From positions 3,468,443-3,532,442 of the forward strand of contig NW_003314265.1 in assembly GCF_000143415.4 (NCBI RefSeq): a DNA stretch of 64,000 bases. The letters run 5' to 3'. Each line of letters opens with the position of its first letter. The first letter of the stretch is position 1. Below, one piece after another: positions 1-64,000 of this stretch. The notes beneath the pieces are model-generated. The model did no database searches and had not been told where the DNA came from. It saw only the letters and a program-made list of their open reading frames with translations. The DNA comes from Selaginella moellendorffii (lineage: Eukaryota > Plantae > Lycopodiophyta). The translations under genes and the position numbers were made by a program.

Positions 1-96
1 GGTCCCCGATTCATTTCCAACTGTCAGATATTCTTGAATCGACGGCCTTGGTTGAATTTCCATGTTGCTAGCAAATATCTAGGGTTCTTGCGATGG

Positions 97-2622
97 ATGG
101 GAAGAGTTCGCGGCTTGGCGACAGCAGCGATTCGATGCGCCGCACCAGCTTCGGCAGCGCCGCCGCGGGCGCCCGATCAGCAGGCGGCTGCTCTGGTGTC
201 GGCGCTGAAGGTATGTGGCAGCATAAGGGATTTGCGCAAGGGCAAGGCGATCCACGCCCAGGCGGTGGAGAGCAAGCAGCTGGGGATCCATGTCGTCAAT
301 GCGCTGGTGGACATGTACGCGAAATGCGGCAGCATGGAGGATTCCCGCCGCGTGTTCGACAGCATTCTTCACCCAAACGTGATGTCCTGGAACGTTTTGA
401 TGCTGGGCTACGTCTCCAATGGCGAGAGCGATGTGGCTCTGGATCTCTTCGAGAGGATGCAAGCCAGGCGGTCGGGCTGCAAGCCAAACTCCAGGAGCTT
501 CATGGCCGCGTCCAAGGCTTGTAGCAGCCTCGCGGCGAAGGAGGACGCTGTTTTGGTCGATGGGAAGCTCGTCAAGGAGGCAAGTCTCGAGACCGGCAGA
601 GGCATCCATTCTCAAGCCAAGCAGATGGGACCGTCTTGCAGCGAAGACGTTTTCCTCTCGAGCTCACTGATCGATATGTACTCCAAGTGCGGCAGCATGC
701 TCGATGCTCGATCGGTCTTCGATGAGATGCCACGGCGAGACGTGGTCTCCTGGAACGCTTTGATACTGGGCTACGTAGAGAATGGAGAAAGCGAGGTTGC
801 TCTCGAGTTCTTTGGGAAGATGGACTGCTCGCCAAACTCTCGGACTTTCGTTGCTGCTGCCAAGGCCTGTGCGAATCTAGCAGTGAAAGAGGAGGCCACT
901 CAAGAAGATGGAAAGATGGTGAAGACGAGGAGCCTGGAGAAGGGGCTCGCTGTTCACGCTGGAGCTATGGCAAGCCACTGCTGTGGAGATATTTTCGTGG
1001 GGAGCAGCCTCGTGGACATGTACTCGAAGTGTGGGAGCATGGCCGACGCGCGGATGGTTTTCGAGAGCATGCCTCGTCGTGATGTCGTGCTCTGGACGAG
1101 CTTGATGCAAGGCTTTGTGGACAACGGGGAAAGCGAGCTGGCTCTCGTGTTCTTCGAAGATATGAAGCTATCCGGGTGCTGTCCAAACTCTCGAACGTAT
1201 GTTGCTGCGCTTGCCGCCTGTGCGAGCTCGGCAATGCGAGAAGAAGCGGTGGATGTCGACGGGAAACTCGTGAAGAGAAAGAGCTTGGAAACTGGGGTGG
1301 CTATCCAGGGTGAAGCTTCAAACAACAGGTGCTGTGAGGACGTGTTCGTGGGGAACACATTGATCGATATGTACGCGAAGTGTGGGAAGCTAGAGGAAGC
1401 TCGCAAGGTCTTCGATGGCATGGCTGGCCGAGACGTGGTTTCGTGGAACGCAATGATCCAGGGATCTGTTGGAAGTGGAGACAGCAAGCTGGCCTTGGAG
1501 CTGTTCTTCGGCATGGAGAACGATCCGGACGAGAGAACGTTTATTGCTGCGCTCATGGCCTGCGTCCATCTTTCAGCGTCCGAACAACCTGTTCCGCGAG
1601 AAGATGGAAAGCTACTGCGAATCCAGAGCCTAGAAAAGGGGATGGAGATTCATTCTCTCGCCACGAAGCTTGGATGCTGTGAGCACAGATTTGTCGGGAG
1701 CAGCTTGGTGGACATGTATGCCAAGTGTGGAGATATGGTGAAAGCTCGAGCAGTTTTCAAACGCATGCCTAGCCGGGACGTTGTCGTTTGGACGAGCTTG
1801 ATCCAGGGATATGTAGACAACGGTGAGAGCGAGCTCGGGCTGGAACTCTTGGAGAGCATGGACTGTGCTCCAAACTCTCGGACTCTTGTAGCGGGACTTA
1901 CGGCCTGTGGGAACGTTGGGTCCAGTGAAGCTGGAAGGAAAATCCAGGCTGAGCTTTACAGGCGTGGGCTGGAAGACGACCAAGTTGTGGGGACGTGCAT
2001 GGTAAACTTCTACGGGAAGTGCGGAGTTATGAGTGCGGCCGAGCACTTGTTTGGATCTCTGGCAGTCCGAGATATCGTCGCCTGGAATGCAATGATCACA
2101 GGATTCGGCCAACAGGGCGACACGTCGCGCGTGTTCGAAGCCTTTCGCGAGATGCGAGAAGATGGCGTGCGAGCAAATGCGATCACGTTTGTCTCGGTCA
2201 TCACTGCTTGCAGCCACGGCGGCCTTGTTGAACGAGGCAGGGAGTTTTTCCAGGCAATGGACCCTGACTCTGGCATTGTTTGCGGAATTCATCACTACAG
2301 CAGCTTGGTGGATCTCTTCGGGCGTGCAAACCGACTGGAAGAGGCCGTGAAAGTCCTCGAGAGCATGCCTTTGAGAGCGGACGCTGTGGTTTGGAGGAGC
2401 GTCCTCGGGGCCTGCCGTAAGTGGAAGAACGTGGAAGTGGGGAGGATAGCGTTCGAGGCACTGACGAAGATCGACGAGAAAGACTCGGCTGCGTACGTTC
2501 TGATGGCGAGCATCTACCGGAGCGCGGGGCTGTGGGAGGATCATGATAAGCTCAAGACTATACAGGAGGCGGCCTTGAAAGCGGATAGGAAGAGTTTAAG
2601 GATTCATCTACGAGCAGATTGA
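97..2622 (+). CDS. PLS-class PPR protein with E domain, no DYW (organellar RNA-editing factor type)
   Basis: Intronless ORF. First in-frame ATG at 97 gives an Ala/Arg-rich transit-like N-terminus. Repeated 'LVDMYAKCGS..ARxVFD.M..RDVVSWN' PLS triplets; ends with E-type 'VWRSVLGACR...AAYVLMASIY...GLW'. Confidence 0.93.
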   Translation: MGRVRGLATAAIRCAAPASAAPPRAPDQQAAALVSALKVCGSIRDLRKGKAIHAQAVESKQLGIHVVNALVDMYAKCGSMEDSRRVFDSILHPNVMSWNVLMLGYVSNGESDVALDLFERMQARRSGCKPNSRSFMAASKACSSLAAKEDAVLVDGKLVKEASLETGRGIHSQAKQMGPSCSEDVFLSSSLIDMYSKCGSMLDARSVFDEMPRRDVVSWNALILGYVENGESEVALEFFGKMDCSPNSRTFVAAAKACANLAVKEEATQEDGKMVKTRSLEKGLAVHAGAMASHCCGDIFVGSSLVDMYSKCGSMADARMVFESMPRRDVVLWTSLMQGFVDNGESELALVFFEDMKLSGCCPNSRTYVAALAACASSAMREEAVDVDGKLVKRKSLETGVAIQGEASNNRCCEDVFVGNTLIDMYAKCGKLEEARKVFDGMAGRDVVSWNAMIQGSVGSGDSKLALELFFGMENDPDERTFIAALMACVHLSASEQPVPREDGKLLRIQSLEKGMEIHSLATKLGCCEHRFVGSSLVDMYAKCGDMVKARAVFKRMPSRDVVVWTSLIQGYVDNGESELGLELLESMDCAPNSRTLVAGLTACGNVGSSEAGRKIQAELYRRGLEDDQVVGTCMVNFYGKCGVMSAAEHLFGSLAVRDIVAWNAMITGFGQQGDTSRVFEAFREMREDGVRANAITFVSVITACSHGGLVERGREFFQAMDPDSGIVCGIHHYSSLVDLFGRANRLEEAVKVLESMPLRADAVVWRSVLGACRKWKNVEVGRIAFEALTKIDEKDSAAYVLMASIYRSAGLWEDHDKLKTIQEAALKADRKSLRIHLRAD

Positions 2623-2658
2623 TCTTCATCAAGCGGTCACACGCTCGATGCTGTTGTA

Positions 2659-4798
2659 TTACGAACTGGAAGCTAGAAAGGACGGCAGCAACATGGTGGA
2701 CGACCTAGAGATTCGATTGCCAGCATCCACAGAGCTGGGAACCAGCTTTGTGGGTTGCCGCAAAGTACACAGGAAAGTCCAGAAGAACGCGTAGAAGAAG
2801 GCTGCCACGAAGATGGCGACGCTGACAAGTGTTGTCACGCCTCCTTGGTCCTGTTCGCTACCACCTTCTCCGTCTCTTCTAGGCCTATGCGGCGGCGTAG
2901 CAGTGCTCGAACAGGTGTTGATCAGTGGCAACCCACAGAGCTGGTTCCCAGCGAAGAGAGCCGCGTCCATGGACGAGAGTTGCGGGCTGTCAGGTATCCG
3001 TCCCACCAGGCTGTTGTTGGAGACGTCGAAGATGGTGAGAAACGAGAGGTCCGCCACGGACGATGGTATGGAGCCATTCAGACGATTGCTCGCGAGCGCC
3101 AACCTGGAGAGATTCCTTGCGTTTCCCAGGGACTCGGGAATGGGGCCGGTTAACTGGTTGTGGCTCAGGTCCAGCACCTGGAGATTGTAGAGGTCGCCGA
3201 TGGCCGCCGGAATGCTTCCACTCAGCTGGTTGGAGGAGAAGTCTATGGTTGTTGGGAAGGCGAAGCCAGCATAGACGAGGCTTTGCGCGTGAACCAGCGG
3301 GTAGGTGGTGCTCATGTTGTAGAGCTGGACGTTGGCAAACAGTCGGCCGATGCTTGCGGATATCTCGCCCGAGAACCTGTTAAGCGAGAAGTCCATGGCT
3401 CGTAAGTTCCTGAGCCGGGGAAGCCAGTCCGGGATGGAGCCGCTGAAGCTGTTGTTCGAGAGGAAGAGGAACTGCAAAGTCGAGACGTTTTGCAGCATGG
3501 CCGGGACTTTTCCAGAGAGGTTGTTCGATCCAACGTCGAGGCCGATCAGCGAGCTCATCTTGCCGTAGGAGGCCGGGATGGGACCGACGAGCTCATTGCC
3601 GGAGAGCGAGAGAATGAGCAGGCGGCTCAAGTTCCCGAAGCTGTCCGGGAGATTTCCAGAAAACTTGTTCTGCTCCAGCCAGAGAACAACCAGCTCCGTG
3701 CAGTTGGAGAGTCCGGAAGGGAGCTCCCCACCGATGTCGTTGCCATTGAGAACTAGCTGCTGGAGATGCGAGAGCTTCGAGAGCTCGCCTGGGATGGTTC
3801 CAGTCAAGTCATTGCCGTTGAGCCATATCTCTCTGATGTTCGAGCAGTTTCCAAGCTCCGGAGGTATAGAGCCACTGAAATGATTCCTCAAGAGAACCAG
3901 CAGCCTCAAGTTCGTCAAGCTTCCCACCCTCGCTGGCACTGTCCCGTTAAACAAGTTTTGCGAGAGGTGCAAAGTCTCGATGCTCGCAAAGTCGCCATCT
4001 TCCAGCTCCAGTGGCCCGGAGAAAAAGTTGATTCCAGCGCTTAAAACCGAGAGCTTGTGTAGCCTTCGCAAGCTCGGCACCCTGGAGCGAATTGTTGGAG
4101 ATATCCAAGTACCTGAGCTCCAAGTTCTTGCTCCAGATATCAGGTAGATCTCCACTAAACCTGTTATACGATATGTCCAGGCGCGTCAAGTTCGTCATCT
4201 CCCCGAAAATCTCTGGAATGGAGCCGCTGAGTTCGTTGTGCGAGAGCTCCAGTGCCTCCAGTCCCAGATTACCTCCCATGGAAACGCTCCCAGTCAAGTT
4301 GTTGATGGACAGGTTGAGCGATTGCAGCGTGAAGCTAAACTTTGGAACTCCAGCCACTCCCAAGAAGTTCCCACTGAGGTCCAAGCTTTCCAAGCTCTCG
4401 AGGCTGGAGAGGTTTGCTGGGACCTCTCGCAGAGAATTGGAGCTCAAGTTGAGGAGCTTGAGCTGTGTGTTCTTGCAACCAGCCACCTCCAGCGAGGAGA
4501 TGTTATTTTGTGAGAGGTCCAAGCGAGCCAGCGATGGAAGCTTGGAAGGAAGAACTCCCGAGAGATTTAACCTGGACATAGCGAGGCCCTCCACTCGGTT
4601 GTCCGAGCTCCACTCCACACCGCGCCATGCTCTTGGATTGGCGGTCTCGTTCCACACTTTGATGCCAAGCCTGTCACCGAGAGAGAGCAGAGTCTGTGTG
4701 TCGTTGGCGATCCCGGATGGATTCGTGGGGCACTGCGACCGAGATGTTGGGAGAAAGACGAGTAGAAACAAACCCAGCAGCAAATTGGAGAGATACAT
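2659..4798 (-). pseudogene. LRR receptor-like protein (signal peptide, LRRs, TM, no kinase) split by a frameshift near 4080
   Basis: ORF 4798 down (signal peptide, LRRNT, LRRs to 'ISNNSLQG') continues in another frame as 'VPSLRRLHKLSVLS...' to TM 'VAIFVAAFFYAFFWTFL'. No plausible intron at the junction. Could be a sequencing or assembly error. Confidence 0.8.
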
Positions 4799-5207
4799 GG
4801 CCGATACTTCTTATTCAAACCAACTTATTCTTTCATGTCTAGTAATCTATTCATCCAGAGTGCAGTCGTCGATGAAAGACCAGGAAACTCCACAAGCTAT
4901 CATCAAAGATGAACGCTCAGGAATATAGAATGTGGCCTTGGAACTTCTTTTGATTCGGACCGTGACTTCACCAGTTGGACTGGACCGACTGATGTTCAAG
5001 GAAAACCAAGTCAACGAGAACCTAGAAAACGTTGAAACGCTCGTGCGAGATCAAGGAGTCCGACCGAAGTTATCTGACAGTTGTTGTCCAAAGGACTTGG
5101 CGTGTTTTGTTACAAGGTTATTTTATGTGAGTTTTGCATTTCAGATTCGTGGAGACGACCTTTTAGAAGCCTTTCGAAAGCATTTGAGCAGAACAAAAAT
5201 AAATTAC

Positions 5208-6927
5208 CTATTGGAACTCTGCTCGGACGGCTCTGAGATCCATCAATCTCTTCTTAAGCGATTCCAGGACGCGCACCACCAGTCTCTTCTTCGTCAGCCT
5301 GAACTGTACCGCGATCCTGCTCGTCTCCGCCAGGGATTTGTCCGAGAGCTTCGCCTCGTCCTCCTCGATGGTCGTCTTGAACTGGTTGAAAACGATTGCT
5401 GCCAGGCCACAGAGCGTTCGCAGCACTCGCTCCTCGTTGTCACTGCTCACCATGCTCTCCACCCCCCAAGCTTGTAACGAGACGAGCTCTCTGCGCTCGA
5501 GTGGCTCCTGGCTCTCGGCATGGAGGATTCTCAGCGCTGCCAGCAACCGGCCATCAACCTCCTCCGGACCTCCAAGCGTCACCTACACATCAAAACAATG
5601 AGTTCTAGCTACTTCTTTTTCTCGCAGAGAGTAGCTGTGAACCTTTTGTGATTCTCCACTATCAGCGAGACCAAGTTGTTTGAGCCGGTCCACTTGCCAA
5701 GAAGCCGGAGATGAAAATGGTGGCGAGCCCGTACGACTCAAGCCCGCTATCATCCTGGCGTTCTCCATCAAGCTCCCATCGTACCTCAGCTCGATGCGAT
5801 CGTGTGGATTGTCAGGGATGACAAAACCGTAGTCTAGCAAAAGCAGATCATTGCTGAGCGGGCCATAGTTTAGAGTGATCGCTGATCCCTTCTCCAAGTT
5901 ACGTTTAGTCACCACCTGAAAGAAAAACACGAGTTAAATGATTGATGTGTTTGGAAGGTAGAGAACAAGGAACGACGAACCTTCAAGAAGCTGACATCCT
6001 GAGCATCTCTCGACAAGTCCTCCTCGATGTGAGCATTCGGCTGGAAGCTATGATTGCACATATCAATCAGAGGAAGCATCATTGCCGAGCAAAGCTTGTT
6101 GGTGACACCGTGAATCCGGAAAGCCCGGCTCGAGACAGCAGCCATTGCCCAGCCGAGCGCTCCCGAATCAACAGACTGACCAGCAAAAGGATGAACTTCT
6201 TCCGGCAGTGATTCTAGCTTGGCCAACTCGGCGGAGAACTGCAAGAGAAATCGGCACCTCTTTTTCACCTGAAAGAGAAAGGCAAAAATGCGATTGAGAT
6301 TTAAATCCAGATAGCAAAGTTGACTCACTTGATGTGTAACAGGTGCGTAGTCGATGCTCTCAATGTCTACTCCAGAGAAAAAAATCGGAAGAGTGAAAGA
6401 GTGTGGAAGCATGCTGATATATGGCCACCAGTAAGATCCTTTCTGAGCTCTTTCATACAAAAGCTTGAGGCCCAGCCTCATTGCCCAAAGCTCCTCTATC
6501 AGTTCCTGGCAAGACGAGGTCAGTACCAGCGAAACAGGAAAGGAAAAAAAGAACTTTAAGGTCGACTAGGCCTACCTGGAACTCGATTAGCAATCTCGCA
6601 AATCACTCCCTCCGATGGCGCTAAAACCGCAGCATTCTCGGGATCAGGCATCGGCATTGGAACTCTTCGCGGCAGAGTGATTATCGTGGAACCCTGAGGC
6701 AAATCCTGAGTCGCCACAAGCCCCATACCGTGAGAAGATCCACTGTGAACGACATGGAGGCCGCTCCACACAAATCCCCCCTGATTCTTCACCCAGCCCC
6801 GGAGATCCACACTGGCAGCGAAGGCCGAGGCCGCGGAGCTCCAGCGCCTCGCGCCGTGGACCGGCATTCTCGCCCTAGCGCCTGGCGCCATCGCCTGGGA
6901 GCAGCAAAGAACCACCACACCTCTCAT
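5208..6927 (-). CDS. SET-domain lysine methyltransferase, Rubisco LSMT-like (multi-exon)
   Basis: Exons encode 'GMGLVATQDL', 'WWPYISMLP', 'MLPLIDMCNHS', 'LNYGPLSNDLLLLDYGFV..NP.D' and a C-terminal LSMT substrate-binding-like region 'TTIEEDEAKL...AVQFRLTKK'. Start at 6927 or 6891. Confidence 0.88.
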
Positions 6928-7080
6928 TTTCAAAACCCCCCTAAAAACCTAAAGTCTTGGATTTTGAGCTGGAAGAGGAAGCGCGCCCAAAGGTATGTAT
7001 GTTCTTCCGCGCCCTGGCGCCGATCCTCGCCTCGATCGATCGCATCCTATCCATCGCTTGCTCGCATTCTTTGCCATCAG

Positions 7081-8863
7081 ATGGAGGACGATAGCAAGCG
7101 GAAGTGGGACGATCTCTCCGGAGACGAAGGCGCTTCCGAGGAGGACGACGATCTGGACAGTGATGACGAGGAGATGGCTGGAAGGGCCGCGTATGAGAAG
7201 CTCCTTCCAGAGGCCAAGGATCAAGTAGGAGATGCCAAGCCCAGCCTCAAGGACATGGAGATCAAGATTTGCTGCGTGTGCCGCGCCAGGGTCACTGGTT
7301 GGGTGGGTCTTATGGCTCACGCCAGGACCTTCAAGAAGAAGTACGTGGCTCAGCATCGCGGCTATCACAAGGCCCTTGTGGAGGTGATCGATCCCAAGCC
7401 GCAAGATCGCGGGAAGAAAGTGGAGCTCGCCGAGGCCCGGGTGAGCTCCAGGGTCTTGCTCGAGGATCACAAGAAAGTGGTCTGGCCGCCGGTGGTGCTT
7501 GTGGATTGCTCGAGCGTGGAGCAGGCTCGGAGCTTGATCGAGGAGAGTGTGATCGATCAAAGTAAGTGCCAGTGTTTTCTTTTCTCTTTTCATTCCTAAC
7601 TGGTCTTCTTGCTTTAGTTGAGAGGGTCTGCGAAGGATTTCTTGTTGTCTGCAAGAAGATCCCTCTCGCTTTGACGCTGCTGCGCTGCTTGATGGAGCCG
7701 TGTAAGGTGCTCCAGCCGGAAGACATGGCGCGGATTGATCCGGAGAGAAAACTGGTAGACTGGTGCGCTATGAGTTTGGATGAAGCTGCTAGCTACATGA
7801 AGGATCTCAACATGGTGCGAGCTTCACTTTCTTCTTGTTTCTGCTTTTATAGCTCCTTTTGTTCTCTGTGTCAGGATGACGAAAAACTTGCTGACAACGT
7901 GAAGGCTCAAAAGCTTCAAAGCTGGAAGCTCGAGGTCGCCCAGGGGAAGACAACTTCGCTGAATTCGAATCTAGCGAGCTTGCTGAAGCTCCGTGAGGAC
8001 AAGCTGACGGAGCTACGACAGAGACACCAGCCCGGTGATAATTCTGAGGCTCTTAAGGTGACAAAGACTCTCTCTTTGGTTTTCTTACTTTGTTGTCTTG
8101 TAGCTCGAGATCCAGCGAAAAATGCAGCTCTTTGAGGAGCAGCTGAACCACAAGGAAAAGCAAACCGCACATCAAATGGTTTTGAGGAGAGCCAAGATGG
8201 TTAGGCAAAGAAACGAAGCTCTCAAGCAGAAACAACATCTGGAGCGATTGCTGCGGAAGCAAGCCAAACAAACGTGAGTTCTTTTTTTTTTCTCTCCCTC
8301 TCTTTTTCTCGATTCGCGATCAACATCCGCTGCAGCTCGGAGAAAATGGAGCAGCTGAAAGGCAAGCAACAAAGGGATGAGGAAGAGCAGCGCAAGTGTT
8401 TGGAGAAAATTGAATCGGACTTTCGGGGTGAGGAGTTAATGCTTATCACACAACACGAAAATGAGCTCAAGCAGGTGAATTGACTTCGTAGCTTGCCGAG
8501 ATTTGATTGCTTTTCTTTGTCAGCTCCAAGAGGCGGTGGAGAAAGAGACGAAAATGGCACTGGACGAGCTGCTGGATAAACAAAAGCGGGCCAAGCAAGA
8601 GCAACAGAACTCTCCAAAAGTGAGTCGCTTGCCAACACTTAAAATTTCTCATTTCCCGTGTGGTTCCTTCGCAGGAATGCATTGTTTGCACGAGGCAGTT
8701 TTCATCGGAGCTAAGGAGGGCAGTTCTCGTCCCATGCGGCCACTACACGATGTGCATCGAATGCTGCTCGGGAATCTGGAACCTCCGCAAGCCAAAGTGC
8801 CCCGCAAAGTGTCCCGTCTGTCGTATGGTGATCGAGCTCAAGCCCGAGGTCACCTACGAGTGA
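7081..8863 (+). CDS. zf-XS-like + degenerate XS + coiled coil + C-terminal RING-HC protein (SGS3-related), 7 exons
   Basis: In-frame GT-AG exons starting at about 7081, 7618, 7875, 8104, 8336, 8524 and 8675. Motifs: 'CCVC..GLMAHARTFK..HRGYHKAL', 'VVWPPVVLV', E/K/Q-rich coil, 'CIVC...PCGHYTMCIEC...CPVCR'. Confidence 0.8.
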
Positions 8864-8948
8864 GCAACGTACAACATCAAGGTCGGGTATTAGCCTCTTT
8901 TCCAGAGCGTCTTCTTCACTATTGAGCTCAGCCTCTCTTTCATTTAAG

Positions 8949-9050
8949 CAGGAAAAGTCTAGCGAGACAACTATCGAAACTTACAGAAGTTAAACAAGAA
9001 CAGGAAAATTCTAGCGAGACAACTTTCGGAACTTAGAGAAGTTTAGCAGA
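8949..9050. repeat. 52-bp imperfect tandem duplication between the two XS-RING stop codons
   Basis: 'caggaaaagtctagcgagacaactatcgaaacttacagaagtt' at 8949 recurs as 'caggaaaattctagcgagacaactttcggaacttagagaagtt' at 9001. Confidence 0.85.
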
Positions 9051-9267
9051 GATATATGATATAGTCCGGTCGGTCCCCCGACAAATTTTGTACACTCCAA
9101 CACTACTATTCTCTAGCTTATAAAACCATGGAAGATCCCCCAAATGCTTTGCACCAAAAAGTTAAAGCCACTATGCATAGTTCCAAGTTCTTGTTGATCC
9201 TGAAAAAAGCCTTGATTCAGAAAAGCTCCAACTTACCGGAGTATAATGTACGTATGGTAGATAAATA

Positions 9268-10917
9268 TCAGTCGAAGAGCTTGATAGGCTTCTTGTTCTG
9301 GACGGTCCGGCAGTGGGGACACTCGTGGTTCTTCTTCCACAGCTCGTCCGCACACGGCTGGCATGACTTGGCATGCTTGCAGGTGATGTAAAACACCTTC
9401 GGCCTTTCGGGGCCAAACTCTTCGAAACAAACCTGGCACTCCTGGAAAAAAAAGTTTGGATAAAGAAGCATTAGAACAAAGTTATGCTTTGATCACAAGA
9501 TGAAGAGACTTACAAGCCCAAGGACGGTCTCCATCTCCTTGTCCAGAGCTTCCTGGCCGACGTTGTAGCTGTTCCACGCTGCCTCCTTCTTTGCAGCGCG
9601 CTCCTCCAGGAGCTTTGCAACGCACAAAGAAAAACCTGCTTTAGGAAAAAAGGAGAAATACAAACTTGCTTACCTTCTTCCTCTCCTCCAAATGCCGCTC
9701 TTTCATCTCCCGCAACTTGAACTCATGCCTTGTCTTGATTTCGTCAAGGCCCTTCTGCGCTTCGGTAGCAATAGCCACTTGAGTTCTAGCGCGCATGTCT
9801 CTGCAAGGATACGAAACATTCACAGTGAGCGAGATAGACCAGAGAATGCTTCTTACGCCATAGCCAAAGCTTGCTGCACTCTAATATTACTCTCCAGAGA
9901 CGAGTTCTCTCGACGAATGCGAGCCATCTCATCTTCTTCGTCTTTGAGGTTCTTGTTGATTTCGGCGCGCATATTCATCTCTTTCTCGGTGAATTGCCTC
10001 AATCGCTCGGCCTTCTCCGCTTCAAACTGGTCTATCATCCGCTTTTTCTGTCACAGAGATACATACGACCGCATCAGAATACGAGAAGAAACGAAAGAAA
10101 TGAAATGGACAAAGCACTGCCTACTTGTTCTTCGTGCCTTTTCCTATTCTCCTCCTGCCGGCGCTCCTCGGCAGCATACTCCTCGTCCACGGCCATAATC
10201 TCTGCCTTGCGCTTGTCCATGGCAGCCTCATCGGCCGCCAATTTTCTCTTTTGCTCGTTCACCGATGCTAGCAGCTCGGCTTCAATCTTCTGGTTCTCCT
10301 CGCTAGCCTGTAAAGAAATCCTTTCATCAAGCTCATACTTGAAGAGAAGAAAAGAAGCGGCCTTCCTCACCTTCATCTTCTCTCGCTGCGACTTCATCAC
10401 TTTCTCTTGGAAACTCTCCTCCTTCCAGTTCCTCACCAGTCTTTTCTTCCTGTCTAGCTTCTTCATCTCGTGCGGCTCCACCAAGTATCCATAGAGCTCC
10501 TTCTTCTTCTCGCCATAGCGGACCTCCTGCCGCTCGTCACGCCCCCACTCGTCACGCCCCCTCTTGCGATCCTTGAACGCATCATGGAGAGCCACCGCGT
10601 CAATGTACCCAGCGTCGCAATCCGGGAAGACGACGAGGTAGCGGCCCTTGTGCCCTTCCTCCTTGTACACGGGAACAACCCTGCGGATCGCGATCTTGGG
10701 CGCCACTGCGCTCACAGCACTTCTTACCTCCGCGGCATTGAGGCCGATGCTCTTCCCAGTCTCCGGATCATGCCCCAGCCCCGTATTTTCCAGCAGCACG
10801 CACGGCGGCCACACGATGAGCTTGTCCGCGCCGTAGCTGTTCGAGAGGAAGCAGCGAGATCGATCGATCGATCGATCTCAAACAAGACAAGAATCCAGAA
10901 TCATACCTTGCCTGCAT
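9268..10917 (-). CDS. XS domain + coiled coil + C-terminal RING-HC protein (SGS3-related)
   Basis: ATG at 10917 (MQAS|YGADKLIVWPPCVLLENT). Full XS-like block 'IVWPP...GHKG..LVVF....GY.DA..LH..F...RGRDEW...ELYGYL...ESFQEKV', then coil exons and last exon 'CQVC...CKHAKSCQPC...CPHCR', stop at 9268. Confidence 0.85.
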
Positions 10918-11286
10918 TCTTCCAGAACGATCGCGCGCGTATTGCAAGAATGCCCCGATGCTGCTCGATCGTCTTAGATTCTAGGAACTCTCCCTCGCTC
11001 CCTCTAAAATCCCCTAAGGAATCGTTTAAACCCTAAACAAAATTATTGCTACTGGATATTCTCGATTCAAACGATAGTAAGCACTTAATATATATGAAGC
11101 TAACCTCAAAACGTTTTCGTTACATTTTACGTGCTTTCAAGGGTCCTCCAAAAGAGAGAAAAATAAGATCGTCTTCCCACTCCTAAGTAGTTCTCTATTA
11201 CCACGCTGAAGCAGTCCAATTTCCATCCTAAACAGCCAAGAAAAAAAAAATGAGAGAATTTTCGGCAATAAACTTGAGAGGAGCTT

Positions 11287-14262
11287 TCACAGTACTTGTT
11301 GCTGATAAGCTTGAGGGTACCCAGCGTAGCTTTGTGCCGTTTGCGGCTGCTGGGGATAGCTGCTATAGTTATAGTCCGTAGCCTGCGAAGAGTTTCTATG
11401 ATTTGTAAGAAGCGTGACAATGAAACCAAAACGTTCTTACCGGGTATGCTTGGCTCCATTGTTGTTGAGGTTGCTGCCAGTTTTGGTAGCTCCACTGCGC
11501 TTGTCCATTGGTATAACCAGCGACGGCGTTGGAACCGGTCTTGACGAGCTTGCTCCGATCAGAGACGGCGCTGTCCAGTGACGAGCGCTTCTTGGAATCG
11601 CTGGACCTCGAGTACAAGAATGCCTGTCGATGCCGCAGCTCAGCCCTCTTACAGTCTTCTACAGTCCCATAAGAATCCAGAAACTGCCGCAAAAACCATA
11701 CTACAAATGTGAGTGCTTACGATAAAGGAGTAAGAAGTCACAACCTCAAGAAATAAACTCGATATCTCCTCACGATCAGATGATTGCAAAGCAGCGTCCG
11801 AGCCGCTGCTGAGTATAGCACGTTCAATGATAGCCTCGAGTTTTGGTATGTCCTTCTCGGGAGAGAGTGTCTCAAAATGGATCGCAGCCTGTAAAGAGAT
11901 TTCAGCGAGTATACCAAATGAGAAGAAAAAGAAAAGGAGAAAGAAACTTACCTCCAAGATAACTTTGGAGTTCGGTAGTTTCTCCAATGCAAGGGCCAAG
12001 ATCTCCTTCGATTTATCTGAGAGTCCGGCCTAGAACACACACTGTCAGAAAGGAAAGCATCAGAAGTTCTCACCTCAGAAAGGAACCGGATATATTGAAT
12101 ATACAAGAAAGACAAAACTCTCGATTCCTCCTTCGCTTTTTCCACTTCCAAAGCAGATTCATAGATGGCACAAGCGCCGTCAATATTCCCCTAGATTACA
12201 AAAATACGCTTAGCATCGTATGAAAAATGGGACAAATCCATGTACCTGTCTTTTCTCAAAATTTGCGTGCTTAGAAATAACCTCAAGAAGCCCGGGAGCT
12301 ATTTCAGAGCTGAGAACGCTATACTCTTTTCGAGCGCCTGCAGCATCTCCCCTGCGTTCTTTAAATCTAGCAGCGTAGATATGTATCTCGGGTCGTCTCT
12401 GCAATACAGAAGATGTCAGAAAAGAACGTAGAACTCTTCGATAAACCTTGACAAAAATGTGTAGTGCGCGATCCAAAGCATCATCAGCTATCTCAGATCG
12501 AGATTTTGCTTCCATTGTATGAATATAGCGAATCCAATACTCCGGATAATTTGCACAGGCGATCACACATCTCTCGTATGCCTTCACTATCTGCAATTAA
12601 AATACATTAGTTTCAGCGTCAAGTAGGGAAAAGACTGCATTACCTTGTCAAAGTCACCTTCTTTTTCCAGAAAATCCAAATAGCGATGCCAGTTGAGTAG
12701 TTGCAAGTCATCTAGAGGCTTGACATGAAAATACGGCCTTCTTATAGCGGTTTCATACTCTCGAATTTTTGCATCCCACTCCTTCGTCGATTTATATAGC
12801 TCCTCTCTTCTTCTAATAAACCTTTCAACTTCTGGATCCTTTGGGGCTTCTGCAGTTTCATCAGCTCCTGCTTTATCTATTTGCTCGGGAACAGTATTAT
12901 CGGCTTCTGCGCTATCTTCAGGACCTTTCAGTTCCGCTATGGGTCGATTGTTGGCTAACTCCTTGAAGCTGAAAGAAAACATTAGCATGCAAACTGTTTT
13001 AAGGATTTTCTTACTGTGAGAAGTAGCGATCCAAAGCTTGAAGGGCTATCTGTAAAATCCGTGTATACAACTGAGTGATGCCTACCCAGTTCGAATGAGA
13101 ATACTCAAAATCAATGTACTTGTCCCAAAGCTGATGCGCCAGGTAGTCGGTGCCGACGTGCGAGAGTCCACGCTCAAACAACCTGAAAAAAAATTAAAAA
13201 ATGAAAAAGATAGTTGTTATCCCATCGAAGTTGATAAAGGAAGAAAAAAAAACGTAAACGTAGCATGAGCCTGACCCCATCAAAGAAGGCATATCTTCCA
13301 GCAGAAGGCAGGGACCTTGCTCTTAAACAGCTAAAGTTACCTTCCTACAACACCAGTGGTGTTCACCGCGATTGCCGACGGCACCAGTTTGAAGGTATGT
13401 TGCCAAGAAGCAAAGAGAAAAGCAACCAGCCCACTAAGAACATGAGAAAAACGAAAAGACTGAATGCGAGGACGAACTAAAAAAGGAAAACCATGCTCAA
13501 ACCGTTTCGCCAACCTTCCCTCTGGAGAAAAACATTTAAAGTAGGATGAAAGCTGCAGAAATACCAGCCAACGGTTAGAAAGAAACAAAGAAGCTAGACA
13601 GCTCAGGGATTGACAAAGCGAAACACTGCCCAGTCAGGATAAAGAAAAATGCCACCGGCGTGCTAAAGTTTACCTCCTCAGCGCTTCTGGATCTTCGGGC
13701 TTGGCCGCCGAAACAAAGGAGCAGTAGTGCACCCATATGTCGACTGAGTGCGTCACGGCTTTCACAGCCCTCTCGTAAACCTCGATGGTCTTCTCGGGCG
13801 TTGCCAGCCGGTTCTCATGGTCCGCGTATTTTTTCCAGTAGCCATAGCACAGAGGAAACTCGGCCAGGAACGTATCATAGCACTGGCGAAACTTGACTAT
13901 ATCATCCTGGAAGAGAAAAGAAGAAACGAAAGCTTTAGAATTGAGAGACTCAAGAACTCCAAAAAAAGAAAAAAAAAAAAAAACGCACGAGCTTCTCAGT
14001 CTCTTGAATCAGCTGCGTCCATGAATTAAAGTCCGCTGGATTGGCATTCACGATGCCCCACAGCCTCTCTTCCTCGTTGCTTGGAGCTGGAAAAACCAAT
14101 CCTCTCAGGCTAAAAGCTCTAAAAAAACCTGGAACACATACCTAGGACTTCCTCGCCGTTTTGATCCACAGCCACGCTCCGGTGATCATACTCCACGGCC
14201 TTGTCAGCGGCCGCGGCGCCATAATCCTGCATTCGAGTCCCAGCGTACTCCTGACCATCCAT
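11287..14262 (-). CDS. PRP39: Pre-mRNA processing factor 39 (U1 snRNP HAT-repeat protein)
   Basis: Exons encode '[19 protein letters not shown]', '[27 protein letters not shown]', '[18 protein letters not shown]' and a Q/Y-rich C-terminal tail. Ends are approximate. Confidence 0.92.
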
Positions 14263-14465
14263 AGCCGAGCTTCTAGACGTAAGAACAAGCGAGCTCAATC
14301 AAGCGCGGCTAGGAATTCTCTCCAGAACTAGGACTCGCAGAAATCCACGCAATACCTGGAAATCCTAGAGCGCGCCGCCCGTCCCCAATGCTCTCATGCA
14401 GCGATTGCTCGATCCCAAACGCATAGCATTTTTATTTCTAGGGTTTGTTGGGCAGAAACGAAATG

Positions 14466-14668
14466 AACCGTTGGATTGCGATAACCATCCATAAGATTGA
14501 AGCAATCCCAACCGTTGGAATTTGACACCCAGTGTCGTCTACTACTAGTTCTGCTGTGACTGCTTCGTCTCTCTCCCCACCTTCCTGAGACACAGGAGAG
14601 AAACTGAGATGGAACAAAGATCCAGAGAGGGAGGAACGAAGTAAAAGAGAGAAATCACTAACCAGAGG
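14466..14668. repeat. Copy 1 of a ~200-bp dispersed direct repeat, upstream of PRP39
   Basis: Highly similar to 18198-18424 ('ccgttggattgc...cccaaccgttggaatttgacacccag...ttcctgagacacaggagagaaactgagatggaacaaagatccagagagg...aatcactaaccagagg'). Confidence 0.9.
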
Positions 14669-15089
14669 CCGATGGTTGGGCCGACGATACTCTGGTTTGG
14701 GAGTGGCTGGCCAGCAACGAGTCCAGGATCACTAACCAGAGCAGCTGAGAGTGCAGAAAGTTTGGAGGCAGATGCTCAGTGATTGTCAAAATCGAGACGA
14801 CAATCTCGAGGTGCTGCCACAAGTTATACAGAACCTTGTCGATCAGGTAAGTTTTGTCTACTGGTTAGCTCAGTGCAGCTCTGATCTCCTCTTCATCTTG
14901 CTTGTGTCAAATGGATCCTACCGCTAGGAAAGCAAATTAAAGCAGCACTACTGTAAAACGTACTGCTGTTATTCGTTTTCTGAGTTATGCCGCCAGCAAC
15001 TACCTCCATTCTGATCACCTAAGGAATTGTTTAGTTCACATTCAAATAAAAGAAAAAATAACTTCACCTCAGTTCTCAAGCGTCCAGGC

Positions 15090-18000
15090 TTATGAGCATA
15101 AGTCCAAGCTTTGTTCCACGCTCTTGCTCTTAGTGGGGGCCGAGCACAGGTAATGGAGAAGGTAGTCGTTTTTGGAAGCGGCTGTTGCAAGTTGTTCCTG
15201 CAAGCTGGCAATGGATTTAAGCAGGGACTTGAGAGCAGGCATGAGTTCCCTGTTCTTCGACTGGATTGTTCTGCCATGCACAGTGCAAAGTTCCTGGAAC
15301 AAATCCAACTTAGCACTGAAAACTGGACTCCTAACTTGATACATACCAGGCACCATCTAAGTAAGAACTCCAAATGAGGTGTCTTCTCCAGGTACTGCGC
15401 AAGTGCATCAATGAGTGTTCCAAGGTACGAAAGTGAGACGTTCGAGACAACATCACTAATCGCAGAGATATCTACGGCCTCGACGCATTTTTGAATCAAC
15501 AGTGGCTCGTTCAGCCGGAGTGCTAACAACAATGCTCGTGAATAGCGCTTGCTTTCCAGTGCATCGTTGATTGCCTACACAAAAAGGCAACAACAAAAAA
15601 GCTTCACCCAGTGAGCTCCTAAACAACAATTGTACCTCCGGTGTGACATCCATATCGAGATCGGTGGGATCAAAGACAAGGTTGTCCATTGAGTAGATGA
15701 GCAGGCCTTCCGTTGTTGCAGCTGCCCAAGATCTGCCAGTTGGAGAGATTCTGAGACACTTGGTGCGTATAATTGGCCTCGCAGCATTGGTCTGTGCCCC
15801 TGGTAGTCCCTGCCCCAACTTGCCTCTAACTTGACCATCAACACCGGCCTCGTTGTCGCTGTCATAGTCATCGATCAGATCTATAGGACCTGCTGCAGTC
15901 ATTCTCTTCGAGTTTAGAAAGTCGAGAACACCATCCAACGAATAGTTGTGAGATATCTGAAACCTTCGTAGCAAAACCTGCACAGACGATATGTCGTAAG
16001 CATGAAAGCCAAGCGAGCTTGTGAGTGATAAATACCTGGTCCGCGACGTCGTACATGCAAATGTACTTGCTGGTTCCTCCAGCAAGCAGTAGGCTCCCGT
16101 CGGCTGAGTAAGACATGGTCGTAAAGCATTTCCCCGAGCTCGAGTTAGCGGCCGTTCTTCTGTCGCTCATCAATCTCCCTCCTGCAACATCACGCCTGCC
16201 TTCTATCGTACCCATAAGCAAGCCGTCAATCGGGTCCCAGAAGTGGATCTGACCATCAAGTGTTGAGCAGGCCAGTTGCTTTCCGTCCGGACGGTAAACC
16301 ACGGTGAGCACGTCATGCGTATGAGTGAAGGTTTCAACCCCACCCTTGCCTTCAAACACATCCCACAAGCGCACGGTTTTGTCCCATGACGAGGAAGCCA
16401 AGAATTCCTGTCAAGACGTGTTAGAAAGTGGAAAGCATTGTCGCGTAGGAGTACGCACGTCTGTAGGAGAAAAGGCCAAACCATGAACCGGTCCCTCGTG
16501 ACCACTGAGGACGTCCACTAGCCGCGCTGTTTTCATGGACCAAACGTATATCTAGCAAGAGCAGTAAAGAAATGAATCGAGAAAAAGGAAAGCGAGAAGA
16601 TACCTGGAATGTGTCGAGCGTCCCAGCACAGATAATCTCTCCACTTTGGTCTGCAGCCAATGACACAAACTGCGTGGGTGCTGGCGTGGTGAAGGTCCGG
16701 AAGTTTCGATAGCGCATCAGATCCCATGCACGTACAGTGCCATCGAGAGATGCGCTCAGCACGGCATTACTTCCGGCCAAGAACAACACTGCGGTCACTG
16801 CATTTGTGTGCTCGGCAAAAGTGACGAAACAGAATCCAGACGCAGCATTCCACAACTGCAACACACCACAAAGGCATAAGCGACGGCGCAAGAAGAGACT
16901 GATCACATCACAACCAGACCTTTACTTTGTTGTCATCAGCGCCGGTGGCAATCAGCTGCGAATCCGGTGAATATGCAACACAGTTGACGTCGAAGTAGTG
17001 ACCTTGCTGCTTGAGTATATAAGTCTCTGAGCGCCAGTCCCACACCAGTAGCTGGCCCAGTTTTGCACAGCCGAAAGCTACCCAGTTTCCGGTCCTGTTG
17101 AACACTGCGGTGGTTATCTTCTCTTTGGAGATGGATAGCAGATGTATGCACGTAAAGTCGGGCATCTGGTAGATCCCAAACACTCCAGATGAGAACCCGG
17201 CAACCACGATGTTGAGGCCACTGTGGTAGTCGCACGCCGAGAGCCTTCCATGCTGGTGGAACAAGCGCTTCTTCACGAGCTCCCACTGGCCTTTATCGGG
17301 ACGTAGAACAGGTAGCTTTCCCTCCTCCTTTCGAACAAGGCCATCGGATTCTTCCAAGCCCTCCTCCTCGAGAGCTGATTGGTAAACGTGTGAAACCGAG
17401 GAGTCAAGTGATCCAAGCAAATACCTTGCAAAGCTACGTCCTCCTTCTGGCGCTTCCTCGACTTTCCTTGATCGTCAGCGCCATCGAGCGCGGGAGCTGG
17501 CAGCTCTTGAGCCGGGTGGAACACCCAGTGACACAGCGCGCCATCCTTGGAGAAACTATAAGCGCCAATCCCGCCCTCGGTGCTCTCGGTGAAGAAGACG
17601 CCATTGACAACGTTGCGGTGCGCAGAGAGTACGACCGGCCTGTTGCTCTGAAGCGTGAAGATCCTCACCGCGAAGTCCTTGCAGCCGCAGATGATCCAAT
17701 TGCCGTCGGGGCTCCAGCCGAGGCAAGTGATCGTGTCGTGGCTGCTGGAGAAAGTGTGGAGCAGCTGGAACGCCATGAACTCCTTGCGGCACCCGGGCGT
17801 CCTCCACACCTGGAGCAGCCTGCCCATGGCCACGGCGAAGAGCGATCCATCGGGGCTAAATCCGAGCGCCGTGACGGGCGCCTTGAAGGACATCCGGTGG
17901 AGGAGAATGCGGCGCGCAAGGCTGACGAGAATGCAGCGGCCGCTGGCGTCGATGGAGAGCAGCAGCGCGCCATTGGGGGAGACGGCAACCCTAGACACAT

Positions 18001-18166
18001 CGCCGCCATTCTCCACAGGCAGCGTCCAGCACTCGGATTTGCGCAGCTCCGTGACAGAGATGCGATTGCCTACTGGCGACACCAGCGCGGCGCTCCCACC
18101 GGCAAAGGCGACATTGCCCCCACGATATGGGGCGCCCACGAGATTGCTAAACCTGTAAGCGTTCAT
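15090..18166 (-). CDS. PWP2: Periodic tryptophan protein 2 (UTP1, WD40, SSU processome)
   Basis: Exons encode 'YRFSNLVGAPYRGGN', 'LGQLLVWDWRSETYILKQQGH', 'AWDLMRYRNFRTFTTP', 'SPTGRSWAAATTEGLLIYS' and a Utp12-type C-terminus 'PHLEFLLRWC'. Confidence 0.96.
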
Positions 18167-18172
18167 CGGTAT

Positions 18173-18182
18173 AAACCCTAAA
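18173..18182. promoter_or_regulatory. Telo-box (AAACCCTA) just upstream of PWP2; similar boxes at ~11028, 14438, 21675, 54255 and 60232
   Basis: AAACCCTA or TAGGGTTT motifs lie close to the start codons of housekeeping and RNA-metabolism genes, as is typical of plant telo-boxes. Confidence 0.65.
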
Positions 18183-18197
18183 TCTTAGTCCCAGTTA

Positions 18198-18424
18198 AAC
18201 CGTTGGATTGCAATAACTATCCATAAGATTAAAGAAAATCCCAACCGTTGGAATTTGACACCCAGCGTTCGTCTACTAACTCTCGTGACTATCGGCGCTC
18301 CTAGTTCTGCTGTGACTACTTCGTCTCCCTCTCCACCTTCCTGAGACACAGGAGAGAAACTGAGATGGAACAAAGATCCAGAGAGGCAGAAACGTAGTCA
18401 AAGAGAGAAATCACTAACCAGAGG
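18198..18424. repeat. Copy 2 of the ~200-bp direct repeat, upstream of PWP2 and 3' of XRN
   Basis: See copy 1. This copy has an extra ~24-bp segment ('actctcgtgactatcggcgctc'). Confidence 0.9.
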
Positions 18425-18482
18425 GACTACCGTGTTCGCGGTATGGATCGGAGCTTCCGCTCGAGGTGCTGCAAACAATCTG

Positions 18483-21400
18483 TCAGGATTTGTGTTTTCT
18501 TAAATCCTTCCCGAACCTTCTTTGTCGCCCGCGATGAGAATGCCTTCGAAAGTCTCGATCAACAATGCTCTGTAAAGGCAAGTAGAAAGGTTTGCTTTGG
18601 TTCTGGATGTGATCACGTCAAAGGTTACCTTTGCAGGGAGTATAACCCCGTCGGGAAGGCTTGGAATATGAGGATGATTTGAGGGGCATATGTAGTTTAC
18701 GCAGCTGTTGAGAATTATATGGAATTTCGTTTAGCTCCCTGGCAGTAAAAGCTTGCACTTTCACTTACAGAACGTTGTGTGGTACAGCAGCTCCTCGATT
18801 CAAAGTGAGGAATCCATTTAAGCCTTCGCTGGAATCATCCACGACCACGATTTTGAAATGAGCACGTCAATTTCCTTCATAGGTACCTGATTATTGGATT
18901 TATTGCGCAGATTCCCTCCGTGTCCTCGACGCAAGCGTATATGTATGTAGCAAGAGGTTGGTGACAGCAGAGGAACAATAACTCCTGGTCTATGCTGTTT
19001 CTTTTGATCTCTGACGCCTGTGACAGCGAATATGAGAACAAACGCTACATATCGAAGTCCAGAGAACTCACCGAAAGCGTCCCTTCTAGCTTTCTCGTTT
19101 CTACAAGAAGACGCTCTACGTTGATGAATGGTAGTTTTACAACACCCTGCAAAAGTAAGAGCTCAACCAGATGCAAAACTGTAATGAGATCGTTGTCATA
19201 CCTGCCATGGGTATTGTTTTCCGTTCATATCAACAACAAATTCTGCACATAGTAATTGCAGATCAGGTGAAATCGTTAAGTTCATAGTCTGCTTTACCTT
19301 CAGGATAAAAATCTATCAAAGGTGACGCTGGATTTGTCATCAACAACCGGTAATACTCAGGTAAAGCCCATGCACTGTATCCGAGGAAACAACGAAGCAT
19401 AAAGCAGTAAGCTAGAAATAAGATGTTACCTTGATGCGGGTAAAACGCCCATAAGCATATCAAAAGGTTTCAATGGCTTGCCAGCCTCAAAACAGACTTC
19501 TATAGCACCAAGTCCTGCTAAATCCGATGCAAAAGGAGCATAATGGTAGGGGTAGTACCTGCACGTCGTCACCATCATTTTACTTGCATGTTAGAAAATG
19601 GCAAAGGAATTACGTACAAGCATGAGAACGATTCGACTTTTGCTACACTTCCAACACAGGATTAAAAATCACCATTGCCACGAGCTCACTCCTCTGTAAT
19701 AATAATGCAATATCCAGCATAATCCCTCGGTGTACTTTTGCGCCTGAACACGGAAAGCGCAAAATGAGAGTTCTCTAAGATACTACTAAAACTGTCTTAC
19801 TACCAGGCCCTTTTTAAGCTCCTCAGAGTACTCAGAGCCAAACTTCTCTTCGTAGTACGTTGCCTTCCAGCTCTGCAAATGACGAGTTTAGTTTTTAATG
19901 AATAAAACCTTTGGATGCATACACTTACAGCTAAGTCCGCAGGACAAGTGACGCTTGAAACGTTCTTCTTCTCGTCAAGCGGGAAAAATGTTGGACAACC
20001 CCGAGATTATAATTGAAAAAAAAAACCATTACTTTCTGAAACTGCTTTTGGATTATACCGTCCTCAATCTGGCCGAGCATCTCAAGAAAGTACTCAAGGC
20101 TTCTCAAGTTCACCTGAAATTTTTATCGCTTTCAATACAACTTAAATAGAGAACGAACAGGCACTCACCTCGCCATTTTCCGTCAAATACCCGTTCATAT
20201 TAGTGAATTCTCGCTTGTAAACACTTAAAAGCATGCCGATTGCTCCCTGACAGATTTGTAAAGTAGCAAGTAAGAAAAATTTCTAATTTCAGACGAGAAA
20301 ACCACTTACTTGTCGAATGTCTAGTGTTGGTAAACCCGGAAGAAAATCGTTGCCAACAAAAAAACAAATGAAAACAAAATCGTCCACTATGCGCTCAAAA
20401 TCTGCATCTGCTATCTTGAGTTCAAGTTCCAAATACTCTCGAAGGAGCCAAATGTGAAGGAACTGTGCAGAACAAATGAACACAACGCCGCAAAGTACAG
20501 TGCTTACTTGATACGAAACATCTTCCGTCTCTTCAAGTGTACTTTTCTGTGTTCCATCACAATGTTTAGCAATATGTCCAACTTCGCCACAGAGGTAGCA
20601 CTTTCTAGGACATGGCACCTTAAAATCGAGTATCAGAAGAGATTAGACGTTTAGCTAAAGTGTACCTCGCGTAAAATAGAGAAGTGCACTTCATGTGTAG
20701 CAAGCGCTAGCATAATCAAGTCAGCGTCCTAAAAGGCCCCAGCGACAGATACTTAGAAACTCTAAAAGAAGCACGGCATAAAATCCATTCTCGCAAAGAC
20801 GATACCAGGCCATAGAGGCAGTGCCGAGTGTTTGGGTCGAAGCCAGGAAGATTTCTTTGCATGCGAATGAAATTAAATATTTTATGTTCGCCTTCACCCG
20901 GAACATTAGCATCGGATAATATAACCTGTAGAAAGACAAAATATTAAAAACTAGAAAAGGGAAAAGAAGAAAAATAACTTACTTTCATCCTTTGCCAACC
21001 AGGACTTTCGCTTAAACGCAGTTGCACATATTGACTCAATGCATCAGAAAGTAAAGCCATGAATTCCGTCCCAGGTGTGATAACATTCGAATCTGACGTT
21101 TCTCCTCTCTTCTGGACCTGGAAATGGTAACAGCTGAGCTCCAACAAATGAAACAGGAAACACAAAAACTTCTTACCTCAAGAGCTTCTTTTGCAGCTCT
21201 AAACCGCCTCGATCGTTGTTGATTCATCTTAGCCCGCGGAGCAACACCATCTAAAAGTTTTATTTTTCCATCAATGAACAAACCAGAAAAGGAGAATACA
21301 AAAAGGAAAGAAACCGATACCAATTGCCATGTACAAAAGTTTCCTGGGCCGAACGATTGCGACAAGACGATCGATGCACTGGAAAATGCAATGGAACACT

Positions 21401-21648
21401 TCATCATACGACAAAGGAGCTGGCTGCGCTCGCAAGAAAGAGTTGAAATAATCCACTAGCTACAATCAATTCATCATCCTTACCTTGCCTTCTGGATGAA
21501 AACACAAATGCACGATCCCATTCATGTCAAGATAGAAATTGTCATACTCCAATCCGCCAGAAAGGGCCGCCAAATCATCCTCCACAGCATCGGCAACGAT
21601 CAAGGGATAGCGCCGCGTGAGCCAGCGATATAATGCGGGCACTCCCAT
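18483..21648 (-). CDS. XRN: 5'-3' exoribonuclease of the plant XRN2/3/4 (Rat1-type) family, compact, many short exons
   Basis: '[13 protein letters not shown]', 'LDMNGIVH', '[19 protein letters not shown]', '[12 protein letters not shown]', 'PGEGEHKI', 'GLDADLIML', zinc knuckle '[14 protein letters not shown]', 'VGNDFLP', 'PLIDFYP', '[14 protein letters not shown]'. The 3' end is uncertain. Confidence 0.92.
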
Positions 21649-21750
21649 CGATCGATCCGATCGATCCCTCCTTAAAACCCTAAAATATCTTTCTCAAGCG
21701 GCAAAAAGGAGCAAACGACGAATGGCATATTCTCCTTGCCAGGGCAGAAT

Positions 21751-24700
21751 ATGCTCCTCTTGCTCTTGGCGAGCAAACGAGCAGCAGCGTCGTCACAGCT
21801 CCAGCGCCGGGGTCTCCATTCCCTCGCAGCGTTCGCGGGATCGAGCGAGGATGATCCCGAGAGGATCTCCAGCAAGAGCTACGCCCGCAAATTCGCCGAC
21901 CTCGACGGCGTGTCGCGAGCCCTAAGCGCGGGCGCATCCTACAGCTCTCTCCTTCAAGAATGCGGCCATCGCCGATCGCTCGCCCAGGGTAAGCTCGTCC
22001 ACTCCCACATCCTCGAGCAGCGCCGGATGCACATCTACGTCGAGAATCTGCTCGTCCAGATGTATGGCAAATGCGGCAGCGTCGCCGATGCTCTCGCGGT
22101 TTTCCACGCGATTGAGCATCCAAACTCGGTCTCCTGGACGCTCATCGTCGCGGCATTTGCCCGGAATGGGCATTACCGGGAGGCGCTTGGCTACTACCGG
22201 AGGATGGTGCTGGAAGGATTGAGGCCGGATGGAGCGATGTTTGTGGTGGCGATCGGGGTGTGCTCCAGCTCCAAAGATCTCAAGCAAGGCCAGCTCCTCC
22301 ACGCGATGATCCTCGAGACCCAGCTGCTGGAGTTTGATATCATCCTCGGCACCGCGCTCATCACCATGTATGCCAGGTGCCGGGATCTCGAGCTCGCCCG
22401 GAAGACCTTCGATGAGATGGGAAAGAAAACTTTGGTCACCTGGAACGCACTGATCGCTGGCTACTCGCGAAACGGGGATCACAGGGGCGCTCTCAAGATC
22501 TACCAGGACATGGTTTCCAAGTCTGTCAAGCCGGACAAGCCAACTTTCCTGGCTGTTCTCGACGCTTGCTCGAAGCTTGGATCCCTTTCGGAGTTGCGGA
22601 TGCTTCATCTCGACATACTCGAGCAAAAGATGGCGGCCGACTTGATCATCGGGACTACTCTCGTCAGCGCCTATGGGAAGTGCCGGAGCCTCAAGGATGC
22701 CGAGGCGGCCTTCAGCTCGCTCGCCACGAAGAACGTCGTGTCGTGGAACGCGATGATCTCGGCCTACTGCCACAATGGCCGTCCCGAGAAATCGCTCGAG
22801 CTCTTCCACGAGATGGAGCCGCAAGAGGTGAAGCGGGACGCTACCACTTTCATGTCCGTGCTCGAAGCTTGCGCCGCCATGAAGTCGCTCCAGCAGGGAA
22901 GGCTCGTCCACGCAGCGCTCGAGGGCAGCGGCTTTGATCTAAACTCTTTCGTCGCCGGCACGGTGGTGAACATGTACGCGAAGTGTGGGAGCTTGCAAGA
23001 CGCCCGCCGAGCGTTCGACAAGATGGCGACCAAGACGACGTGTGCATGGACAACGATGATCACGGCCTATGCACAGCTCGGGTCTCCCAGGAAAGCTCTC
23101 GAGCTATACCACGCCATGGAGCCCGAAGGAATGAAGCCGGATGCAATCACCTTCTCCAGTGCTTTGTACGCGTGCTCGGTCGTCGGAGACATCTCTCAAG
23201 GCAGGGAAATCGAGGCTCGCACGGTAGCAAGCGGCTATGCCTCGGACTCGATTGTCCAGAATGCGCTCATCAACATGTACTCCAAGTGTGGAAGCTTGGA
23301 GTCGGCCAGGAAAGTTTTCGATCGGCTCAAGAACAGGGACGTGATAGCCTGGAACACGATGATCTCCGGGTATGCCAAGCAGGGTGCCGCTACACAGGCT
23401 CTCGAGCTTTTCCAACGGATGGGACCGAACGATCCAAAGCCAAACGTGGTGACTTTCATTGGCCTCCTCACGGCTTGCACCAACTTGGAGGACTTGGAGC
23501 AGGGAAGAGCCATCCACAGGAAAGTGAAAGAGCACGGCTACGAGTCGGACTTGGTGATCGGCAACGTCCTTCTCAACATGTATACCAAGTGTAGCAGCAG
23601 CTTGGAGGAGGCAAGGCAGGTCTTTGAGAGATTGCGTACGAGGGACGTGATAACTTGGAACATACTGATCGTGGCATACGTGCAGTATGGACAGGCCAAG
23701 GACGCTCTCGACATCTTCAAGCAAATGCAGCTAGAAAACGTCGCTCCAAACGAGATCACGCTCAGCAACGTCCTCAGCGCCTGTGCTGTTCTCGGTGCCA
23801 AGCGTCAAGGCAAGGCAGTCCACGCGCTCATCGCTTCCGGAAGGTGCAAGGCCGACGTCGTCCTGGAGAACTCGCTCATGAACATGTATAACCGGTGCGG
23901 CAGCCTCGACGATACAGTGGGGGTCTTCGCGGCTATTCGTGACAAGAGCTTGGTATCCTGGAGCACTCTCATTGCCGCCTATGCTCAGCACGGTCACTCG
24001 AGGACGGGGCTGGAGCACTTCTGGGAGCTCTTACAGGAAGGCTTGGCAGCCGACGACGTGACTATGGTGAGCACTCTCTCGGCCTGCAGCCATGGAGGGA
24101 TGCTCAAGGAAGGCGTCCAGAGTTTCCTCTCCATGGTCGGGGACCACGGCCTCGCTCCAGACTACCGGCACTTTCTCTGCATGGTGGACCTCCTGAGCCG
24201 AGCAGGGAGGCTGGAGGCCGCCGAGAACCTCATCCACGACATGCCGTTCTTGCCGGACGCGGTTGCCTGGACGAGCCTACTAAGCGGCTGCAAGCTCCAC
24301 AACGACACGAAGCGAGCGGCTCGAGTAGCGGACAAGCTCTTCGAGCTGGAGTCGGAGGACGAGCACTCGACCGTGACGCTTCTGTCCAACGTTTACGCGG
24401 AGGCTGGGAGATGGGACGACGTTCGAAAGACGAGGAACCGGAGAGCCGCTAGGAAGAACCCAGGCTGCAGTTATATCGAGATCAACGACACGGTGCACGA
24501 GTTTGTGGCCGGGGACAAGTCTCATCCCGAGGAGGAGCTCATCGCCGCGGAGATAAAGAGGCTGAGCAAGCAGATGAAGGACGCTGGCTACGTCCCCGAT
24601 ATGAGGATGGTACTGCACAACGTCAAGGAGGAAGAGAAGGAGCAAATGCTGTGCTACCACAGCGAGAAGCTGGCGATTGCTTACGGCTTGATATCCACAC

Positions 24701-24867
24701 CGCCTGGGACGCCGCTCCACATCGTCAAGAACTTGAGAGCTTGTGTCGACTGTCACGCGGCCGCCAAGTTCATCTCCAGGATCGTGGGCCGGAAAATCGT
24801 GGTCAGGGACTCCACTCGCTTTCATCACTTCGAGAACGGTTCATGCTCTTGCAAAGACTATTGGTGA
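21751..24867 (+). CDS. PLS-class PPR protein with E/E+ and intact DYW cytidine deaminase domain
   Basis: Intronless ORF with PG box 'KNPGCSYIEI', 'HSEKLAI', 'CVDCH' and terminal 'CSCKDYW'. First in-frame ATG at 21751. Confidence 0.96.
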   Translation: MLLLLLASKRAAASSQLQRRGLHSLAAFAGSSEDDPERISSKSYARKFADLDGVSRALSAGASYSSLLQECGHRRSLAQGKLVHSHILEQRRMHIYVENLLVQMYGKCGSVADALAVFHAIEHPNSVSWTLIVAAFARNGHYREALGYYRRMVLEGLRPDGAMFVVAIGVCSSSKDLKQGQLLHAMILETQLLEFDIILGTALITMYARCRDLELARKTFDEMGKKTLVTWNALIAGYSRNGDHRGALKIYQDMVSKSVKPDKPTFLAVLDACSKLGSLSELRMLHLDILEQKMAADLIIGTTLVSAYGKCRSLKDAEAAFSSLATKNVVSWNAMISAYCHNGRPEKSLELFHEMEPQEVKRDATTFMSVLEACAAMKSLQQGRLVHAALEGSGFDLNSFVAGTVVNMYAKCGSLQDARRAFDKMATKTTCAWTTMITAYAQLGSPRKALELYHAMEPEGMKPDAITFSSALYACSVVGDISQGREIEARTVASGYASDSIVQNALINMYSKCGSLESARKVFDRLKNRDVIAWNTMISGYAKQGAATQALELFQRMGPNDPKPNVVTFIGLLTACTNLEDLEQGRAIHRKVKEHGYESDLVIGNVLLNMYTKCSSSLEEARQVFERLRTRDVITWNILIVAYVQYGQAKDALDIFKQMQLENVAPNEITLSNVLSACAVLGAKRQGKAVHALIASGRCKADVVLENSLMNMYNRCGSLDDTVGVFAAIRDKSLVSWSTLIAAYAQHGHSRTGLEHFWELLQEGLAADDVTMVSTLSACSHGGMLKEGVQSFLSMVGDHGLAPDYRHFLCMVDLLSRAGRLEAAENLIHDMPFLPDAVAWTSLLSGCKLHNDTKRAARVADKLFELESEDEHSTVTLLSNVYAEAGRWDDVRKTRNRRAARKNPGCSYIEINDTVHEFVAGDKSHPEEELIAAEIKRLSKQMKDAGYVPDMRMVLHNVKEEEKEQMLCYHSEKLAIAYGLISTPPGTPLHIVKNLRACVDCHAAAKFISRIVGRKIVVRDSTRFHHFENGSCSCKDYW

Positions 24868-25740
24868 GGTAAACTGGTTTTCGTTAGTTTGTTTCTCGGT
24901 CCTGACGTTTTAGTACGCTTGACAGGTGATGGAGTTTCTTTTCTTTTTATCGCCTGTGACCAGCCATAGCTCTTCGTCTGGAGGTAAAAAATTTCAGTCA
25001 TTCATTGCTCTTAGTTTTTGATTCGATTCCATGTTTCTGACTTCGAAACTTATTACTCCTGACAGTTATTTCTATATTGCTTTCAAGTTTCGGAAGAACC
25101 GATCATTCCCTCGCTTTGGCGCTCTCTGCAAGAAGGTAAAATGGCTCGTTTATATTTCGCAGCTGTTTTAAATCACCATGTTCTTCTCCAGATGCTTGAA
25201 ACACAGGACATAACAACTTCAAATAACTGGACTCGTTCGTCCCAAAGTAACTATCACATAGCCATTTACTCTCTCTCTCTCTCTCTCTTTCTCACATAGG
25301 ATTCTTTTTTCTTCCTTGACAGGCACTGAAGGGAATTCATTCACACCGCCACAACAACATGATTTGAATGAACCCGGATGAGATTTCAATGAGCCACGAC
25401 GACCATATTGTTTGGGAATTCATATCAAAGCACTGCGTTGGAAGTGGTAATCTAATACAAAGACTTTTAACAAGGAGGGAGGCACGGCACATCCATCGAA
25501 ATCGTGGGAGTTTAGTTGTCAATCAAGATCATGGAGTTGAACTGGATGTCAAACCATTCAAATCGTTTTTCAAGACCAAATGGTAAGATCCACGACTCTT
25601 TAACTTAGCCGTTACAGGAGCCGATCAATCCAATCCATCCAATCGGTCTATTTGCTCTCGATGTTTACAACTTACAAGAACTAGCAAACTAGCATCTCCT
25701 TGAGAACCCAACCGGCGAGACCACGAATCAAGTTACAGAA

Positions 25741-25743
<3 letters not shown>

Positions 25744-25773
<30 letters not shown>
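25744..25773. repeat. (GA)n microsatellite; similar (CT)n tracts at ~25269-25288 and ~50110-50181, (CA)n at ~31440-31468
   Basis: Directly visible dinucleotide runs. Confidence 0.95.
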
Positions 25774-25778
<5 letters not shown>

Positions 25779-27378
25779 TATTGGCCGCTCGCTCGGGGTG
25801 GAGTTTTGATCATTGCCCCACTCATCAAACAAATTCTATAGTAAACAAGCCAAAGTCCATGGTATCTGATTTGATAGCTCATATGCACGGCGGGATTTTT
25901 TCTCGGCAATGTATATTGATGTAAGTTTGCACATGCTCAGATGTTGTGTGCCACCTTTACGAGTTTAATATGTGCACCAAACTTTCTAGTGCTGCCCACA
26001 TGCGCAAACGCAGGCCCCCATGCTTACTCTAATCGGATAATCACAGGGCCAAGGAATTTCACTTCCAAGGTGGTGGCCTCATGTCTAGAATATTGTTATT
26101 AACTCCTGAAATATCAATCAAATTCAATGCTCCTCACATGAGGAATGACAAACAAGCAGTAACCAAAAAAAAAAAGTCTTCTGCCCAAAAAACTGAGCAA
26201 AAAAAAAAATTAAACCAAGCTTGCTTTGCTTGGTTGCTTGCAAACAATTTTTGCAAATTGGAGGAACTGCAATGCTCTGCAGCTTTGATTTGAAAGGAAC
26301 ATTCATTCCCTTGGCCAATTGATTATAGTGGTGATCCATGCCGGAATATGCCACCATGGGGTACCATGCATATTCGGCCATGAGTACGGGATCATAGTGG
26401 CTGATGATGATGACGACGACGACGACGACGAGAGAACAAAAGACCCTAGGTACGGTGGGAGTATTGTGTAGAGCTCACGTATTCCTCCATTCCATCCATC
26501 CATTTGATGATATCTCGAGAGTAGGCCTAGAGTGGTCGCGCGAGCCGGGAGTGGTCTATTTGAATCAATGCGTGTTCTTGGTGCTGGATTCTTCTTCTCT
26601 CTCGGATCTTCTCATTTGAATCTTCGTTTCTATGCTCGATTCACCGCTGAAGTTTCGTAGATCTAGGCCGAGAGATCGATCCATCCATCCGCAAACGTCC
26701 AGCGGCATTGCTCCAGAGCTCTTGGCAGTGTCGATGTTTGTAGTTTGATCCCTCCACAGCTATAGAGACGACGGGAGATCTAGACGAAGAACTCGTCTAG
26801 AGATCTTGACAAAGAACTCGTCGACCACCACGGGAGAGATTATATCATCTGGAGTGATAAAAGAGGAAGGAGAAGCTTCTGTCTGGCAATCTCTTTTAAC
26901 TCTTATCTATCTTTCCCCTCTGTATTTGTGGGTCCAAAGGCCGTAGAGTTATAGTAGAGTAGTAGTAGCGCTGGTATATCTCTTTCTTTCTAGCTTTCTA
27001 TGTGGATCCGAGAGGGTATAGCGTAGTAAAGACAGGCAGGCAGCACAGGTAGAAAGACAGGCAATGTATCAAGTATCATGTACCGTATAAGAGCGAGAAG
27101 CAAGAAAAAGAAGAAACAAAGAGACGATCTCCTCCGAGAGAGATGCGAGGAACACAACTTCGCGGCGAAGGGGCGCTCTTGCTTGGCGGCTTAATTGCTT
27201 GTCGGTGGTGATCGTCCTTTGTCGCGGAGATCTGGTTTGCTGATCAAGAACACTTCACAGCACGTCACTGGCACTCCATCGATTTCTCCTTTGTTCTCTT
27301 CTCTTCTTCTTGTCTTGGCGGTCTCGTGTATGATTCTAGCTGGAGCTGGGATCACCGCAGACGAGGGAGGCGATCATC

Positions 27379-29571
27379 ATGTTCTATCACTGCGAGAGCG
27401 AGGCCGGGAGCTCTTGCTCCACTCCATTCGTGAGCGCGCCATCCAGCCCCAGCAGGAGTGGCACCACCAGCGCGCTCAAGACCACCACCGCCAAGAACAC
27501 CGGCACAACGAGCAAGAACAGCCTCTACTACTACTTCTCGGCGCCGTCCAGCCCGCCGCGCGATCACAAGCTCCACGCCGCCGCCAATCCGGAGCACCAC
27601 CACCAGCGCGGATTCAGCTTCACGGAATGTGAGTTCCAGTTCCACTCGCGATTCGATGGCGGCGGCGGCGGCGGTGGCGGTGGCGGATCCGGCGGCGGCG
27701 TGGTGGCGGCGCTGCCCAGTGTTCTTGTCGGAGAGCGCCGCCGCGAGGAAGAGGAGGAGGAGGAGGAGGCGATGATGGAGGACGCGGAGATGGGGGGCGT
27801 GGCGGGCTTCTACTTCAGCGCGCCCACGAGCCCGGACCGGCGGAACAAGGATCGATCGGGCAAGGGCGGCGGGATCTGGGACGAGATGCCGGGCACGCCC
27901 AAGATGATCTTTGGAGCCAATGCGGCGGCGTCGCGGGATCCATCGCCAGCGCTAGGGTTCTTCAATGCCGACTCGGATTTCGAGTTCTCGTCCAGCCGGA
28001 TGTCCGACTCCGACTCCACGATCTCCGCCCAGATGTCCTCCGCCGACGAGCTCTTCTTCAAGGGCCAGCTCCTGCCCATGAAGATCCCGCCGCCCCAGCT
28101 CACCTCCTCGGACTCGAGCGGCTCCTCCAACACCATCGCCTCCACGGATTCCAGCGACCACTGCTCCTCCTCCTCCGCCGCGGCGCCGCCGTCGCCCAGA
28201 TCCGCGCGCAAGGCCGGCGGATCCGCGTCGCCCGGGCGGATGAAATCCGCGGTGATGGGCAGCCTGTGCGGCGCCACCATGATCAAGTCGGGCTCCATCT
28301 CGGACTCCTCCTCCATCTCGGCCTCCGCCACGTCGGACTCCACGGCCAGCCGGGGACCCCCGCGGTCCCTCTCGCCGCTCCAGCTGCTCAAGAAGTACCA
28401 GTCCATGATGCTCATGATGGGCCGCCCCGCCTCCTCCAATTCCTCCTCGCCATCGCTCGCCACCTCCAATTCCTCTTCGTCCTCCTCCGGCGATCACCAG
28501 ATCCCCCGGCCCGCGAGAACTTCCTCCAAAGGCCGGACGCTGAGGGAATTGCTCCACCTGAGTAGCATGCACAAGAAGAACAAGCCGGGGCCGAGCTCTT
28601 CCAAGGCAGAGGAGGGCAAGAAAACCATCCAAGGCGCAGAATCCACAGCGAAGGAGTCCAAGGAGGCCAAGGATTCGACTCCGCCACCACCTCCGCCATC
28701 TTTGCCGGTACCTCCGAGCAAGCCCCTCGGCAAGAAGCTCGACTCCTCGGCTCTCACCAAGAGGCTGGTGGAGAAATCCCTGGTGGGCGATCACAGCAAG
28801 CGATTCACCGCCGCGAGCGCCGCACGGAAGACGCCGTCCTCGTCCTCGGCATCGGGGAATCTCCAGGGAATCGCCATCCACAAGAAGAGACTCCACAGCC
28901 TCGACCTCCAGCACAGTGGAGGATCCACCGGCGGCTACTACAGCTCCGCGAGGCGATTGCACAGCGGATCCATCGTCCCCGAGGCGGAGTTCCCCGCCAT
29001 GGCCGCAAGGCCGCACAAGGGCCGGCTGCCGGACGCGACGATCAAGAACAAGCGGCTCAACTATCACGTAGCGCACCGGCGAGGAGGGCAAGGTGGCGGT
29101 CGCGGGGGATCAATGTTTCATAGTGGGCCGATCGTGGGTGGCAAACTTGGCGGTGGTGGTATGGACTTCCAATCCGCGAGATTCACCGATCTCAATCTCC
29201 ACAGCAAAGGTGGCGGCGATCATTTCTACTACTCAAACTCGGCAGCGTCCAGTGCATGCTCGTCCCGGAACGTCAGCCCCCGGCGGAGCCGCAACAACAG
29301 CATCAACAGCAGCAGCAGCGGCAACATCCTCGGCGGCGCCACCAACGTTTCCTCCTCGTCGTCGGCGGCGGCGGCGGCGGCGGCGCAAGGTGGCGGAGGC
29401 ATATCCCTCCACGAGCTCCACTACAAGTCCCAGCAGCGGGTAAATTCCGAGGAGATGCGCCGCAAAACCTTCCTCCCATACAAGCAGGGCCTGCTGGGCT
29501 GCCTGGGCTGCGCGACCATGCGAATCGCGGGCTTGTCCAAGAGCTTGCAGCCCATGGCGTCGTCGAGGTGA
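27379..29571 (+). CDS. Ser/Gly-rich intronless protein, DUF1645 / AR781-like family
   Basis: Islands '[11 protein letters not shown]', 'YFSAPTSP', 'DFEF', '[14 protein letters not shown]', 'RSLSPL', 'HELHY...[20 protein letters not shown]' in a low-complexity matrix. Confidence 0.78.
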
Positions 29572-31590
29572 AAGAGAGAGAGAGAGAGAAAAAAAAAATC
29601 CCCTTTCTTTTGTTTGATTATGGAGAGAGTTGATGTACATTCTAGCTGGTAGAAAAGAGCAAATCAATCACGATCAAGAGCCTATTTACTTCGCAACTTC
29701 ACCGTGCGGTACGCTTGCCTGCAAATATTCCACACTATAGAGCATGGCCACTCGGTTTTCATTTACTTCCAGCTTTGATCAGGTGCTACATGTATTATAT
29801 GCAAGCGCTGCAGCTTTTTCTCGTGAGGCGGACAGGGCTACACGCAGGGGCCGGACGGACGCTCGACGGCCGCGATGGCGGACAGCGGCATGGAGCTGTG
29901 AGAGCCGAGATGCAAACAACGATCTCCTCGAGTTAATGCGCTCTTGGCAGGCTGTTAACAACAAACACCAGCACCAGCACCGCCCCCGCTGCAGACTGGG
30001 CACAGCTGAAACAAAAGTTATGATCAGCGAGGAGGAGGCCAAAGAGAGACTGGCGGAGAGAGCGAGAGATCAACAGGAATCAGAGATCCCAGAAACACCA
30101 GGGATCCCCACAGGGGCCAGACACCATCAGCGTGGGATCAGTGTGTGGATCAGGAGGCAGTTAATCAGCAGGGTGTCACTTTCTTCGGGATTAAGAACAA
30201 GAACACAAGACGCACACACCTTGCGTCCCTTGGTCACGTCATGCTTGTCTGTATAGCTCCATCGCCCTCCTCCAGAGAGGAAAACGCATGGCACAAGTTG
30301 TGAGTTGTGATAACAACTGAGGCATCCAGAGCTTGGAGTCTAGCCTTTGGCATTTGTGCGTGCATGCAAAGCTTAAGACGGAACATCGCAAAGCAAATCA
30401 TATGGTTTTTTGTCTGGCTATATATTGTATAATATATTTTCGGTGCATCATATGTGATAGTTAGGAGGAAGAATATGGGTCCAGGTAAAAATTGGGCCAG
30501 CCAAGCTGCGTCAGGCCAAGTATATAGCGGAGGATCTCTTTGATCCTCTTCTATCTCCGGATAAGAGATCAAAAGACATTGCAATCTTCGCTGCTCGGCC
30601 AGCCAGCGCTGGCTCTCCTTTTAGAAAAATTCTCTTTTGGCATCCTATGCCGATGAAATGTATCGAGGCTTTTGTGTGTAGCATCGTGCTGCTGCTGCTG
30701 CGTACAGAGATACTATATATATCAATTATATATACGTGTATATAAAATCTACGCGTCAAATGGATTTTAAAATATACATAAGCTGCCAGTCTTTTCTTCC
30801 ACGCCTTTGACAGCATGTTGTTATAAGGAGACAAGCAAAACCAGCTCAAAAGATGGGTGATGAATCTCAAAATCGAAAGATCTCTCCTGCTTCTCCCAAC
30901 TACCAGAAGAGAAAAGGTGGGGAGTGCGAGAGGTGATAGACAAGTCCAAACTAATATTGAAATCTTCTTGATCGTATAGTAGCTTAACTCAAGAGATGGA
31001 TGAAATCGCAGGCCTCTCCACTGAGACAGGGTACTTGTTTGTAACCTGATTGAAATTCGAAGATGTCAAGTCGCTTGGCCGCTTGTGGAAGGCTAGAAAC
31101 CAGCCACCACTCTTGAATCTCAACAGCAAAAGTTATTCCATATTTTCCAAGTATTCTTCTTTTATGGAATCAAATTCAAACTTTTGCCCATGAAATCACT
31201 CTGCTCTAGGCAAGGCAAGACGAAGACTGGAGGAGAGATTCCCCCAAAAAAAAATTCCTAAAAGAATTCTTACCTCCATGGTTGGATTTGGATCTGTGCT
31301 ATCCCTTGGCTTGAGGGCTGTGGTTGGATGGTTGATGTCATGCGTTGGTGGAGGTGGTGGCAGTGGCGCAGCAGTGGTGGTGGAGCTCAGGTCCACACCA
31401 TAGCCAAACACACGCTTCGAGGACTTGTGTGGCAGAATGCACACACACACACACACACATACACACACAAAAAAACAAAGACAGAACACGGTCAACGAGG
31501 AGGTCAACGTCAGCCGGTCCACGCTTTTGGTCAACGGTCTATCAAGGGCGAGAAGAACAGGGTAGCCCTAAGGTTTGAGGGGGGAGAGCG

Positions 31591-33628
31591 ATGAATATCG
31601 AGGCGAGCGCGCCCAAGCTGGACGTGAATCAGCGCCTGCCGCTGCGGCACTACTACAGGATCGCCGATAATCTGCTGCGCCAGGTATGCTGGTAGGGTTC
31701 GTCTGATCGGGCAGTAAGGGATCGATTGGATTTGGTTCTTTCTAGGCGAGAATCTATAGGAGCGAGAAGAATGTGCTCGAGCTCTACATCCTCCTGCTGA
31801 GATTCACAAGGTTTGCGCCTCCTCTTGATTCTTTTTAAAGGCTCGCTTTACGCATACTCCAGATGTCATTGGTTTCAGCTTGGTGATCGACACGATCCCA
31901 GCTCACAATGAGTACAAGCGCTTTTCGGATTCACAGAAGGCTCTTCTCCGGCAGGTACTGAGCGATTGCTTCTTGCAGCTTCTGCTGCTGCTTTGCTTTT
32001 TTGTTGAGGCGACTCTATGCGAAGTTGAATTCTTTTTTCTTTGCAGAGGGTGTTGGAAGCGCTGGCCGAGCTGGAAAGCTTGAAGCCTCTTGTCAAGAAA
32101 GCTTTGGAAGCTCCTTTCCCGGTGAAGGTACGACTGTGCGTAGTTCTGAGAGTTTGATTTTTCTACGAGCTTTATGTGCAGAGAAATGCGTCTCTTGAGT
32201 ACAATAAGTACGATCCCAATCCTGCAAAGAATAGATGGCAAACCAGTCTCCAGACTAACTGGCAAAACACATGGCAAGGGTAAGCTAAGCAAATGTATTG
32301 GCGATCTTCCAAGCTTTGAATTTTCAGAACTGTGAGGCCAAGAGATGAGACGCTCTCTAGGCATTCTTATTTTACGTTGCCGAGCAGCAGGAAACCGATG
32401 CTTGAGCAACCTGTCAAAGTAAGCATTTAGTAAATTCGAGGTCACGACGCTGAATCATTCTTATCTGTTTCTACTAGGTGACGTACCCAAGCTATATTGA
32501 TGTATCGCATATCGAGATCCCAAGGTCTGTAGCTTTCGGTCGGCACCGTTCTTGTATACTGATATTTTTTCATTCTTTTTGCAAAGTTTTGACCAGAACT
32601 CCATCTCTGTGTCTTCGTCAGAACCAACAGCCTTACCACCTCAGTACAATCTTGTTAATCAGCTCGCTCCTCCTCCCGTTCCGGTTCCTGTACAAAACGT
32701 TCAATGCTTGCCGCCCACTACAGTGGCTGATCCAAGACCAGGGTCTCCCAAGGTTTCCAATGAAAAGGGACCAAAGCACTTATACGTTGTGAGTATTCTT
32801 TCTACCTTTTCATTTTTAGTGTGTGGACTAAACCATATCTTTGCAGTCTCCGACTATGATGGAAGAGTTCCTTGCACTAGCTCGTCACAATACGCAAAAG
32901 AATTTGGAAACCTGCGGAGTCCTGGCCGGTTTTCTTGTAAGGTCTCCAATTTTTCTTTGTGGTGGCTAACTTGAACCCGTAACTTTGCAGGAAAAGGGTA
33001 TGTTTTCTGTGACAACTCTGATTATCCCGAAGCAGGAAGCGACGTCAGATTCGGTATGCCTTCACGATTTTGTGGGCTACTCGTTTAGAGTTTTTCTTGA
33101 CAGTGCCAAACGGTCAACGAGGAGGAACTATTCGAAGTTCAAGACAAACGGAATCTATTCCAGCTTGGATGGATACACGTAAGTGCGCCTGAGATTAGAA
33201 TGCACGATCGTAACCATGTTTCATTTCGCAGACGCATCCAACACAAACGTGTTTTATGTCGTCAATAGATCTTCACACGCACTACTCCTACCAGGTACTA
33301 GACACTCGCGTTTTCGGGCTGCTCATCGCAAGCTCTTTTGCGCAGGTAATGCTGCAGGAGGCAATTGCGATCGTCATGGCTCCCACCGACGAAGAAAGGT
33401 CTCGTTTTTCCTCTCGTTTGTTCTACCAGTTTCTTACCTTCCTTCGCGTCCAGGTCCTTCGGCATTTTTCGGCTGTCCGAGCCTGGCGGCATGGAAGCTA
33501 TCCAGCAGTGCGACCAACGAGGATTTCATCCACACGACGAGCCGGCCAACGGCGGCTCCATATACGATCACTGTTCCCATGTCTACATGAATCCCAGCTT
33601 AAGATTCGATATAGTCGACTTGAGGTAA
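31591..33628 (+). CDS. AMSH: AMSH-type JAMM deubiquitinase (N-terminal MIT/USP8-dimer-like + MPN+)
   Basis: 'LPLRHYYRIADNLLRQA', 'NLETCGVLAG', 'LIIPKQEATSDSC', JAMM '[25 protein letters not shown]', 'QCDQRGFHPH', ends 'DIVDLR'. Confidence 0.93.
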
Positions 33629-33661
33629 CATCTAATTCTTTTCTTTTCGCTGAAAGTCATC

Positions 33662-33752
33662 CATGCTAGAATATGAACACTTTGGACATTCCTACTATGT
33701 TAGAATATGAACACTTTGGACATTCCTACCATGTTAGAATATGAGCACTTTG
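33662..33752. repeat. 34-bp tandem repeat (~2.7 copies) containing the start codon of the next PPR gene
   Basis: 'atg(c/t)tagaatatga(a/g)cactttg' at 33663, 33697 and 33731. Confidence 0.92.
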
Positions 33753-35930
33753 ATCTCACATATTAAGTCATGTAAAACTCTAGTGGATGCGAAGAAACTA
33801 CATTGCTCTCTTGCGGACTCGCCCCCAAGCGTCTTTGTTTCTAACCTCCTCATCCAAATGTATGGAAGGTGCGGCGGCATCGATCACGCTCGGCGCGTGT
33901 TTGATGCCATTGACGCCAAGGACATCTTCTCGTGGAACTTGATGCTCTCGGCATATGCCGGAAACGGGTATATTCGCGAGGCCAAGCTGGTGTTCGATTC
34001 CATGCCAGACCGTGATCTTGTCTCCTGGACTAGCATTCTCACCGCGTTTCTCAAGTTTTCAAGAATGGATGATGCGAAAATGGTGTTTGATGCTATGCCC
34101 GAACAGGGAATCATTTCACTGACCACTATGCTTGCGGCATATACCCGAATAGGGGATCTTGACGGGGCATTAAGAATATATTTCCAGATGCCTTTCACGG
34201 ACTCTTTCTCTAGCACAGCAATCATCGCAGTTCTTGGGAGATATGGAAACGTGAAGGAAGCAAGAGATATATTTTATCTCATGCTTCACAGGGACATCGC
34301 GACCTGGAACGCAATGCTATCTGCATATGCCGATAACGGGCATTTGGACGAATCCGTGAGAATCCTTACCGCTATGCCGCTGCAAGATCTCGTATCCTGG
34401 AACTCGATGCTCTCGGCGCTAGCGCGGAACGACCGCCTCAAATCGGCAATCGCGCTCTTTGACGCCATGCCCGAGAGAAATCTCGTGACGGGCAACGTCA
34501 TGCTCGGAGCGCTGGGCGAGGCCGGGTGGATCGATCACGCGCTCGCCCTCTTCCGTGGAATGGATGCGCGAAACCTGATTACCTACAACACGCTACTCAA
34601 TGCGTACGCACGCCGCGGGAGTGCCGAGAGAGCGCGCGAGCTCTTTGAGCGGATGCCCGAGCGGGATCTTGGCACGTGGACGGCAGTGATCGCCGCCAGT
34701 GGGCATGTGGACGAGGCCAGGCGGGTGTTCGAATCCGCCCCCCAGCGCGATCTCATCTTGTGGAACTCGCTCCTCTCGGCAATCGCGCAGGAAGAGCGTC
34801 TGGATGACGCGCAGAGGCTCTTTGATTCCATGGAGGAGAGGGACATTGTGTCATGGAACGCGATGCTCTCGGCGATTGCGCAAAATGGGGGCTACGATCG
34901 CGCCAGGGAGTTCTTCGAGGACACGATGCCCTGTCACAACGTGATCTCGTTTAATGCAATGCTCACGGCGGCGCGGGGGATCGAAGAAACGAAATCTCTC
35001 TTTGATCGAATGAAAGCCCACAATCTTTTCTCCTGGAATGCGCTCCTAGCGGCAAGTGCCCAAGAAGGGAACTTTCAAGAGGCGAAGGGATTGTTCTATA
35101 TAATGCCCAGCAAAGATCTCGCGTCGTGGACCACCGTGCTCTCGGCAATGATCCAGGCATCGCAAATCGCCCAAGCCCAAGACCTCTTTGAGAAGATTCC
35201 CGGACCGCGCGATCGCGTCGCGTGGACAATGATGCTCGCAGCATATGCCGGGACTGGGCATCTTGACAAGGCCGTGGAACTCTTCCACGCAATGCCTGAC
35301 GTGGACGTTGTCGCATGGACAGCCATGCTGACTGGGTTTTCCCAAAACAGCGACCTGGCAAGCGCGGTCGCGTTGTTCCACTCAATGCCAGGAAGAGAAA
35401 TGGTGGCGTGGAATGCCATGCTGTGCGCATATGCCCGGAATGGGCACCTGGCGTCCGCCACGCGGACGTTCCACGCGATGCCAGCTCGGAACGTGGTCTC
35501 GTGGAACGCCATGCTGGCGGCACATTCTTCCAGCGTGGAGCTTCTTGAGCCCTATTTCATGGGAATGGTGATGGAGAGCGCCGGGGCGGACGAGACGACG
35601 TTCGCATGCGTGCTGGCGGCGCACGCCCACGGCGGAAATCTCCAATCGGCTGTGCGATGCTTGCGCGCGATGAGCGTGGATCACGGCTGGAGGCCCAAGA
35701 AGCAGCAGTATGGATGCGTGATCGGAGTGCTCGGCCGCGCCGGGTACCTGGCGGATGCCAGGGATTTGATGGAGAGCATGCCTTTGGAGCCGGATCTCCA
35801 CGACTGGGTGGGATTGCTGGGTGCGTGCCGGATCCATGGCAACAAGGAGCTCGCCGCTAGCATCGCACAGAATGCCGTGCGCTTGGGACCAGGTACTACG
35901 TCGCCTTACGTTTTGTTGTCTAGCATTTAG
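33741..35930 (+). CDS. PLS-class PPR protein with long array of 31-aa SS-type motifs, truncated E, no DYW
   Basis: Repeated 'FD.MP.RDLVSWN.ML.AYA..G.L..A' units; ends 'WVGLLGACRIHG...SPYVLLSSI*'. Confidence 0.92.
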   Translation: MSTLISHIKSCKTLVDAKKLHCSLADSPPSVFVSNLLIQMYGRCGGIDHARRVFDAIDAKDIFSWNLMLSAYAGNGYIREAKLVFDSMPDRDLVSWTSILTAFLKFSRMDDAKMVFDAMPEQGIISLTTMLAAYTRIGDLDGALRIYFQMPFTDSFSSTAIIAVLGRYGNVKEARDIFYLMLHRDIATWNAMLSAYADNGHLDESVRILTAMPLQDLVSWNSMLSALARNDRLKSAIALFDAMPERNLVTGNVMLGALGEAGWIDHALALFRGMDARNLITYNTLLNAYARRGSAERARELFERMPERDLGTWTAVIAASGHVDEARRVFESAPQRDLILWNSLLSAIAQEERLDDAQRLFDSMEERDIVSWNAMLSAIAQNGGYDRAREFFEDTMPCHNVISFNAMLTAARGIEETKSLFDRMKAHNLFSWNALLAASAQEGNFQEAKGLFYIMPSKDLASWTTVLSAMIQASQIAQAQDLFEKIPGPRDRVAWTMMLAAYAGTGHLDKAVELFHAMPDVDVVAWTAMLTGFSQNSDLASAVALFHSMPGREMVAWNAMLCAYARNGHLASATRTFHAMPARNVVSWNAMLAAHSSSVELLEPYFMGMVMESAGADETTFACVLAAHAHGGNLQSAVRCLRAMSVDHGWRPKKQQYGCVIGVLGRAGYLADARDLMESMPLEPDLHDWVGLLGACRIHGNKELAASIAQNAVRLGPGTTSPYVLLSSI

Positions 35931-35995
35931 CAAAGCCTACTATTTGCTTGTTGGTTAGCACTGCTTTGGATTCTTTCTTTTTTTTCTGCTTTCTT

Positions 35996-36337
35996 GAGAA
36001 GCTCTGGCAAATGGCACAGGGTGGACCTCGCGTTTTACGTGCTCGTGTACAACTAGGCGAGAGCTCGTACCCGAATTGTCCATCCAGTGTTTGTAAGTTT
36101 CTTCGTGTTTTCTGGGATCTCACGAAACGCAAGGTTCTGCAGCTTGAATGCGCTTCTTGCGCGCTGGTTGTCTTCGTTCTTAGTTCGCTTGTGGCTTTGT
36201 CTGCGAGCTCACCTCTCACGCAGCCGCAGACCTGCGGAAGCGATCCTCGAACTTTGGAGCTGACACAATCGAGAAAAGTCGACAACACGGGCATAGCGGT
36301 CTCTGCTAGAAAACAGGGTGGTACCTCATATCCGTAA
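35996..36337 (+). pseudogene. Highly decayed fragment of a purple acid phosphatase 3' region
   Basis: 'gagaagctctggcaaatggcacagggtggacctcgcgttttacg...acaacta' aligns by eye with 'gagaagctgtggcaaaagtacaaggtggacctcgccttctacg...acaacta' at ~38685-38742. The match downstream of ~36080 is weak. Confidence 0.6.
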
Positions 36338-36691
36338 AACTGTACGTAAGGTTTCCCTCGTTGTTTCTGGATTGGTTCTGTTTCTTTGCTTTTCTTTTTT
36401 CTTGCTAGCTAGCATCATTTTCTCGGAGCTCTCGCTTTCTACGATGCGCAAAACTTGTAATGGTTTGTGTTTTGCTGGGTCAATTGCCTGGTAACCGTTT
36501 TTATTTCTCAGAATTGCAAACGTGGCTCGTAAGAGCTAGTGTTTCAAGCGTTGGAAAATCTGCAAACAGGTTTCTTACGAGTTATTATTAGAAGAAAAGC
36601 GCATTTTCTAATCTAGACAGGAAATATACATTCTAAGGCATTTCATCGTAAATATATATCAGGGCATTGCTGCAGTAGGAATTGCGCGACA

Positions 36692-39160
36692 ATGAAAATC
36701 ATGTTCTTCATTGTTGTTAACTGTTGCTCCTTGGTGTTGTTCTCGCAGCAGCATCCTTTGCCTTCGAGACTGCCGATTGATCGCGCCGTGATAAACATTG
36801 ACAACTCTTCGTCTGTGCGAGCTTCTCCCGATGTGCTTGGCAAGGAGGTAGCAAAATTTATGGTTTCACGGACACTGATTCTTCCTTTTACTGTCCCTCA
36901 GAAAGAACATGCTGGAAACGTCCTTGTGCAATTCCAGAGGGCCTCTGGAGCGAGCGACCAGGACTGGATCGGTGTCTTCTCGCCACCAGTATTCAAGTAT
37001 AATCTTCACACTGAAAAGAGTTTTCTTCTACTTTGGATTTGATCGCTCGCAGCTCCTCCGTCTGCGTGGTCAAGACAAGAATACCCGCTTGGGGACCTTA
37101 CATCTGCAGCGCTCCCATCAAGGTACTACTACTTCTTGGTGTCATTCATTAGACGTAATACCTTTCGGTTTTGTCCTTTCAGTTTCAGTACGCAAACCAG
37201 TCGCAAGACTACGTGAGCAGCGGCAGTGGACAGCTCACGTTCCGTCTCATCAACCAGCGCGCAAACTTTTCTTTTGATTTGTTCTCCGGCTTTGCGGAGG
37301 TAAGATGATCGCAGCTCTCTATCTAACATCTGTAACTTCTCCGACTGAGCAGCCGGTGCTGATCGCCGTGTCTAACGTGGTCACCTTTGACAACTTGAAG
37401 ATGCCTTTGTACCCGAGGCTAGCTCAGGGAAGGGCTTGGAACGAGGTAAATTGTCATCGCTCGATCCTGTTATATCAAACAAAGAAGCTCAGGATCTCAC
37501 AGATGACTGTGACTTGGACGAGCAATTACCTTCCCAGCGAGGCAGCTCCATTTAACACGGCAGGCGTACGATGACAAGTATTCCTTTGTTGCTCATCCGG
37601 CCACCACGCTGTCAGTGAGTCGTGGAGATAGGTATGTTGGGTTAGCTATGGATTTTTTAATTTTTTTTTAACCGACAGTTGTTTTGAAGGAGCGCCGGCA
37701 TCCACTATCGGATGGCGAGACCCTGGGCAGAGCCATACTGGGATTATGACGGACTTATGGCCAACCACAAGGTAAGTTTATCACATGCATCGAGTTTAAC
37801 ATTCTTGTGTTTTCTTTTTTCGCTGCAGGGATAGCTTCCAAGTGCTGCAGGATGCCTCGTTTGTCATGAGCCCAAAGATGTACTTTCATTCACCCCCATT
37901 TCCTGGCCAAGAATCCTTGCAACGAGTTGTGATATTCGGTGATATGGGCACGGTACAAGTTTTTTGTTTTCTCTTTCTTCCTTTTTTTTTTCGTAAAAAA
38001 CTCTTTACAAAACCAACTTGTGCGAATTCAAGAGCACCAGCGAGATGGATCGAGAATGTACTTCGATTTGGAGCCGGGGTCTTTGAACACAACTGACACA
38101 CTTAACAACGAAATAAACGACATCGACATTATCTTCCACATTGGCGACATATCCTACGCAACTGGATATCTCTCCGAGTGGGATCAGTTCACGGAGCAGA
38201 TTGAGAATTTGTCTTCCAAAGTTCCTTACATAACAGCCAGGTATTTTACAATCTTCTTTCTCTTTTGTCGATCTAAAGTTTGCTCAAATCAATGGAAACC
38301 ATGAGCGAGATTGGCCAAACACTGGCTCTTTCTACAACAGCACCGACTCGGGAGGCGAGTGTGGTGTTGTTTCACCAACCGTGTTCAACATGCCCGTGCA
38401 AAACAGGGACAAATTCTGGTTTGTAGTTCTAAAGTCGAGAGAAAGCTAGCTGATTCACAGTTTTGTTGTTTTTTTCCTTGCAAGGTATAAAACCGACTAT
38501 GGTCTCTTCCACTTCTGCATCGCCGACTCGGAGCACGACTGGCGCGACGGCACGGAGCAGTACGAGTTCCTCGAGAATTGCTTCCGGAGCGCGGACAGGC
38601 AGAAGCAGCCGTGGCTGGTATTCATCTCTCACCGCGTCCTCGGCTACTCGTCGTGCTACCACCACCGGCGAGAGGGACAGCTTGGAGAAGCTGTGGCAAA
38701 AGTACAAGGTGGACCTCGCCTTCTACGGCCACATCCACAACTACGAGCGCACCTATCCAGTCTATAACGTGAGTGCTTTCGTGTTTTTGCCCATAGCTGG
38801 ATCTTCTCTCATACTTGGCGCTTCTCCATCGTGCAGCAAGTTCCTGCCAGTGACGAGAAAGATTTCTACTCGGGGACTTTCAACGGGACGATTCACGTAG
38901 TTGCGGGAGGCGGCGGGTTTTGGCTGAGCCAGTTCCCGGAGAGCAAGCCATCGTGGAGCTTGAATCAGGACTGCGACTTTGGCTACACCAAGCTCACCTC
39001 GTTCAATCGCTCGTCGCTGCTGTTCGAGTACAAGAAGAGCCGCGATGGCGAAGTCTATGACCAGTTTTGGATCCACAGGGAGTACAAGGACGTCCTGGGC
39101 TGCGACTCTCTCAGCATGTTTTGCCCCCTGGTTACCTCCGCCGAGAACTATCCAGCATAG
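36692..39160 (+). pseudogene. Purple acid phosphatase (PAP1/24/27, nucleotide pyrophosphatase type), probably pseudogenised
   Basis: Metal motifs GDMG, GDISY, GNHE, SHR and GHIH are present. Apparent frameshifts near 37553 ('EAAPF' to 'RQAYDDK') and 38660 ('YSSCY' to 'TTGERDSLEKLW'); acceptor before 'GNHERD' reads AA rather than AG (~38292). Confidence 0.8.
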
Positions 39161-39353
39161 CGATCACGATCATCCAGTGACCATCTTCACGATCTTCCTG
39201 ACTGACAACCAAACTTTTTGTGCTCTGCCAAAAAAAATAAAAAATTCTTTTTGAAACTGGATTTGGGTTCGAGACTCCTGTGATGCGAGGCTAACTTTCG
39301 TAACTGTTTGATTTTCTTTTTCCCGGGAAGAGGGGAAAAAAAAGCGAAGGGCG

Positions 39354-40035
39354 ATGAGGATTGTTCCAAATCGATCCGCTGGGGAGGAGAAGCTCACCTC
39401 TCCCTCGGCCGTGACCGAGAAGCGCCTGATGAGCATGAAGAAGACAGACTTGATTCGATGGCTCCAGCAACACAAGGTGGAATTGCCTCCAAAGGTAGCG
39501 TAAATCTCTCCCTCGCTCTTGTCCTCCTCTTCTTTTTTTCTAGAATCCACTCCAAGCTTTCAAATCCTTCCTCTTTCGTCAAGCAGTGAGATTCAATCGA
39601 TGTATGATCCCACATTGCCATGTCTAACTTGCAGAACCAGCTCAAGGAGTACTATCTGGGCATGGCTCTGCAAAAACACGCAGAGCTCGGAGGAGGCCAC
39701 CGGCATGTCCAAGTCGCCACCGAGAAGCCAGCTCCCGAGAGGAAAAGGGTAAGAAGAGAAAATCTTGACACATTTGTTTGCATAACGAATGAAACTTGTA
39801 GAGAGGGAGGCCGAGGCGAAGATCCAAGTCGCCTCATCCTTCCCGGTCCTCCCACCTAAGCCGGTTGCGATCCTATCTCCCGGGGAGGCCGCTGTCGGGA
39901 TTTCTAGGCGTGGGGCTCAGCAGGAGAAAGGTGCTGAGATTCATCTTTGTGGCCGCGATTGTGTTTGGCGTGCTTGGCTACGCGTACCAGGTGAGGAGAT
40001 TCCAAAGGAGGAGGAAATGGTGCTGGCAAAGATGA
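39354..40035 (+). CDS. Small 3-exon protein: LEM-like/HeH domain + AT-hook/NLS + C-terminal TM helix (emerin/LAP2-like architecture)
   Basis: Exons 39354-39494, 39635-39748 and 39802-40035, all phase 0 with GT-AG and a CTAAC branch point before exon 2, give a 162-aa ORF: MRIVPN...LMSMKKTDLIRWLQQHKVELPPKNQLKEYYLGMALQKH...ERKRRGRPRRRSKSP...RKVLRFIFVAAIVFGVLGYAYQ. Confidence 0.72.
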
Positions 40036-40497
40036 CTATATTGTTTGATGTTCTGAAACAAGATTGATTAGAAAAGATATTTTAGATCTTAATTGTTATA
40101 TAGGGAGATTAGACAACATGAGGTCGACCAAACATAAACAACAGTGTATGAGACCATGTCAAAGTCATTGAAGAGTGTGGACTCCATGCAATTAAGGCAG
40201 CCAAATTTGACAGTGATATGGTCAGGGGAGAAGAGTTTTCCTCAAAATTGCCATGCAAACGTACACAAGACAAAACAAAACTGTAGGCTCACTTCACTGA
40301 AATTCTCCCTTGCGTGTTGTATGGTAGCATCCCAATTGCTCAGTATAAAAGCCCATCCCCTCACCACAATTTTCATTCATCATTCTTCCAGTTTCATTCA
40401 TCCATCCTCATATCATTTTGATCTCGTCCCAATTGTTCCAGAGCTTATCGAGCTTGCTTTGAGAATCCTCGTTCCAGAGAGCTCGAGTTTTAGATCC

Positions 40498-41157
40498 ATG
40501 GCCATGGCGCGCGCTTCGTCAATCCTGCTTCTGAGCACCGTGATCATCGCATTCTTGGCCAGCGCAGTGGTCTCCGACCCAGATCCACTCCAAGACTTTT
40601 GCGTCGCGGATCTCACCGCATCACCGGGCGTCAATGGCTTCCCATGCAGGAACGCGTCCAGCGTCACGGTGGAGGACTTCATCTACAGAGAAATGGTGAA
40701 TCCGGCCAACATCACCGCCATGAATCGCGCGGGCGCAGTGTTTGGAACCGTGCTGAGGTTCCCCGGGATCAACACCCTTGGCCTCTCCATGGCCAGGCTC
40801 GACTTGCTACCCGAGGGGATTATCGCGCCACACACCCATCCCAGGGCCACGGAGATGGTGTACGTCGAGGAGGGGAGCGTTTACGCCGCCATTGTCACCG
40901 CGGACAACCGCTTGTTTGCACAGGTGCTGACCAGAGGCGAGGTGATGGTAATTCCGCGTGGATTGATCCACTGGCAGATGAATGTCGGCAGGAACAACGC
41001 CAAGATCATTGCTGCGCTCAACTCTCAGCTCGCGGGGACGCAATTTGTAGGGAGGTCCATGTTTGGATCGAGCCCCCAGGTGCCCGACGAGGTGCTCGAA
41101 AAGACCTTTTTTATCGACAACACTACCATCAATCAGGTCCGATCCGTGTTTGCTTGA
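40498..41157 (+). CDS. Germin-like protein (cupin), intact
   Basis: Signal peptide, 'SDPDPLQDFCVAD', germin boxes 'GIIAPHTHPRATEMVYV' and 'PRGLIHWQMN'. TATA box 'tataaa' at ~40345. Confidence 0.95.
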   Translation: MAMARASSILLLSTVIIAFLASAVVSDPDPLQDFCVADLTASPGVNGFPCRNASSVTVEDFIYREMVNPANITAMNRAGAVFGTVLRFPGINTLGLSMARLDLLPEGIIAPHTHPRATEMVYVEEGSVYAAIVTADNRLFAQVLTRGEVMVIPRGLIHWQMNVGRNNAKIIAALNSQLAGTQFVGRSMFGSSPQVPDEVLEKTFFIDNTTINQVRSVFA

Positions 41158-42217
41158 TTTAATCTTCTTTGACCTTCCAAACTGAATGCACATTCAAATT
41201 CAACATTGAAACGTTTTGTTTCTCCTTTTTAATTATTTTTTTCTATCTCAAAATTATTTAAAATAACAAAAATAAATTATATAACAAAACTTTGCTCATA
41301 AAATTCATATCCAAAAACTTTTAATTGGTTCGAGTTTTTTTCAATATTAATGTTTATTACCCTTAAAAACGTTTTTTAAAGTGTTCCTACAAGAAATGAA
41401 TTTTCTCTTTTTTATTAGAATTAATGATACTATAGATATTTTGATATAACAATTTTTTTTATAAGTTAGAATGGTTTGAAAGGATAAATTATATGCTATT
41501 AATTATTTTTATTATTTAGTTTAAAATTATATTGCACTAGTATTTATTTGTATTCTAAATAGATGAACTATTCCTATTTGAAAAAATCATTCTAAGCCAC
41601 AATAATTTTTATTTGTTATTAATTGTAGAACACTGAAACACAAGTATGTAAGGGAGAACAAGAAATTTCAAACCCCAGTGCATTCTATTGATCTCAGCAA
41701 GATCAAATAATCTATCTTCAAATTATCTAGCTTGGACTTGTTGAGCTTTGCAGTCAAAGAAAAGTTGTTACAAATAAAATGCTTTAATCCATGGTATGAC
41801 ATTTACGTCACATGGCATTGATTAAATCTATTTGTAACAATGTTGGCTAAAGGTGGAGGAGTGCAAGATCATTTGAGCACATCCATCAGTCAATTTAGAT
41901 TTACAAACATAAACATAATTTGGTTTTGGGCATGGTAAAATGTGAATTGTTTAAACATATATGTTTAACTCATAAAATAAATGTTGAACACACCAATTTT
42001 TTTAAAGGTATATATATATATTTGCATGTATTACAATTTTCTACAATTGTAGTCAAGTTAATTTTGTCTCTTCTTGGTTCGCATTATAACTTTGAACTCG
42101 GCTATAAAACTCCTTGGTAAGTATAAAGAACTAGTCTCCCAAGCACCACTCCATTCCATCTCATTCATTCAATCAAAGCCTGTGTGATCAGTTCTATCCC
42201 TATCGTAGCTAAACAAT

Positions 42218-42760
42218 ATGGCTGTATCCAAAATTATATTCTTCGTGTTCTTCACTCCGCATTGGAGACCTAAGCGCCACGAGCATCAATGGCTTCCCAT
42301 GCAGGAACGCGTCGCTGGACGACTTCATCTCTCGTGAACTCCTCCAACACCACAAACATGGATCGCTCTGGCGCGATCTTCCTTTCGCACATCCGGGCCT
42401 CAATACTTTGCATCGCTAGGCTCGATTTCCTTCCCGAGGGGATCATCCCCTCCACAGACCCATCCCAGAGCCTCGGAGATGGTACGTCGAGGAGGGGAGC
42501 GTCTACGCCGCCATTGTCACCGCGGACAACCGTTGTTCGCTCGTGTGATGAAGTGGTGATGAACAGGGACGAGGTGATGGTGATCCCGCGTGGATGGATC
42601 CACTGGCAGATAAATGTCGGCCGGACAAATGCCAAGACCATCGCCACTCTCAACTCGGCGAGGTCCATGTTTGGGTTGCGGCCGGCAGTTCCTGACGAGG
42701 TGCTCGAGAAGACTTCCTTCTTGGACGCGGTTGCGACCGATCAAGTCCGATCCAACTCTG
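42218..42760 (+). pseudogene. Germin-like pseudogene, inverted duplicate of the 45066-45713 gene
   Basis: Multiple deletions and frameshifts; retains 'ARLDFLPEGIIP', 'EVMVIPRGWIHWQINVG' and 'PAVPDEVLEKT'. Its 5' leader matches the reverse complement of ~45745-45790. Confidence 0.88.
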
Positions 42761-42871
42761 TACGAGCCAACAATGATTATTTCTTTCAGTTATTCTTTTT
42801 TCAAAAACAATAAGAGATTGATTTTTTCTCGCGAAAAAGTAAAGTGTGAAGAGACTTGGAAACGAAACTTT

Positions 42872-44164
42872 TCATTCCTCAGCTATAGGAAATACTGAAC
42901 CAATTCGATTTCTTCCATACCTGTAGCACTTCACGTTTACACCATAGGATCCCAGAACCAAATGATTGTCTTCGTCACCACAGAAGAAGCAAAGAGTATA
43001 GAGCGCTAGCTCAAACTCGGGACTCACTCCAATGAAAGAGCTTGACGCTGGCTTGCGAGCACCATTCCAAGTGAACTGGACTGTGACAAGCTGGGTATGC
43101 GAGTCAGGCTGCACAATTCCAAAAAAAAAGAAAGATGGAGATGATTGTTAAAACAAGAACACTCCAGAGCCATTTTCTACCTCGTCACCACCACGCCTCC
43201 TTGGTAGTATATAGCCTTGATAATCCAGGCTCCCCTTTGCTTCTTCAATGTAGAACTACAATGAGAGTTAAAAAAGCCATCACGACCGTCACGGAGTTGA
43301 GAAGAACAACGCATACCTGGATCCAGTTGTGGAGGCCGGAGACTTCTTCATCGTTGTTCTCCCGGTCCTTGATCTCTCCCACAAAAACGTGCTCAAACGC
43401 CGAAGAGGAGTCTCTCGTGTTATCTCGCCTGTAGAGATCGAACCATAGCCGCTGGAGCATCCGCTTGAACTCCTCCCAGTTGTCCGACTGGATGGCCCGG
43501 CTTGCAACCAGGTACTTGAACAGGTACTGGATTGGAGCCGTCCTGCTTATCTCTTCCACGAAAGCTATCTGTTCTTGCTCTTCCCTCGACGAGAACTCCT
43601 CTGCAACATCCTGATCTGCGTGATAGTTGTCCAGCAGCGCGTAGAACCTGGCGTAAGTTGGCCTTTTGAAAACGTCCTGGCTGACAAATCTGAAGAGCTC
43701 GTTGGAAGCCATATCCTCCTTGCTGTAGACTCTCTTCCCATCCCCGCAGTCGATCTCGTAGTCACGGCCAGGAACAAGGCGGTCGATGTCGAGATCCCAA
43801 AGCCGGCTGCAAGCAACGCGGTAGTCACTAAGTTCCTCGTCCGTTGGTTCGAGGTTTATAGACGAAGAGTCTACACCTTCGGAATAGTCCTGATCGCTTG
43901 CATTCCTCTTGAAAGCTTGCTTGTATTCATCTGGTGCCTGGAAACGAAAAGAAGAGAAGAGCACTCGCTAGATCTATGTAGTCTAAAGATAAATCTCACC
44001 TGCTGATGCTTGTGCTTATCCCACCTGGATCTCGGTTGCTCCTCTTCCTCCTTTCTCGAATCTGCCTCGTTTGACTGCGAATTGTCCGCATTTTGGTTTC
44101 CAGCGGCAAAATCTTGCACTGCTTCAATGCCAATGTTGATAAGTCCCTTGAGAAGTCCTTCCAT
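42872..44164 (-). CDS. EndoU / XendoU-family poly(U)-specific endoribonuclease
   Basis: 'RLWDLDIDRLVPGRDY', 'LLDNY', catalytic His/His/Lys motifs 'SSAFEHVFVGEIK', 'GLHNWIQ' and 'RKPASSSFIGVSPEFELALYT'. Likely start 'MEGLLKGLINIG' at 44164. Confidence 0.93.
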
Positions 44165-45065
44165 AGCTCCCTCTTCTGATGATACCCTGGAAGACATGCT
44201 ATCACGTCGCCTTACTTCAACATAAATGTCGCTCACGCGTTGCCCAACGCGTTCGGATATTCCACTTGAGAACGCATGGTTTCCTGTGATTGCAAAAGCT
44301 CATTAAATAGCAAACTACCGACACACAGTGGAACTTGCCTGCTTGAAAATCGTTCCTTGAACTTCTGGTGTAATAAAACGTCTCCAAGCCTGGAAGGAAG
44401 CTTTTAGCAAGATTGGATGTAATCAAAACATAAACATTTAATAAGTACATTAGCTTTGTTTGAGGATACACTTGCTTCATACCTTATCCAGGCCGCCGTC
44501 TATAGTATAGATACAATGTGGCATCCACTTTGCTCCACTGATTCTCGGTCAAGTTCTTCAACAGACTTTTATAGACAAAAGGGAAGAATCACAAACCATT
44601 GGGGTTGCAGAATGATATGCCAGAAACGTTGTTATCCTAGTCCAGTATCACCCAGAGGCGATGGTTTCGTAAGTAGACCAGAAACCACACATCAGGTTCG
44701 GGTATGATTGCTAAATTTCCCACCCAAGTGCGTGCGGCTCATTGGCGAACATCCCAGTTCATGTCAACAGTCATCTTCTTGCCAAAATCACAAAATAAAT
44801 GGAAGAAAAAGAATCAGAAACAATCATTCAGAAGAAAATGATCCGTATGCGAGTCCCCGCCGCTTCTGGAAATTAAAAAAATGAGAGAAATTTTCTTCTA
44901 CTACCTTTCGTTGTTGGCCGCGTATCGGTATCTCTAAAGCAGTTGTGGCCGATTGGGCCTAAGGCTTGCTTCTTAGACGATAAAGCTCCCTGGCCAGGAA
45001 CCCTAAATCAATCTCTTATTGTTTTGGAAAAGAATATCGAAAACAAAGAACAAGAAAATGTAGGA

Positions 45066-45713
45066 TCACAAGAAGTTGGATCGGACTTGATCAATTGCAG
45101 CCGCGTCCAAGAAGAAAGTCTTCTCGAGCACCTCGTCAGGGACCGCCGGCCGCGACCCAAACATGGACCTCGCCACAAACTGGATTCCCGGGAACTGGGA
45201 GTTGAGTGTGGCGATGATCTTGGCGTTCGTCCGGCCGACATTCATCTGCCAGTGGATCAATCCGCGCGGGATCACCATCACCTCGCCCCTGCTCATCACA
45301 CGAGCGAACAAGCGGTTGTCCGCGGTGACAATGGCGGCGTAGACGCTCCCCTCCTCGACGTACACCATCTCCGAGGCTCTGGGATGGGTGTGTGGAGGGA
45401 TGATCCCCTCGGGAAGGAAATCGAGCCTGGCGATGGAGAGTCCCAGAGTGTTGAGGCCCGGAAATCTCAGTGCTGTTCCAAAGGTCGCGCCAGCGCGATC
45501 AATGTTTGTGGTGTTGGAGGAGTTCACGAGCCCGCTGTAGATGAAGTCGTCCACCGTGACGAGCGACGCGTTCCTGCATGGGAAGCCATTGATGCTCGGC
45601 CTGGCGCTTAGATCTCCAATGCAAAAGTCTTGAAGTGGATCTGGGTCAGATGAAACCAGGGAAACGGCCAAGAATGTGAAGAGCACGAAGATTATGGATT
45701 TAGATACAGCCAT
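45066..45713 (-). CDS. Germin-like protein (cupin), intact
   Basis: Signal peptide, 'SDPDPLQDFC', 'GIIPPHTHPRASEMVYV' and 'PRGLIHWQMN'. Confidence 0.95.
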   Translation of the reverse strand: MAVSKSIIFVLFTFLAVSLVSSDPDPLQDFCIGDLSARPSINGFPCRNASLVTVDDFIYSGLVNSSNTTNIDRAGATFGTALRFPGLNTLGLSIARLDFLPEGIIPPHTHPRASEMVYVEEGSVYAAIVTADNRLFARVMSRGEVMVIPRGLIHWQMNVGRTNAKIIATLNSQFPGIQFVARSMFGSRPAVPDEVLEKTFFLDAAAIDQVRSNFL

Positions 45714-46459
45714 GGCTACGATAGACACACAAGCTCTTGTATTGCTTTGATCGAATGAATGAGATGGAATGGATTGGTGCTGGGGAGATTTGTGGGATTA
45801 TATATGCCAAGGAATACGGTGTTGCTTTTCGCGTGTGGCACTCCTAGGGAGAATTTGAAAGCCGAGTAAGTACAAGCCTACAATGTTGAATAGCAAAATC
45901 AATGTGTATTTTGTTTCTTCTGGTTGCCAAAGTTCGATGGAAGGTTCGTTGGTCGTCACGTCTGACCAATTTTACTATTTTAAAATCCAAGACAATTAAT
46001 TAACAAAAGTTTTAATTAGGAATATATTCTAGGATATTTCTCAATCTATCGTACCAAAGAATTTTTAAAAAACAAAACAGAATCTATACAAACATCATTC
46101 AATAAGACATAACTATGACAAATAATATCTGATAGTATATGGGTGGATCGTTTATTTAATCATGCACATTTTAATTTTTTTTTTAATTGCACATGAAATT
46201 ATTATATAGCAATTTAAACATAATTGTAACAATACAAAATCTCTAGGAGCCAAGAAAACCATAAAAAAATCAATCACTAATCACTCACAACAAGATTTTA
46301 TAATGCTTTATATTTCCATAAATTGTGGATTAAATTGAATCATGCAAAAAAGAGGACATGACATTGCTGCACATGTGGATGATGTGTTTGTGCACCTGTG
46401 CACCCATGAGTGTGGGATGTCCCATATAAATATTATAATACAAGTCATATGTCACATGT

Positions 46460-47030
46460 CACAGTTTGTCAAGGATGGATCCCACAAAGAACTTCATGCT
46501 GATGTCTAAGATCATAAACTTGGGGAGATCTGTAAGGTAGCTCGGGATTTCACTTGTGAGCCAATTGCCAATGATGTCAAGCTTTGTGAGATTACCATAG
46601 CATACTGTCAACCAAGGACCTAAGTAGTGTAGTCTTAAGGCCGAGCAAGAGCTCAGTGAGGTTGGAGAGATTACTGATGCTGGTTGGGATCTCACCAAAG
46701 AGGGAATTGTTCACAAAGTCAAGGATCTAGAGTGAGCACCCACACTCACTCTAGATCCTTGACCTTCTGAACAATTAAGCCTCAAGGCTAGGCACTAGAA
46801 TGTGGCTGGACAAAAGATTGCTGCTCAAATCCAGTTGCCACAATGCTGTTAGGGAGAAAATTAATGGAAGGATGTGGCTGGAGAGGCGAACAAGCTCCTC
46901 TAAACAATGATCTTGCCTAGTATATAGTTGCTAGTCAAGACTCAATAAGAAATTTGTGGAGAGGTTGAGCTTCTTGAGCTGCCCACCTAGCAATGTATCC
47001 TCCTTGTTAGAGAATTTGAGGCATATTAAG
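46460..47030 (-). pseudogene. Decayed LRR gene fragment inside an AT-rich island
   Basis: Broken frames read 'ILDFVNNSLFGEIPTSISNLSNLTELLL', 'NLTKLDIIGNWLTSEIPSYLTDLPK..ILDIS...FVGSI' and 'QLKKLNLSTNFL'; many stops and few CpG. Confidence 0.75.
46705..46776. repeat. Near-perfect inverted repeat (32-bp arms, 8-nt loop)
   Basis: aattgttcacaaagtcaaggatctagagtgag - cacccaca - ctcactctagatccttgaccttctgaacaatt; the inner 19 bp are perfect, with 2 mismatches overall. Confidence 0.95.
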
Positions 47031-48599
47031 AATTCATACATCCTTGAAAAAGAAAAACCATATCTAAACATGTTTTTGGGAGTCATTAAAAAATTGAAGC
47101 ACATATATATTTTAAATTCATATATCTTATAGTGTAATTCAATGTTTTGGCACAACCTCCACCCAAAGTACGTGTGGTGTACCTCACAGAGTGATTCATA
47201 ATTTTTAATAACAGATATAATAAGCAATATATAAATTAGTATTTTTTAATAATGTATAAATAAAAAATATTCATAAAAATTAAGAATTCACAAAAAAAAA
47301 CATTTAAATATAAATAATGCAATATTACATATATTCAAAAAATTAAGTGAGGAAGTATTAAAAAAATGGTGCAAAAGAACGCTAATGGAGTTCCTGAACA
47401 AATTGTTGTACCGAAACTAATGTCTGAAATGTTAGTCCCAAGAAAATAACATAAGTTAATAAAAATAACATAAGAAAAAAGATCACATTTAGATAAATGA
47501 CATAATAATAAATAATATGTTAATAGGCCATTTCTTTTGGGTGAGCTGGCTTGGCTATAGCTGTTCTAATTAGCATCTAGAGCTTTCTTGGTGAAGAGGG
47601 AGAGAGCAACACCAGCTAGAGCTTTCCAAAGTACAACAATGGGAAAATTGGATAGAATTAAAGCACCAAGTGAGAGTACTATTGATACCTCCTCTGACGC
47701 TGCTCATGGCAAAATCCAGCCCCAGCTGCTGCCCGCTAGGGATCTATCCCCGCAATGCTGCAGCGATCTTCCTCCCGTATAGATTAATCTTTCCCCCCTC
47801 TTTGCTACCTGGAATCACGCATCGCGAGAAAGAGCACAAGCACGAGGAAGTCATACCCGTACATCATGGCCAGAAGAACTCAACAGGAACTCGTGGCGCA
47901 TGAAAAAGGCTGGTTCGCTCGTCAAGTTCTTCGTACTGATAAGCGCACAGAGTTTCCATGCAGCCATAAAGTGATAAATGGCTAGGAGACTAGCTGGAAA
48001 AGAGCTAGCATGACAATGGCTCAAGGCGATGACAACGCGGCCTAAGTGTCAATCTATAGGCAGCCAAGAAAGACTGTGTCAGCTCCCCCACGCTGAGAGA
48101 CATTGCCACGCACTACTCTCCACTGGGAGTGGAGCTTTTTTGCTGCTGCTGCAACGCAGAGGTCGGTGGTGAAAGGATTTTTATATATGCCTAATTACAA
48201 GGATTTACAGTAAAGGTCCGCACAAGAAAACAGAGAATATCTGCTCTATCATACAACCCAGCTGAGAAATCCACAAAGATTTTCATTCGCCAACTAGCTA
48301 GAGTTTTGAGGATTACTATATTCAACTATTATATTGTAATTTTTATGCTTGTTGGATATCGGGAGTAACGAGTGTCCATAGAAAATGCTGATTTCTGGTC
48401 TTTGTGTGTTGGAAGATTCATCTTTCCTGTATAGAAATAGAAGAGAAATAATTAAGATCTATATTAATTAATGAAACTAATAATAATTCCAGGCGCTTAT
48501 AATTTAGTTTATCTAGGTAAATAAATTTAATATCATAACGGAACATAGTATAAGTTTCCATTTAAACGGTGCTAGAGCGGAAGAAAGAGAAACAGGGGG

Positions 48600-49470
48600 G
48601 CAAATCTGGCAATTCTAACGAGGATCTGGTGCAGAAGGAGCCAGGCCATGGGATCGATCTGTCGGGCGTTGATGAGCTCAAACAAGCTAATATCCAGGAG
48701 GCACGCCTGGATCAACGACACCTGTGTGCTAGTAGAATGGCTGGCAGCAAGAAATGCAGGCCATTCGAGGAGAGATCCAAGGCCTCGTCACAAAGATTTG
48801 GAGTCTATTTGTCCTTTCTCTCTTTTATATGTCTCGGATGCCATGCAAGATTGAGTTCTTGCAAGGTCGCGTGGATGGTTTGATACAGGAAAGAGACAAT
48901 GTTGCTGCTCGCTTGCTGGACCTGGCAGCTCGCGCTCATCGAAATGATCACGCCCAGGTTGGCATAAAAAATGTGATGGATTCTGTGTATCAAGACTTTC
49001 AATCCAGGACGGCATTTGTGAGGAGGAGCCTACAGTGGTGGATGATTTAAAACTCCAGCAAGCAGCAGCGGCTTCGGTGCTGGAGAAGCTCGTTGCCGAG
49101 AATGGCAAGCTAACTTCAAAGGCCTGCGAGAAAAGTCTCTTGTTCTTTTTTCTTCGATTCTGTAGGTAAGTTGTTTTTCGTGTCATGCTTTCTGTTTTCT
49201 TTTGCAGTTGAACGACCAAAGCTTGGTTATCAGTCAGCTGACAAATGGCCACAGTGTCGGGTCAATCGGATTGGCTCCGGCTGCTCGGAAGATGAAGAGC
49301 ACATCCCCAGAAGATGAAGTTGACGTGCAGACCACCACCACCGCTCGAAAAGGGATGGAGCAAGTGGCTGTGGATGACAATTACAACAATGTGCGGAAAA
49401 ATATCCGCCTTCCACTTTTCCTGCTATTACTGCTGCTGCTTCCCCTCCACCATTCACCACCCCCTTGATG
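48600..49470 (+). other. Possible fragmented coiled-coil gene or pseudogene of unknown family
   Basis: Coding-like heptad segments 'MQAIRGEIQGLVTKI', 'LQGRVDGLIQERDNVAARLL' and 'VLEKLVAENGKL' in shifting frames, with intron-like pyrimidine tracts. Confidence 0.3.
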
Positions 49471-50122
49471 ACACTGCCATGGCCTGATTCGTCTTTAAGT
49501 TCCCTCGTGTTTCATCGTTATCAGTCACACCCACTTGCCGGAGAAGAAAAACAGGGTGATGAAGGAGACGGGAGAAAGGAGGAGGCCTTCCATGGCCGCA
49601 GTTCCATTCTCTGATGCTCTATTGATGGGAGCTCCAATCCGAGTCATATCCATGGTTGCCCGGTTTGTCAGCGGGGCTGATCTGGTGAAAAAGACATAGT
49701 AGCAACAAGGAAGAAGAAGCAAGCTTTGGAAGTTTAGTTGGAATGGAGAGCTCGGGGGTCTCGGGTTTTTAAGGATGGTTGGCACGGCATTGTCAAGGCA
49801 GTCCTTTCTACATCGATGGAGAAAAGGTGGGACGCTCTCCGGGTTTTGAAAATCAAGTGTCGAGGCTTTTTCTATGTGCCGCATTTTCTTCGCGGGAGAG
49901 ACCAATCCTCTCGCTGCTCGTTTTCCAGAAAGACAATTGGACGGTGTAGAGCGGGCGGATGATCTTTCAAGGATGATCTCACAGGGTGGGGTCATGCACT
50001 GCCTCAGCGGTGATCTCATGGATTCCGGAGGAGCTGACAGCTGATTACAGAAAGTGGAATTTTAAGTAGATCACTCTTCTCTTGCCTCGAAGAGTTAAAC
50101 TAATCCCCTCCCTCTCTCTCTC

Positions 50123-50160
<38 letters not shown>

Positions 50161-50505
50161 CCTCCCCCTCTCTCTCTCTCTCTGTGTATTTTTTTTCAGG
50201 ATTGTGTACTACTGGCTCACAGAAGACCACGCAAGATAGCTTTTCTGCGGCGAGAAGGAGAGGGGATATCAACATGTCAGTGTAAGCCCGCTCTCTTTCT
50301 TACCAAATGCATTTAGTTTCTTCCTTTTATGTGTTTTCTACGTTCTAGTGATATCTATACGCTTATTTTACGTTTCCCTGTACATGACATACGGCCTGAT
50401 ACTTTGACTTGTCCTGCCTCTCCTGCCTATAAAGCAGAAATGCAGTTCGAGCAAAGCCTTGCATGAGTGTGTGAAGTTGAGGGTTAAGAGTAAAAGAGGC
50501 TAGCC

Positions 50506-51985
50506 ATGGGAGTTTTGAGCGCGAGCAGTACAGTAGACAAGCGTCCATATCTGGGAGGTGTTAAGGTGCTGGTGGATGGTGGTATGGGTATCGTCCCGGA
50601 TATTTATATCCAGCCCGAGCACCAGCGCTTGTGCAAGTCCAAAGTTTGCCCCGACACACAAGACATTCCAGTGATCGACCTCCGGGAACTCAGCAACAGC
50701 GGCAACAGGCCCAAGGCCATCGCGGCTATCGGACAAGCCTGCCAAAAGTGGGGATTTTTCCAGGTTTGGATCTTTCTTCCAAGGCTTGTTTTTTCTTGCT
50801 GTCTGCGATCTAAAGTTTTGTATGTTTCTTCCAGCTAGGATATACATGTGTTGTTTTCAGTCCGCCGATCTAACTCTTCCTCCAAAATCACCTTTTGTCT
50901 GTTTCTCAGGTGACAAATCACGGAGTCCCGGTGGCGACGACGGAGAAGATGAAAGAAGTGGCCTATGAGTTCTTTGAATTGCCGGTGGAGGAGAAGATGG
51001 TGTATCACGCCACCAGCATGTCTTCCAAGATGACAATGTACGGGACGAGCTTTAATCCTTACGAGGACAAAACCTTCGACTGGCGCGACTACCTCCGGCA
51101 CTCCTGCAATCCTCTCTCGGAAGAAAACGTCTCGTCGTGGCCGGCGAATCCTCCCTCCTACAGGCAAGCCACTCACTCCACCCACACTTTCCTCCGTTTT
51201 GCTTCTCTCCATTTCTACAAAAGCTCCAAGGCTTACTCTGTTTCTCTCTGCACATCCAGGGAGACTGCAGTTAACTACAGCGAGGCAGTGGGCTCTCTCT
51301 GCAAGTCACTATTGCGGGCTCTCTCGGAAAGCCTCGGCCTCTCTCCCGAGTTCCTGGACGCGGCATTCGGCACACCAAACGAGCGCTTCCTCCTGCTCAA
51401 TTACTATCCGCCTTGTCCCGATCCGGCGCTGGCTCTCGGCCTGAGCAGCCATTCGGACGTGGGAGGGATCACAATTCTGCTCCAGGACGCAACCTCGGGT
51501 CTCCAAGTGCTCAACGAGGGTCAATGGATTCCTGTCAAGCCACTCCCCGGTGCCTTCGTTGTAAACGTGGGAGACCAGCTACAGGTAAAATGATTTTCAA
51601 GTCCTTCCCTGTGTCCGAGAGAATCAAGCATAAGATACAGGGACAGAAGTGCAAAAAAGAGAGATCTGGTTTTATTCTTCGGCTCGCACTCATGTCATTC
51701 TTTATCTTTTTTATCCCCCTTGGGCAGGTTTTGAGCAACGGGAAGTACAAGAGCGTCGAGCACCGGGTGGTGCTCAACTCGGAGTGCCCCAGGCTTTCCA
51801 TCGCGCTCTTCTACAACCCGTCGTTCAATACGGTGGTGTCGCCGGTGGAGGAGCTGCTGGACGAGAGCCACCCGCCACTCTACAAGGAGTTTACCTTCTC
51901 CGACTATAAGAAGCGCTTCTACGCCAAGCTCGACGGCAAGGCGTGCATCCGCAGCGTCCAGACGACCGTGGAAGCCAGCAGCTAA
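50506..51985 (+). CDS. 2-oxoglutarate/Fe(II) dioxygenase (DOXC class, DMR6/FNS-like), 4 exons
   Basis: 'IPVIDL', 'ACQKWGFFQVTNHGV', 'DWRDYL', 'NYYPPCP', HxD 'SHSDVG', 'HRVV', RxS 'RLS'. Second intron is GC-AG (51164-51259). Confidence 0.95.
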
Positions 51986-52488
51986 AAACCTCTCTCGACC
52001 TTTCCTTTTGTTTCGCCATAGCTCGCTCGATATAGACAAATCTTAACAGGAAACTCACCGACCAACAGGATCAACAGGTATATATAGGTAGCCAATGGCA
52101 CACAAGCACAAAAAAAAAAATACTAGTATACGCGGAAAAGGTTGGAAAAAGCTAGTTTTTAATTTCTGCCGTAAAAGAAAAGCCTAGCATATCAGACATG
52201 TGTCGAATCTGGTTCCCAAACTGCCTAGCAGCTCTCCTTTAAAAAGAAGGGGAAACCCTTAAAAAAGTCAAGGGTACACGTCAGCACCATTCCCCAATGC
52301 CACGTCATCCACGAGCTGGCGTGGCGGACACGTGATTGCGCGCACTTGCACTTGTCCAGTCCAGCTTATAGCTGCAAGAAAGGAACAAAATCTTCTTTCA
52401 CGAAAGAAAAAGCGAGATTTTTGTACCTCCGCGTCACGTGAAAATTTACACGCGGCCCGATACTAGCAAGATTCATGACGACTACGAA

Positions 52489-52538
52489 TCACGGCTGGTT
52501 TAACTCGAAAAGAGCTTCCAGGGCGAGAAGGTACTCGT

Positions 52539-52572
<34 letters not shown>

Positions 52573-54218
52573 GCCACCGCCAAAGCCACCACTGCTCATC
52601 CTCTCCAAATCCCCGCACTGGGATCCACTTCCGCCAACCAAGTTATGGAGGCTCGGGCACGGCGATACCGTCGGCGGGTGAGCGGCTGGAAGGACTTGCG
52701 CTGGAGCGCTCGTAGTACCCGGCACAGGGGCGACCGCCAATTTGCCGGATGATCGCTTGCTCGTTTGCTGCGTCCGTGCCTTTCGGACGGTGGCCTGAGC
52801 GGTGGGCCTCGCCGTCCTCTTCACCAGCCGGGTGGAGCTCGCGCTCGCGTCCGGCCTTAAAGCACCACTGTTCTTGTCCACTGCTGCTCCCTCCGTCATA
52901 ATCGATGGCGGTGCTGCGGATACTGTCCATCCTCCTAATGTCGGTCCTGCTGTCGGTGCCCCTGGCGATAGCGATGACGCCGTTGCTTTTCTTGCTGTTG
53001 CTGTTGCTGTAGCCGCTGTTGATGCTAACTCGGCTCTAACCACACCACCATTTGTCGGTCTTGTTGGTGATAAGTGCTGAGCACCACTTTGCTGTTGTTC
53101 CATCACGGACGCCGCTGTTCTGAATTGTCTAACACTGCCGGTAGCGCTTCCTGGCGGCTGTCTAGAAGGAGCATTCTTCCCTGTCACCGTCGGAGCTGGA
53201 GGACGGGCGCCTCTCACCCCACCTAGATTTCTAGCCACACTGCTCGTTGAGCCTGACGTTGTGTAGTACCTGACTTTGGGAACTCGCTTCGCGAGGCCCA
53301 GAGCATAGTCGGACATGGTCGCTGTTCCCACTGCCGGCGGCTTCGCGAAGCTTGAGGCGAATGGTGGAAACTGCGGCGGTACTAAAGGTGGTGGCAGTGG
53401 TCGTGTCACTGTTGCTGCTACTACTGTTGGCCGAAGAAGTGGCGCTGCTGTTACTCTTCTTGCATGAGTTGCTTGAGGTGGTCTTGGTCTCTGGATCTTC
53501 GCAACCGGCGGTAAGAGAGCCAACTCGGGCGTCTTATTCGATTTTCGCATCGTCAGCCACTGAGCTTCCTTGTCGGAAGCGTCGCAGTGAGTCGACCAGT
53601 AAGCACAGGGTGCTAATGTGTCGCAAACAAAGCAGTGGCACTAGAACAAAGAAGAAAAAAAAAAAGAAAAAAGAAAAATGGATTGATGATCTATAAGTGT
53701 CGAGTTCGTCCAGGAAAAAAGTTTAATCCGGCACTTACTTGTTCACAGAAGTCTATGTGTGGCGTAGCACTGAAAGGAAAACGCACGCAAAGATGTCGAG
53801 CGTGAGGAAAATCCCTGCATGCCACCTACAAAGCCCATTCCTTCCTTTAGAACAAAACAATCGATGAAAAAACAAGAACACAAGAACAGCGAAGAAAAAC
53901 TCTAGATCATCGTGAACTTACCGGTCCAGTTTCTCCAGTGACCACCAATTCGTCCCCATCCACATCCACCGCCTGGAATAGCCTGGAGTTGGAAGTGCTA
54001 GCCACGATACAGCACTCGAAATCATCCTCGACCAGCGCCTCGATCTTCCGCGGAGGCCGCCTGGAGGAGGAGCGCCGGGTTGCCGCCGTGCACTGCGACT
54101 TCTCGATAATAATCACATCGTCGTCGTCATCGTCATCGGGAGCGATGCGCTTCATCGGCAGGAGAAAATCGTCATTCTCATCCGACGAGCTGAGCTCCAC
54201 AACGCTGCCGAGCTCCAT
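52489..54218 (-). CDS. RIN13 (RPM1-interacting protein 13)-like Cys/His-rich protein with long low-complexity tail
   Basis: Spliced 'VVTGETGP|VACRDFPHARHLCVRFPFSATPHIDFCEQ|CHCFVCDTLAPCAYWSTHCDA', then an A/P/T/S-rich tail with poly-Gly. Confidence 0.78.
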
Positions 54219-54314
54219 CGTCTCTCATCTCATCCTCTCTGCCCTAAAGCTATAAACCCTAAAAATCTCCTCTCCAAGGGCTAAAGGCCGCCATGGTTCG
54301 AATCCCGTCCGGAA

Positions 54315-56348
54315 ATGCCGCCGCCGCTAAGCTTGCCCGACTCGATCAGGCACTGCGGCCATGCTAGGGATCTCTCGCTGGGCCGCGAGCTCCACGCTCG
54401 GATCCTCCGCGATGGCGCTCTCCACTCCAATGTCTTCCTCGCCAATCTCCTCGTCGAGATGTATGGCCGCTGCGGCGCTGTGGAGGAGGCGGCGGCGCTC
54501 TTCTCCGCCACCGCTGCCAAGAACTCCTTCAGCTGGAATCTCATGATCGCGGCCCTGATCCGCAATGGCCAGCTCCAGCGCGCGCGCGATCTCTTCCACC
54601 AGATGCCGCAGCAAGATGCCGTGGCCGGGAATTCCCTGATCAAGGCATACGCCGATCGGGGGGAGATCCAAGAGGCAGAGTCGCTGTGCTTGGCGATGCC
54701 CAGGAGGGATCTAGTGTCGAGCAACACGATGCTCCGGGCGTACTCCACCGGCGGGGATTTCGATCGCGCCAGAGAGTTTTTCGATGCCATGGCCGATCGG
54801 GACGCGGTGTCTTGGAATGTGATGATCCAGGCGTGCGTCACTGCCGGAGATCTCGAGCAAGCGATTGATCTCTTCAATCGATGCCCGGCCCCGGATATCG
54901 TCTCTAGAACCGCGATGATCCAAGCGTTTGCCCAGGACGGAGACCTTGATAGCGCCAAAAGAATGTTTGATTCCATGCCAGAGATCAACATAATCTCCTG
55001 GAACACGATTCTCACTGCGATTTCCCAGCGCGGCCAGATCGAGAGGGCAAGGAAAGTGTTCGATCAGATCCCACATCCAGATCTAGTTTCCTGGAATTGC
55101 ATGCTTGGAGCGTATGCCCAAGCCGGGCATCTGGATCTCGCGCTAGAGCTCTTCTCGCGAATGCCACTGACGAGCTTGATTTCCTGGAACACAATGATCT
55201 CCGGATTTAGCCACAGCGGCAACCACCGCGCCGCGATGTCGATCTTCCACAAGATGCCCGCCCGCGACACAGTCTCCTGGAATCTGGCAATCGCGGCGCT
55301 TGCCCAGGCCGGGAATCTTCACGAGGCCGCCAAGATCTTCAAGAAAATGCCGCAGCGTGACATCGTCTCCTGGAACACGATCCTCCAGGCGCAAGCGTCG
55401 GATGGAGCGGTCGAGCAAGCGCGATTGATCTTCGACGCCATGCCCGAGCACGATTCCCTCTCCTGGAACGCGATCCTGGGCTCGTACACCTGCGCGGGGC
55501 AAATCGCCCGCGCGGAAGAGATCTTCGCGAGAATGCCGGCCAAGAACCTCGCATCGATGAGCGCCATGGTGTCCGCGCACGCCATGGCTGGAAACCTCGA
55601 TCACGCGCTAGTGCTCCTGGACGCCATGCCCGAGTGGAACTCGGTCTCGTGGAACGCGATGATCGCCGCGGCGTCGTCCGATGTGGAGCTGGCCGGCTGG
55701 CTCTTCGATCGGACGGCGGAGAAGGACGTGGTGACGTGGACGGCCATGGTCGCGGCTTATGCCGGGAGCGGGCATCTGGAGGACGCGAGGAGGGCCTTCT
55801 GGAGGATGGACTGCGAGCGCGACGTGGTGGCGTGGACGGCCCTGATCCACGGCGAGGCCATCAACGGCGGCCTGGTAACGGCCAGGATGGTTCTTGATCG
55901 AATGCAATGTCCCAATGCGGTGTCCTGGAATGGGGTCATTCAAGCGTTTGCCCAGAACGGGAATCTCCGCGAGGCGCTGGAAATCCTCCGCGAGATGTGT
56001 GCCGAGGGATTGGCGCCGGATGGCGTGAGCTTCATCGGCGCGCTGGCGGCGTGCAGCTACATCGGCCTCGTCCAGGGCGCCAAGCGCTGCCTGTGCTCGA
56101 TGATCGTGGATTTCGGCGTGATTCCGGGCGTGGCGCACTACCACTGCGTGTTGGACGCGCTGGGGCGGGCAGGGAAGCTCGGCGACGCGGAGGAGCTGCT
56201 CAGGGGGATGCCTCATTCTCCCAACGACGCTACCTGGACGAGCCTGCTGGGATCTTCCAAGATCCATTGCGATCCGGCGCGGGCGGCCGAGGCGGCCAGG
56301 AAGCTGGATCCGACGAACGCAGCCCCATATCTAATGCTTGCAAGATGA
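54315..56348 (+). CDS. PLS-class PPR protein, SS-type array, truncated E, no DYW
   Basis: 31-aa 'F..MP.RD.VSWN' repeats; ends 'WTSLLGSSKIHCD...AAPYLMLAR*'. Confidence 0.92.
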   Translation: MPPPLSLPDSIRHCGHARDLSLGRELHARILRDGALHSNVFLANLLVEMYGRCGAVEEAAALFSATAAKNSFSWNLMIAALIRNGQLQRARDLFHQMPQQDAVAGNSLIKAYADRGEIQEAESLCLAMPRRDLVSSNTMLRAYSTGGDFDRAREFFDAMADRDAVSWNVMIQACVTAGDLEQAIDLFNRCPAPDIVSRTAMIQAFAQDGDLDSAKRMFDSMPEINIISWNTILTAISQRGQIERARKVFDQIPHPDLVSWNCMLGAYAQAGHLDLALELFSRMPLTSLISWNTMISGFSHSGNHRAAMSIFHKMPARDTVSWNLAIAALAQAGNLHEAAKIFKKMPQRDIVSWNTILQAQASDGAVEQARLIFDAMPEHDSLSWNAILGSYTCAGQIARAEEIFARMPAKNLASMSAMVSAHAMAGNLDHALVLLDAMPEWNSVSWNAMIAAASSDVELAGWLFDRTAEKDVVTWTAMVAAYAGSGHLEDARRAFWRMDCERDVVAWTALIHGEAINGGLVTARMVLDRMQCPNAVSWNGVIQAFAQNGNLREALEILREMCAEGLAPDGVSFIGALAACSYIGLVQGAKRCLCSMIVDFGVIPGVAHYHCVLDALGRAGKLGDAEELLRGMPHSPNDATWTSLLGSSKIHCDPARAAEAARKLDPTNAAPYLMLAR

Positions 56349-56544
56349 AGAATTAGGGTTCTTGGTCGCTGGGAGGGTAAGACACACCTCTTCCACCATC
56401 GTTCTCCTTCTAACTCCCGGTTGGAACAGATGCGTCATTCGATGCGCGCGAGGATCGGCGAAGAAACTACTTGATGCGAGGTAAGAAACTTCTCTTTGTC
56501 TCTGCTGTCTTGACTATTTTGATTCGTGTAGGAATATTTTGCTC

Positions 56545-58221
56545 ATGGCCATTGCCCTCCATCCAAAGGGTATTATTACTCACTGTGGCCCATCTCAAAT
56601 AGTATCGTCTTCCTCGTCTTGTTCTTCCTCTGCATGGCCTTGTTGGGTCTCCATGGAAGCTCGCAGGCAAGAGAATTACCGTTGCGTCTCGGGCCAGCGT
56701 CAGCTCGTCCGGGGAGCCTGTGTTAGTCAGCAACAGGACTCCAAGCCCGACATGGAGCCCAGATTTGAGCTGGATACGCTGCCAAGTGAGTGACCTTTTG
56801 CTACATTCCTATCCGAACTCTTTGTGCTGTTCCAGGGCCTCTTTCTGTGACAAGCTTGACATCGCCTGGACAAGGGTCGAAGTTACGAGTTGCTTATCAG
56901 GTAGTCTTTTTCGTTTTTCTTGTCCTCAATCACTTGGCTCGGCTTGCAGGGCGTGCCTGGTGCCTACAGTGAAGCTGCCGCTTGTAAGGCTTATCCGAAT
57001 TGCGAAGCCGTCCCTTGCGAGCAGTTCGAAGGTGCATTCCAGGTTTGCATTGTTCTTGAGTGTTTTATGGCTCTAAACTTTGGAGGTAGGCTGTGGAACT
57101 CTGGCTGGTGGACAGGGCGGTGCTACCGATTGAGAACTCGCTAGGAGGAAGCATTCATCGTAACTACGACCTTCTGCTACGCCACCGGCTACATATTGTG
57201 GGTGAAGTGCAGTTCCCAGTTAACCATTGCCTCTTGGGCCTTCCCGGCGTCAAGACAGAGGAGCTGAAGCGCGTTCTTAGTCACTCTCAAGTTAGTTGTA
57301 CTTCTCTAGCGTTGTTTATTTTGGTCTTGAGGTTTTTCTTCAGGCTCTAGCGCAGTGTGAGCAGACACTGTCTAAGCTGGGAGTTACACGCGAGGCAGTC
57401 GACGACACGGCCGGAGCAGCCCAGGCAAGGCATCCCTTTTTATTTGGAGTATTGTTCTTACTTTCTATGCTTCCGTGCTCCAGTATGTCTCGCAAAATAA
57501 CTTGAGAGATGCAGGGGCGGTTGCCAGTGCCCGAGCAGCTCAGATATACGGGCTTGACGTTTTAGCCGAAGGCATACAGGTAGAATTTTCATTCGGGTTT
57601 TTTCGTTTTAATCGTCTCAAAACCAAAACAGGATGACTCCGATAACATCACTCGTTTCTTAATGCTGGCAAGGGATCCTGTCATTCCAAGGAATGATCGT
57701 CCGTTCAAGGTAACCAGCGTTGGATTTTTAACAATCTTATCCAATTGTTTCGTTGTGTAAGACAAGTGTTGTGTTTACACTTGAAGAGGGGCCGGGTGTC
57801 CTGTTTAAGGCGCTTGCAGTGTTTGCGCTGCGAGATATAAATCTTACCAAGGTACATATTTTGCTCATCTTTTCTCTTCGTTTACATTGTCTCTGCAGAT
57901 AGAGAGCAGACCGCAGCGGAAGAAACCACTGAGGATTGTGGACGATAGCAACACCGGAGTAGCCAAGTCTGTACTGAGAAACAAACTCTTTTCCATGTCT
58001 TACATGCTTTTCTCTTCCATCAGGTACTTCGACTACTTGTTTTACATAGACTTTCAAGCATCTATGGCGGACCCAAGAGCACAAAACGCTCTCGGCCACT
58101 TACAGGTTCGTATCGAGTTCACACGATCCAAGCTAAAGTTCCCGTTTCTCTTGTTTTCTCTCAGGAGATTGCTCCATTCATGCGTGTTTTAGGATGCTAT
58201 CCAATGGACACAGGCTCGTGA
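56545..58221 (+). CDS. ADT: Arogenate/prephenate dehydratase (intron-containing ADT1/2 type)
   Basis: Transit peptide, '[17 protein letters not shown]', '[19 protein letters not shown]', '[13 protein letters not shown]', ACT domain 'INLTKIESRP', 'RVLGCYP'. Confidence 0.95.
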
Positions 58222-58344
58222 CTCTTGTTACAAAGTTTTGATGGAAGGAAAACGAAATTTTTTTAAATGCTAGTTAAGTAACGATAGGTCTGGAAGAACC
58301 CTAAATATTTGCGCGAGAGGAACGAGCGAGAAGAGGCGGGCGCC

Positions 58345-60012
58345 ATGGCGACCGTGATGCAGAAGATCAAGGACATCGAAGATGAGGTGCGCTTTCTCGG
58401 CTGCATTGATCGCCCGATCGATGGTTTCTTGTTTGCGTAGATGGCGAGGACTCAAAAGAACAAGGCCACAGCGCACCATCTGGGACTGCTCAAGGTAAAT
58501 GCGCTATACACAGTTCCAATGTGATGATCCGGGCGTGTAGGCAAAGCTCGCGAAACTGAGAAGGGAGATTTTGGCCCCGACTTCCAAAGGAGGCGGTGGA
58601 GCTGGAGAGGGATTCGACGTGACCAAGAGTGGAGATTCGCGTGTGGGACTCGTTGGATTTCCTTCCGTCGGGAAGTCGACACTCTTGAACAAGCTAACGG
58701 GAACTTTCTCTGAGGTACTTCTCGCTTTGCTAGTTTTCTTTTACTCGTCTCTCTCGCTGAGCTTTCATGTGTGTTTTTTCTTGTAGGTTGCTTCCTACGA
58801 ATTCACAACTCTTACTTGCATTCCTGGTGTGATCAAGTACCGGGGAGCAAAGATCCAGGTGTGGATAGTTTGTTTCTTGGCCAAACTTAAAACGTTGTGT
58901 GTAACTCTAATCTTTTCTTTCCAGCTTCTCGATCTCCCTGGTATCATCGAAGGTGCAAAAGATGGAAAAGGACGAGGTCGCCAGGTAAGGTGAATTTTTT
59001 GAGAATATTGCTATGAAGAGCTACTCAAATGTCTTTGTCCTGGCAGGTTATCAGTACCGCAAGAACTTGCAACTGCATCATCATAGTTCTGGACGCAATC
59101 AAGCCCATTACACACAAGAGGCTCATCGAGAAAGAGCTCGAAGGATTTGGAATAAGGCAAGCTTGCTTTGCTTTCTTGATTCTCTTTCTCTTTTCATTGC
59201 CTAAAAATGTCTCTGTTCGTTTTCAGGCTCAATAAAGAACCACCAAATCTTACGTTCAGGAGGAAAGACAAAGGAGGCATAAACTTCACATCTACTGTTT
59301 CAAACACGCTCCTGGACCTGGAAACGGTGAAGGCAATCTGCGGGGAATACAGGATACACAACGCGGACGTGTCGCTGAGATACGATGCCACTGCAGATGA
59401 TCTGATCGATGTCATTGAAGGGAATCGCATGTACATACCCTGCGTCTATGCCGTCAACAAGATTGATCAGGTCACGTTGGAAGAGCTCGAGATTCTGGAT
59501 AAGCTGCCGCATTACTGTCCAGTGAGGTGAGCTCGGTTTTCTTGCAAAAATGTCGCCGGCTCTAAGGTTTTCCTGTTTCCATAGCGCACATCTGGAGTGG
59601 AACTTGGATGGACTCTTGGAAAAAGTCTGGGAGTACTTGGACTTGGTGAGAGTGTACACGAAACCGAAGGCCATGAGTCCGGACTACGAGGATCCGGTTA
59701 TACTTTCAGCGAAGAAGCGCACCGTGGAGGACTTTTGCCTGAGAATCCACAAGGACATGCTCAAACAATTCAAGTAGTAAGTATCCACGCACATCTCTGA
59801 AATCTTTGGAGCTGATTAAAACGCGCTTGTCTGCGTCTTCCAGCGCGTTAGTCTGGGGATCTAGTGCGAAACACAAGCCGCAACGTGTAGGAAAGGTATG
59901 TTAGTTGTTCTTCTTTGTTTTTGCGCCTCGATCGTTTAGAAAGCCTCTGCCTTTGTTCCAGGAGCACGAACTAGACGATGAAGACGTGGTTCAGATTATT
60001 AAAAAGATCTAA
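58345..60012 (+). CDS. DRG: Developmentally regulated GTP-binding protein (DRG1/Rbg1 type, OBG family, TGS domain)
   Basis: '[24 protein letters not shown]', P-loop '[11 protein letters not shown]', 'YEFTTLT', '[16 protein letters not shown]', 'NKID', '[10 protein letters not shown]'. Confidence 0.96.
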
Positions 60013-60258
60013 TATAAGTAAGCTTTGCTGCTTAGCTATCTAACTATTCTAGCTCTTATTCTTCTTTTCTATTAAACAAAACTGCTATATATTCTTGCAT
60101 GTTGAAGCAAATCTTTGGCAAAATTAATCGATAGCTTGTTTGACTACATCGATGTCCAGAATCTTGTGGGGGCTTTTGACGGCTGAGATTGGCTATCAAC
60201 GGTAACTTTGTGCCAGCAAAGGGTTGGGATTTAGGGTTTCTAGAGATCCTCGTCGAAG

Positions 60259-61596
60259 ATGCTCAAGTTTTTCAAGAAGAAGACCACTGCCAAAGGTGGA
60301 GCCACATTGTTTTCTCGTTCCCACGCGCTCTTCTCTGACCTAGCCTCTGGATTTCAGATGCGTTGCGGACGAGCAAGAGGGAGATGGCGGTGGCGACACG
60401 AGGTATTTGGGGTTTTCCTTGTCCGGGAGGTCACTGACATTGGGAAATCCAGGGATTGAGCGAGAGATTGGGAGCCTGCAGCTCGAGGTATGAAACTTTG
60501 GCCAGGAAACAACGGCTTTTTCCCTTGTTCACGGTGGATTTGAGCCTTGAATTTGTCCAGGAGAAGAAGCTTGTGGCCGAGATTAAGAAGACTGCCAAGA
60601 GTGGAAATGAGGTACTTGCTCTTACAGTTCTCTGGAAGAAGTTTTAATGTGTGTTTGTGTAATGGGATCGAGCAGGCAGCAGTGAAAATCCTTGCCAGGC
60701 AACTTATCAGGCTTCGGCAGCAAATAGCAAAGCTTCAGGGAAGCCGGGCACAAATGCGGGGTGTTGCCACACACACTCAGGTTAGCAGCTGAGAAAAAAA
60801 AGAAGATTTAAGATGTCTAAGTTTTGAGCCACTGACTGTTGATGGATTGATTGCTTGTTCCAGGCTATGTACGCGAATACTGCTGTTGGTGGAGCAATGA
60901 AAGGAGCTAATAAAGCCATGGAAGCCATGAATAAGGTCGGTCAGATAGATACTTCTTCCTCCTCTGAGAATTTTAAGTTTAGTTCGTCTCCCTTTCGGTG
61001 TCGTCCAGAGTTTCCAGTTTTTCTTGCTTTCGGCTATGGCTTCCAGCTTTGCTAAGTAGCTCTCTTTTGCTTTCTTTCCTCTCGCAGAAAATGGAGCCTT
61101 CGAAGCAAGCTAAAGTAATGCAAGAGTTCCAGCGGCAGTCCGCGAAAATGGATATGACGGTACATTTCCTGTTTTCTTTGATGCTGCATAGCGAGCGGTT
61201 AAAATTCTTTCTTTTATTCTTCCATCGCTTTCCCAGACCGAGATGATGTCGGATTCCATCGACGATGCACTAGACAATGACGATGCCGAGGAGGAGACCG
61301 ACGAGCTCACAAACCAGGTACACAAATCACTTGAGCTTCGTTTCCCCACTCTCTCTGACAAGCCGACCAGGTACTCGACGAGATTGGAGTGGACATCGCA
61401 GCGCAGCTATCGTCGGCTCCCAGGGGAAAAGCCAGCAAAACGAGATCTCAAACTTTAGGAAGGTAATTCTCGTTCTCTCGACTCTCTTCTCGAAAGAAAA
61501 CGAAGGAAAAAACTCACTTTTTTTTCCTTTTCGCTGTTGTTTAGCTCCGGAGTGGACGATCTGGAGCAAAGGCTAGCTGCATTGCGGCATGTTTGA
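60259..61596 (+). CDS. VPS2: ESCRT-III subunit VPS2 (CHMP2B / VPS2.2-2.3 type)
   Basis: 'EEKKLVAEIKKTAK', 'KILARQLIRLRQQ', 'MQEFQRQSAKMDMT', 'NQVLDEIGVD', MIM-like end 'DDLEQRLAALR'. Confidence 0.9.
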
Positions 61597-62073
61597 GCTT
61601 GAGCACGCTCACAGTGGTCTGTACTATAAAATATACGGTAATTTGTTAGCTTGAGTGTGGTAGCTTTTGGATAATCTACTAGGTGGAGTGGAATCTTCTC
61701 GATCGAAGTGGAAGAATATAAACTTTTCTCCTGGTCGTCACATAGATTCATTGTATTGTAGCTATTGTCACGGAGCTTTCGAAGGGGCAGCCGCATAAAA
61801 GCTGTTTCGTACGTAGGCCAGTGGTGGCCACACCTGTACGGCTTGCGAATTGTAAGATGGGACTTATCTCGTGCCTGGCCAGCATCGCAAATTGGCGCAA
61901 ACGTTAGCGTACAAAGTCGTACGAAACCAGGGCTGCCGTACACGTCGTGTGACGGTCCTATTTATGCTTGCCCTCCCTCCATAGCTTTTCATTCCTTGGA
62001 GGAGCTAAAGAGCTCCCTTCTCTCTCTCTCGTTATTTCTAGGTTTTTGTGGCGCCCGCGCGGAGCGATCGACC

Positions 62074-63961
62074 ATGTCGCGTCTCACGGATCTCGTCGAT
62101 CTTGACATCTCGTGCAGCAAGAAGGTGATCGCGGAGTACATATGGTGCGTCGCTCGGACAATGCCAGCTCCCCGTGCTCTCGTTCGTGCTGAGATTCTTG
62201 GATTTTGTTGGCAGGATCGGCGGATCGGGGATGGATCTCCGGAGCAAAGCCAGGGTGAGCGGCCGGCAGCCGGCATTGGTGGATCTTCTTGTTGTGTGAG
62301 CTTGCTCACTGTGTTTCTTCTCCTCCAGACCTTGGATGTCCCAAAGGTGGAAGATCTAAAGCAGATCCCAAAGTGGAATTTCGATGGCTCCAGCACGGGC
62401 CAGGCTCCTGGGGAGGACAGTGAAGTCATTCTCTAGTACGTTTTGCTCTTTTGCTCTCGAGGATAACTTCTAAAACTCTGCTTGTCTCCAGTCCCCAGGC
62501 GAAATTCAATGATCCATTCCGGAGAGGCAACAACATCCTCGTGAGTTTTCTCTTTGCTCTTGTCTTTCTCCTTTGCTTTCGTCTGACATTATATCCACTG
62601 GTTCCTTGGTCAGGTGATCTGCGATGCCTACACACCAACCGGCGAGCCAATCCCTTCGAACAAGAGGGCTGCTGCTGCGAAGATCTTCAGCCACCCGGAC
62701 GTTGCAAAAGAGGAGACATGGTAAAGTTTTCTCTTCCAGCTGAAAGGCCTGTTGTGATTTCCACTTCGTTTCCATTTTGAAGGTACGGGATTGAGCAAGA
62801 ATACACGCTCCTTCAGAAGGATGTGAAGTGGCCTTTGGGCTGGCCGATTAACGGATATCCAGGAGCTCAGGTGCGACCACAATCAATCCATTTCCTCCTC
62901 CTTTGCCTCAACTGATATTTTGTTTCTTCAGGGACCATACTATTGTGGAACTGGTGCAGACAAAGCCTGGGGCAGAGACATTGTGAACGCTCACTACAAG
63001 GCTTGCCTATACGCAGGAGTCAAGATCAGCGGCATCAACGGGGAAGTCATGCCGGGTCAAGTAAGAGCTTCGGAAGAGCATTCGTTTTTTTCTCGTTCAA
63101 GCTCTTATCGCTCGTTTTGTTGTGTTGGCCAGTGGGAGTTTCAGGTTGGCCCCGTCGAGGGGATCTCGGCCGGCGATCAACTCTGGGCCGCACGATACAT
63201 CCTCGAGGTGAAACTTACAATCCTGTGGAGATCGTTAACAAACGCTGGCTTTGTTTTTTCAGAGGATCACCGAGATTGCAGGGGTGGTCCTCTCATTTGA
63301 CCCCAAGCCAATCGAAGGAGATTGGAATGGCGCGGGTGCCCACACGAACTACAGGTATGCATCGTTGTTTGTTATTCTTTGTCTCGACGCTTGACTTTCG
63401 ATGAACAGCACCAAGTCGATGCGCGAAGAGGGAGGCTACGAGGTCATAAAGAGTGCCATCGAGAAGCTTGGACTGAGGCACAAGGAGCACATCTCGGCCT
63501 ACGGCGAAGGCAACGAGAGAAGACTCACTGGCAGGCACGAGACAGCGACCATTCACTCCTTCTCCTGGGTACGAAAGTTCTCTTTTTTTTTTCGTTCCAT
63601 TCAAAGCTCAAACTTTTACTCCAGGGCGTTGCGAATCGTGGCGCGTCTGTCCGCGTTGGTCGCGATACTGAGAAAGATGGGAAAGGTACGTATCACGCAG
63701 TAGGCATTTGCTAGACTTTCCGCATTGTTTTTTTTTTTTTTTCCAGTCAATATTCCATCTGCACGATCCAGGCTGAGATTGTTGACTGTGTGCTCCTTTT
63801 TCCTGGCACAGGATATTTCGAGGATAGGCGCCCAGCTTCCAACATGGATCCATACATCGTTACCTCGATGATCGCCGAGACCACAATCTTATACAAGCCC
63901 GGTAAGTTCTCCTTTGATTTTCCCCGTGTTTTCGGAGCTCACTCCTCTCGCTGCAGAGTAA
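62074..63961 (+). CDS. GLN1: Cytosolic glutamine synthetase GS1
   Basis: '[20 protein letters not shown]', '[19 protein letters not shown]', '[17 protein letters not shown]', '[10 protein letters not shown]', 'RRLTGRHET', '[15 protein letters not shown]'. No transit peptide. Confidence 0.97.
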
Positions 63962-64000
63962 GAGACACTTTCAGCAGCTGCAATAAATTCTTTTTGTTTT

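What the first reader, a model, noticed from the sequence alone, without database searches (positions are those of the whole stretch)
7081..10917. Tail-to-tail pair of SGS3-like XS-domain proteins fused to RING fingers: a candidate RNA-binding E3 ligase module
Seen: two intact, convergent, diverged paralogues. The minus-strand gene has a full SGS3-type XS domain (IVWPP...GHKG...GY.DA..LH...GRDEW...LYGYL...SFQEKV), a long coiled coil and a RING-HC. The plus-strand gene has an acidic N-terminus, a zf-XS-like finger, an eroded XS (VVWPP...PEDMARIDPERKLVDW, matching PHEMKKLDRKKRLVRNW in its partner), a coil and a RING-HC. Both RINGs sit on a separate last exon starting 'EC..C'. Established: XS domains in SGS3 and IDN2/FDM bind dsRNA in silencing pathways and are normally followed by a coil or XH domain; I do not recall an XS-RING fusion. 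Inference: these may couple dsRNA or siRNA-precursor recognition to ubiquitination, possibly as a heterodimer with the finger on one partner and an intact XS on the other.
Basis: partly seen in the sequence, partly recalled or inferred. Interest (0 to 1): 0.85.

Follow-up and report, generated by a model that had tools for sequence, protein, structure and literature searches.

The report
Paired XS-domain RING ligase genes, Selaginella
Two neighbouring, expressed genes of the lycophyte Selaginella moellendorffii belong to an old, unstudied plant family that joins the RNA-binding XS domain of gene-silencing proteins to a ubiquitin-ligase RING finger. One copy keeps an intact XS domain and the other only its remnants.

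Summary
The window is Selaginella moellendorffii. The minus gene (10917-9268, 7 exons, 416 aa) has an XS domain with a confident IDN2-like fold, about 210 residues of helical coil and a C-terminal RING. The plus gene (7081-8863, 7 exons, 484 aa) has an acidic N-terminus, a finger homologous to zf-XS, only the two ends of an XS domain, a coil and a RING.

RNA contigs show all twelve introns; stranded raw reads show nine, including both junctions onto the RING exons. Both genes are intact on the second haplotype and look constrained.

The fusion is not unique. XS-coil-RING proteins occur in Klebsormidium, Chara, Diphasiastrum and Ceratopteris, and probably in a gymnosperm. There is a finger-less "short" form and a finger-bearing "long" form, and the two Selaginella genes are old paralogues, one of each. 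All are annotated as hypothetical. One 2018 paper mentions a Selaginella XS-plus-RING protein in a single sentence.

The RING is closest to the dimeric RNF4, IAP and MEX3 types and keeps a penultimate aromatic residue. The most likely reading is coiled-coil-dimerised, RNA-binding E3 ligases. A heterodimer of the two is possible but untested. This is a new variant of a known kind, of moderate interest.

The parts
7081..8863 (+). Plus gene, 484 aa (P0138, SELMODRAFT_406008), the long-form XS-RING family member. Exons: 7081-7561, 7618-7814, 7875-8057, 8104-8273, 8336-8474, 8524-8619, 8675-8863.
   Evidence: The manual model equals the deposited protein. All six introns appear as joints in RNA contigs, and four of them in stranded raw reads whose first mate lies on the minus strand.
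7081..7227 (+). Acidic N-terminus (aa 1-31) followed by a conserved helix (AYEKLLPEAKDQV) that is shared by the long-form members.
   Evidence: Alignments. The AF2 model puts a helix at model residues 2-22, with pLDDT 74-90.
7261..7392 (+). zf-XS-like finger (aa 61-104), a C-x2-C ... H ... H motif: C.VC..GW..L..HA..FKKK...QHRGY..AL.
   Evidence: hhalign of the long-form finger alignment against the zf-XS regions of SGS3-type proteins gives probability 97.5% and E 5.9e-12 over 45 columns. There is no Pfam zf-XS hit. The Cys and His ligands are invariant in A2.
7465..7787 (+). XS remnant (aa 129-217), interrupted by intron 1 (7562-7617). The VVWPP strand and the PEDMARIDPERKLVDW end are kept. 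About 55 residues of the core are missing (the GH.G hairpin, GY.DA, RGR..W and LYGYL motifs).
   Evidence: The family XS HMM matches only aa 129-147 and 193-217, E 5e-4. hhalign against the broad XS profile matches only the C-terminal piece, probability 71.5%. Alignment. The AF2 model has low confidence here and finds no PDB match. The allele P0139 carries the same deletion.
7778..8619 (+). Helical, charged coil region (aa 214-421; 51% D/E/K/R/Q, 2 Pro).
   Evidence: Composition. It aligns collinearly with the coil of other family members.
8675..8863 (+). Last exon: RING-HC (C424...C471) plus a C-terminal tail ending in ...TYE, then the stop codon.
   Evidence: Pfam zf-C3HC4_3 scores 33.4 bits on this exon. 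All eight zinc ligands are invariant. The joint 8619|8675 is seen in RNA. The best PDB sequence match is the MEX3C RING.
8880..8951 (+). Intron of about 70 nt in the 3' UTR of the plus gene.
   Evidence: Joint 8879>8950, GT..AG with the cut shifted by 2, in RNA contig X1.
9268..10917 (-). Minus gene, 416 aa (P0001), the short-form XS-RING family member. Exons: 10917-10907, 10836-10371, 10307-10125, 10047-9857, 9800-9674, 9612-9514, 9441-9268.
   Evidence: The manual model equals the deposited protein. All six introns appear as joints in RNA contigs, and five of them in stranded raw reads whose first mate lies on the plus strand. The tool places the joint at 9856/9800 one base off my model; either placement still encodes Ala.
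10413..10826 (-). Intact XS domain (Pfam aa 8-128; the structural domain runs to about aa 145).
   Evidence: Pfam XS scores 61.9 bits. The AF2 model has pLDDT 89.8 and pTM 0.84. Its top Foldseek hit is 4E8U, the IDN2 XS domain: E 5e-8, TM 0.70, 154 columns. P0001 carries 9 of the 11 nearly invariant XS residues of the 60-sequence alignment; the list comes and the residue count is my own reading of the P0001 sequence.
9517..10412 (-). Helical, charged coil region (aa 146-358; 52% D/E/K/R/Q, no Pro), spread over exons 2-6.
   Evidence: Composition. The helix starts in the AF2 model at aa 146-159. Structural neighbours in the Atlas include XH/XS proteins aligned over aa 1-408.
9268..9441 (-). Last exon: RING-HC (C361...C403) plus a tail ending in ...KLFD, then the stop codon.
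   Evidence: Pfam zf-C3HC4_3 scores 36 bits on this exon. The joint 9441|9514 is seen in RNA. The ligands are invariant.

Best explanation
These are two functional, expressed genes of an ancient and so far uncharacterised streptophyte branch of the SGS3-like (XS-domain) protein family. In this branch the XS domain and coiled coil are followed by a C-terminal RING-HC finger, not by an XH domain or nothing.

The minus gene is a 'short form': an intact RRM-like XS domain, about 210 residues of coil, and a RING. The plus gene is a 'long form': an acidic N-terminus, a zf-XS-homologous finger, an XS domain that has lost its core, a coil, and a RING.

Shown here: the gene structures, their splicing and expression, the domain identities, the family membership and the age of the duplication.

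Inferred:
1. The coil dimerises the protein, as in IDN2, and brings two C-terminal RINGs together as an RNF4/IAP-type RING dimer.
2. That dimer recruits a ubiquitin-charged E2.
3. The intact XS domain of the short form binds RNA, by analogy dsRNA with 5' overhangs. The ligase would then act on proteins associated with that RNA, or be regulated by it.
4. The long form has probably lost XS-type RNA binding. It would contribute the finger and a RING, either on its own or as a partner of the short form.
For: Gene models and expression:
- The gene models are identical to the database proteins.
- All 12 introns, including both junctions onto the RING exons, are seen in RNA contigs of two studies. 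Nine of them, again including both RING-exon junctions, are seen in stranded raw reads on the correct strand.
- Both genes are intact on the second haplotype. pN/pS is 0.10 for the minus gene and 0.32 for the plus gene.

Domains:
- Minus gene: XS by Pfam, 61.9 bits. XS by fold: AF2 pLDDT 89.8, Foldseek hit 4E8U at E 5e-8 and TM 0.70.
- Plus gene: the finger is homologous to zf-XS, hhalign probability 97.5%.

Family:
- Full-length collinear relatives with Pfam XS and RING occur in Diphasiastrum, Chara and Klebsormidium, and in several transcript contigs.
- Ceratopteris has a long form.
- P0005 is about 80% identical in its XS domain to a Ginkgo protein (my estimate from the alignment; 58% overall).
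- The XS tree separates the land-plant XS-RING group from SGS3-type proteins, support 98/92.
- In the coil+RING tree, P0001 sits in the short-form clade (98/98), and a P0001+P0138 sister pairing is marginally rejected, p-AU 0.046.
- Five of six introns are shared.

RING:
- All eight ligands, the Pro after Cys7 and a penultimate aromatic residue are conserved.
- The family RING profile matches RNF4 best (E 2e-15, alignment running into the tail), then MEX3C, TRIM32, IAPs and MDM2.
Against: - No biochemical data exist for any member.
- Coiled-coil formation, RING dimerisation, E3 activity and RNA binding are all inferred from homology.
- The RNA-binding surface of XS domains is not defined well enough to check residue by residue.
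- The plus gene has no Pfam XS or zf-XS hit. Its N-terminal model is only moderately confident and matches no solved fold.
- Read depth in the two raw RNA-seq runs is low, 17-20 reads.
- The XS-domain tree places P0001 nearer the long forms (89/90), in conflict with the coil+RING tree.
Confidence: 0.62

Rival explanations
1. Obligate heterodimer. The two neighbours pair through their coils and RINGs. The short form supplies the intact XS domain and the long form supplies the zf-XS finger, so together they rebuild an SGS3-like 'finger + XS' unit attached to a RING dimer.
For: - The features are complementary: XS is intact only in P0001, and the finger is present only in P0138.
- The RINGs are of a dimeric type with the tail aromatic residue kept in both.
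- There are precedents for paralogue complexes in which only one partner binds dsRNA (IDN2-IDP1/2, PMC3342958) and for a heterodimer (FDDM1-FDDM2, PMC8872474).
- Both genes are expressed in the same RNA samples.
- Short and long forms coexist in Selaginella and Diphasiastrum, and Chara made such a pair independently.
Against: - No interaction data exist, and no multimer model could be run.
- Long forms in other species keep their own recognisable XS domain (P0004 and P0025, about 43 bits), so they need no partner for it.
- The genes are not adjacent in Diphasiastrum.
- Homodimers explain the same features.
Confidence: 0.2
2. The plus gene is simply a coiled-coil RING ligase unrelated to XS proteins, as its RefSeq name 'BRE1B' and its RING-only Pfam annotation suggest. 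On this view the VVWPP and PEDM motifs are chance resemblances.
For: Pfam finds only the RING. Foldseek and VIA-align find no XS-like or RRM-like fold in the N-terminal model.
Against: - The N-terminal 235 residues align collinearly with long-form members that do carry a Pfam-significant XS domain (P0004, P0025, P0060, P0061), at 23-36% identity and with invariant finger ligands.
- The finger is homologous to zf-XS.
- Two collinear XS-HMM matches fall at the expected places.
- Five of six introns are shared with the XS-bearing neighbour.
- There is no Pfam BRE1 hit.
Confidence: 0.05
3. The proteins are real, but the XS domain serves here as a protein-interaction or oligomerisation module. On this view the ligase has nothing to do with RNA or silencing.
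For: - XS erosion in two long forms (Selaginella P0138 and Ceratopteris P0150) shows the family can dispense with an intact XS domain.
- IDP1 and IDP2 carry XS domains yet do not bind dsRNA.
Against: - The short-form XS domain is well conserved: pN/pS is 0.10, 9 of 11 nearly invariant XS residues are kept, and the fold is a confident RRM-like match to IDN2.
- Every XS domain tested biochemically that keeps these features binds dsRNA with 5' overhangs: FDDM1 and IDN2.
Confidence: 0.13

Closest known systems
SGS3 (SUPPRESSOR OF GENE SILENCING 3)
   Same: Both have an XS domain followed by a coiled coil. The long form also has a homologous zf-XS finger upstream of the XS domain.
   Different: SGS3 has no RING. 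The XS domains of the land-plant XS-RING group form a separate, supported group from SGS3-type proteins, 98/92. The short form lacks the finger. According to PMC5907777, Selaginella moellendorffii lacks SGS3 and the tasiRNA machinery.
IDN2/FDM/FDDM (XS-coiled coil-XH proteins of RNA-directed DNA methylation)
   Same: The XS fold of P0001 superposes on the IDN2 XS crystal structure 4E8U, including the start of the coil. IDN2 homodimerises through its coil, and these proteins form paralogue complexes.
   Different: There is no XH domain; a RING occupies the C-terminus. Identity to IDN2 XS is only 18%. No IDN2-type protein appeared among the sequence hits.
RNF4, IAP and MDM2 type dimeric C-terminal RING E3 ligases
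   Same: The RING-HC sits at the extreme C-terminus with a short tail that ends in a conserved aromatic residue one position from the end. The family profile matches RNF4 best, with the alignment running into the tail.
   Different: The N-terminal parts are unrelated (SUMO-interaction motifs, BIR or p53-binding domains). Dimerisation of the plant RINGs is not shown.
MEX3 and other RNA-binding RING E3 ligases (MEX3C, CNOT4, TRIM25, Roquin)
   Same: The logic is the same: an RNA-binding module joined to a RING in one polypeptide. The MEX3C RING is the best solved-structure sequence match of P0138 and the second-best match of the family profile.
   Different: The RNA-binding module here is XS (RRM-like and plant-specific), not KH, RRM, ROQ or SPRY. 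It is an independent fusion.

Membership tests
XS domain (Pfam PF03468), minus gene | Profile match above the gathering score | tested here: met
   61.9 bits against a cut-off of 25, aa 8-128.
XS domain (Pfam PF03468), minus gene | RRM-like XS fold as in the IDN2 crystal structure 4E8U | tested here: met
   AF2 pLDDT 89.8. Foldseek hit 4E8U at E 5.4e-8, TM 0.70, 154 columns, followed by RRMs.
XS domain (Pfam PF03468), plus gene | Profile match above the gathering score | tested here: not met
   No XS hit even at E<=1 on the full-length protein or its pieces. Only the two ends match a family HMM, E 5e-4, or the XS profile, probability 71.5%.
XS domain (Pfam PF03468), plus gene | XS/RRM-like fold | tested here: inconclusive
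   The model of aa 28-235 has pLDDT 68, and 43-78 in the remnant. There is no Foldseek hit and no informative VIA-align hit. About 55 core residues are absent.
zf-XS finger (Pfam PF03470), plus gene | Pfam profile match | tested here: not met
   No hit at E<=1.
zf-XS finger (Pfam PF03470), plus gene | Homology to SGS3 zf-XS by profile-profile comparison, with the C-x2-C...H...H ligands present | tested here: met
   hhalign probability 97.5%, E 5.9e-12, 45 columns. The ligands C37, C40, H53 and H65 are invariant in A2.
SGS3 orthologue | zf-XS + XS + coil with no further C-terminal domain, and an XS domain that groups with SGS3 | tested here: not met
   A C-terminal RING is present. The XS domain lies in a separate supported group.
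IDN2/FDM (XH/XS proteins) | C-terminal XH domain (PF03469) | tested here: not met
   Neither protein has an XH hit.
RING-HC E3 ligase | C3HC4 zinc ligands with correct spacing, and a Pfam RING match | tested here: met
   zf-C3HC4_3 scores 36 and 33.4 bits on the two exons. All eight ligands are invariant across the 11 family members of A1 and the 12 of A4.
RING-HC E3 ligase | E2-dependent ubiquitin transfer | not testable with these tools
   This needs an in vitro ubiquitination assay. By direct reading of the sequence, the hydrophobic residue before Cys2, the helix Trp, the Pro after Cys7 and the Arg after Cys8 are present in both proteins.
Dimeric RNF4/IAP/MDM2-type RING | RING at the extreme C-terminus with a conserved aromatic residue near the last position | tested here: met
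   The tails end in ...LFD and ...TYE. Ten of the 11 other members in A4 have F or Y one residue from the end; P0013 does not. The best profile match in the PDB is RNF4, with the alignment extending into the tail. That this residue acts in dimer-dependent activation is from my knowledge of RNF4 and BIRC7.
Dimeric RNF4/IAP/MDM2-type RING | Actual RING dimerisation | not testable with these tools
   No multimer prediction or experiment was available.
Unnamed XS-coiled coil-RING family of streptophytes | Collinear full-length similarity to members from other species, with XS first and RING last, and a shared gene structure | tested here: met
   P0002 aligns over aa 7-413 at E 2e-41, and eight further representative clusters carry XS plus RING. 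P0138 aligns with the long forms over its whole length. In Diphasiastrum the RING also lies in the last tblastn segment of the gene, beginning at KNKEC.
BRE1 and vicilin-like seed storage protein (RefSeq names of the two proteins) | BRE1 or cupin/vicilin domain match | tested here: not met
   No such Pfam hit at E<=10 or E<=1. The names probably reflect the charged coil composition.

The most novel reading that the evidence does not exclude
In Selaginella, which lacks SGS3, the two neighbours have degenerated in complementary ways: one has lost the finger, the other the XS core. They would now work only together, as a heterodimeric RNA-sensing ubiquitin ligase that marks proteins on aberrant or double-stranded RNA. 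This would be a ubiquitin-based branch of RNA silencing or RNA quality control that angiosperm models have lost.
Probability: 0.1. Interest if true: 0.8.

Novelty: new variant of a known kind. Interest (0 to 1): 0.5.

Why it matters
XS-domain proteins (SGS3, IDN2/FDM, FDDM) are central to plant siRNA amplification and RNA-directed DNA methylation. All characterised members act as RNA-binding scaffolds without enzymatic activity.

A conserved lineage that couples the same RNA-binding fold to a RING ligase would link recognition of silencing-type RNA to ubiquitination. It runs from charophyte algae to ferns, and probably to gymnosperms. It was not seen among named angiosperm hits here.

Because the family seems absent from Arabidopsis and rice it has escaped study. 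Ceratopteris would be the tractable system. The Selaginella pair also offers a natural contrast between an intact and an eroded XS domain in otherwise parallel proteins.

Tried and rejected
Searches that added little or nothing:
- The word-indexed protein searches found almost only the window's own proteins. The alignment query added only Ceratopteris P0150.
- The ESM Atlas has no large cluster with XS plus RING.
- phmmer of P0001 against PDB sequences did not find IDN2 4E8U. Only the fold search did.
- The N-terminal model of P0138 gave no meaningful structural match with Foldseek or VIA-align.
- Literature searches for 'XS domain' with E3 ligase terms found nothing relevant.
- A search for the SRA run numbers of the unnamed transcript contigs found no paper. 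The organisms of P0003, P0013 and P0025 therefore remain unknown.

Readings rejected:
- A gene-model artefact, because the RNA joints confirm the models.
- A recent local tandem duplication.
- BRE1 or vicilin identity.
- Conserved adjacency of the two genes, which is absent in Diphasiastrum.

Left open:
- The XS-domain tree and the coil+RING tree disagree on whether P0001 is nearer the long or the short forms. I favour the coil+RING result, which has more columns, 98/98 support and the short-form 'FG' RING signature.
Full report
**Identity of the window and the gene models**

The region contains short GT-AG introns of 46-77 nt. I built both genes by hand.

- The plus gene runs from 7081 to 8863, has 7 exons and encodes 484 aa.
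- The minus gene runs from 10917 to 9268, has 7 exons and encodes 416 aa.
- Both translations are identical to deposited Selaginella moellendorffii proteins.
  - P0001 is named by RefSeq 'vicilin-like seed storage protein At2g18540'.
  - P0138 is SELMODRAFT_406008, named by RefSeq 'E3 ubiquitin-protein ligase BRE1B'.
- The scaffold is GL377569.1.
- Flanking genes:
  - A SET-domain gene lies about 190 bp upstream of the plus gene and diverges from it.
  - A PRP39-like gene lies about 280 bp upstream of the minus gene.

**Expression and splicing**

I laid two stranded raw RNA-seq runs and two sets of RNA-derived contigs on 7000-11000.

- Every one of the twelve coding introns appears as a joint at my boundaries in the contigs. 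Nine also appear in raw reads.
- This includes the two junctions that attach the RING exons, 8619|8675 and 9441|9514. Each is seen in both raw-read runs and both contig sets.
- Reads over the plus gene have the first mate on the minus strand, and reads over the minus gene the reverse. This is what a stranded library gives for two convergent genes.
- One joint (9856/9800) is placed one base off by the tool. Either placement gives Ala, so the protein is unchanged.
- Depth is low, 17-20 reads from about 12% of each run.

**Constraint**

- The second haplotype (GL377663.1) has the same gene order: SET, plus gene, XS-RING gene, PRP39-like gene.
- Both coding sequences are gap-free there.
  - The minus gene has 4 non-synonymous and 10 synonymous differences, pN/pS 0.10.
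  - The plus gene has 11 non-synonymous and 9 synonymous differences, pN/pS 0.32.
- The counts are small, but both genes look constrained, the minus gene more so.
- The allele P0139 carries the same truncated XS domain as P0138, so the truncation is not an assembly error.

**Minus gene domains**

- Pfam XS scores 61.9 bits against a cut-off of 25 over aa 8-128. Pfam zf-C3HC4_3 covers aa 360-405.
- An AF2 model of aa 1-160, built from a 60-sequence XS alignment, is confident: pLDDT 89.8, pTM 0.84.
- Its top Foldseek hit is 4E8U, the Arabidopsis IDN2 XS domain with the start of its coiled coil: E 5e-8, TM 0.70, 154 columns. RRM domains follow.
- Residues 146-358 contain no proline and are 52% charged or Gln.

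**Plus gene domains**

- Pfam finds only the RING, at 25.9 bits on the full-length protein and 33.4 bits on the exon alone.
- No XS or zf-XS hit appears, even at E<=1.
- The protein still aligns along its whole length with 'long-form' relatives that do have a Pfam-significant XS domain.
- It shares three N-terminal features with them:
  - an acidic stretch;
  - a conserved helix;
  - a finger, C.VC..GW.AL..HA..FKKK...QHRGY..AL.
- hhalign of this finger alignment against the zf-XS regions of eight SGS3-type proteins gives probability 97.5% and E 6e-12.
- Of the XS domain, only the first strand (VVWPP, aa 129-147) and the last segment (PEDMARIDPERKLVDW, aa 193-217) are detectable.
- About 55 core residues are missing, including the GH.G hairpin and the GY.DA, RGR..W and LYGYL motifs.
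- An AF2 model of aa 28-235 is confident for the N-terminal helix and the finger but poor in the remnant. It matches no solved fold.
By itself this protein fails an XS membership test.

**The two genes are paralogues**

- BLASTP links their coil and RING regions at E 9e-8.
- Three introns fall in identical alignment columns with the same phase. Two more fall within 5-18 columns with the same phase.
- One of the exactly shared introns is the phase-0 intron immediately before 'EC..C'.

**The architecture is a family**

An exhaustive phmmer search of P0001 against 1.84 billion representatives gave 94 hits. Besides P0001 itself, nine clusters carry XS plus a C-terminal RING. Their sources are listed.

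| Organism | Members |
|---|---|
| Diphasiastrum complanatum | P0002 (short form); P0004 and P0098 (long form) |
| Chara braunii | P0049 (no finger); P0060 (with finger) |
| Klebsormidium nitens | P0061 |
| Unknown (transcript-like contigs) | P0003, P0005, P0013, P0025 |

- In the four transcript-like contigs, XS and RING lie in one uninterrupted ORF.
- A profile search added Ceratopteris richardii P0150. It is a long form whose XS domain is also partly eroded and undetected by Pfam.
- P0005 is about 80% identical across its XS domain to a truncated Ginkgo model (my estimate from the alignment; 58% overall), so it probably comes from a gymnosperm.
- No named angiosperm protein with this architecture appeared. 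That is absence of evidence only.

**Phylogeny**

- In an XS-domain tree of 72 sequences, the land-plant XS-RING proteins form one supported side of a branch, 98/92.
  - That side also includes a Marchantia XS-only protein and some fragments.
  - SGS3-type proteins lie on the other side. The Chara and Klebsormidium members branch between the two.
- In a coil+RING tree of 281 columns, P0001 falls in the finger-less short-form clade with P0002, P0003 and P0005, support 98/98.
  - A P0001+P0138 sister pairing is marginally rejected, p-AU 0.046.
  - Placing P0138 with the long forms is not rejected, p 0.31.
- The Selaginella pair therefore represents two subfamilies that separated before lycophytes and euphyllophytes diverged. 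It is not a recent local duplication.
- The XS tree puts P0001 nearer the long forms (89/90), and I leave that conflict open.
- The Chara pair arose by a separate duplication, 100/99.
- The two subfamily genes are on different chromosomes in Diphasiastrum, with no partner within 10 kb.

**RING type**

- All eight zinc ligands and the Pro after Cys7 are invariant.
- Both Selaginella proteins keep four residues typical of active RINGs:
  - the hydrophobic residue before Cys2;
  - the helix Trp;
  - an Arg after Cys8;
  - an aromatic residue one position from the C-terminus (...LFD and ...TYE).
- A profile of the family RING plus tail matches RNF4 best (E 2e-15), with the alignment running into the RNF4 tail. 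MEX3C, TRIM32, IAPs and MDM2 follow.
- In RNF4, IAPs and MDM2, that tail aromatic residue belongs to the RING dimer interface and is needed to activate E2~ubiquitin. This point is from my own knowledge and was not tested here.
- Together with the long coil, and with IDN2 homodimerising through its coil (PMC3342958), this suggests a coiled-coil dimer ending in a RING dimer.

**Mechanism**

The most likely reading is an RNA-binding, dimeric E3 ligase.

- The short-form XS domain would bind RNA, by analogy dsRNA with 5' overhangs. This is reported for FDDM1 (PMC8872474), and IDN2 binds dsRNA (PMC3342958).
- The RING dimer would ubiquitinate proteins on or near that RNA.
- The long form probably no longer binds RNA through its XS domain.
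- Whether the two proteins pair is open.
  - For pairing: their features are complementary, they are expressed in the same samples, and there are precedents (IDN2-IDP1/2 and FDDM1-FDDM2).
  - Against pairing: long forms elsewhere keep their own XS domain, and homodimers explain the same data.

**Prior knowledge**

- All members are annotated as hypothetical, 'XS domain-containing' or 'RING-type domain-containing'.
- PMC5907777 remarks that a Selaginella XS protein lacks zf-XS and has a C-terminal RING, citing XP_002979112. It uses this only to argue that Selaginella lacks SGS3.
- I found no functional study.
- The earlier notes of this scan near this place concern other loci and did not bear on this finding.

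Noticed in passing
window 8864-9267: The 3' ends of the two convergent genes abut or overlap. One RNA-derived contig (X1, 2889 nt) runs without a break from the plus gene's 3' UTR through 8950-9440 into the minus gene's RING exon. Stranded reads of the plus transcript reach at least the 9010-9143 bin. The pair could be a natural antisense pair.
   Followed up: partly
window 8880-8951: The plus gene has an intron of about 70 nt in its 3' UTR. It is seen in contig X1 only.
   Followed up: no
window 7562-7617: Intron 1 of the plus gene lies inside the XS remnant. In its Diphasiastrum long-form relative P0004, the N-terminus, finger and XS domain form one uninterrupted exon (aa 1-321, L009:14268-15230). 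The XS erosion in Selaginella therefore coincides with a lineage-specific intron.
   Followed up: partly
P0001 and P0138 (window 9268-10917 and 7081-8863): The RefSeq product names ('vicilin-like seed storage protein At2g18540' and 'E3 ubiquitin-protein ligase BRE1B') have no Pfam domain support. They probably come from the charged coil composition.
   Followed up: yes
P0150 (Ceratopteris richardii KP509_11G037400): The fern long form has also lost part of its XS domain (the RGR..W to LYGYL segment) and has no Pfam XS hit. XS erosion therefore seems to recur in the long-form subfamily.
   Followed up: partly
P0049 and P0060 (Chara braunii): Chara has one finger-less and one finger-bearing XS-RING protein, and they are each other's closest relatives (100/99). 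The short/long split there arose independently of the one in land plants.
   Followed up: partly
window 5208-6891 (minus strand) and 11198-14081 (minus strand): Neighbouring genes: a SET-domain Rubisco-LSMT-like gene lies head-to-head with the plus gene, about 190 bp apart, so they may share a promoter region. A PRP39-like HAT-repeat gene ends about 280 bp upstream of the minus gene's start codon.
   Followed up: no
P0008 (Marchantia polymorpha MARPO_0004s0010) and P0016 (Ginkgo Gb_10240): Short XS-only proteins fall inside the XS-RING clade. The Ginkgo model looks like a truncated annotation of an XS-RING gene, since it is about 80% identical in its XS domain (my estimate from the alignment) to the 669-aa P0005. 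The Marchantia protein may be a genuine RING-less relative.
   Followed up: partly

Follow-up and report, generated by a model that had tools for sequence, protein, structure and literature searches.

The LEM-like domain, which has been traced to LECA, and the MSC domain both bind directly to DNA and predate the LEM domain; the latter is confined to Holozoa, and BAF-mediated tethering is likely restricted to Metazoa (PMC5630835). Heh1/Src1, Heh2, Lem2 and Man1 act as tethers of chromatin and telomeres at the inner nuclear membrane without BAF (PMC5630835, PMC6240307). Plants retain MAN1 minus its LEM domain (PMC9980628), next to SUN, KASH-like and CRWN/NMCP proteins, and no plant membrane protein headed by a LEM, LEM-like or HeH domain has been described (PMC9980628, PMC5630835). 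Here we examine a locus of the lycophyte Selaginella moellendorffii, located within a window of 64,000 nt (the whole stretch of DNA that was analysed), that may encode a protein with an N-terminal HeH domain, a basic, AT-hook-like cluster and a C-terminal tail anchor. We put the probability that this is a real gene encoding a protein of that composition at roughly 0.45, and such a gene is probably restricted to the lineage of S. moellendorffii.

How does the predicted product compare with these systems? A sequence-only reading of the locus had proposed an emerin/LAP2beta-like layout, and as a likeness of order this holds: a HeH domain is followed by a basic, NLS-like cluster, an unfolded linker and a tail anchor. 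Emerin (2ODC, 6GHD), which is itself a tail-anchored protein, likewise has a HeH-class domain at the N-terminus, followed by a long stretch of disorder and a lone TM helix at its extreme C-terminus. Its LEM domain, however, acts through BAF, and it exceeds the Selaginella protein, which has an AT-hook-like motif, by about 100 residues. LAP2 (LEM-like domain PF08198, 1H9E/1GJJ) shares the N-terminal domain of about 40 residues built as helix, extended loop and helix, as well as the C-terminal TM helix, but it possesses a second, BAF-binding LEM domain and a lamin-binding region, lacks an AT-hook and comprises about 450 aa. In Heh1/Src1, Heh2, Lem2 and Man1, an N-terminal HeH domain also precedes an NLS and an unfolded linker ahead of the membrane span; however, these proteins cross the membrane with two TM helices, end in an MSC winged-helix domain and run to several hundred residues, where the Selaginella protein has a single tail anchor and lacks the MSC domain. 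The closest structural superpositions are those with SAP (PIAS/SIZ1, MKL1, Tho1, Ku70) and Rho_N domains, a likeness at the level of the fold only; the inter-helix loop of the Selaginella domain, with its 11 residues, is longer and does not have the Gly conserved in SAP. SAP domains bind AT-rich scaffold-attachment DNA, which would suit the adjacent AT-hook, and both SAP and Rho_N domains are common in plant proteins; to our knowledge, no member of either family is tail-anchored.

The locus lies on S. moellendorffii scaffold GL377569.1, with a purple acid phosphatase gene and a germin-like gene as its neighbours. It had been presented as a hidden gene, which it is not: GenBank already annotates it on both haplotypes, here as SELMODRAFT_406014, a 150-aa "hypothetical protein" without Pfam annotation. 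The proposed structure, on the other hand, is confirmed on the sequence, with three exons, each of a length divisible by 3 nt, bordered by canonical splice sites and joined in phase 0 across two GT..AG introns into an ORF of 162 aa (Table 1). Intron 1 interrupts the HeH domain between K47 and N48, and the domain is therefore absent from the six-frame ORFs; the longest stop-free stretch that holds any exon of the 162-aa model measures 83 aa. Within intron 1, further AGs are found at 39543, 39556, 39583, 39586 and 39590. The start and the first two junctions are common to the GenBank models of both haplotypes and are shared between the 150-aa and the 162-aa model, which differ in the tail. In the former, splicing from donor 39990/39991 to acceptor 40103/40104 yields the annotated short end ...YAYQGD; the end ...YAYQID that had been suggested earlier would instead require an acceptor at 40062/40063. 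GenBank's mini-exon 4 is doubtful, because AA takes the place of its acceptor AG (40102-40103) on the second haplotype, and the choice between the 150-aa and the 162-aa tail at the 3' end is uncertain.

Table 1. Features of the locus, in positions of the window (a slash marks an exon-intron boundary; LLR, log-likelihood)
Feature	Position	Strand	Evidence or content
Exon 1, 47 codons	39354..39494	+	ATG 39354; donor AAG/GTAGCG at 39494/39495; codon LLR +14.9 bits in frame; disordered N-terminus, short helix 22-27, helix 30-39, start of loop
Intron 1, 140 nt, GT..AG	39495..39634	+	GC 0.44; acceptor ...CTAACTTGCAG/AAC; codon LLR negative in all frames
Exon 2, 38 codons	39635..39748	+	Donor AGG/GTAAGA; codon LLR +14.0 bits; second HeH helix (residues 51-64), Gly/His linker, start of basic cluster (..ERKR)
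Intron 2, 53 nt, GT..AG	39749..39801	+	GC 0.32; tandem AG 2 nt downstream (39802-39803)
Exon 3, part shared by both models, 63 codons	39802..39990	+	RGRPRRR, Ser/Arg/Pro-rich disordered linker, TM helix, end ..GYAYQ
Read-through tail of 162-aa model, or 5' part of GenBank intron 3	39991..40035	+	VRRFQRRRKWCWQR, stop 40033-40035
Mini-exon 4 of GenBank 150-aa model (GD, stop)	40104..40112	+	
Predicted HeH domain, residues 21-64	39414..39685 (39414-39494 + 39635-39685, intron 1 between)	+	AlphaFold2, Foldseek, sub-threshold Pfam
AT-hook-like / NLS-like cluster KRRGRPRRR, residues 84-92	39743..39822 (39743-39748 + 39802-39822)	+	Read from sequence
Predicted C-terminal TM helix, residues 129-147	39931..39987	+	Kyte-Doolittle 19-residue mean 2.07; AlphaFold helix 126-147

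Is this a gene that is expressed? We consider that it probably is. The alternative is an ORF that is spurious or has arisen de novo very recently, with an ab initio model that is unexpressed or has a product without conserved function, and with a HeH/LEM-like appearance that is coincidental. Codon usage argues against it: with a codon log-likelihood trained on the other genes of the window, the spliced ORF scores +34 bits in frame as opposed to -95 and -34 out of frame, the best frame of each of the three exons is the spliced one, and introns and flanks are negative. Furthermore, GC falls in both introns (exons 0.54-0.59, GC3 0.69), so that codon score and base composition alike favour the exons, as they would in a real spliced gene. 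The same score is nevertheless weak, chiefly in exon 3 (+5.1 bits), and its 0.21 per codon lies below the 0.34-0.56 of the window's known genes, which is what a de novo ORF might show. The short distance to the upstream gene also counts against a real gene, as the ATG follows its stop (39160) at a distance of only 194 nt, and this gap contains an AATAAA near 39236. Each allele forms a sequence cluster of its own, with one member from one contig, and both members derive from genome annotation.

The allele on the second haplotype of the sequenced plant bears on this question from both sides. Its exon 2 is thrown out of frame by an 8-nt insertion adjoining 39724, and its annotated product measures 106 aa and has neither AT-hook nor TM helix; a frameshift polymorphism within one plant speaks for a de novo ORF, as does the annotated fourth mini-exon, which is not conserved between the haplotypes. 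Judging from the sequence, the tandem AG that lies 2 nt past the normal intron-2 acceptor would, if used as acceptor, restore the frame of the second allele. In total, the coding sequences differ by four synonymous and four non-synonymous changes, too few to show selection. The amino acids of the HeH domain are unchanged between the haplotypes, with zero non-synonymous differences, and this argues in the other direction. In the TM helix, the differences at 39969 and 39978 are synonymous and that at 39931 is conservative (V129 to L).

The predicted fold is harder to reconcile with a coincidental ORF. In single-sequence mode, AlphaFold2 models residues 21-64 of the full protein with a pLDDT of 81-89 and the domain alone with a pLDDT of 84.2 and a pTM of 0.70, as helices 22-27, 30-39 and 51-64, the last of which follows an 11-residue loop; this is the helix, extended loop and helix of about 40 residues that characterizes the LEM-like class. 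A domain of a specific known fold at this confidence, which moreover needs precise removal of an intron, would not be expected by chance, nor would a clean TM helix at the extreme C-terminus. If the gene is real and expressed, the modelling makes it very likely that a HeH fold is present. In Foldseek, all low-rmsd matches were LEM, SAP or Rho_N folds, thus of the HeH class (1.7-2.5 Å over 41-48 columns): the N-terminal domain of Rho (1.8-2.0 Å over 44-48 columns, TMq 0.64-0.66), the emerin LEM domain (6ghd/2odc; 2.2-2.5 Å over 40-41 columns, TMt 0.64-0.70, 12% identity) and the SAP domain of PIAS1 (1.7 Å over 43 columns), with the SAP domains of MKL1, Tho1 and rice SIZ1, and MANF/CDNF, as further neighbours. 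None of these matches is significant, every E being >= 0.85, and LAP2 1H9E is absent among the top 50. The HeH/LEM-like domain that the sequence-only reading had recognized persists as a HeH fold, predicted confidently across the exon 1/2 junction and with neighbours of the HeH class, while its assignment to the LEM-like family is not supported.

Searches for relatives by word index and HMMER, in a space that counts 5.8 billion clusters and, for HMMER, 1.84 billion representatives, brought up no kin in other organisms and only the two alleles from S. moellendorffii. Word-index queries were an exon-2 stretch, residues 1-76 of one annotated protein of the locus and the whole of the other, with length windows of 46-145, 58-185 and 83-262 aa, and it is within these windows that the HeH domain was searched; the exhaustive HMMER search of the 1.84 billion representatives was made with exon 3 only, and returned two Ser-rich repeat proteins, matched by composition, and no self-match. 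Scans of metagenome and viral contigs gave no match. In the literature, we found no description of either locus tag, nor of plant LEM-like, HeH or SAP membrane proteins. The earlier suggestion of an ancestrally retained protein thus finds no relative to lean on besides the second haplotype's allele, as neither an intermediate nor an orthologue from a plant, alga or other eukaryote appeared in the clusters and length windows searched. An orphan, as far as this space was covered, that has neither literature nor Pfam annotation again fits a de novo ORF, which we regard, with the fold and the exon-specific coding signal in the balance, as unlikely.

Downstream of the HeH domain, the cluster KRRGRPRRR spans the exon 2/3 junction and presents a GRP core flanked by Arg/Lys. 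It had been read as an AT-hook/NLS, which stands at the level of the motif only: the R-G-R-P core between Arg/Lys is that of AT-hook proteins (HMGA, plant AHL), but in contrast to these the motif occurs as a single copy, no PPC/DUF296 domain accompanies it, and Pfam AT_hook (PF02178) has no match to the 150-aa protein at E<=10. Going by its sequence, it may equally be just an NLS. Linker residues 71-120 are predicted to be disordered (pLDDT 50-56). The hydrophobic C-terminal helix noticed earlier is borne out by hydropathy and by AlphaFold (pLDDT 70-91), and it is the sole hydrophobic segment of either the 150 or the 162 residues, with 3-15 residues beyond it. A single TM helix located <=~30 residues from the C-terminus, together with a cytosolic or nucleoplasmic N-terminus that lacks a signal peptide, is the mark of a tail-anchored protein; the N-terminus here is polar and disordered, and we infer the topology from these features.

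Assuming that the gene is real and HeH-headed, what could its product do? It would be a tail-anchored membrane protein of 150-162 aa, of which the N-terminal, non-lumenal part would consist of about 20 disordered residues, HeH residues 21-64, KRRGRPRRR and a Ser/Arg/Pro-rich linker of about 35 residues, followed by the TM helix. Such a protein would be inserted post-translationally into the ER membrane and, with only about 14 kDa on the extralumenal side, could reach the inner nuclear membrane. Sorting of small proteins to that membrane relies on diffusion and retention, and retention could here be achieved through direct DNA binding by the HeH domain and the AT-hook, the latter with a preference for the AT-rich minor groove, while the basic cluster would also serve as NLS. 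The protein would then represent a minimal membrane-chromatin tether of the LAP2beta/emerin/Heh type, for which BAF is dispensable. A membrane-DNA tether role is thus a plausible proposal; given a real gene and a HeH fold, a nuclear-envelope DNA tether comes close to an even chance, and the mechanism with all of its steps taken together is rather doubtful.

A real tail-anchored protein need not be a nuclear-envelope tether, as its HeH domain and basic region could be cytosolic, on the ER or on the outer membrane of mitochondria or plastids. There, the HeH domain might bind an RNA or protein partner (compare Rho for RNA, MANF/CDNF for protein, and PIAS), or the protein might tether organelle nucleoids, as plastid PEND does. 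The superpositions allow for this, since the geometries of the Rho N-terminal and MANF/CDNF C-terminal domains are as close as LEM in Foldseek. In plant tail-anchored proteins, a basic tail combined with a moderately hydrophobic TM helix leads to organelle outer membranes, and proteins anchored in the ER/nuclear envelope typically end in a short acidic tail such as QGD. In the 162-aa model, the read-through tail, QVRRFQRRRKWCWQR, is strongly basic with a charge of +7, its 45 nt (39991-40035) are identical in both haplotypes, and the core of the TM helix is short, with 16 residues after R131. By analogy, this tail would point to organelle outer membranes as much as to the ER/nuclear envelope. 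Conversely, the annotated tail is short and acidic, and the N-terminus shows no obvious transit peptide on reading by eye. Moreover, the RGRP core is a DNA minor-groove motif within a basic cluster that resembles a classical NLS, and the best profile match in every Pfam scan that covers the domain is Thymopoietin (LEM-like), a DNA-binding family. We hold a location and function away from the nuclear envelope to be less probable still than a de novo ORF.

How far, then, does the resemblance to LAP2 extend? The LAP2 string given in the sequence-only reading is exactly residues 10-43 of PDB 1H9E (11-44 of 1GJJ), and the count of identities was equally exact: 11 of 34 in a gapless alignment, including V-x-L-P-x3-Q-x-K-x2-Y, with a BLOSUM62 score of 37. 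Shuffling gives p = 1e-5 when the register is fixed, and 5e-5 when the whole protein is shuffled and any register is allowed; both are pairwise values that carry no correction for LAP2 having been picked out of all known domains. With profiles, the domain matches Thymopoietin (LEM-like) PF08198 at 13.0-14.6 bits (E 0.027-0.08), and the whole 150-aa protein does so at 10.5 bits (E 0.52), compared with a gathering score of 28.6 bits; the match is in register but covers profile positions 19-42 of 48 only. In all but the last of the scans covering the domain it is also the sole match, the other being Tox-REase-9 (E 0.14), which looks spurious and was taken as chance. The single exons gave no Pfam matches except for FeoB_associated on the TM helix, likewise ascribed to chance. 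The HMMER check proposed earlier thus returned a sub-threshold LEM-like match and nothing at E<=10 for LEM (PF03020), HeH (PF12949), MSC, SAP (PF02037) or Rho_N (PF07498), and a phmmer search of PDB sequences with the domain did not recover LAP2, yielding chance-level matches only (TPR designs, methylglyoxal synthase). A true LAP2/Heh LEM-like homologue, inherited from LECA and retained as an emerin/LAP2-like protein of the inner nuclear membrane, would agree with the specific, in-register profile match, the identities, the fold class and domain order and the LECA age of the domain (PMC5630835), but with a score of half the gathering threshold, LAP2 missed by both phmmer and the Foldseek top 50, no intermediate sequences, and HeH domains being short with sequence patterns that converge easily, we consider it improbable. 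Kinship to animal LAP2/emerin is not demonstrated.

The weight of these observations is limited by their coming from one species, in which one haplotype is frameshifted, and by every functional step being inferred. Were the protein a true LEM-like homologue, a LEM-like/HeH domain would for the first time be known from a plant membrane protein, which would make up for the N-terminal LEM/HeH module that plant MAN1 has lost. As a tail-anchored protein of HeH and AT-hook, it would provide a very small and readily tested model for the direct tethering of DNA to membranes in a plant, and should there be orthologues, it would also be relevant to the way in which chromatin is kept at the nuclear periphery in the absence of lamins and BAF.

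The sequence is identical to scaffold GL377569.1 of S. moellendorffii assembly GCA_000143415.2, and window 34504-47157 (locus L001) holds the gene studied here between a purple acid phosphatase gene and a germin-like cupin gene. The three phase-0 exons and GT..AG introns described in the sequence-only reading are all present, and splicing of the exons yields the described 162 codons. The gene is not hidden, as had been claimed, but already annotated, though uncharacterised: GenBank places it at 39354-40112 as 'hypothetical protein SELMODRAFT_406014' (P0004, 150 aa, no Pfam family on record), with the same start codon and both junctions, and then uses donor 39990|39991 and a 9-nt fourth exon to end in ..YAYQGD. 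Its composition points to a coding sequence (GC3 0.69 versus GC1 0.54 and GC2 0.49; exon GC 0.54-0.59 versus intron GC 0.44 and 0.32). When seven further genes of the window serve as training set, the codon log-likelihood is +34 bits for the reading frame and -95 and -34 bits for the two alternatives. Every exon has its top score in the frame joined by splicing, and the introns and both flanks are negative in every frame. The per-codon score of 0.21 lies below that of the training genes and one independent exon (0.34-0.56).

Features of SELMODRAFT_406014, its protein and its neighbours
Feature	Position	Strand	Remarks
Intron-less 730-aa ORF	27379-29568	+	sole Pfam match plant-specific DUF1645 (C-terminal, E 3e-7)
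Purple acid phosphatase gene	CDS 35565-39160	+	upstream neighbour; L001 1062-4657
Exon 1	39354-39494	+	phase 0
Intron 1	140 nt	+	GT..AG
Exon 2	39635-39748	+	phase 0
Intron 2	53 nt	+	GT..AG
Exon 3 (162-codon model)	39802-40035	+	phase 0
Exon 4 (GenBank model)	40104-40112		9 nt
Germin-like cupin gene	40504-41157	+	downstream neighbour
XendoU-family endoribonuclease gene	42872-44197	-	L001 annotation
Germin-like cupin gene	44233-45713	-	L001 annotation
HeH domain	residues 21-64		AlphaFold2 pLDDT 81-89: H22-27, H30-39, 11-residue loop, H51-64
Predicted disorder	residues 65-125		AlphaFold2
C-terminal helix	residues 126-147		AlphaFold2 pLDDT up to 91

The protein-level analyses took the annotated 150-aa and 106-aa products in place of the 162-aa splice product. 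AlphaFold2 on the single full-length 150-aa sequence (mean pLDDT 68) predicts two ordered parts, and the helix-extension-helix (HeH) domain by itself (P0004:16-70) reaches pLDDT 84.2 and pTM 0.70. The predicted HeH fold forms only once intron 1 is removed, and this is regarded as the best internal evidence for the exon 1/2 junction. None of the Foldseek matches in the PDB is significant (lowest E-value 0.85), which is no surprise at 40-50 residues, and the matches under about 2.5 Å nearly all belong to one structural class. These include Rho N-terminal domains (TMq 0.64-0.66; 1.8-2.0 Å across 44-48 columns), the LEM domain of emerin (6ghd, 2odc; 2.2-2.5 Å, TMt 0.64-0.70) and, also at low rmsd, the SAP domains of PIAS1 and MKL1, MANF/CDNF C-terminal domains and T4 endonuclease VII; the SAP domains of Tho1 and rice SIZ1 follow at 3.2-4.2 Å. 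The predicted models thus lend reasonable support to the HeH fold class, whose members were found as neighbours. LAP2 (1H9E) is absent from the best 50 matches.

The LAP2 string quoted in the sequence-only reading corresponds exactly to residues 10-43 of PDB 1H9E, and the gapless alignment indeed has 11/34 identities (BLOSUM62 37; shuffle p 1e-5 in fixed register, 5e-5 in any register). Both the spliced model and the LAP2-like segment were correctly observed, and are more than chance. Among 24,736 Pfam families, Thymopoietin/LEM-like (PF08198) is the best match in every scan and the sole plausible one, in register over profile positions 19-42 of 48. It stays below threshold, however, with 13-14.6 bits (E 0.027-0.08) for the domain query against a gathering score of 28.6, and E 0.52 for the whole protein; the SAP, HeH, LEM, Rho_N and AT_hook models give no match at E<=10, and phmmer against PDB sequences does not recover LAP2. 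Assignment of the putative HeH domain to a specific family, LEM-like included, is therefore not supported.

With exon 3 as query, a set of 1.84 billion representatives, unrestricted in length, returned just two matches, both compositional artefacts. The same search missed the protein annotated at this very locus, with which the query shares 63 identical residues, though that protein is present in the clustered collection; the absence of other matches is therefore weaker evidence than it appears. Three further queries (the stretch from exon 2, the first 76 residues and the whole protein) were run against 5.8 billion clusters in length windows that jointly covered 46-262 aa, and retrieved the two alleles only; metagenome and viral contigs gave no relative. 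The cluster of each allele is a singleton drawn from a single contig, which means that no transcript-derived copy is present in the collection. For the HeH domain, the cluster search, whose word index requires shared 5-mers, covered proteins of up to 262 aa, and the apparent orphan status is therefore provisional. Ancestral retention, as had been suggested, is conceivable but finds no support with the two S. moellendorffii alleles as the only relatives found.

The allele on the second haplotype of the sequenced plant, scaffold GL377587.1 (L002; P0003, SELMODRAFT_414039), is annotated with 106 aa; it shares the exon 1/2 junction, and its HeH domain does not differ. In its exon 2, within the linker C-terminal to that domain, L002 6368-6378 differs from window 39722-39724 by an 8-nt insertion next to 39724, apparently a CGCCACC stretch duplicated locally; together with three substitutions in the same exon, it accounts for the strongly divergent pair of GenBank models at one locus. 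P0003 as annotated is shifted in frame and ends early, without AT-hook and TM helix. The intron-2 acceptor is a tandem AGAG, however, whose second AG (39802-39803, 2 nt further on) would, if used, exactly offset the insertion; we infer that this allele may thereby restore its frame and encode a 164-aa protein that regains the AT-hook core (as GGRPRRR) and the TM helix. The remaining CDS differences, four synonymous and four non-synonymous, are too few to test selection, and none of the latter falls in the HeH domain. The exon-4 acceptor AG is AA on this haplotype, and the two haplotypes do not differ in the 45-nt read-through tail, leaving two candidate 3' ends. The 194-nt spacer from phosphatase stop codon to ATG would need to hold both the upstream polyadenylation signal and the promoter of SELMODRAFT_406014; it contains an A-run with AATAAA (39229-39283), mostly replaced by a T-run at about L002 5886-5931, with a 13-nt indel alongside.

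Further upstream, a 781-aa GenBank model that enters L001 from its upstream side (L001 1-1760, window about 34504-36263) overlaps the first 700 nt of the phosphatase model on the same strand, and one of the two is probably wrong. Just downstream of SELMODRAFT_406014 lies the cupin/XendoU/cupin cluster, with a TATA-like TATAAAAG at about 40346 ahead of its first gene. PPR/DYW genes are abundant in this gene-dense window, as expected for this lycophyte: it has four long intron-less PPR genes in 64 kb (34-2619, 21736-24864, 33741-35927, 54315-56345 (+)), of which one carries E plus DYW deaminase domains and another an E motif, typical of the expansion of RNA-editing factors in Selaginella.

From the N-terminus, the protein consists of the HeH domain, 20 residues, KRRGRPRRR, about 35 disordered Ser/Arg/Pro-rich residues, the TM helix and 3-15 residues. 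This layout is that of a tail-anchored protein, with the entire functional part on the cytosol/nucleoplasm side. The read-through tail carries a charge of +7, which on a plant tail-anchored protein would favour organelle outer membranes. With about 14 kDa, the extralumenal part would be small enough to diffuse to the inner nuclear membrane and be retained there on DNA. HeH-class domains such as LEM-like and SAP bind DNA directly (PMC5630835), and this one may do likewise, while the nearby GRP core could add AT-rich minor-groove contacts and serve as NLS. Conversely, the domain could bind RNA or proteins instead, as do some of its closest structural neighbours (Rho_N, MANF). If DNA is bound, the protein would act like emerin, LAP2beta or Heh2 but dispense with BAF. 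BAF-mediated tethering is likely restricted to Metazoa (PMC5630835), and the LEM domain has been lost from plant MAN1 (PMC9980628). The likeness to emerin and LAP2 is thus partly supported in the way the protein would work, but not for LEM-like membership or ancestral retention. Short of a discovery, SELMODRAFT_406014 is a moderately interesting lead that is cheap to test.
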